Position numbers and translations under genes: made by a program. The notes beneath the pieces were generated by a model that worked only from the letters and a program-made list of their open reading frames with translations, was not told where the DNA came from and ran no database searches. This document shows, one piece after another, positions 1 through 64,000 of a stretch of 64,000 nucleotides of DNA. The DNA lies in contig OZ024742.1 of the NCBI GenBank assembly GCA_964016885.1, forward strand, positions 327,794,001 through 327,858,000, given 5' to 3'. Numbering within the stretch: position 1 is the first letter of the stretch; every line of letters begins with the position of its first letter. The stretch comes from Eledone cirrhosa (lineage: Eukaryota).

Positions 1-626
1 ACTATGAATTAGGGAGCTGCGCTTTTTGTCCGCAAATCCAAGTTCAGTCATACTTTGGTCCAAGCGGGTTTGTATATAACCCGTAGCTCCAATAATGATG
101 GGTATGAAGCTAAAGGTGTATCTTGGATACTGGATTTGTAAACTCCTCATCAATGGTCCGTAGATGTCCTCCTTCTCCTGTATTTTTCTGACAACGTTTA
201 CACAAGTGGGCAGCTGATCTCCACAACAGAACACGTTTCCAATGTGAGGTCCCAAACAACAATATCAGGCCGATTGTGCTTTAATTTGGTGGCAGTTTTT
301 ATTTTCAGGTTCCACCAGTATTTCTTAGTGCCATCTGTCTCAATATATTCTTCCTCGTTTGTTGTTAATTTTGTTTTCCGAAGTGCGTTCCAGATGGTTC
401 TAGCTATCCCTTCGTGTCTCATGGGGAGGTAGTAGCGAGATGACATTCTTTCGCAGCTGGCAACAATGTGGCTTACATCCTCGATCTTTGTTTTACATAG
501 CCTACATTTATTGTCAGCTGCTGCCCTCCTCTTTTGTGCAGCAGATATTTGGTAGGGAGTTCTTGTTCCTGTATTGCATAGAGATATCCCTCAAGGTGTG
601 ATGTCATAAACTTGTCGGAACTCCAT
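1..626 (-). mobile_element. R4/Dong-like RLE non-LTR retrotransposon, 5'-truncated fragment (3' end outside window)
   Basis: Near-identical to 12.5-13.1 kb copy; encodes RH and RPDIVVWD/EISCP restriction-like endonuclease motifs; frameshifted; abuts (TATG)n. Confidence 0.88.
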
Positions 627-790
627 GTATGTATGTATGTATGTATGTATGTATGTATGTATGTATGTATGTATGTATGTATGTATGTATGTATGTATGT
701 ATGTATGTATGTATGTATGTGAGTATGTATGTATGCTTTTATGTATGTATGCATGTATGTATGTAAGTATGTATGTATGTATGTATGTAT
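626..790. repeat. (TATG)n microsatellite between retroelements
   Basis: Direct reading; similar tracts at 9244-9387, 9818-9991, 12250-12360, 14803-14990, 15608-15673, 49583-49627, 50227-50284. Confidence 0.97.
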
Positions 791-3054
791 GAAGGATCAG
801 TGGTGGAGTGAGAAGGCTGGTGAGATACAAACTGCGTCTGATTCCAATAACACAAAGCTGTTGTACAATCTCTTGCGTGAGGTTTATGGACCGTCTTCTT
901 CTCTGGTGACACCGCTTCGCAGCAAGGATGGCAAAGAACTTCTTCGTGACTCACAAGGAATTCTACGAAGGTGGCGAGAGCACTTTGATGATCTTTTGAA
1001 TCAGCCGTCTTTCGTCAGTGAAGATTTCCTCAATCTCATTCCAGAAAGTCCTGTGAAAGTAGCTCTTGCAGAACCTCCGACGCTTGTGGAGGTTGCAGTG
1101 GCTATTTCGAAGCTGAACAGTGGAATATCTCCAGGTATGGATGGCATACACGGTGAGCTCCTACAATATGGTGGTGAGAGACTCCTGCAATATCTTCACT
1201 CTTTGTTTGGCAGGATATGGGCTAATGAATCCGTACCTGAGGACAGGAGAGATGCAGTAATGGTGGTCTTGTACAAGGGAAAGGGTAACAGGAACTATTG
1301 TGGGAACTACAGAGGTATATCATTACTTTCTGTCGTAGGGAAAGTTTTATGTAGCGTGCTTCTGGACTGTCTGCTGACACACATTGCAGATTGTGTTCTT
1401 CCTGAAAGTCAATCTGGTTTTCGTGCTGGACGCGGCACTACTGATATGATCTTCTCAGCTAGACAGCTCCAGGAGAAGTGCATGGAACAAGGCTTGGATC
1501 TGTATCAGGTTTTTGTCGATCTGACAAAAGCTTTCGATACTGTTAACAGAGATGCATTATGGAAGGTTCTCCAGAAGCTTGGTTGCCCTGATAAGTTCCT
1601 TGCTTTAGTTTGGTCTTTCCATGACGACATGAAGGTTTGGGTTAATGTCGAGGGTAAGATGTCGGAGCCTATCTCAGTAAAAAATGGAGTGAAACAGGGG
1701 GATATTCCAGCACCGACCCTGTTTGCCATATACTTTGCAATGGTTTTCTGTATTGCATTCAGGAATTGCGAGCATGGTGTTTACATCCGATATCGAACCT
1801 CAGGCAGCATATTTAACATCAGGCGCTTTGCTGCGAAGACAAAAGTATTTACATCAATCATAAGAGACCTCTTGTATGCAGATGATTGCGATCTTGTAGC
1901 GCACACAGAGAGTGATATGCAGCACATTTTGAATGCATTTTCTGACGTTTGCACTGCCCTACGTCTGACTGTCAGTCTCAAAAAAACCGTCGTCATGTAC
2001 CAACCTGCCCCTGGTAAGCAGTACACTGAACCAAACATCTATGTGTATAGCAAACGAGTTGGAGTGGTTGATCAGTTTGTCTACCTGGGGAGCACTGTCA
2101 ATCGATACGGCAACCTTGACAGTGAAATCTCACTTAGGATTAGGAAAGCAAGTGATGCTTTCGGAAAGCTAGAAAGGCGACTCTGGGGTCGGCGAGACAT
2201 ATGCAGGAGGACAAAGGTAAGGGTGTACAGGGCATGTGTGCTCTCTTGTCTTCTTTATGCCTGCGAGACCTGGGTCACATATCGACACCACTTTAAGCAA
2301 CTGGAGCGTTTCCATCAGATGTGTCTCAGACGGATCCATGGCGTTCACTGGAGGGACCACATCAGTGATGTCGAGATTTTGGAGAGCTCTATGTGTGACA
2401 GTATAGAAGCTCTTGTGCTTAAGCAACGACTCCGTTGGAGTGGTCACCTTGCCAGGATGAAGGATTCTAGAATACCAAAACAACTCTTTTATGGAGAGTT
2501 GGTTAAAGGAAAACGACCGCCACATAAACCAAAAAAGAGGTATAAGGATTCCTTGAAAGCCTCTCTGAAAGACGCTAACATCTCTGCTGATACATGGGAG
2601 AATATTGCTGCTGATCGTAATAAATGGAGAAAGACTGTATATGAGGGAAAAGTTGCTTTGAGGCATCTCGAATCGCATACGAGAAAGTAAAGCGGGATGT
2701 GAGGAAGGGCATTGCTGTTGCACTTCCAGACGGCGAGGGTCCTCCTATGGTGCTGACATGCAGCGTATGTGCGAGACTCTGCCTAAGCAAAGCTGGACTC
2801 GAAAGTCATCTTCGCAGTCATAAAGTAAGACCAGTGGTTGACTACCAGGCTGCTGTTGGAGATGCTACTCATCATGCTTGCCAAACATGTGGTAGGGAAT
2901 GTAAATCAGCAGGAGGGCTCAAGCGACATGCAAAAGTACACGAACTCCAACCACAGCCGACTATTCCCAGTGAATGTTTTGTTTGCCGACTCTGTGCAAG
3001 ACATTTTAGATAATTGGCTGGGTTAAAAAGCCACATTCGATCGCAGTGCTGTTA
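788..3054 (+). pseudogene. RTE reverse transcriptase with C-terminal C2H2 fingers (frameshift ~2657, stop ~3011)
   Basis: Motifs NYRGISLL, PESQSGFR, FVDLTKAFD, GVKQG, LLYADD, LRWSGH; 1-nt deletion relative to the 50.6 kb copy separates ORF 729-2690 from zinc-finger ORF 2699-3013; N-terminal YVCM run is microsatellite. Confidence 0.9.
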
Positions 3055-3394
3055 GTTGCTATCGTGTGTGTGTGTGTGTGTAGATATGCTTATGTGTGTG
3101 CGTGTGTGTGTATATATATATGTATATGCATATTATTATTGTTGTTGTCGTTATTATTATTGTTGTTATTATTATTATTATTATTGACGAAAGTGGATGT
3201 ACGTTTTTTGAAGCTCCGTGAGTAAGCAATTTTTGAGGATTAATTGTAGAGAATTGTTTATTTTTTGTACCGCTGAAGCATTATAAGACATTAATTTGTA
3301 TCCTGTGAAGGAATAACTCATAATATTTGGGCCTTTTGGCCCAAATATTTGAACTTTATTTTGAAAAAAATAATAATTTTTTTCTCAAAAAAAC

Positions 3395-5305
3395 ATGGCG
3401 GAGCCACGCCCCCTAGAGGCGGGTCTGCTGTCGTGCAACGGCGACTTGAGCGTTGAGAGGAGAGGTGAGGCGAGGAGCGCCACCAGCACGAATGTGAGCA
3501 GCGACAGTGCCAGCACCAACGGGCCGAGCGGCGCGGAAGGTGGTAACAGCGACAACACCAACACCAACAAGCCGAACAGCGCAGAAGGTGGTAATAGCGA
3601 GAGCACCAACAAAACGAACAGCACAGAGAGTAATAGTAGCGACAGCAGCAGCACCAACAAGGCCAACAGCACAGAAGCTAACCACGACACAGGGGAGAAC
3701 AACAACAGCAATAGCAGCAGCAACACCAACAAGAACAACAACAGTGACAACACCAACAAGAACACTTTCGCTGCTGTGGCAGCGGCTAAAAGGAGACCAT
3801 GCTACAGCATCGACTTAACCAACAGAGAGGAAAAGTTGGCCCAGGCCTGGAAAATCATAAATCAAGAGCAGACCTGGGCAAACTTAACTGTCCCGGCAGA
3901 AGCCATTGAGGCAGTGGAAAAAAGAACGGTGCATTTCAGATGCATCTCAGTAGAGACAAAGAGGGCAGCGATAATCGCCCAAGCTGACATAGAAGCCGCA
4001 CTGAAATACATCAGAGAGGACACAGACTTCATAGAGAGGGGCAGGCAATACGGCACCGTTTCGGTGCTGTTCAAGTCTGAAGCCCTCGCTGTGAAGCATT
4101 CAATGACCCCTTGCAAAACCAGCAAGGTCATAATGTACCCCTCCCACATGGGAAAACGAATAGCACGTGTGCGCATTCCCAGGATTCCACCAGGACTTGA
4201 TATGTGGTGGCTCCTGGGTTGCGTAATCGTGGAAGGAACGGATACAGTCCCGGTAGAGGCAACGAGAACTGCCAGGGACGACTGGTCCGGGGTTGATCTG
4301 GAGATACTGCTCCAAATCAGACCCGAAAACGTAAAAACAATCCCGGACCACATCCGCCTCCAAAACGGGAGGGTGTTGCATATAATGACTGAGGGCAAAA
4401 GGCCGCATTGTTTCCTTTGTGGGGAAACGACACACTTGCGAGCCTTCTGCCCTCAACTGCCGAAAAGCGCAAGGGGTCGAAAGATTCCACTGCTGGCGAC
4501 GCCGGGACAAGGACCACCAGCAACACCGTCAACAATGGAACCACCAAAATTGCACACCCAGGGGGGAAACGAGGAAAGCTCTCCCATTCCCCCTCCCCCC
4601 CAAAATACACACACGAACAAGAACATAAACACTCACTCAGACACAAACACGCTCACAGCCACAGACCCCTCATCCTCCAGCAGTGAAGATGAGGGAAAAC
4701 CAAAGTCCCCCAAAATACAAAAAACAAAACACAAAAAAAAAAGAAATCCACAAAGCACAAACACCCCCACAAAAAAAAATACACACACCACCCACACAAA
4801 CATTTTCCCCACAGCATCACCAACACAACCACCACAATCCCCCAAACGCAAACAAGCTAAACAGACACAAGAACAAATAGACACACAAACATCAGAAACT
4901 ACAGACACCCCACCCACAACAAACGCAGACACAATAGAAACAACACTAACAAAGCTATCACCACCACAATCACACGAACAAATAAAACCCGAGCAACAAA
5001 ACATTAAAAACTTCGTGCTTGCCAGAAGGGCCAACAAGGAATTGATGGCCCATGTAGCACGAAGCACAAACATCGAAAAAGACGGGGAAACATTTGAAGC
5101 GAGCACATTTCGCGTACCAGATAATTTGCTTCTGATGCGAATGTCGCTCGCTTCATACAAAGAAATTCGAAAGAGCTTTCCTCGGGATGTGGGAACCCCG
5201 AACGTAAAACCCACGTCAAGACTATTAAAGGGGTTCCCAAAAGAAACCCCACAAACCATGGAGGTCGAACCACCCGACCTTCACAAGACCCCGGAAGGTA
5301 AGTAA
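3395..5305 (+). CDS. Tx1-type ORF1 (636 aa), gag-like zinc knuckle
   Basis: Open frame; CFLCGETTHLRAFC = CX2CX4HX4C; N/S/T-rich N-terminus, P/T/K-rich C-terminus; 29 bp upstream of ORF2. Confidence 0.88.
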   Translation: MAEPRPLEAGLLSCNGDLSVERRGEARSATSTNVSSDSASTNGPSGAEGGNSDNTNTNKPNSAEGGNSESTNKTNSTESNSSDSSSTNKANSTEANHDTGENNNSNSSSNTNKNNNSDNTNKNTFAAVAAAKRRPCYSIDLTNREEKLAQAWKIINQEQTWANLTVPAEAIEAVEKRTVHFRCISVETKRAAIIAQADIEAALKYIREDTDFIERGRQYGTVSVLFKSEALAVKHSMTPCKTSKVIMYPSHMGKRIARVRIPRIPPGLDMWWLLGCVIVEGTDTVPVEATRTARDDWSGVDLEILLQIRPENVKTIPDHIRLQNGRVLHIMTEGKRPHCFLCGETTHLRAFCPQLPKSARGRKIPLLATPGQGPPATPSTMEPPKLHTQGGNEESSPIPPPPQNTHTNKNINTHSDTNTLTATDPSSSSSEDEGKPKSPKIQKTKHKKKRNPQSTNTPTKKNTHTTHTNIFPTASPTQPPQSPKRKQAKQTQEQIDTQTSETTDTPPTTNADTIETTLTKLSPPQSHEQIKPEQQNIKNFVLARRANKELMAHVARSTNIEKDGETFEASTFRVPDNLLLMRMSLASYKEIRKSFPRDVGTPNVKPTSRLLKGFPKETPQTMEVEPPDLHKTPEGK

Positions 5306-5334
5306 ACCTTTCCTCTCCCATTCATCCTGCCAGC

Positions 5335-8300
5335 ATGGCCATAAGAGTAGGAAGTTTAAATGTTCGTGGCCTGGGGTCGCCCTGGAAGCAAGGTCACTTG
5401 CTCAACGACCTCAGGTCACTAGGAATGGATGTAATTGCCATCAGCGAGACCAGAATTTCCGACACACGCGCACTGGCGCCGATTTTCGACGATTATCAGA
5501 TCTTTGCATCTGTTAGTCGGCCGGGAATGGGAGGTGGAGTGGCTGTGCTGTTTAGGAAATGTCTGGATCTCGAGGTAAGGTCAATCTTCCGGGATCCTGA
5601 CGGAAAGTTGGTGGTCCTGGACGTGAGCAATAGCGAAGGTGGTGCCTTTAGACTGGTGGCCGTCTACGCCCCTACTGGGGCCGGTCGGCCGGACTTCTTT
5701 AGGCGCCTGGAAAACTTTCTGCTTACGTCTCGCCCTTTACTGTTAATAGGGGATTGGAATGGCATCTTAGAAGCACGCTGGGATTGTGTGGGAGTATCTG
5801 ATAGAAGCGGGGGGTGCAAAAGCCTCAAGTACCTGATCAGCCAGTTTCAACTGTCTGACAGGTACCGACTAGATTTCCCTAATGCGCCAGTATGGACCTG
5901 GACCAATCGCATAGGGTCATCTAGATCGTACATAGATAGGATTTTCATTAGGAAAAGAGATAGAAATAGTGTAGGATGTCCACATTTTAAAACGGTTGCC
6001 TATTCAGATCACAAGCTTGTGATCTGTATGGTCGACCTAGATAAGACACGTAGGTTAGGACCTAGCTACTGGAAGCTAAACATGTCGTTTCCGGCACGTA
6101 AAGCTTACAGGGACCGGGTCAACAACTTAGTTAAGCAAAAGTTGACAGGGAGGGTTGTCAACAACAGGTGGTGGGGGGCACTCAAAAGAGAGATTAGAGC
6201 AACCTCGATAGGATTTAGCAAAGAAGTAGCAATAGAGAAAAATAGAAAGGAGGAGGGGCTGATAGCTAAGTTAGACGAGGCTATTTGTAGTGGCATTGCA
6301 ACAGACGTGCTAGCGGCGAGAATGGCACTAGACCATTTCTTCAATGCGAAACACGAAGGTTGCATTGTCAGAGCTAAGGCGCGTGCTCTGAGGAACGAGG
6401 GAACCAAAGCTGCCCGATGGGCTCGCTTTGCAGAGACGCAGCGTGGAAATAAAACCACAATTCGGTCTTTGACGGATCGAGATGGACACGAACTGAGCGA
6501 TTCCAAGCAGATGTGTGAGGCCTTTCGCCAGCACTTTGCTCGATTGTTCGGGAGGATGGGTGAGTCGGAGACGGCGGCGGACTTCAGTCCCTACCTCGAC
6601 GGCTTGCCACGCCTCTCGACGGCCGACGCTGAGCGCTGCGAAGAGCCGATAACATCAGCCGAAATTCAGGACGCCCTTGTCGGCTGCTCGAGTCGCAAGT
6701 CACCCGGTTTGGATGGTCTGCCCTACGAGCTTTACGTAAATATGCCAGACTTGTTCTCCGATCTCCTCGAAGCGCTCTACTGCAACTGGCAGCAGAACGG
6801 GAGCATTCCCAGTTCTGTGAGCCGTGGCGTAGTGACGCTGATAAGGAAAGACGAGAACAAGAGGGACACACTAGATAATTTCAGGCCCATAACCCTGCTC
6901 AACACAGAGTTTAAGATTTTGGCCAAGGTGTTAGCGAAAAGGTTGGCGCTTGTCGTCAAAGATTTGGTTGGGGAGGCGCAAACTTGCGCAATCCCGACCA
7001 GGTCCATACACGACAACCTCCACCTCATGCGATACATCATAGAGAGGGTTGGGTGCAAACCTGGCTTCGGTGGGGCTCTGATCAATTTAGATCAATCGAA
7101 AGCATTCGATAGGGTCGACCATCGGTACTTGGAGGCTGTCCTCGAGGCGGCTGGCTTCGGCCCCGTCTTCAGAAGCTGGATCGCTGCAATGTACAGCGGC
7201 ATCCGCTCGGTGGTCAAAGTTAATGGCCACCTCTCGGAACCGTTTCAGATCTCTCGATCGGTCCGTCAAGGGTGCCCTCTCTCCTCACTTCTGTACGTAT
7301 TGACTCTTGAGCCTCTACTGCGGAAGCTGGAGTTGTTGCAGGGCATCCCGCTCGAACCGGGACGTAGAAAGGCTGCGTCCGCTTATGCGGACGACATCAC
7401 CGTGATGGTGTCGGACACCTCGGAAATCGAGGTGATCCGCACCCATTTGGAGGAATATGAAAGGTTGACGGGAGCAAAACTTAACCCGGGAAAGTCGGTG
7501 GGCTTGCAGCTCGGCACCTGGAGAGGCAAGTCCATGCCGTCCAACAGCGTCGTTGGGCGCTGGACAGACGGACCGGTAAAGTTGCTCGGGGTTTGGTTCG
7601 GACCAGACCTCCAGGTGGATAAGAATTGGGACGAGGTGACGAGCAGGATAGCCAACCTCACCCAGAAATGGGCTGAGAGAAAGCTATCACTGAAAGGGCG
7701 GGCGGAGGTGGCGAACGCGTACATCGCGTCCGTCATCTACTACCGCCTGACCGTCGTGCCTTGCCCCCGTCCACGCCTCGCCAATTTGGAACGGCTCCTT
7801 TTCAAATTTTTGTGGAGGGGACGGGTCCCGTTGGTGAGGCGGTCCATCTGCTGCCAGCACCCTCTTCGTGGAGGGCTGGGCATGCCGTGGCTAATGATGC
7901 GCAGACATGCGCTGAGGCTGCGACATCTCCAGATATTTTGCCTAAACGGTGAACAGGTGTGGTCGCCGTTTGTTAGACGGGCCTTTCCGCAGCTCATCTC
8001 TTTGACTGAGCTGCAGTCCTGGGTCAAGAAGAGACCGAGACTGGGCGACTGGCATCTGGAATGTTGCCAGGCGCTCACTGCACTCTGCAAGGTGGGCAAT
8101 GCGGTCAGTGGAACTTCCACTCAAGATTTCTATAGAGGATTAGTGGAGGGCAAGTGCGATGACGTACTAGGAGAGGCTCTGGGCGTCAACGAAGTAGAAC
8201 TGACCAGTATGTTCCGGAGGACTTTCGAGCCGGGGACGATGGATAACTTCCAGAAATCCCTCGCTTGGCAGTGCTACCGGGGGGCGCTGCCGGTTCGGGA

Positions 8301-8754
8301 TAAACTCTACAGGCACGGAAGTGCTGTCAGACGAACCTGCCCGAGATGCGCGCAGAGCGACGAAACCGTTCTGCACGCACTCGTCCAGTGTCCGTGCATT
8401 GCTGACTTGTGGGGTTATGTCGAACAGCTATTGTCGCGTGTAGAACGGATCCGGCTATCGTCCGAGTCCATAGTGAAGATTGACCCGCCGCCTTCTTTTG
8501 GTCAGGAAGGGCAGGCAATTTTCCTCTGCCTGGTGGCAGTAGCGAAAGAGGTTGCATGGTGGACCAGGTTGAAAGGACTGAAGACAGACACTTTTCTCTT
8601 CGGCCAATCCCTCGTCAACTTCTTCAAGTTTCACTTGGAAAGGAAGGTGAGGGTGGAGAGAGAAGTGCTGCCCCCCAGTACATTTACTGAAAGGTGGGTG
8701 AATGTGGCGAGAATGGCCCGTGTGAGTGGGCCTACTCTGATCATGCGCCTGTAG
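5335..8754 (+). CDS. Tx1/L1 ORF2 (1139 aa): AP endonuclease + reverse transcriptase + CCHC finger
   Basis: SLNVRG, SET, VYAP, GDWN, SYIDR, SDH (APE); SPGLDG, FRPITLLN, DQSKAFD, VRQGCPLS, YADD (RT); CPRC..ETVLHALVQC. Confidence 0.95.
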   Translation: MAIRVGSLNVRGLGSPWKQGHLLNDLRSLGMDVIAISETRISDTRALAPIFDDYQIFASVSRPGMGGGVAVLFRKCLDLEVRSIFRDPDGKLVVLDVSNSEGGAFRLVAVYAPTGAGRPDFFRRLENFLLTSRPLLLIGDWNGILEARWDCVGVSDRSGGCKSLKYLISQFQLSDRYRLDFPNAPVWTWTNRIGSSRSYIDRIFIRKRDRNSVGCPHFKTVAYSDHKLVICMVDLDKTRRLGPSYWKLNMSFPARKAYRDRVNNLVKQKLTGRVVNNRWWGALKREIRATSIGFSKEVAIEKNRKEEGLIAKLDEAICSGIATDVLAARMALDHFFNAKHEGCIVRAKARALRNEGTKAARWARFAETQRGNKTTIRSLTDRDGHELSDSKQMCEAFRQHFARLFGRMGESETAADFSPYLDGLPRLSTADAERCEEPITSAEIQDALVGCSSRKSPGLDGLPYELYVNMPDLFSDLLEALYCNWQQNGSIPSSVSRGVVTLIRKDENKRDTLDNFRPITLLNTEFKILAKVLAKRLALVVKDLVGEAQTCAIPTRSIHDNLHLMRYIIERVGCKPGFGGALINLDQSKAFDRVDHRYLEAVLEAAGFGPVFRSWIAAMYSGIRSVVKVNGHLSEPFQISRSVRQGCPLSSLLYVLTLEPLLRKLELLQGIPLEPGRRKAASAYADDITVMVSDTSEIEVIRTHLEEYERLTGAKLNPGKSVGLQLGTWRGKSMPSNSVVGRWTDGPVKLLGVWFGPDLQVDKNWDEVTSRIANLTQKWAERKLSLKGRAEVANAYIASVIYYRLTVVPCPRPRLANLERLLFKFLWRGRVPLVRRSICCQHPLRGGLGMPWLMMRRHALRLRHLQIFCLNGEQVWSPFVRRAFPQLISLTELQSWVKKRPRLGDWHLECCQALTALCKVGNAVSGTSTQDFYRGLVEGKCDDVLGEALGVNEVELTSMFRRTFEPGTMDNFQKSLAWQCYRGALPVRDKLYRHGSAVRRTCPRCAQSDETVLHALVQCPCIADLWGYVEQLLSRVERIRLSSESIVKIDPPPSFGQEGQAIFLCLVAVAKEVAWWTRLKGLKTDTFLFGQSLVNFFKFHLERKVRVEREVLPPSTFTERWVNVARMARVSGPTLIMRL

Positions 8755-9387
8755 GCTGGTGAATTCGAGAAGGAGAGGGGTGCCCTTCCCGGGTGCCCTA
8801 GGAGCGTCGGGTGGCTCAGGACTGGTGGGGTGCTTGAGTCAACCCTGGGTGGTGATCCCTCTTATTGGGGAACTTTCATTGTTGTATTTTGATTGTTATT
8901 TTGTTTTTTGTTATTTATACTTACTCGATCTCTATGTAAACCCCCACTGTCCCTGTCTATTGTGTTGTCCCCTATATGTCGGCCCTTGTGGCCAATAAAT
9001 GAAATCATTATTATTATTATTATTGTTGTTATTAATGTATGTGTGTGTATATGTGTGTGTGAGTGTGTGTGTGTGGGTGTGTGTGTATGTGTGTGTGTAT
9101 GTATATATATATATATATATATTTCTTTTTATTTTATTTTATTATTTTTTATTTTTATTTATTTATTATTATTATTTTTTTTTTTTCTTTCTCCTCGTGC
9201 AATGGCCATACTCGATAACGAGGGGGCAGCCATCATCATGCAGGTATGTATGTATGTATGTATGTATGTATGTATGTATGTATGTATGTATGTATGTATG
9301 TATGTATGCTTGTATGTATGTATGCATGTATGTATGCATGGTATGTATGTATGTATGTATGTATGTATGTATGTATGTATGTATGTA

Positions 9388-9818
9388 TTCTAGGAGAAGG
9401 AAAACTCCGGGAGAGATGACCCCTTAGCCTTTGTCAAGGCAGAATTCTAGGAGAAGGAATACTCTGATATAACACCTGCAACTCTGATGGTATCCAATGA
9501 TGTTGACTTGTTCTTCTTTTTGGTAAATATCATCTTGGTTAAGAGAGTGGGACTGGCTTTGTGCAGTGCCTTTGCTCATTATAAAAGCTTCACGGCACAG
9601 GCATTGCTTTATATCTGGAGATCTCTCTGCACTTGTCATCACATGGTGCCATGGGCCCAGCACTATGTGTCAATAATTGTTACAGGTGTAGTGTTTGTAC
9701 CAGAGTTTTCATGTCGCAGGCTGGACTAAAAAGTCACACTCGTTCAGCGCATCGGTAGGGGTTCTCCTACTAGATGTAAAGTAGTGGCCGTACTCGAAAA
9801 CGAGTTGGCAGCCACCAT
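9388..9818 (+). mobile_element. Non-coding RTE-related element family A, 5'-truncated
   Basis: Matches 3' two-thirds of 14992-15604; ends TACTCGAAAACGAGTTGGCAGCCACCAT + (GTAT)n. Confidence 0.85.
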
Positions 9819-9831
9819 GTATGTATGTATG

Positions 9832-9862
<31 letters not shown>

Positions 9863-9991
9863 GTATGCATGTATGTATGCATGTATGTATGCATGTATGA
9901 ATGTATGTATGTATGTAAGTATGTGTGTATGTATGTATGTAAGTATGTATGTATATATGTAAGTATGTATGTATGCATATATGTATGTATG

Positions 9992-12248
9992 TTATCTCTT
10001 TCTCTTAATTTTGAGTATATTATTTTGACCGGCCCCCTTCCTGGTGGCAAGGTTGTAAAAGAAAATAAATTGTCATCCCTTGAATCGCAAGAATGTTTTG
10101 CAAATTTTGAAGCTGCCAGCTATCGCAGCCATCTGTAGAATATGAATTAGGGAGCTGCGCTCTTTGTCCGCAAATCCAAGTTCAGTCTTACTTTGGTCCA
10201 AACGGGTTGGTATATAATCCGTAGCTCCAATAATGATGGGTATGAAACAAAAGGTGTATCTTGGATACTGGATTTGTAAACTCCTCATCAATGGTCCATA
10301 GATGTCCTCCTCCTGTATTTTTCTGACAACGTTTACACAAGTGGGCAGCTGATCTCCACAACAGAACACGTTTCCAATGTGAGGTCCCAAACAACAATAT
10401 CAGGCCGGTTGTGCTTTAATTTGGTGGCAGTTTCTATTTTCAGGTTCCACCAGTATTCCTTAGTGCCATCTGTCTCAATATATTCTTCCTCGTTTGTTGT
10501 TAATTTTATTTTCCGAAGTGCGTTTCAGATGGTTCTAGCTATCTCTTCGTGTCTCATGGGGGGGGGGGGGGGGTAGTAGCAAGATGACATTCTTTCGCAG
10601 CTGGCAACAATGTGGCTTACATCTTCGATCTTTGTTTTACATAGTCTACATTTATTGTCAGCTGATGGCCCTCCCCTTTTGTGCAGCAGATATTTGGTAG
10701 GGAGTTCTTGTTCCTGTATTGCATAGAGATATCCCTCAAGGTGTGATGTCATAAACATGTCGGAACTCCATGCCAGGCTTTTTGAGTGGTTTATCCCCTC
10801 TATGGTCTGTGTTTTACGTCTCAAGTATCCATGAACAACTTTTTCTGTAAATTGGTCAATTTTTTCATCTTGTTTGAACATTGAATAGGATCTTCCGATT
10901 TCTCTGGAGGAGAGATTTATATCAGGCTTTATTCCATATCTGTCCTCCAGATCAGTGGCTATTCTAATGATATATTTTTTTTCATGCTCATAAACCTGGG
11001 CAAGATGGTTGCCAACCTTTTCCTCTGTTGAAGATGTTGCTTCAGTGTTACTATCCGGGTCTCATATGATGTTAATATGGATATTAGACTCCGGCCACCT
11101 TCCTTGCGTGAGAAGTATAGCCTATCCACATCACCATTGATGTTAAAGTTCCCAGTAACACTGAAAAGTTTTCGAGTTCTAACATCCATCTCACTTAGTT
11201 CTTGCATTGACCAGTTCAGCAGGCCAAAAGTTGGCGTTATAATTGGCACAGCATAAGTATTGTGGGCAATGTAGTTGTACGCTGACAGTTCTGATGACCA
11301 TATTTTCTTTACTCTTCTGAGGTATTCAGTTCTGGTTCTCTCATTATTTATAGGTCCATCATATCTGACATTCTCATCCTGTCCAAGATATCTGTAGTTG
11401 TCACCTGACTATAGAAGTTGTATTGTCAGGCCGTTTATCTCTAGATTTCTAGAGGAGGGCACAGTTCTTCCACGTTTTACTGCCTAATATGCACACTTGG
11501 ACTCACCAAATTTCATTTTTATGTCTGCTGAAAATTGTGTAATGAGGTCCAATTGTTTCTTGATGTCATTGATATTTGGCCCATACAACTTCAGGTCATC
11601 AACAAAGAAAAGATTGGAGATATATCTGGACCCACTTCTTTGTACACCTTGTTTCCTGAGTAGGTAAGATAGTGGATTAAGTGAGAGAAGGAAGAGTAGC
11701 ACTGACAAGCTATCACCCTGTAAGATGCCCTTCTGGTAATGTATCTTATCAGTCTTAACTTGCTCCTTCTCACCTCTAAGGATAAAATTGGTGTACCAGT
11801 TCTTGGTCAGACGTTCAACAGCAGCTACCAGTGGTTGTGGGACTTTGGCTAACTGTAAAGCCTTAACAATCCACCCATGAGGTACACTATCAAATGCTTT
11901 TTGATAGTCCAGCCACACCACAGTCATGTTTCTGCGATTCTTTGTTGTTTTTTCTTGAATCATTTTATTAGTTAGTGGGTGATCTATGCAACCCCACACC
12001 TCCCTCTTTCCACCAGCTTGCTCAGGTGTTATGATGTTGTTGGTAGCACAGTGATCCTGTAAGAACAGGTTAAGGCACCCAGTATATAATTTATACATGA
12101 TGTTTTGGCAGGCTATTGGGCGGTATTTTTAGCAAGGGTGGTTTGGCTATTTTGGGGAATGGGGAGAGTAGTGGCAGTTGATAACCATCTGGGCAGTTCT
12201 TGTGTGCCTTTAATGGTTTCTGTAAACAGTCGTATGAGATCTTGCCAA
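9992..12248 (-). mobile_element. R4/Dong-like RLE LINE, 5'-truncated, disrupted
   Basis: ORF pieces 11484-12098 (YQKAFDSV, QGDSLS, FVDD), 10959-11249, 10525-10881 (CRLC..H..C), 10073-10390; 3' end joins (CATA)n. Confidence 0.9.
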
Positions 12249-12360
12249 TATGTATGTATGTATGTAAGTATGTATGTATGTAAGTACGTATGTATGTAAG
12301 TATGTATGTATGTAAGTACGTATGTATGTAAGTACGTATGTATGTATATATGTATGTATG

Positions 12361-14803
12361 TTTTCTCTTTCTCTTAATTTCGAGTATATTTTTTTGACCG
12401 GCCACCTTCCTGGTGGCAAGGTTGTAAAAGAAAAGAAATTGTCATCCCTTGAATCGCAAGAATGTTTTGCATATTTTGAAGGTGCCAGCTATCGCAGCCA
12501 TTTGTAGACTATGAATTAGGGAGCTGCGCTTTTTGTCCGCAAATCCAAGTTCGGTCATACTTTGGTCCAAGCGGGTTGGTATATAACCCGTAGCACCAAT
12601 AATGATGGGTATGAAGCTAAAGGTGTATCTTGGATACTGGATTTGTAAGCTCCTCATCAATGGTCCGTAGATGTCCTCCTTCTCCTGTATTTTTCTGACA
12701 ACGTTTACATCAAGTGGGCAGCTGATCTCCACAACAGAACACGTTTTCAATGTGTGGTCCCAAACTACAATATCAGGCCGGTTGTGCTTTAATTTGGTGG
12801 CAGTTTTTATTTTCAGGTTCCACCAGTATTCCTTAGTGCCATCTGTCTCAATATATTCTTCCTCGTTTGTTGTTAATTTTGTTTTCCGAAGTGCGTTCCA
12901 GATAGTTCTAGCTATCCCATCGTGTCTCATGGGGAGGTAGTAGCGAGATGACATTCTTTCGCAGCTGGCAACAATGTGGCTTACATCCTCGATCTTTGTT
13001 TTACATAGCCTACATTTATTGTCAGCTGCTGGCCCTCCTCTTTTGTGCAGCAGATATTTGGTAGGGAGTTCTTGTTCCTGTATTGCATAGAGATATCCCT
13101 CAAGGTGTGATGTCATAAACTTGTCGGAACTCCATGCCAGGCTTTTTGAGTGGTTTATCCCCTCTATGGTCTGTGTTTTACGCCTCAAGTATCCATGCAC
13201 AACTTTCTCTGTAAATTGGTCAATTTTTTTTTCTTGTTTGAACATTGAATAGGATCTTCCGATTTCTCTGGGTGAGAGATTTATATCAGGCTTTATTCCA
13301 TATCTCTCCTCCAGATCAGTCGCTATTCTAATGATATTTCTTTTTTCATGCTCATAAACCTGGGCAAGATGGTCGCCAACCTTTTTCCTCTGTTGAAGGT
13401 GTTGCTTCAGTGTTACTATCCGGGTCTCATATGTTGTTAATATTGATTTTAGACCCCGGCCACCTTCCTTGCGTGAGAAGTATAGCCTATCCACATCACC
13501 ATTGATGTTAAAGTTCCCAGTAACACTGAGAAGTTTACGAGTTCTAACATCCATCTCACTTAGTTCTTGCAATGACCAGTTCAGTAGGCCAAATGTTGGC
13601 GTTATAATTGGCACAGCATAGGTATTGTGGGCAATGTATTTGTTGTATGCTGACAGTTCTGATGACCATATTTTTTTTACTCTTCTGAGGTATTCAGTTC
13701 TGGTTCTCTCCTTATTTATGGGTCCATCATATCTGACATTCTCATCCTGTCCAAGATATCTGTAGTTGTCACCTGACTGCAGAGGTTGTATTGTCAGGCC
13801 GTTCATATCTAGATTTCTAGAGGAGGGCACAGCTCTTCCACGTTTTACTGCCAAATATGCACACTTGGACTCACCAAATTTCATTTTGATGTCGGTTGAA
13901 AATTGTGTAATGAGGTCCAATTGTTTCTTGATGTCATTGATATTTGGCCCATACAACTTCAGGTCATCAACAAAGAAAAGATGGGAGATACTTCTGGGCC
14001 CACTTCTTTGTCCACCTTGTTTCCTGAGTAGGTAAGATAGTGGATTCAGTGAGAGAACGAAGAGTAGTACTGACAAGCTATCACCCTGAAAGATGCCCTT
14101 CTGGTAATGTATCCTATCAGTCTTAACCTGCTCCTTCTCACCTCTAAGGATCAAATTGGTGTACCAGTTCTTGGTCAGGCGTTCAACAGCAGCTACTAAT
14201 GGTTGTGGGACTTTAGCTAACTGTAAAGCCTTAATAATCCACCCATGAGGTACACTATCAAATGCTTTTTGATAGTCCAGCCACACGACAGTCATGTTTC
14301 TGCGATTCTTTGTTGTTTTTTCCTGAATCATTTTGTTAGTTAGTAGGTGATCTATGCAACCCCACACCTCCCTCTTTCCACCAGCTTGCTCAGGTGTTAT
14401 GATGTTGTTGGTAGCACAGTAATCCTGTAAGAACAGGTTAAGGCACCCAGTATATAATTTATACATGATGTTTTGGCAGGCAATTGGGCGGTAATTTTTA
14501 GCAAGGGTGGTTTGGCTATTTTTGGGAATGAGGAGAGTAGTGGCAGTTGATAACCATCTGGGCAGTTCTTGTGTGCCCTTAATGGTTTCTGTAAACAGCC
14601 GTATGAGATCTTGCCGATAGAAAGTGAAATTCTTCAACCAGTATCCTGTAATGAGGTCTGGGCCTGGCGATTTCCTATTCGACATTTTCTGTAGAGCTGT
14701 TTCCAGTATTGACCCATCTATGTCATATTGTTTTGTCTGGACATGTTGGCAGTAGTCCTGTTCCAGTTGTTTTAGCCAATTAGCTTGTCTGTTGAATCCG
14801 TCA
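12361..14803 (-). mobile_element. R4/Dong-like RLE LINE, 5'-truncated, ORF still open
   Basis: About 790 codons uninterrupted; ~80 bp 3'UTR with GCCACC-AGGAA-GGTGGC hairpin; both ends in (CATA)n. Confidence 0.92.
12442..14803 (-). CDS. RT + CCHC + restriction-like endonuclease (N-terminally truncated)
   Basis: KSPGPD, NYRPIAC, DYQKAFDSVPH, GIFQGDSLS, FVDDLKLY, GGRGL, CRLCKTKIEDVSHIVASC, RHD, RPDIVVWD, EISCP. Confidence 0.9.
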
Positions 14804-14869
14804 TGTATGTATGTATGTATGTATGTATGTATGTATGTATGTATGTATGTATATAAGTATGTATGTATG

Positions 14870-14901
<32 letters not shown>

Positions 14902-14991
14902 TGTATGTATGTATGTATGTATGTATGTATGTATGCATGCATGCATGTATCTATGTATGTATGTATGTAAGTATGTATGTAAGTATGTATG

Positions 14992-15604
14992 TCAGGTCAC
15001 CAGTTGGTGCTACTGGTAACATGTATCCCAGTACAACCTGTCTCATGGTCGGCTCGTTGGCGACTAAACTGGCAACCCCACCAAGGTTTCTTGGTGAGGA
15101 GGGTGACTTTGGACATCCTGCAGGACTAAAAACAAAACCTGTCAAATGGCAAAGGAGCTCTTAAAGTCAATGGTCATCCAAAATCACCGGGAGAGATGAC
15201 ACCTTAGCCTTTGTCAAGGCAGAATTCTAGGAGAAGGAATACTCTGATATAACACCTGCAACCCTGATGGTATCCAATGATGTTGACTTGTTCTTCCCTT
15301 TGGTAAATATCATCTTGGTTAAGAGAAGAAAGTGGGACTGGCTTTGTGCACTGCCTTTGCTCACTTTAAAAGCTTCACGGCACAGGCATTTCTTTATATC
15401 TGGAGATCTCTCTGCACATGTTGTCACATGGTACCATGGGTCCAACACTATGTGTCAATAATTGTCACAAGTGTAGTGTTTGTACCAGAGTTTTCATGTC
15501 GCAGGCTGGACTAAAAAGTCACACTCGTTCAGCGCATCGGTAGGGCTTCTCCTACATGGATATAAAGTAGTGGCCGTACTCGAAAACGAGTTGGCAGCCA
15601 TCAT
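14992..15604 (+). mobile_element. Family A non-autonomous element, full length (~610 bp)
   Basis: Same 5' start (CAGGTCACCAG) and 3' end as 15674 and 49628 copies; contains GGAGAAGGAA(A/T)ACTCTGAT, reminiscent of RTE 5'UTRs; TATG flanks. Confidence 0.88.
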
Positions 15605-15673
15605 ATAAGTATGTATGTATGTATGTATGTATGTATGTATGTATGTATGTATGTATGTATGTATGTATGTATA

Positions 15674-16279
15674 TCAGGTCACCAGTTGGTGCTACTGGTA
15701 ACATGTATCACAGTACAACCTGTCTCATGGTCGGGTCGTTGGCGACTAAACTGGCAACCCCACCAAGGTTTCATGGTGAGGAGAGTGACTTTGGACATCC
15801 TGCAGGACTAAAATCAAAACCTGTCAAAGGGCAAAGGAGCTCTTAAGAGTCAATGGCCATCCAAAATCACTAGGAGAGATGACACCTTAGCCTTTGTCAA
15901 GGCAGAATTCTAGAAGGAAAACTCTGATATAACACCTGCAACCCTGATGGTATCCAATGATGTTGACTTGTTGTTCTCTTTGGTAAATATCATCTTGGTT
16001 AAGAGAGTGGGACTGGCTTTGTGCAGTGCCTTTGCTCACTATAAAAGCTTCACGGCACAGTCATTGCTTTATATCTGGAGATCTCTCTGCACTTATCGTC
16101 ACATGGTACCATGGGCCCAGCACTATGTGTCAATAATTGTCACAAGTGTAGTGTTTGTACCAGAGTCTTCAAGTCGCTGGCTGGACTAAAAAGTCACACT
16201 CGTTCAGCGCATCGGTAGGGGTTCTCCTACATGGATATACAGTAGTGGCCGTACTCGAAAATGAGTTGGAAGCCACCAT
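15674..16279 (+). mobile_element. Family A non-autonomous element, full length
   Basis: Tandem diverged copy of 14992-15604 separated by (TATG)n. Confidence 0.88.
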
Positions 16280-16485
16280 GTATGTATGTATGCATGTATG
16301 TATGTATGAATTTGTATGAATCTTTGTACAAATGTATGTAAGAATGTATTCATGTATGCATGTATGTGCTTATGAATCTCTCTCTCTATATATATATTTG
16401 TGTGTACGTGTGTGTACCTGTGTGTATATCTGTGTGTGTATCTGTATATATCTGTATATATATATATATACTGTATGTGCTTATG

Positions 16486-16554
<69 letters not shown>

Positions 16555-16795
16555 CTCTCTCTCTCCCTCTCTCTCTCTCTCTCTCGTTTCACACACACAT
16601 ATATGTATATGTGCGTAGCAGTATATATATTCTCTATGTATGTACGTCTAAATGTATATGTGTTTCCAATTTCAAAAAATGATGAAAATTCGGAATTTCA
16701 GGCAATTTACTCAATGTAAAACGTTGAATTGGTGTATTCATTTCAATGCACATTCTGACAAATAAATACATCCTTATAGAAGAGGAGAGAGACAC

Positions 16796-16887
<92 letters not shown>

Positions 16888-17074
16888 CTACTATGTATAT
16901 ATGTATATATGTATGAACACATAACTCTTGGTGGTGTCGCAGGAGTGCCGCAGTGCCATGTAGGGTTCTTTTTGCATTTATTAAAACTGGCGGAATCCAA
17001 CCATCCACCAAGTCTCAACTTATACCATTTCTTTCAGAGAAGGAAAAGAGTAATAAAGAGAAGCGAGAAGGATA

Positions 17075-17240
17075 TATAGAGATATAGAGAAAGTAACGAC
17101 CACAGAACGGGACTACAGTTCTTTTTTTATCGATCTCGAAAGGCTGAAAGTTAAAGTTGACCGCGGTTGATTTTGAACTGAGAGAGCCAAGAGCCAGATT
17201 GAATTCCACAAAAATATTCTATCCGACCTTCTAACGACTC
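17075..17240 (-). mobile_element. Degenerate tRNA-type SINE
   Basis: Partial match to core TTTTATCGACCCC..AGGATGAAAGGCAAAGTT..GATTTGAACTC. Confidence 0.55.
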
Positions 17241-17889
17241 TTGTAATAATATTGAACCTGTCAAAAATGGCGAGGTTTCTATTATAATATATCTAATTTA
17301 ATAATTTTTTTAGTACAACAATCTATTTAAAAATACTGGATATCTTGATTATCCAAGACAGACCTCAATATTTTCGCTCTGGTCATCACTGTATTTCATT
17401 TTACATTCGTTTAAATCAATTACAATTTTCTTCCATATATCCTTTAAATATTATCAAATTTATATAAATTAAATTACGATAATTTTGTTCTTCCTACCTA
17501 CCTACCTACCTACATACAGACATACATACATACCTATCTATCTTCCTAACAACCTACCTACCTATTTATCTATCTATATATCTACAAATATATATATATA
17601 TATATGTACATATATATATATAAATATATATATGTGTATGTTGTGTATGTGTGTGTGTGTCTGTGTGTGTATATATATAATAGTAGAACACTGGTGGCTT
17701 ATATCCGTAGAGTAGAGCCCTCAGTCCATGGGACGAGTTTAGTAGAAGTAGTTCCACAACAGTTATTCACCATTTCCGAGATCAATTGTTTGGCCTTAGG
17801 CGGATCATCAGCTCGATTTAAATGAGATTTTGCCGAAAAGGAAAAAAAACAAAACAAAACAATTGTACGAATACGTATGTGTTGTTCGA

Positions 17890-18257
17890 TGGACCCGAGT
17901 TGTAAAGGCGCACCGTGGCAACAAACCCTCAAAATGGTCTTTGACAGACCAAGACGGGCCTGCGGTGGTCGATTCCAAGTAGATGCGCGCGGCTTTTCGT
18001 CAGCGCTTTCCACAACTGTTCGGAGAAAGCGGGGTTTTGGAGACGGTGATGGACTTCAGTTCCTATCCCAATGGCCTGCCACGACTCTCAGCGAATGATG
18101 CGGGGTTTTCCGAAAAGCCAATAATCAGAAAGTCGATAATCAGAAAGACCTGGCCGACAGTATGTGGCCTAAATCGTCCGGTTTGGATGGTCTAACCTAT
18201 GAGTTTTACGTAGATATGCCAGAATTGTTCTCTGATCTCATCGAAGACGTCTACTGC
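17890..18257 (+). pseudogene. Degenerate Tx1 ORF2 fragment
   Basis: Aligns to 6440-6783 (RQRFPQLFG, DFSSYPNGLPRLS; GGTTTGGATGGTCT...ATATGCCAGA). Confidence 0.8.
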
Positions 18258-18369
18258 GAAACTCAAGAGAAACACTGCTCACTCTCACTTATTTAAACTT
18301 AATAAAATGAATATTTAAACTCTATCTCGGATTGAGTAATCTTCTCACTTGGCCATTAACTACATACGG

Positions 18370-18469
<100 letters not shown>

Positions 18470-18823
18470 TATACTGACAGGTTGAAATTTATCTCAGTAA
18501 CATTATGTTAAAGGTTGATACACAAAATAGGTAAATAAATATATGAATAAAATAAAATAAAATAAAATATATAGACAAATAAACGCATGAGAGAAAATCT
18601 AAAGATTTCTATATTTTTGCTTTCAATCTTAATATCGAAGTAAAAAAGTATCACTGTCGTTGGATCAGGTCAGTTTAACTTTCTTTCTATTATGGATTCA
18701 TTTACTTATGTTTGGCAGTTCTTTTTTTAGATTTATATTATCCTATAAAATATTTTTTAGCCTCTAATATCTCTATTTCTCTCTCGCTCTTTCTCACTCT
18801 TTCTCTCCTTCTCCCCTTCCTCA

Positions 18824-19280
<457 letters not shown>

Positions 19281-19319
19281 TGTGTGTGTGTGAGTGTGAG
19301 GGTGTCTGTGTATGTGTGT

Positions 19320-19560
19320 AGTGAAAGTGCGTGATACGGAGGTTAGAATTGTTGCGCTCACAATTGTCGGTCTGTGAGTTCGATTTCCGGAGCAGGAGGT
19401 GCCTTGTCTCCTGGAACAAGACACTCCATTTCTCATGGCTCCAGTTCACTTAACTGAAAAACATGTGCGATGTCACTTGTGCCAATCTATATCGGTCTTT
19501 GCTGTTCACTTGAACAACATTAATGGCATCGCTGATAAACTTACTCTCTACAAGACCTAT
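19320..19560 (+). mobile_element. Second, degenerate tRNA-type SINE
   Basis: A-box-like GTGATACGGAGG, B-box-like GAGTTCGATTTCC. Confidence 0.45.
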
Positions 19561-19829
19561 GGTCATTCGTGAGCCAAAGTAGATCTTATATACATAAACC
19601 CACACACATATATATGCATACACACACACACAAAAATATCCATCGGTGTCACATATTGGTGTAGTATATAATTATTGGCAAGACCCCACCCCCCCAAAAA
19701 AATGATAAATGAAAATAAAAATAAAGGATCCGACACTACCTTACCACTCACATCTTGTTAAATACATTGAACCGGTGCTTAGTTGCATGAAACATCCCCC
19801 AAACCTACCTATATATATATATATATTCA

Positions 19830-22425
19830 TTAGTTAAGCAAAACAAGACCACAAATTTCACAAGGAAGACATTATTAAAAGATTGTCAACAATTTTTAGT
19901 TTGATGTAAGGAATGTAAAGAATAATAATAATATTAATAATAATAATGTCCGTTTACAATTGTTTCGCTATTCCATATAATATTTCTGGATCAGATGACT
20001 ATATATCATTATTGATCTAGTTCAGTTGAAAATAATTAACATATTTAAAAACAGAGCGGCTCATCGGAACTTCAAAGGAATATAAATTAAAGTAAGGAGA
20101 GAATGTTACATAATGTAATGTTCCATATATTGGTATTTCACTATGGTGTCCTGCTTGTATCAATTGTCAGTCATAATCAAGCAGGATTCAGCTGTCGAGG
20201 CTGTATTGTGTGTGATCGGCCTATGGGTAACAAGATGGCCGCCCAAGGACATATTTACCTTACTAATTAGAGGGTGGTTTCAGGGGAAGTAACTCCTCGA
20301 GAGATTAGAAATTGTGGGTAGTTTATAGTTAAGTGCTAATTTTTAATTTTTTTAATTGAGTGACAATGTAGGGGAGGTAATTTATAATTATCTAAGTTAG
20401 TTATAGCTATTTAACTTATTAGCTACAATTAAAAATGGGGCTAGATGACTATGTTGGGTCAACTATTCTATTGGCGAAGGAATTAGCCCTTCGATGTTGA
20501 CAGCTAATAGTTACCTCCGTTCTATCGTTAATCGGTAGAGGTCGTGATAGAGTTATGTAATATGCTTCGGTAATACAGAGATCACAAGATTTTCTTCGTC
20601 CATTGAACGGTTGGGCCCTAGCTACGATATCCCATTTTAGTGAGTGTTCAATGTTGCTTAATTTAAGGTTTTTAATGAGCCTAGCTAGAGATGTCGAACA
20701 TCTGTTGCTAGGGTCTCGGAAGGAAAAAGAGTGCGCGTTATAGCGTACCTTAAAAGGGTTAGAGGTAGACCCGATATAAGAGCTGGTATTCGAAGCAGTT
20801 TTAACCGTGCACGTATAGACTATGTTGGGTGTCAGGCAGTGTCCATTTAATGGGCATGCATTAGGGTAACGGCAGTTGCAGTTGCTTCTGCGGTTAATGA
20901 GAGTAGGGTAGTTTAACCAGGCGGTTGGTCAGTGCTAGAAGGATTATATGGGGGAGGTGTGCTACTAGAGTAATTATTGGTGTAGTGGCGTGGTGTATTT
21001 GATAGGGGTGGTGGTACCGCGGTGTGGGAGTTATACTGTCTTAGTTCATGATGGTTACTGAATGCGATGTGGCTAGGTTAGGTGTTATTTTTATTAAAGA
21101 GTTTGTAATATCTATGGTGGTGGTGGGGGGGGGGGTTTAGATAGGATAGAGAAGAAGCGTTTAGGGATATTAGTAGCTAGATTAGATGAGAATGGGGGGT
21201 TAAGCCATGTGATATTTCTAGGTCTATTCCTCCTAGGGGCTCTAGTGGAGTTGGTAGGGGCCTTCCAAGGGTTATTATTACCTGGGGATTTGTTATTTGT
21301 CATCCCATTTCTCATTTCTATTCTAGGGTTGATTTTTAGTTTGCTACTTGGAGTGGGGAGCAGGCCGCTGCCACCATTAAACTTCCCTGTATAGGTGCTG
21401 TTACTGCTAAAATTCCGGTGAATCTGGCTATATGCTAAGGTATTTCTAGTTCTAGTGTTAAATTTATTATGGTGAATTGCTGTGTTATGGCATGTAGTAA
21501 ATGAATTGTTCATAACCAAAGTCAGAAAGAGCTTTATTATAATATTGTGCATGGTTTATAAATATCTCCTCATTTGCTGATAGCATGGAGATCCTATACG
21601 AGATATATTTGATTACTGCTCTGATGACTGCCGGTGGGTGGTTAGAGTGTGGGCTAATATATGTGAGTATTTCACCTGGTTTATGGTAAGGGTAATATAG
21701 GTTATTGTTGAGATCCAAGGTGACGTCTAGGAAGTTTACTACTTTATGGTTCGGCTCGATGGTGATAGAGAGACCGTTATTTTTAAAGAATCTATGTAAT
21801 TGTTTTTTAGCAAATCAATGCCCTGATTAGTGCAATTGTGGACTGCAAATAGGGCGTCGTCCCTGTATATTCCGCCTTGCAAGGGTTGGATTACGGCTCT
21901 GATGTTATGTAATAGGTAAATTCCAACTAAATCGGTGATTTGCGCAGTCTCTTTAGCCCATCGTGATGTCAAAGTTGTCTGTTCTATCTTTTCTAGTCCA
22001 GAGTGCTCCGTTGAATTCAATGATGGTCTGCCTAGCCATAAGTATGATGTTAATCTCATTATTGGTTATGTCCGAGTTGGTGCTGGCTAGGGTTAATGCT
22101 TTGTTGAGCAGTTCCGGGGTTTCTGAAGCGTAATAGCTGTCGATGTCAAATTGGATGAACCTCATAGATTGCTTGGACCTTAGATCGGAGAACCATCTAA
22201 TGACTTGGCCGGTGTTGGACCACAGCTTGTAGGTGATATCATCTCGTAGCCCAGGGATTATCCTATCAAGGATGTTCTTACTGATACGACCTAGGTCGGA
22301 TGTGGTTGGGCTTATAAGTCTAATAGATGGGTCCTCTATAAAGTTTGGCTTATGATCCTTGAGAGAGAACCTTGGGGTTGTTGGTACATAAGGGTGGGTA
22401 AATCTATCCAGATGCAAGTCCTTAA

Positions 22426-22428
<3 letters not shown>
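19830..22428 (-). mobile_element. Penelope-like element, degenerate, 5'-truncated, in (TA)n
   Basis: RT pieces (KDHKPNF..RLISP, QFDIDSYY, YRDD, YYPYHKP..SNHPP); GIY-YIG read by hand at ~20700-20885: CNCRYPNACPLNGHCLTPNIVY..SYIGSTSNPFKVRYNAH. Confidence 0.88.
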
Positions 22429-22502
<74 letters not shown>

Positions 22503-22579
22503 TTTGAAGAATAGGTAGGTTTGTGAGATGTTTCATGCGACTAAGCACCGGTTCAGTGTATTTATGGCCGATCTGGAGC

Positions 22580-51262: not shown

Positions 51263-51758
51263 GTATGCATGTAAGCATGTATGCATGTATGTATATATAT
51301 ATATGTATGTATACATATACGTACGTATATCACCAATAGTCTAAAAAAACGAAAGATGTAGATATTTAGCGAAGTATTTGTGACTTCAAAATCTAAATAT
51401 TTAAGAAATTCTAATGATGAAACAGAAATATACTTTTTGAAATCCTAGTAAGGAAAGAAGTAAGAAAAAATCCGAAAAACAGCAAAAAATAATGAACTTA
51501 TTATTGTGAAATATTCTGTTAAATAATATGAAAATACGAAAGGAAATATGAAAAGAATTTTGATACAAGAGAAAAAAATCGGAAATATTTCATTTTCCTT
51601 AATGATAATCCACATGAAGAATATATGTTTATGTTGTAGAGAGAAAGAAAAAAAAAATATATATATATAAGATCTGCTCATTCGGCAAAATAGACACATA
51701 TGCACACGCACACAAGAATCTATACATACAAACAAAGACACAGATACAGACACGCACA

Positions 51759-51876
<118 letters not shown>

Positions 51877-51940
51877 TATATAGACATATATATATAATTA
51901 TATATATATACATATATATATATATATAATTATATATATC

Positions 51941-51976
<36 letters not shown>

Positions 51977-52209
51977 CATATATAATGTGTGTATGTATAC
52001 ATATATATATATATACATACACACACATCTATAATGTGTGTATGTATATATACATTCATATTTATATATATATATACATATATATATATAGATATATATA
52101 CATATATATATACATATATATATATACATATATATATACATATATATATATATATACTTATATATATATACATATATATACATATATATATATACATATA
52201 TATACATAT

Positions 52210-52242
<33 letters not shown>

Positions 52243-52480
52243 TATTTATATATACTTATATGTACATAGATATAAATATGTCTGTGTATATACACATTTG
52301 TATGAATATATATGTATATATATAAAGACATACACATATACACACATACACATATACACATATACACACACACATTTACATTACATACATACATACATGC
52401 ATAAATATGTATACGTGTATCACTGACGTGCTGAGAGTGTGTATTAGATTCTCCCAATACATATATACATATATATATAT

Positions 52481-52543
<63 letters not shown>

Positions 52544-52664
52544 AATTTTTATATGTATACATATATACATACTTATACACAAATAAACATGCATTCATAC
52601 TCACACGCCCGCACATCACACATTCACACACATACACACACACATACGCATACACACACACACG

Positions 52665-52725
<61 letters not shown>

Positions 52726-52760
52726 AAACAGATATCACTCATTACATACTTACACATGTA

Positions 52761-52827
<67 letters not shown>

Positions 52828-53464
52828 ATGTGTGTGTGTGTGTGTAAACAGATATCACTCATTACATACTTACACATGTAGGTTTGAAACATGGCAGTCA
52901 TATGGTTGTATATAGAAAAAAGAGTTGTTGAAAAAATAGTTTGTTACGGATATTTATTAAATAATTTTTATTGGAGCCTTTTGGCATTAATATTCTCGCG
53001 ATGCTTCTATTGTCGCCACAGCAGTAAACTATTCGGGGAAAAAATATGCCTCCCAAACCAAAAAGTTTGTAATTATCAACGTGATCATAATAATCACAAT
53101 GATAATAATAATAATTGTTTCTACTTTTGGCACAAGGCCAGCAAATACCCAGTGCATTACTGGTACTTTATTTTATCGACCCCGTAAGGATGAAAGGCAA
53201 AGTTAGATGTCTACTATAGGCGCAAGGTCAGCAATTTTGGGGAAGGAGAAAGTTGATCAAATCGACCCCAGTGAATGCCTGGTACTTTATTTTATCGACC
53301 CCAGTGTGTATGTATACACACTGGGGTCGATTTGATCAACTTTCTCCTTCCCCAAAATTGGAACAAGCTCAGGGCAAGTCCATTCACACGGGACATTCTT
53401 GGCTCTCTCTCACTTAACTTTCAACGAAATATCTGGAAGGTATCACCTATCTCTCCACACTGAC

Positions 53465-54822
53465 TTTCCTTTTCAAGAAGTCACCGAACAAGTCTGGCAT
53501 ATGTACGTAAAACTCGTAGGGCCAACCATTCAAACCAAGTGATATACCCCTCACGCCGCCAGTCATTGCTTCCGGTATCTCAACACCAGTTATCGGCCTT
53601 TCGCAACACTCCGTCTCCGTCAGCGAGAGCCGCAGCAGGCCCTCGAGGTAGGGACTAACATCCATTCTGTGATCCGACCCACCACTCTTCCCGAACATTT
53701 GAGCGATGTTCTGTTGAGAGGCTGCACATATCTGCTCGGGATTGACTAACATGCGCCCGTCGTAGTGTATCAAAAACAGGGTCATGGCTTTGTTCCCACG
53801 CCGTGCCTCCGCCACCCTCGTCCATCGAATGGTTTTTGTCGTCTCATGTCTTAGTGCACACGCCCAAGCTCTGATCATGTGACCTTCATGCTTAGCGTTG
53901 ATGAATTGGTCGAAGGCCAATCTCGCCGCTTGCTCGTCGGCCGCGATGTCTTTTCTAAGAACGTCGTCTAGTGTTCTAACTAGATCCTCCTCTTGTCAAT
54001 TTTTTTCTATCACTATAGTCTTGCTAAATCTAACAGATTCCACTTTGATTTCCCTTTGAACGTCTTTGATCGCCGGTTCATCCACGTAGCACCCGACGAC
54101 GCTGTTAGATGTCATGGATCTGCTTCACCGTCTTTTCATCGTTAATTTTTGCTTCTGTTACAGCCGCCAGATATGGGTGGTCTAACCTAAAGAAAGGTTT
54201 CGATTGATCTAGTTGATCAAAGCTCCATCCATGTCAGATTTCCTAACCACCTTTTCTATGATGTATAGCATAAGATGGAGTTTGTCGTTGATGGAGTAGT
54301 TTGGAATGGTGCATGTCTGTGCCAAACTTAATAGAGCACCAGCGACATGCGCCAACCTCGTCGTCAACAACTTGGCCAAGATTTTAAAGTGTGAATTAAG
54401 ATGAGTTATGAGACTGACATTGTCAATATAGTCCTCTTCTTTGGGTCCATGTTCAGCAGCACCAAAGCTACTCGGCTTAGAGATCCAGGAATTATCACGT
54501 TGCAGTAAATATCTGTCAAGGGGGTCACCGAAAAGTGTAGTAAGCAAAGTGTAGTAAGCAACCTTATACCTTTTTCAGTTAGTCATTATCCCCCCCCCCC
54601 ACATATTTTAGCGGCTCCTGTTGGCTTTTTCGCAAAACTGCACTTCCATCGCCGAGAGCTGCGATCAGCCGTTGGGGGAAATTATGAAGTCCATACCCTG
54701 ATCTAGCCCACCACTTTTCCCGAACAGTTGAACGAAGTGTTACTGAAAAGTCGCTTGCATCTTGAGTACCAAGCGTCCGTCGACGTCCTCCAAAGACCGG
54801 ATTGTGGCTTTGTAGTCACGCC
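53465..54822 (-). pseudogene. Two degenerate Tx1 ORF2 fragments (53465-54060, 54190-54822)
   Basis: NAKHEG..RA, SPYLEGL.RLS, PYEFY..MPDLF; FKILAK.L..RLA, AQTCTIP..SI.D.LHLM, GALIN. Confidence 0.85.
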
Positions 54823-55923
54823 AGCAATTATCCCAGTACATTACTGGTACTTTATTTTATCGACCCCCGTAAGGATGAAAGGCAAAGTTAACATCGGCGG
54901 GATTTGAACTCAGAATGGCAAGGGCCGTAACTCTATGCGTCAAAGCATGGGGTCCGACCCTTTACCAATACTGCCAATTCACCGCCCTCTAATAATAATG
55001 ATAATGTTTCTACGTTTGGCACAAAGCTAGAAATTTGAAGGGAAGGAGAATGTCGACTAATTCTCCCAAGTACGTTAATGTTACGTCATTTTATCGAAAC
55101 CGTAAAGGGACGTAACTAAATGCCGCAAAACATTTTATCCGACGTTCTACCGATACTGCCAATCCACCAACGATAATTTTTAATTTAGTTATAAGGCCAG
55201 TAATTTTTCGGGTGGAGCATGTCGATTATATCGACTTCGATTTTTTTACAAGTAATTTATTTCATTGACCCCGGACTCAAGAAAGCAAAATTGACCTCTG
55301 CTGGATTTGAACTCAGATATAAAGAGCCACAATACATCACGTGGTATTTTGTGCGACTTTCTAACAATTCTCATAATTCGCCGCCATTCTATCAATTCGC
55401 CTAATGGTGATGATAAAGATGATGATGATAATGATGATGATAATTATGATGATGATGATGATGATGATGATTATGTTAATGATGATGATGATGATGATGA
55501 TGATGTTAATGATGATGATGATGAAGGTGATAAAATTGGTGTGTAATGGTGGTTTTCTTCATCGTTTCTCTCGTTATCATTCTCACAATTCTTTTTAAGC
55601 TGTTGTACCCGTCTGATCGGAGATTCTGTATGTATTCCCACAAACATGTATGCATGCACACATATTCACAAACACACTATATAGACAGCCGCACACTCAT
55701 GAGCATAAACCATCAAATACACACACATACATACATATTCGCACACATACACAGACAGAGACACACGCAGATATATATATATATGCTTACATTCATACGA
55801 TTTTAGGTTCATATGTTTGCGTTTAGCAATACATATTTATATACTCATAAGCCTAATATTTGTGACTCTGTATGTGTGTGTTTGTGTGTCACTGTGTTTT
55901 AGTGTGCATGTTAAAGTGTGTGT

Positions 55924-56034
<111 letters not shown>

Positions 56035-56463
56035 AAAGAGAGAGAGAGAGAGAAGGAGAGAGTGCGAGTTAAATATATATAGCTGAATATTTTTTCTGTG
56101 TAATGGTTGTCTTTAAAATTTAATACGTAATGTGCGCCATTGTTACTGTCGCGGTAAATTTTTCGTTTCAGCAAAAGTATATTTTGGCTTTCTATCTGTA
56201 CGTTCGCATGTATGTATGTATGTATGTATGTATGTATGTATGTATGTATGTATGTATGTATGTATGTATGTATGTATGCATGTATGTATGTATGTATGTA
56301 TGTATGAAAGCATGTATTTATGTATGTACGTACGCATGTATGTATGTGTGTATGTACGTACGCATGTATGCATGTATGTATGTATGTATGTATGACTGTA
56401 TGTATGTATATACACAATCACATACATATAAATGCATCTTTCCGCAGGCACACACATGCATCC

Positions 56464-57326
<863 letters not shown>

Positions 57327-57418
57327 CAGAAGGGATATTCAATTTGTTGGTGATTCAACAAATATAAATGTTTATAACTGATTCAGAGCACTCGACAAAT
57401 TTTCTGGAGTATAATATT

Positions 57419-57773
57419 CAATGATATTAAATAAATGGAAACTATATTTATAAATCCATATTTATTCTATTATATATATTTCTAGGGTACCAAAACTTTG
57501 GTACACTATCATCAGATAAAATACGAAGTGTGTTTTATAAATTTTGACATAACCAAGGAAAATATACTTTAACGGTTCAAGTTTTCCTTGGATAGACTAT
57601 CCAAGGAAAACTTGAACCGTTAAAGTATATTTTCCTTGGTTATGTCAAAATTTATAAAACACACTTCGTATTTTATCTGATGATAGTGTACCAAAGTTTT
57701 GGTACCCTAGAAATATATATAATAGAATAAATATGGATTTATAAATATAGTTTCCATTTATTTAATATCATTG
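57419..57773. repeat. Perfect palindrome (177 bp arms, centre 57596) of the 40228 hammerhead unit
   Basis: CCTTGGATAG-A-CTATCCAAGG; left arm continues to ~57322 as a full unit. Confidence 0.93.
57669..57729 (+). ncRNA. Minimal type I hammerhead ribozyme motif (mirror copy 57463-57523 on -)
   Basis: TATTTTAT-CTGATGA-TAGTGTACCAAA gt TTTGGTACCCTA-GAAA-TATATA-TA-ATAGAATA: intact core, three stems. Confidence 0.8.
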
Positions 57774-58494
57774 TATATATATATATATTTATTAAAATAA
57801 CAGATTAAAGTTTAAGCAAAGAATCGCTGCGTTCACCCTTAACGGGATCTTCTGAAACTAACAAAGTCAATCTGTAAACGCAGAACTGTTATATACGTAT
57901 GTATTTATATACGTATGTATTTATTTATATACGTTTATATAATTATTTATTTGTATACACGCATACACACACACACATATTTATATGTTCGTGGATTTGT
58001 AGACCTATGGCAAGGTTTTGCGTATGCTTGTGTATGTACGTATTTGTTTGCGTGTATGTATTTATTTATTTCTATTACTTCTGCATTGTATTTATTTACT
58101 TTGTTCTTAACTCTGTAGCGGAGATTCATTTGGTCACCTAGTTAGAATTTTAGTCTACGACTTCTGCTATACCATTTACGTGGTTTTGTCTTTGCGCGCT
58201 ATTGTTCTCCACACTCCACATTGACGTATTATCCTCGTTTTTTCGTTCATTGCCAGAGAACGTCTCTATGCACCACCTAAGAGAACATTAGTCTACGACC
58301 TCTTTTATACCATAAACGTGGTTCTGTCTTTGCGCGTAATTGTTTTTCACCGCTCCTATTAATGACGTATTATTCGTTTTTTCCCGTTCTTTGCCAGCGA
58401 ACGTTTCCACGAACCAAAGTATCGTCTTCCTGTCTTCCTCCGGTTGCAACGTTTTTTGAAATATCCAGTTCTGCGTTTACAGATTGACTTTGTT

Positions 58495-58545
58495 AGTTTC
58501 AGAAGATCCCGTTAAGGGTGAAAGCAGCGATTCTTTGCTTAAACT
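58495..58545 (+). ncRNA. Variant-core hammerhead-like motif (CAGAAGA)
   Basis: AGTTT-CAGAAGA-tCCC gttaa GGGt-GAAA-GCA..TGC-TT-AAACT. Confidence 0.6.
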
Positions 58546-58653
58546 ATAATCTGTTATTTTAATAAATATTTGCTCTACGGTTCTTATATATTTGATATAT
58601 ATCTATCCTTATCGAGCCCTCTTTTGGATTTTAGTCTTCAAATTTATTATTAT

Positions 58654-58692
<39 letters not shown>

Positions 58693-58696
<4 letters not shown>

Positions 58697-59470
58697 CAGT
58701 AGCACTAAAATAGCGCTAAGTCAAATAGAGGTGGATGTGAATGCATATGCTAGATGAATATATATATAGTAAAATACATGAGAGACTCGATATCAAAGAA
58801 AAAAATATTCTTTCGATATGAAAAACATTTATTTTTCGCTTTTGCTCTGTGAACAAATCACATATATCTCAGTAGCCCTTGAGAATACATGACAGCTGTT
58901 TCGGGATTCGTTAATGTCTCACCAGCGGTATTCACTCAACCTTTAATGTGATGTAAAAAGACAAATTTTGTGTATTGAACATTTATTGTAGATGCTAATT
59001 TGCTGATTGTAAATAGAAAACATCGGCTGGAAATGTTCATTTGCATTTTGTGCGAAATTAGCTCGTTATATTTAATTGGTAGTAGCACTAAGACAGCGTT
59101 TAACATCTTAAGGTTCTATATGAAAGCTTATACTGTATATATGTGTGTATATATAAAGCATATCAGAATCTCGGTATAAAAAAAATGTATATATATATAT
59201 TTGCGTTATGAAAATAATATTTTTCTTTCTTTTGAGAACATGTCACAGATACTTTAGAATACCTTAGTAGTCATTGAGAATGCCAGACAGCTGTTTAAAG
59301 ATTCATTGATGTTTCATCAGTGAAATTCATTCAAGCACTACTTTTATGAAAATAGACTAGAGCCTATACTGATTTTGCATGCTGAACATTTACTAGAGAT
59401 GTTCATTTGCATATAGTGCCAATTGGGTTGGTTATAATTATTTGGCACTATCACTAGACACAAAGATAGC
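58693..59470 (-). repeat. Diverged ~370-395 bp tandem repeat, one hammerhead-like motif per unit
   Basis: TTGG(C/T)AGTAGCACTAA at 58693, 59077, related at 59442; GACAGCTGTTT at 58891 and 59286. Confidence 0.7.
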
Positions 59471-60653
59471 GTCATTCACCAATATAAACATACCACAGAC
59501 AGAAAAATACTTTTTACAACATTGACAATATACAAAACTGACACTGAATACACTTAACGGAGTTTTCAGGGAGATTCACCGTGACATAGTGTGACCAACC
59601 TGTTATTTTGAATTAACAAGCACAAGTCCTTTTCTTCAGCTGAGTGAACTGGGGAATGTCTTTCAGCATGAGTCGAACACTGTAACTACTGAGCCACGTG
59701 CCTTTACGACAAAAGACAATCTATTGATAACGGCCCCATATATTGTTATGAGACATAATTAACGTAGGGTGTCATTATTCAATGAGAAAATGGCAGAATC
59801 GATAGAGTGTCGGCAACATGCTTAGCGGCATAGAGTTATGGCCCTTTACATTCTGAGTTGTTATCCCGTTGAGGTTAGCTTTGCCTTCCATACTAAAGGG
59901 GTTTATAAAATAAAGTACCAGTATTGCACTGGGTCGATTTAATCGAATTTCCCTTTCCCCCCAAATTGTTGGCCTTGTGCCTAAATCAGAAACCATGACT
60001 TTATGACTATACTTATATTAAAGCATTTGGGTGTGGATTGGAGTAATGTTGACATGAAGTCGGCAGAACAGATGTAGGCCGCGAAAACCTCATCAAAATT
60101 ATGAGTTTAAGGAATTCATTAATATACTGAAATATGATATGTCATTTCTATATGACAGGCTTAGTTATTCTGCCGACTACTTTAGTATTATAAATCTACT
60201 TTATCTATTTCGATGTAGTGCAAGAATCGAGGTTTCTTTATATATGAGGTTCGATTCTTTATATATGAGGTTCGATTCTTCGCAGGTGCTTCCTTCTGCC
60301 CACTTTTACTGTCTCCAATGTTATCGTGCACGATTTTCACAAGTATTATTTATAGTGATTTGGTTATTACAGTTATTTTCTGCATTTGGGACGTTCACAA
60401 TCTCAAATTTATATATATACTTACATAAACACATATGTATGAGTGTGTGTGTGTGTGTGTTTGTGCGTGCGTGTGTGTGCATGTGTATGCGTATTTTTAT
60501 ATACAGATACAAACAAATGTATTTATATATATATAATGTATATGGGTGTGTTTTGTGCGTATGTAATCTTACACTTGTGTGTGTTTATGTGCTTATTTTC
60601 ACACAAACGTAAAGGCATGGAAAGATTCCAATAAGTTTTAAAAAATACCTAAG

Positions 60654-60746
<93 letters not shown>

Positions 60747-60759
60747 GGAGAGGTACAAA

Positions 60760-61110
60760 TCCAATAAGAGAATCTAATAAACATGAAGAAACATATTGAT
60801 GAGTTTCTAGAATACAATAACATAAACCATTCTTTTTTTAATCTCTACCATATATTTCTAGTATAAGCATTTATAAGAGAAACATATATCTGTACTCCTA
60901 CAGAATCTTAATTACACCTGAGTGTATATAAAAACCTCTGAAAGAAGTCTTGCTTTTCTTTCAGAGGATTTCTTTTCAATTATCAAGAAATATGTTTTTA
61001 CAATCTAACAAGGCTTATGTAGTATTTGGAGGATTTAACATAATTTCTGTTGACGGCAATATGGATAATTTGGCTCTAGCATGTCTAAAGAAGAAATCTT
61101 TGTTGACGCA
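60760..61110 (+). pseudogene. Possible old L1/Tx1 AP-endonuclease relic
   Basis: EDFFSIIKKYVLQSNKAYVVFGGFN resembles the APE GDFN region. Confidence 0.35.
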
Positions 61111-61355
61111 AACATAGATGCTACTAGCACTAGTGATAAATATATATAAGTGTTGGTATATCTTCTTAAACATACTAATGCATATATATATAGGTAAAAA
61201 TAATAATAAAAAATTCCGTTGTCATCGGCCGTCAAAATAGACGTATACATTTTCGACTTCAAACAACAGTAATGTTGGTTGGTCCATATTGGGTCACAGT
61301 CTCTGACAAATAGCCAAACGCTGTCCAATGATTTAGAAGAAACAAAACATATACA

Positions 61356-61401
<46 letters not shown>

Positions 61402-61623
61402 TGTCAGTTCATTGTTAGAGTTATATTTTATCACTGCAATCAACAAATTGTGGCACCAGCAGAATTAAGCACACTACGTCAGTTATAACTATCAAAGTAA
61501 GATCTGGTATCACGTAAACCGGTATCCGAGGGAGTATGTGGTGTGTTAGTAAATATGAAAACACATTTCTGAATTTTTGTATTCTAATTTACCTAATAAC
61601 AACTGTTATATACATTTCAGTGG

Positions 61624-61709
<86 letters not shown>

Positions 61710-61722
61710 CACGCACACACAA

Positions 61723-61882
<160 letters not shown>

Positions 61883-62225
61883 TATAAATTATGACCATAG
61901 AATCATTTGATAATATATATACACCATTTCATCTCCCAAATTACCCATAATCAACCACACAAAAAAACAATTAAACCAGGCTATAAGATTAAAAGGCACC
62001 TATGAAGAAATAATAGATAAATAAACGACAGCCATCTATTTGCAATCAACAGCCATAGAATAGTTACACAGAATTTCAATAGCACGTGGAAATCGATTAA
62101 ATATACCGTCAACCATACACAATTAGGTATAATATTAAAGTTAGAAGAAAAAATGCATATACACATACCAGGATTACGTTTCTACCCTTTAGGGTTTCGT
62201 TCGCTTTCGGATATATATATATATA

Positions 62226-62730
62226 CTAGCTAAACTACCCGTCCATTGGACGGTTCCAGTAGCTTTCGGTGTAGCTCATTAAACTAAACAAAGTAAATTT
62301 GACCATATTTGAACATCAAGCTTGAAACGATAAATTATACAATGTCAAATCTATAACTTAACTTAGTAATCTGTTAGAAATTGGTGGTTGTGAAATATAC
62401 AAAATAATATTGTTATTTTCTTTGTTTTAAGTACAAAAAGTAAATTAAAATCCGAATGAGCCGAATTACGAAAGATAACTCTTGATTACGAAAGATGTCT
62501 TACTTAATCACGAAAATTCACACAAATAACCGAAATTTTTTAATGTCTCCAAAGGCCCCAATATCGATTTTTGAAAGCCTTTGGAGGTCATGTACAGGTT
62601 TTCTGCAAGGAGAAGCTCTGTAAAAAATTTCAAAGAAATCGCATGAATGGTTTATAATATATGAGCCCTCATTAAAAATTGTCCACACACATATACACAT
62701 ACATACAGAAAACTACAGATTTATATATAT
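62226..62730 (-). mobile_element. Non-autonomous Helitron-like element
   Basis: CTAG terminus at 62226 with hairpin CCGTCCA-T-TGGACGG just inside; TATAAATCTG..GTATGT 5' end on -. Confidence 0.7.
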
Positions 62731-62942
62731 ACATATATATATATATAACGAAGAAAATGTGGTAAGGAACCAGGTGGACCATAACGCACCAAAGTACTCA
62801 ATACATAGGGTAGTAGAGTGGGTAATAGGAACAAGTAAGACCCCGACGGCTGAGCGCAAGCCGTTTCGACGTCCAGAATTAGCCGTCGAAACGGCTTGAG
62901 CTCAGCCTTCGGGGTCTTACTTGTTCCCATATATATATATAC

Positions 62943-62978
<36 letters not shown>

Positions 62979-63290
62979 TTATGTGTGTGTGTGGGGGGGG
63001 GGGGTCTGTGTGTGTGTGTGTGTATGTGTTTTAGAAAGTCGGAGCCCGATGACTGAGCGTTTGCCGTTTCGACAGAAAATACTTGAATTTGTTGTCGAAA
63101 CAGCCCAGCAACAATTAGAAATTTACGTTGGTGCTCGGAAATAGTGATTGTTGAAGCTAGGTATGGGACTTTAGTAACTGCCTTAAATTCATAGCGAAAG
63201 TCTTTCAAAGTATTTTAAAATAAACATACTCAATATTACATATTACTAAATATAAAATACGTACCTTCATATATGTTTCAGAACACCAAC

Positions 63291-63358
<68 letters not shown>

Positions 63359-63371
63359 GGTGGTGTTCTGA

Positions 63372-63407
<36 letters not shown>

Positions 63408-63454
63408 AGAAGTATAAGTCAACAGGTTAAAATTAACTTTATATATTCATAGCC

Positions 63455-63513
63455 GGTGTTATATATATTTCGGTGTTAACCGTTATGCAACAGCTATGAC
63501 CTCATCAAACAGC
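63455..63513 (-). ncRNA. Hammerhead-like motif (C3 to U)
   Basis: GCTGT-TTGATGA-GGT..ACC-GAAA-TATATA-TA-ACACC. Confidence 0.55.
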
Positions 63514-63756
63514 GAGAATTTGAACAGAAAAAAACAAAAAGATGGAATAAAGCTTACTTCTGTTGTTTCAATTCCTTGTTAAGCTCCGTGCTAAAATGTG
63601 TTGGTGTTTCAAGCCCCTGGTCTGTCCGGCCTCCTGTATATATATATATATATTGAGTATATGTTGGTTGTTTACCGACACATCAATATGCAGATTGGAG
63701 CACTCGACGAAGTACGCAGGTTGGTTTGTTTACTCCGGAGTAATGTAAAATAGTTA

Positions 63757-63996
63757 AGTAAAATATGTAAAATTTGGCTTCGTTTATTACAAATTATAGA
63801 TATACTGCTATATATATATTTCCGTGACAGCCATCATTGGTGTGTTTTACTCCGTCAATACATCGATATGTCCAGCTCCTGGTATTGTTGTTATTTCTCT
63901 TAGCAACTGCAATCATATGATGGCTGTCACCGAAATATATATAGCAGTATATCTATAATTTTTAATAAACGAAGCCAAATTTTACATATTTGACTT
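63757..63996. repeat. Fold-back unit, ~80 bp arms, degenerate hammerhead-like motif
   Basis: ATGATGGCTGTCACCGAAATATATATAGCAG and its reverse complement. Confidence 0.8.
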
Positions 63997-64000
63997 AATT

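Follow-up and report, generated by a model that had tools for sequence, protein, structure and literature searches.

For most insects, molluscs and cnidarians the described target of Dong/R4-clade elements is (TAA)n (PMC7998251, PMC3812793), and a diverged N-terminal Myb/SANT-like domain has been described for the clade (PMC7998251). In Octopus vulgaris, Dong-R4 elements are abundant and recently active, with 5 families and 1,129 recent insertions (PMC13282606); the word 'target' is absent from that paper. A short-read test of an octopus Dong found little activity (PMC9115989). The R4/Dong-like elements at the present locus share with Dong, DongAg and DongBg a single ORF with RT, CCHC and C-terminal restriction-like motifs, the lack of an N-terminal zinc finger and a microsatellite as insertion site, but they differ from Dong proper in that at least two families target (CATA)n instead of (TAA)n.

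Among other repeat-associated elements, Waldo is an APE-type insect element of the R1 clade, and Kibi and Koshi belong to Tx1. Waldo targets ACAY repeats, and Kibi (TC) and Koshi (TTC) insert into simple repeats (PMC3812793). ACAY includes ACAT, which is a phase of CATA; since Waldo is APE-type whereas the R4-like element here has a restriction-like endonuclease (RLE) architecture, the common target is convergent. An L1/Tx1-type element nested at this locus resembles Kibi and Koshi in being APE-type and inserted in a simple repeat, but its repeat is (ATT)n.

The octopus element RTE-2_OV is reported to have an ORF encoding APE, RT and C2H2 fingers, and a 3' UTR rich in microsatellites (PMC9115989). 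Likened by that published description, the RTE at this locus shares these features, but its ORF measures ~3.5 kb from the first ATG, compared with 3,327 nt reported (PMC9115989). Published RTE signatures consist of a one- or two-base overlap and an upstream T stretch, and the terminal repeat influences the first base of the target-site duplication (TSD) and possibly primes by pairing (PMC6007223). The literature searched yielded no RTE that favours a single tetranucleotide repeat 20-50-fold. Bipartite non-autonomous RTEs (Bov-A, RTESINE, WALLSI3) and Ceph-SINEs have also been described (PMC5786205), and a short family of the locus, family A, resembles the former in that it lacks an ORF and consists of an RTE 5' UTR-like part joined to an RTE-like 3' end.

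A chain of insertions along (GTAT)n tracts

The chain occupies the first quarter of the window, the 64,000-nt stretch of Eledone cirrhosa DNA that was analysed. It enters with a 5'-truncated R4/Dong-like copy on the minus strand (1..626; 97.9% to the full-length copy L070), the 3' end of which was seen in locus L031 ~149 bp left of the window, where a CATA-phase tract follows it too. Further leftward the chain goes on with an older R4-like copy flanked by two more GTAT tracts. Within the window, a (GTAT)n tract (625..791; TRF period 4, 41.8 copies), read like all the following tracts on the plus strand, runs from the R4 5' junction to the 5' junction of a 5'-truncated RTE-type LINE on the plus strand (792..3185), which comprises RT, a decayed C2H2 region and the start of a 3' UTR that is rich in microsatellites and runs into (ATT)n. 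The 3' UTR is interrupted there by the full-length L1/Tx1-type element (3186..9006, plus strand) and resumes at 9007..9239 (plus strand), ending in (CAT)3; this terminus matches that of an uninterrupted copy ending at 51262. Beyond the next tract (9244..9388) lies a 5'-truncated family A copy on the plus strand (9389..9818, start approximate; 93-97% to other copies), which stands tail to tail, across the tract 9819..9992, with a more diverged, 5'-truncated R4/Dong-like copy on the minus strand (9993..12248; 94.8% to L070). A tract at 12249..12361 separates the latter from a tandem R4/Dong-like copy (12362..14802, minus strand), which is likewise 5'-truncated, very young (99.9% to L070) and open in frame to its stop. 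After a tract at 14803..14991, two full-length family A copies (about 610 bp) follow on the plus strand at 14992..15604 and 15674..16279, with (GTAT)16 at 15609..15672 between them, and a degenerate GTAT tract (16280..16367) forms the closing end.

This layout bears out the first-pass annotation on strand, with one RTE (792 to ~9239) and three family A copies all on plus and the three R4/Dong-like copies (1-626, 9993-12248 and 12362-14802) all on minus. Its seven insertions of three families were all recovered, but the L1/Tx1 element at 3186-9006 had been overlooked as an eighth, and the assertion that every junction is TATG/CATA fails at this element, whose junctions are (ATT)n on both sides. 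Both R4-like 3' ends visible in the window read AA-CATAC, in agreement with the AA- ending proposed. The plus-strand ends had been read as CAT-GTATGTAT; this is literal at 9818 and 16279 (2/4), but the RTE ends CAT-GCAG-GTAT and the family A copy ending at 15604 reads CAT-ATAA-GTAT.

Identity of the element families

The R4-like frame of L070 encodes 1,168 aa in a single ORF, with Pfam matches to RVT_1 and zf-RVT alone and no APE domain. C-C-H-C, RH, PD and KxxxY motifs, which we take to be the RLE motifs, were conserved in the alignment, and the model matched R2 best (E 1.8e-34), followed by L1 (6e-22). A search for zinc fingers in the N-terminus found no C2H2 pattern and no Pfam match, unlike in R2; a three-helix bundle was predicted at residues 21-73 (pLDDT 81-90). 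No Myb match was present among the 25 of 30 Pfam families listed, Foldseek with a low-confidence model of the domain returned no match, and the listed homologues, 120 of 416, included no named R4 or Dong sequence. The ORF architecture, the absence of N-terminal zinc fingers and the insertion into a microsatellite all fit the R4/Dong clade, in which the elements are putatively placed.

The family is very young. All four full-length copies checked (4/4) were intact, and the last 399 bp of the copy at 12362-14802 had a 100% match in 40/40 scored genome copies. A second, older R4-like family, ~50% identical in RT, has the same target, its end being followed by CATA in 18/20 cases. A third recurring end is followed by CATAC or CACAC (8/8), and no R4 frame could be tied to it.

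The RTE at 792..3185 matched RVT_1 and was 96.9% identical to a copy at 50281-51011, in whose frame C2H2 matches occur. Fuller copies have an APE domain (Exo_endo_phos and RVT_1 in one frame in L224), and no second long frame was listed in five of them. Their 5' flanks were read by eye, as chained flanking repeats defeated the automatic placement of full-length 5' ends. The order of APE then RT, the short tandem-repeat end and the likeness to RTE-2_OV as described in PMC9115989 together point to an RTE.

Family A aligned with the RTE 5' UTR at 71% over 153 nt (E 5e-14; positions 247-394 of the copy at 15674-16279) and, weakly, with the RTE 3' end at 79-80% in two 34-nt pieces (E 0.003), the last 34 nt at 79%. 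It differs from the described bipartite RTEs and Ceph-SINEs in being 71-79% like the window RTE and in that a tRNA was not detected: ARAGORN found no tRNA head and Rfam no tRNA, 5S or 7SL match, searches that a decayed head could escape. The two RTE-like parts mark it as a bipartite non-autonomous RTE-type element without an ORF. At only 71-79% similarity to the window RTE, family A probably descends directly from a different RTE family.

The L1/Tx1 insert measures 5.8 kb, ~36% of the chain interval, and contains ORF1 (3395-5305) and ORF2 (5335-8754), the latter with Exo_endo_phos, RVT_1 and zf-RVT. Two ORFs, with APE, RT and a C-terminal zinc region in the second, are consistent with an L1/Tx1-type placement. 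No enrichment of Tx1 elements was found in RTE-borne ATT tracts (3/30, compared with 3/41 background tracts).

Targets and polarity across the genome

Whole-genome counts extended the polarity claimed for the chain. Family A ends continued into (GTAT)3 in 6,972 cases (25%) and into the opposite phase in 2; of 4,329 R4-like ends, 3,171 were followed by CATAYAYA and 2 by the opposite phase. With GTAT-phase and opposite-phase sites equal in number (434 vs 434 in 800 kb), the polarity of both sets of ends is far beyond chance. The claim that the RLE element is sequence-specific also held, with CATA at 70/74 of the R4 5' junctions, in full-length and truncated copies alike, and CATA beginning 54/60 of the 3' junctions. 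No TSD signal was found for R4 (9/63 vs a shuffled mean of 6.2, max 11). The RTE-type family A preferred GTAT over (AT)n ~53x when counted by site and 22x when counted by tract, in line with the proposal that RTEs re-target such tracts.

The same annotation had held that RTEs make the tracts as tails. The RTE's own terminus, however, is (CAT)2-3 in 22/22 copies, and these ends run into GTAT (11), ATAT (7) or other sequence (4). Besides the quarter of family A ends that precede (GTAT)3, 5,264 (19%) run into pure (AT)6; GTAT content is even on the 5' and 3' flanks (0.52 vs 0.50), and AT content is correlated between them (rho 0.61, n=94). TSDs, readable solely in irregular flanks, were found in 18/89 cases (shuffled mean 6.0, max 11 in 200 shuffles), and wherever they could be read the 3' repeat was the TSD. 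An intrinsic GTAT tail of the RTE or family A was rejected on the TSDs, the (AT)6 ends, the even flanks and the (CAT)2-3 end.

Nor did the data support a use of RTE tails in particular by R4, as had been suggested. Background tracts came from 800 kb (contigs C1-C4; 34 tracts of at least 4 units, four of which, in L194, are probably one region). R4 ends faced an RTE-type end in 16/60 cases, compared with 9/30 (p=0.80), 13/76 (p=0.21) and 5/18 (p=1.0) background tracts at three tract cut-offs; at the cut-off of at least 3 units the odds ratio was 1.8, and the small background leaves room for modest enrichment. R4 uses any (CATA)n, without enrichment behind RTE ends.

Origin of the shared target

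It is likely that two unrelated groups each choose the GTAT/CATA repeat separately, and that neither builds tails for the other. The scale is considerable, with thousands of copies facing in opposite directions on the same microsatellite in a 3-billion-base genome. R4/Dong-like elements would insert into (CATA)n and RTE-type elements would favour the GTAT strand of purine-pyrimidine repeats, which would make the two groups face each other. The R4 restriction-like endonuclease, together with the N-terminal three-helix domain, may recognise the repeat, a role already suggested in other R4/Dong elements. The RTE endonuclease may nick alternating purine-pyrimidine DNA, and the terminal CAU of the RTE RNA may pair with the target and prime reverse transcription; such pairing would set the phase as AT|RTAT and bar the opposite one. 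Each insertion would keep repeat on either side, so that the target survives, split in two, and TSDs of ~11-24 nt would add slight repeat; the tracts could therefore go on taking insertions. To this extent the self-growing landing pad of the first-pass annotation survives in a weak form, by way of TSDs and perhaps of R4. Among the 34 random tracts of at least 4 units, 22 lay next to an RTE-type or R4 copy oriented as expected. Against independent choice stand 3/34 tracts with a neighbour in contrary orientation, across mixed repeat, one family A copy (L063) with a CATA tract upstream, and an asymmetry of R4 flanks that plain targeting leaves unaccounted for.

These results add (CATA)n to the targets of microsatellite-specific R4/Dong-like elements and reveal a strong repeat preference in an RTE-type family, a group usually thought weakly specific, with strand-locked chains arising from two clades. 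As the young R4 family has intact full-length copies, a change of RLE specificity from TAA to CATA is directly testable. Short-read tools probably under-call insertion polymorphisms in long microsatellites of octopod genomes, in which GTAT tracts would be poor markers.

The R4 asymmetry leads to an alternative that we hold to be possible but doubtful, namely that R4 is itself the tract builder, its reverse transcriptase extending the 5' junction with new CATA units, through slippage or through repeated template jumps onto the target. In young copies (n=34, at least 99% to L070), the perfect CATA run had a median of 52 nt on the 5' side vs 20.5 nt on the 3' side and was longer at 5' in 29/34 (p=1.3e-4); near-perfect runs gave 85.5 vs 31.5 (27/34), whereas the two sides of family A did not differ in this way (p=0.34). 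A requirement for upstream binding over a long stretch, together with a cut near one end of an already long tract, would nevertheless give an equal asymmetry. R4 also lay behind the 5' side of another R4 in 20/60 cases vs 5/76 background tracts (p=9e-5), as expected if every insertion offered a fresh landing pad for R4 and RTE-type elements, a notion we entertain only tentatively; with longer tracts the excess was no longer significant (5/30, p=0.13), 14/21 perfect background runs of at least 40 nt were not R4-adjacent, and no empty allele came to light. That R4-like insertion polymerises tens of bases of (CATA)n in a telomerase-like manner, and that these tracts draw R4 and GTAT-preferring RTEs, seems rather unlikely. 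If true, a large share of the tetranucleotide microsatellite in this genome would be a retrotransposon-built niche common to several clades, and a new route of microsatellite birth would be at hand.

The earlier model, in which an RTE carries a (GTAT)n tail and seeds tracts on which R4 depends, is improbable. RTEs are reported to generate microsatellites in moths (PMC2887409), R4 ends do face RTE-type ends in over a quarter of cases, and two full-length family A copies (L009, L011) have a non-repeat 5' flank and GTAT on the 3' side alone, a pattern that fits occasional tail delivery. These points are outweighed by the lack of R4 enrichment over background and by the RTE and family A termini described above, and with the TSDs and even flanks the model is largely refuted for family A. 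Very improbable is passive accumulation, that is, broad insertion with retention in repeat-rich, gene-poor patches and polarity purely from terminal repeats. Such an account has been offered for the occurrence of Waldo-A/B close to CA repeats in Drosophila (PMC3812793), and both family A and R4 occur in abundance; however, truncated R4 copies with many different internal breakpoints have CATA right at the 5' junction, including copies that are 100% identical to one another, so that post-insertion selection is an unlikely source. Finally, an assembly join through the microsatellite is the least credible reading of the window chain: its tracts of 110-190 nt are longer than the reads used can span and none at the locus was bridged, but the interval 1-16279 contains no N, the three R4 copies differ in identity to L070 and in breakpoint, like junction types occur at dozens of other loci, and raw 150-nt reads from another run contain joints of truncated R4, (ATGT)n and family A (2+2 reads, with repeat between), which attest the junction type rather than the locus.

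Strand-locked insertion chains

The window covers positions 327794001-327858000 of contig C3. Its chain at 1-16279 opens with an R4/Dong-like (R4-like) copy on the minus strand (1-626), followed on the plus strand by an RTE that starts at 792 and, after an interruption, terminates at 9007-9239, its end matching that of an uninterrupted copy ending at 51262. A full-length L1/Tx1 element with two ORFs (3186-9006) lies inside the (ATT)n of the RTE 3' UTR. Further along are family A on the plus strand (~9389-9818), two minus-strand R4-like copies (9993-12248 and 12362-14802) and two plus-strand family A copies (14992-15604 and 15674-16279). The seven insertions listed in the first-pass annotation were confirmed in position, with GTAT tracts in between, but its picture of three families with only TATG/CATA junctions missed the L1/Tx1 element and its (ATT)n setting, and the plus-strand ending CAT-GTATGTAT was literal in just two of four cases. 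Leftwards, the 3' end of the first R4-like copy lies ~149 bp outside the window and is followed by a GTAT tract. The chain is lengthened in that direction by an older, near-full-length, frameshifted R4-like copy on the minus strand (26-54% protein identity; ~5750-9760 of the preceding 10-kb locus, L031, C3:327784001-327794000), which has a GTAT tract on either side, the far one long. A second, smaller chain (49300-51290) lies wholly on the plus strand, with GTAT/AT repeats as links: a further RTE-type terminus, whose end is near 49582, then family A (49628-50226), then a 5'-truncated RTE (50281-51262).

The chain interval contained no N, its R4 copies were distinct from one another in sequence, and its junction types were found again at many loci. 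Joints of the truncated-R4/(ATGT)n/family A type were present in raw reads of run X24, with the repeat in between in 2+2 reads. None of the reads spanned a tract of this locus, and the exact chain is that given by the assembly. A 200-N run at 37989-38188 lies outside it.

Across the 2,995,841,428 bases of the genome, the exact 18-nt family A end occurred 27,395 times. The next bases were (GTAT)3 in 6,972 cases and (AT)6 in 5,264; two ends ran into the opposite phase, (ACAT)3. For the R4 end, with 4,329 occurrences, CATAYAYA came next in 3,171, and two had the opposite phase no more than 3 nt away. Since an 800-kb background sample, taken at fixed positions on four contigs (C1-C4), offered 434 sites for each of the two phases and 17,452 for (AT)n, the near-absence of the opposite phase indicates that the polarity is real; the strict polarity proposed from the window alone thus holds genome-wide. 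From these counts, the preference of family A for GTAT over AT was ~53-fold per site and 22-fold per tract. The pattern is real, genome-wide and strand-locked. A fixed phase of each clade within the repeat accounts for the polarity between clades, and no interaction is required.

The R4-like element and its CATA target

The R4-like element (~4.2 kb) carries a single frame of 1,174 codons from stop to stop, intact in all four full-length copies checked. Its protein has RT and zinc knuckle domains and no APE domain was found in it; the C-terminal motifs seen in the alignment are presumably of the restriction-like type. The predicted fold is nearest to R2, and the N-terminus is confidently predicted to be a three-helix bundle lacking zinc fingers. 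This bundle is compatible with the Myb/SANT-like domain of R4/Dong described in the accessible text of PMC7998251, a putative match; Pfam, among the families shown, and Foldseek, with a low-confidence domain model, returned no Myb/SANT match for the N-terminus. Judged from architecture rather than tree placement, the element appears to be R4/Dong-like. Among the matches listed, the closest named homologue belonged to Argonauta hians (65%, covering 60% of the query), which makes an octopod the likely source. The last 399 bp were 100% identical in 40 of 40 scored copies, so the family is very young.

CATA occurred at 70 of 74 distinct R4 5' junctions, from full-length and truncated copies (exceptions at loci L060, where the CATA stretch is short, L156, L173 (GTAT) and L180), and began 54 of 60 3' flanks. 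Because it lies on both sides, CATA is the target of R4 and not its tail. It also came next in 18 of 20 ends of the older R4-like family. Eight loci (L008, L015, L021, L088, L096, L157, L185 and L287) shared a third recurring end, with CATAC (7) or CACAC (1) behind it; no R4 frame within 1.5 kb could be tied to this end.

Among 34 copies at least 99% identical to the full-length reference copy (L070), the perfect CATA run had a median of 52 nt on the 5' side vs 20.5 on the 3' side and was longer 5' in 29 (p=1.3e-4); with mismatches allowed, the values were 85.5 and 31.5. Family A showed no such asymmetry, and R4 gave no TSD signal (9/63 vs 6.2 shuffled). Either a long upstream stretch is bound and cut near one end, or repeat is added at the 5' junction; that R4 thereby builds tracts with each insertion seems rather unlikely.

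GTAT tracts as shared insertion hubs

The RTE encodes APE and RT in one frame, together with C2H2 fingers, an architecture that, tree placement aside, suggests the RTE clade. Family A (~610 bp, no ORF) was 71% identical to the RTE 5' UTR over 153 nt and weakly similar to the RTE 3' end, and thus belongs with the bipartite non-autonomous RTE-type elements described in the portion of PMC5786205 consulted. One family A copy (L002, 1400-2200) interrupts a palindromic MITE-like element at its (TA)n loop. In four of 14 RTE copies listed (L227, L229, L237 and L240), the 700 nt ahead of the RTE start codon contain L1/Tx1-like coding sequence.

The proposal that the RTE makes GTAT tails mostly failed. 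All 22 RTE termini were (CAT)2-3, followed by GTAT (11), ATAT (7) or other sequence (4). Among 94 copies of family A for which both flanks could be read, a non-random set with many loci chosen for R4, CAT was followed by GTAT (51), ATAT (30) or other bases (13), and never by ACAT; the upstream and downstream GTAT contents were 0.52 and 0.50, and AT content of the two flanks was correlated (rho 0.61). Irregular duplications of at least 10 nt joined both flanks in 18 of 89 copies, against a mean of 6.0 and a maximum of 11 over 200 shuffles; in 17 of these copies the duplication started with the AT of the final CAT, and lengths were mostly 11-24 nt. Judged by eye, the RTE 5' end lay in GTAT-type repeat at 8 of 30 loci, the others overrunning the locus, being rearranged or starting elsewhere. 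Against complete rejection stand two full-length family A copies (L009 and L011) with a GC-rich, non-repeat 5' flank near 1400-1500 yet GTAT behind; these may be 5' template-switch chimeras or true tail delivery.

The expected enrichment of R4 behind RTE or family A ends was not borne out. The neighbours of 60 R4 3' ends (30 on C1/C2 drawn from the copies with 100% identity, plus the first 30 C1 matches to the pattern) were an RTE-type end in 16, the 5' side of another R4 in 20 and neither in 24. In a small background of tracts with no R4 end behind, where four L194 tracts are probably one region, RTE-type ends occurred at 9/30 of at least four units (p=0.80), 13/76 of at least three (p=0.21) and 5/18 of at least six (p=1.0). 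Even without such selectivity GTAT tracts are insertion hubs: among 34 tracts of at least four units, 22 had a neighbour in the expected orientation, three a contrary one and nine none.

From what is established for target-primed reverse transcription, the R4 endonuclease would recognise the repeat, and the RTE machinery would nick alternating purine-pyrimidine DNA, with each insertion keeping the target and splitting it in two, so that chains would grow. The terminal CAU of the RTE may pair with the target, in agreement with the model in the accessible part of PMC6007223. The observations beneath this scheme are the phase, CATA on both sides of R4, the TSDs and GTAT bias of family A, and the lack of R4 bias for RTE ends. 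The pattern is best read as independent convergence of clades on one microsatellite, rather than as an RTE-built pad.

In the sections consulted, target specificity is reported for most RLE clades (PMC4640811), and microsatellite targets for Dong (TAA), Waldo (ACAY), Kibi (TC) and Koshi (TTC) (PMC3812793). For most insects, molluscs and cnidarians, PMC7998251 gives (TAA)n as the R4/Dong target, in contrast to (CATA)n here. RTEs are reported to seed microsatellites in moths (PMC2887409), and recent Dong-R4 and RTE activity is described in Octopus with no target given in the text seen (PMC13282606, PMC9115989). Neither a (CATA)n-specific R4/Dong element nor a shared hub was reported in the literature searched, partial texts with few subscription papers and with Repbase, Dfam and supplements outside its scope. 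Within that literature the (CATA)n target and shared hub appear to be new, and relevant data may lie in the supplements of PMC13282606 or in those of PMC7998251.

L1/Tx1 and other elements

The L1/Tx1 end occurred 1,563 times genome-wide and was followed by ATTATT in 21 of 30 sampled cases. Its 5' end was resolved to the first base at four of 34 loci, all four preceded by (ATT)n; one of these copies lies within an RTE 3' UTR and another within an RTE 5' UTR (L291, (ATT)n). L1/Tx1 thus likely targets (ATT)n, with no enrichment in RTE-borne ATT tracts (3/30 vs 3/41). The 3' end of a second L1/Tx1-type family (L032 ~7300 to L031 ~2800) runs into (ATCT)n, not (ATT)n, and is possibly another microsatellite-targeting family. 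Frames at 20449-22540 and 45665-46993 of the window are candidates for what we take to be Penelope-like RT/GIY-YIG elements, and decayed minus-strand frames at 22519-24177 and 40823-42139 presumably represent a LINE of CR1 type and another RTE-type family, likewise as candidates.

What the first reader, a model, noticed from the sequence alone, without database searches (positions are those of the whole stretch)
9198..9240. One 3' hairpin terminus shared by the RTE and two non-coding families
RTE: TGGCCATACTCG-ATAA-CGAG-GGGGCAGCCATCAT (9203, 51229). Family A: TGGCCGTACTCG-AAAA-CGAG-TTGGCAGCCACCAT (four copies). Family B: TACTCG-AAAT-CGAG-TTACAGCCATCAT (49554). The CTCG/CGAG stem is kept in nearly all copies while the loop varies, and each is followed by GTAT. 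This is the classic stringent LINE 3' recognition signal. It identifies A and B as non-tRNA, probably bipartite (5'UTR + 3' tail) parasites of this RTE or a sister lineage.
Basis: partly seen in the sequence, partly recalled or inferred. Interest (0 to 1): 0.72.

Follow-up and report, generated by a model that had tools for sequence, protein, structure and literature searches.

The report
RTE retrotransposon tail and its parasites
A jumping gene and two shortened, non-coding relatives end in the same small RNA hairpin, a well-known arrangement; the less ordinary part is that all seven copies have landed inside one kind of four-letter DNA repeat.

Summary
The shared terminus is real: 7 copies (2 RTE, 4 A, 1 B) and none elsewhere in the window. 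A and B are bipartite non-autonomous RTE derivatives, a known kind. A carries the published RTE 5'-UTR domain (21-nt exact match to RTE-6B/8_HRo) and the remnant of an RTE C-terminal zinc finger with its stop codon. B aligns with A along most of its length. Neither has a Pol III B box.

All 7 elements have GTAT on both sides, three show 11-13 bp duplications of variant units abutting the terminus (p about 0.02), and the elements end in (CAT)1-3. (2) The inner stem never covaries here, and in tested stringent LINEs the loop sets specificity, so 'classic signal' is unproven. (3) A's finger is only 65-76% identical to this RTE, so A came from a sister RTE. (4) The 9203 terminus is cut off from its RTE by a 5.8-kb L1/Tx1-like insertion.

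The lead worth following is apparent homing of an RTE lineage to (GTAT)n.

The parts
9202..9239 (+). RTE-type 3' terminus: outer helix ATGGC/GCCAT, inner hairpin CTCG-ATAA-CGAG (9211-9222), (CAT)3 end
791..3185 (+). RTE1 body: 5'-truncated RT ORF with C-terminal C2H2 fingers (1-nt frameshift near 2656, premature stop at 3011), proximal microsatellite 3' UTR
3186..9007 (+). L1/Tx1-like two-ORF element inserted in the (ATT)n of the RTE1 3' UTR; it separates the body from the terminus
   Evidence: clade label inferred from domains
9008..9201 (+). Distal RTE 3' UTR (microsatellites, T run)
   Evidence: (9123-9303 vs 51148-51328, 82.6%)
9389..9818 (+). Family A copy A1, 5'-truncated, with a short duplicated piece at its 5' junction
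14993..15604 (+). Family A copy A2, full length; putative 13-bp TSD at 14980-14992 / 15606-15618
15675..16279 (+). Family A copy A3, full length; G-U pair in the inner stem
49629..50226 (+). Family A copy A4, full length; putative 12-bp TSD at 49617-49628 / 50225-50236
49818..49885 (+). [quoted passage not shown]
50094..50165 (+). Remnant of an RTE C-terminal C2H2 finger with its stop codon in A4; also at 9687-9758, 15472-15543 and 16147-16218
49188..49582 (+). Family B, single copy: head shared with A (42/52), RTE 5' domain, partial finger remnant (49488-49535), terminus 49546-49582
50288..51262 (+). RTE2: 5'-truncated RTE with three C2H2 fingers, 3' UTR and terminus (51228-51262); putative 11-bp TSD at 50277-50287 / 51261-51271
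627..16345 (+). Nest 1: a (GTAT)n array split into segments (627-790, 9244-9388, 9819-9990, 12248-12359, 14805-14992, 15605-15674, 16280-16345) by 4 RTE-family and 3 RLE-type insertions
49180..51330 (+). Nest 2: a degenerate GTAT array holding B, A4 and RTE2

Best explanation
The hairpin is the ordinary 3' end of an RTE-clade non-LTR retrotransposon. A and B are internally deleted RTE derivatives: each keeps an RTE 5' UTR (probably with its Pol II promoter; inferred) fused to the last codons, stop, short 3' UTR and terminus of a parent RTE. That parent is related to, but not the same as, the RTE in this window (anatomy shown; parent inferred). Their RNA is bound through the terminal stem-loop by an RTE EN-RT protein supplied in trans and is copied by target-primed reverse transcription (inferred from known LINE biology). 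All members insert in phase into (GTAT)n arrays, with the terminal C-AT replacing one unit's AT and duplications of about 10-14 bp. The GTAT after each copy is therefore mostly pre-existing target (shown for this window, modestly). Homing comes either from endonuclease preference or from read-through GUAU RNA pairing with the nicked strand (undecided).
For: 5' UTR: a 21-nt stretch of A4 (49854-49874) is identical to RTE-8_HRo and RTE-6B_HRo positions inside 196-268, and 23 nt are identical to OegopSINE, in the supplement of PMC5786205 (compared by eye). The domain sits about 200 nt from A's 5' end, as in those LINEs. The 21-mer gives 4 window hits at up to 3 mismatches against 0.00 expected. 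A also has a GACTAAAC..TGGCAACCC stretch like the BovB 5' UTR (by eye). 3' coding remnant: an HMM from the last C2H2 finger of 110 of 120 homologues scores A1/A2/A3 at 31.7-32.8 bits and A4 at 13.4, against a null maximum of 6.8 in 500 resamples. A-B homology: head, middle, finger and tail each beat 1000 of 1000 shuffles, and the 5' domain 999 of 1000. No B box in A2, A3, A4 or B, while a control SINE in the window has one. No tRNA gene and no convincing Rfam hit in A2 or B. TCG-N4-CGA hairpins end several published RTEs (RTE-1_OAf, BovB, RTE-1_PSi), with AGTCG/CGACT there against ACTCG/CGAGT here, a compensatory swap if homologous. Target: GTAT lies within 12 nt upstream of 7 of 7 5' junctions and within 8 nt of 6 of 7, against 3.7% background outside the nests, and at three different truncation points. 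7 of 7 3' junctions are in phase. Variant-unit TSDs appear in 3 of 7 true pairs against 2 of 42 cross pairs (Fisher p=0.017; backgrounds 4.4%, 4.0%, 8.5%). A similar array at 56206-56400 has no terminus.
Against: No full-length RTE is in the window, so the parent 5' UTR could not be aligned directly. A's and B's 5' parts match nothing in the RTE fragments. B's finger remnant is not significant alone (1.3 bits vs null 7.4; 65 of 500 shuffles reach its DNA score vs RTE2), and one B segment (49451-49488) does not align to A above chance (58 of 1000). The search for a parent carrying A's C-terminus found nothing. The terminus has one compensatory pair only, reached by 138 of 500 shuffles. TSDs are uninformative for A1 and B (pure repeat) and absent for RTE1 and A3. 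There are only two nests in one window, and the pattern was noticed after the fact. Published RTE insertions are described as not sequence-specific (PMC2887409).
Confidence: 0.72

Rival explanations
1. One reading: A and B are parasites of this very RTE family, and GTAT is a shared tail made during reverse transcription. Later copies land in earlier tails.
For: The terminus is more conserved between RTE and A (27-30/35) than the adjacent finger (65-76%), as expected if one RT reads both. Copy divergence is similar (A 95-97%, RTE 97%). Target and phase are the same. RTEs are known to generate microsatellites (PMC2887409).
Against: In A2, A4 and RTE2 the duplicated flank abuts the terminus with 0-1 nt between, leaving no room for a tail. 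Three different loops occur (AUAA, AAAA, AAAU), and loops specify the partner in L2 elements. A's 3' UTR and finger differ from this RTE's.
Confidence: 0.3
2. A and B each arose independently from different autonomous RTEs and have their own partners, so the shared hairpin is plain common descent.
For: In aligned A/B blocks, 12 of 23 single-change codons are synonymous (p=0.005-0.02 before correcting for frame choice; finger block 4 of 5), suggesting divergence while still coding. The loops differ.
Against: A and B are collinear, with a similar junction between the 5' part and the finger. The signal is weak, B is one decayed copy, and its blocks lie in different frames.
Confidence: 0.35
3. The pile-up in GTAT is not targeting but an artefact: repeat-mediated mis-joins in the assembly, or tandem duplication by unequal crossing-over between GTAT runs.
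For: Every junction lies in a simple repeat, and A2 and A3 are in tandem. No reads are available.
Against: Tandem A2/A3 (576/605) are no closer than the distant A1/A4 (398/409). Truncation points differ among copies. Variant-unit TSDs are not expected from mis-joins. No unique flank is duplicated between the nests.
Confidence: 0.1
4. A and B are tRNA-headed SINEs (Ceph-SINE type) with an unrecognisably decayed head.
For: They share the RTE 5' domain with Ceph-SINEs, and the first 30 nt have a loose D-arm-like look (by eye).
Against: No B box, no tRNA match by ARAGORN or Rfam, and the CORE/Ceph motif CCTTGGG is absent on inspection.
Confidence: 0.07

Closest known systems
Bipartite non-autonomous RTE elements: RTESINE1/2, MAR4/WALLSI3, RTE1-N1_LA, RTE-N2_Lch, Bov-A (PMC5786205; PMC3747384 Table 1)
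   Same: RTE 5'-UTR part plus RTE 3' end, no EN/RT ORF, no small-RNA head, tail shared with an RTE LINE.
   Different: The 3' part includes a whole (A) or partial (B) terminal C2H2 coding remnant. A and B are about 600 and 395 nt, in an invertebrate host. All copies here sit in (GTAT)n. The parent LINE is not identified.
Ceph-SINEs (OegopSINE, SepiaSINE, Sepioth-SINE; PMC5786205)
   Same: They carry the same conserved RTE 5'-UTR domain (23 nt identical to OegopSINE).
   Different: Ceph-SINEs have a tRNA head and a CORE piece, and their 3' ends are listed as of unknown origin. A and B have neither head, but do have a recognisable RTE 3' end. They resemble the intermediate that paper proposes as the source of such SINE bodies.
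RTE-2_OV and the O. bimaculoides RTE (PMC9115989)
   Same: Single-ORF RTE with a C2H2 finger and a microsatellite-filled 3' UTR.
   Different: Not the same family: of 4 published primers tried, 1 matches with 3 mismatches and 3 have no match at up to 5 mismatches (their positions may lie outside the truncated copies). The passages seen mention no non-autonomous partners or target preference.
Stringent 3' stem-loops of ZfL2-1/ZfL2-2 and UnaL2 (PMC4176376); RTE/Au-SINE hairpin (PMC6007223)
   Same: A terminal stem-loop shared between LINE and dependent element, followed by short repeats.
   Different: There the loop is the specific part (L2) or compensatory changes support the stem (Au). Here the stem sequence is invariant, the loop varies and no function has been tested.
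Microsatellite-targeted non-LTR elements (Dong, Togen, some HERO; the Tx1 and R1 clades among APE elements; PMC4640811, PMC2887409)
   Same: In-phase insertion into a simple repeat, with nested pile-ups.
   Different: RTE is not among the target-specific groups listed. For RTE only a weak signature and 1-2 nt microhomology with the tail repeat are described (PMC6007223).

Membership tests
Bipartite non-autonomous RTE (RTESINE / RTE-N type) | 5' part derived from an RTE 5' UTR | tested here: met
   A: exact 21-nt match and about 65-nt similarity to RTE-6B/8_HRo and others (by-eye comparison with the supplement text). B: via alignment to A, 45/69, with 1 of 1000 shuffles as good.
Bipartite non-autonomous RTE (RTESINE / RTE-N type) | 3' part derived from an RTE 3' end | tested here: met
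   Terminus 25-30/35 identical to RTE; finger remnant significant in A, not in B alone.
Bipartite non-autonomous RTE (RTESINE / RTE-N type) | No endonuclease/RT coding region | tested here: met
   Six-frame translations; no match of the 5' parts to the RTE body.
Bipartite non-autonomous RTE (RTESINE / RTE-N type) | No small-RNA (Pol III) head | tested here: met
   the control SINE shows a B box.
Bipartite non-autonomous RTE (RTESINE / RTE-N type) | Moves as a unit (several copies with the same ends, TSDs) | tested here: inconclusive
   Met for A (3 copies share the 5' end, 4 the 3' end, 2 putative TSDs). B is a single copy.
Bipartite non-autonomous RTE (RTESINE / RTE-N type) | Collinear with both ends of an identified autonomous parent | not testable with these tools
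   Both RTE copies are 5'-truncated, there is no host genome, and the parent search was empty.
tRNA-derived SINE / Ceph-SINE | tRNA head with A and B boxes | tested here: not met
   (one A-box-like match at +100 in A2 and A4, no B box).
tRNA-derived SINE / Ceph-SINE | CORE-derived piece (CCTTGGG) upstream of the RTE domain | tested here: not met
   Absent on inspection; motif from PMC5786205.
RTE clade (autonomous element) | Single ORF with APE endonuclease and RT | tested here: inconclusive
   RT present, APE region lost by truncation. 81 of the 120 listed homologues carry an APE domain in the same ORF (my count).
RTE clade (autonomous element) | RT phylogeny places it in RTE | not testable with these tools
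   No labelled RTE references were available; PDB relatives are only L1 and R2. The label rests on architecture and recall.
RTE clade (autonomous element) | 3' end in short simple repeats after a TCG-N4-CGA type hairpin | tested here: met
   (CAT)1-3 ends; similar hairpins in published RTE tails. Not every RTE tail shown there has one.
Stringent 3' recognition signal (ZfL2/UnaL2 type) | Loop sequence conserved among partners, stem exchangeable | tested here: not met
   Loop varies at 2 of 4 positions, inner stem invariant; PMC4176376.
Stringent 3' recognition signal (ZfL2/UnaL2 type) | Stem supported by compensatory changes | tested here: inconclusive
   1 of 10 pairs; 138 of 500 shuffles reach it. 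Folding favours the hairpin (pair probabilities 0.84-1.0 except the A3 G-U).
Stringent 3' recognition signal (ZfL2/UnaL2 type) | Required for retrotransposition and bound by the cognate RT | not testable with these tools
   Needs an assay.
Microsatellite-targeted non-LTR retrotransposon | Most copies inserted in phase in one repeat, both flanks target-derived | tested here: met
   7 of 7 in this window; 3 informative TSDs.
Microsatellite-targeted non-LTR retrotransposon | Holds genome-wide and is due to endonuclease specificity | not testable with these tools
   One window only; the endonuclease domain is absent.
HDV-like 5' ribozyme reported for some RTEs | Double-pseudoknot fold at the 5' end | tested here: inconclusive
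   My relaxed descriptor gave best scores reached by 13, 19, 6 and 32 of 40 resamples for A2, A3, A4 and B; no positive control was run. No ribozyme hit in Rfam.

The most novel reading that the evidence does not exclude
This is an RTE lineage that has evolved real sequence-specific homing to (GTAT)n microsatellites genome-wide, which would add RTE to R1 and Tx1 as APE-type clades with target-specific members. Its autonomous element and head-less bipartite derivatives share that target with an RLE-type element and build nested retrotransposon piles. A and B would also be living examples of the head-less RTE intermediate proposed as the source of the Ceph-SINE body.
Probability: 0.4. Interest if true: 0.6.

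Novelty: new variant of a known kind. Interest (0 to 1): 0.42.

Why it matters
LINE-parasite tail sharing and bipartite RTE derivatives are textbook, so the finding as written is a good annotation, not a surprise. Two things could matter. RTE proteins are used as gene writers with dispersed, random integration (PMC13708176), so a natural RTE that homes to one simple repeat would show how APE elements gain specificity and offer a compact donor design (5' domain plus a 35-nt terminus). Second, the three loop variants give a ready natural test of whether RTE tail recognition follows the loop-specific rule known from L2 elements.

Tried and rejected
Rfam on the whole window gave only microsatellite-driven miRNA-type noise among the 150 of 187 hits listed; on A2 and B nothing better than E=0.15. 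ARAGORN found 0 genes. The HDV descriptor gave nothing above null. One candidate in A2 starts at the element's 5' end with a G-U first pair and a CTAA junction, but has a non-canonical L3 and is absent from B, so I rejected it. An 80-aa hydrophobic ORF open in 3 of 4 A copies has no real homologue: one low-complexity hit among 1.84 billion proteins and no Atlas hit. I treat it as incidental. The search for longer proteins with A3's 57-aa finger frame found no candidate, which is weak evidence. Searches of octopus-paper supplements for the terminus found nothing, but they hold little sequence text: PMC9115989 files 5 and 7 gave about 94 characters each, files 6 and 8 were not searched, and two files were too large; PMC13282606 held one 5,371-character file. 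The paper on RTE ribozymes (id recalled) is not held. The genome-contig scan was not used because it holds prokaryotes only. Repbase and Dfam could not be consulted, so A, B and a GTAT preference may already be catalogued there. Literature searches that found no description of these elements or of target-specific RTEs: (0 papers); only open-licence papers are covered.

Full report
Setting. The window is eukaryotic, microsatellite-rich DNA full of non-LTR retrotransposons. The host is probably an octopod. This is inferred: among the 120 listed relatives of the RLE-type element, the one with the highest identity is named from Argonauta hians (65% over 61% of the query), and the LINE mix resembles the RTE, Dong-R4, CR1 and L1-Tx1 families listed as recently active in Octopus vulgaris (PMC13282606, passages).

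Observation. The quoted termini are all present. The core pattern gives 13 hits against 1.13 expected, of which 7 are the termini and 4 their reverse-strand readings. A covariance model of the 7 finds no eighth copy. The two RTE termini are identical (35/35), A is 27-30/35 and B 25/35 identical to them. The terminus at 9203 does not follow an RTE directly. A two-ORF element with APE, RT and zf-RVT domains sits at 3186-9007 inside an (ATT)n run of the 3' UTR of the RTE at 791-3185. The distal piece matches RTE2's end (82.6%) but holds extra microsatellite, so its link to that body is likely, not proven.

Structure. The consensus fold has an outer 5-bp helix and an inner 5-bp hairpin, and single-sequence folding agrees. 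Only 1 of 10 pairs shows a change on both sides, and 138 of 500 shuffles reach that. The CTCG/CGAG stem is invariant apart from one G-U, and unpaired flanks are about as conserved. Within the window the conservation is therefore of sequence and does not prove a structure. Outside support is by eye: RTE tails printed in the supplement of PMC5786205 end in AGTCG-N4-CGACT (RTE-1_OAf, BovB) or TCG-N4-CGA (RTE-1_PSi), against ACTCG-N4-CGAGT here. The hairpin is thus probably the usual RTE tail. In the best-tested stringent LINEs the stem can be swapped and the loop sets specificity (PMC4176376, abstract and one results section). 'Stem kept, loop varies' is the reverse of that pattern and would, if the rule carries over, point to different partner RTs.

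What A and B are. They align end to end. In local alignments with 1000 shuffles each, the head (42/52), middle (83/127), finger (30/42) and tail (24/28) were never matched by a shuffle, the 5' domain (45/69) once, and one short segment 58 times. A's 3' part is a C2H2 finger with its stop codon. A profile from the last finger of 110 of 120 RTE homologues scores it at 13-33 bits against a null maximum of 6.8; B retains only the second half and scores 1.3. No B box, tRNA or Rfam family was found, while a tRNA-type SINE in the same window shows a B box. No HDV-like fold rose above null. A and B are thus head-less bipartite RTE derivatives like RTESINE1/2, MAR4 and RTE-N elements (PMC5786205; PMC3747384, passages).

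Whose parasites? A's finger is 41/63 and 31/41 identical to RTE2's, whereas A copies are 95-97% and the RTE copies 702/723 identical. So A came from a sister RTE. Which protein moves it now is open. The higher conservation of the terminus, the similar ages and the same target allow this RTE; the loop differences argue for others. A weak excess of synonymous changes between A and B (12 of 23 single-change codons) hints that they split while still coding, that is, arose separately.

GTAT is probably the target. All 7 elements are also preceded by GTAT on the same strand: within 12 nt in 7 of 7 and within 8 nt in 6 of 7, against 3.7% of positions outside the nests. This includes three copies truncated at different internal points. 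GTAT-like arrays cover 2% of the window. All 3' junctions are in phase with the tetramer, which a tail would also give. The discriminating evidence is duplicated variant units: A2 (13 bp), A4 (12 bp) and RTE2 (11 bp) have the end of the 5' flank repeated within 0-1 nt of the terminal CAT. Random array positions do as well in 4.4%, 4.0% and 8.5% of cases, and cross pairs in 2 of 42 (p about 0.017). A1 and B are uninformative; RTE1 and A3 show no exact duplication. The elements' own ends are (CAT)1-3. A similar array at 56206-56400 has no terminus. Three RLE-type elements use the same arrays in the opposite orientation. Tandem duplication is unlikely because neighbours are no more alike than distant copies; mis-assembly cannot be excluded without reads.

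Mechanism. Shown: anatomy, homology, in-phase location in GTAT. Inferred: Pol II transcription from the retained 5' UTR, binding of the terminal stem-loop by an RTE protein in trans, nicking of the ATAC strand, priming through an AT microhomology, and a second nick about 10-14 bp away. Homing could come from the endonuclease or from read-through GUAU RNA pairing with the primer strand; the latter would extend the model of PMC6007223 (passages), in which RTE tail repeats bias the site by 1-2 nt of microhomology.

Prior art and novelty. RTE insertions were described as not sequence-specific (PMC2887409, abstract and discussion). Target-specific APE elements are said to be mainly R1 and Tx1 (PMC4640811, passages), and RTE-1_MD is listed as random (PMC13708176, passages). 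PMC13295347 was seen as abstract only. Octopus RTE-2_OV has the same architecture but is another family (PMC9115989, passages; primers). My searches found no description of A, B or a GTAT-homing RTE, but Repbase, Dfam, subscription papers and most octopus supplements were out of reach.

Verdict. The finding is real and largely a new member of a known arrangement. The apparent microsatellite homing makes it a new variant. Interest 0.42; best explanation 0.72; strict genome-wide targeting 0.4, worth 0.6 if true.

Noticed in passing
window 1-626, 9991-12247, 12360-14804 (- strand): Three 5'-truncated copies (94-98% alike) of an RT + restriction-like-endonuclease element, Dong/R4-like by recall, inserted in the same GTAT arrays but in the opposite orientation. 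The longest has a 787-aa open frame.
   Followed up: partly
window 3186-9007: Apparently intact two-ORF L1/Tx1-like element (642-aa and 1150-aa frames) inserted in (ATT)n; a possible microsatellite-targeted Tx1. Diverged relatives lie at 17885-18257 and 53369-54424.
   Followed up: partly
window 49894-50136 (also 9487-9729, 15947-16189): 80-aa hydrophobic ORF open in 3 of 4 A copies, overlapping a 35-aa ATG-started frame that holds the whole zinc finger. No homologue was found.
   Followed up: yes
window 41064-41635 (-) and 41651-42030 (+): A second, unrelated RTE-like fragment whose RT part and C-terminal part face opposite ways (5'-inversion-like), ending in (TA)n, with no hairpin of this type.
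   Followed up: partly
window 26977-27159, 32448-32594, 39593-39774, 54820-54988, 59790-59996 and others: Abundant tRNA-type SINE with a B box and a central domain like the mollusc Meta/MESC type (name recalled); used as the control.
   Followed up: partly
window 47053-47952 and 57410-57783: Near-perfect long inverted repeats (900 bp at 99%; 375 bp at 99%); the first lies beside a Penelope-like ORF at 45665-46993 (label recalled).
   Followed up: no
window 48506-48693 / 48861-49048: 188-bp terminal-inverted-repeat pair (96%), MITE-like, just upstream of family B.
   Followed up: no
window 22519-24177: 552-aa RT frame of a CR1/L2-like element (label recalled from its translation).
   Followed up: no
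window 14995-15130: The 5' head of A forms several hairpins, and its first 7 nt can pair with 15109-15115 with a G-U first pair; not above null as an HDV-like ribozyme.
   Followed up: partly
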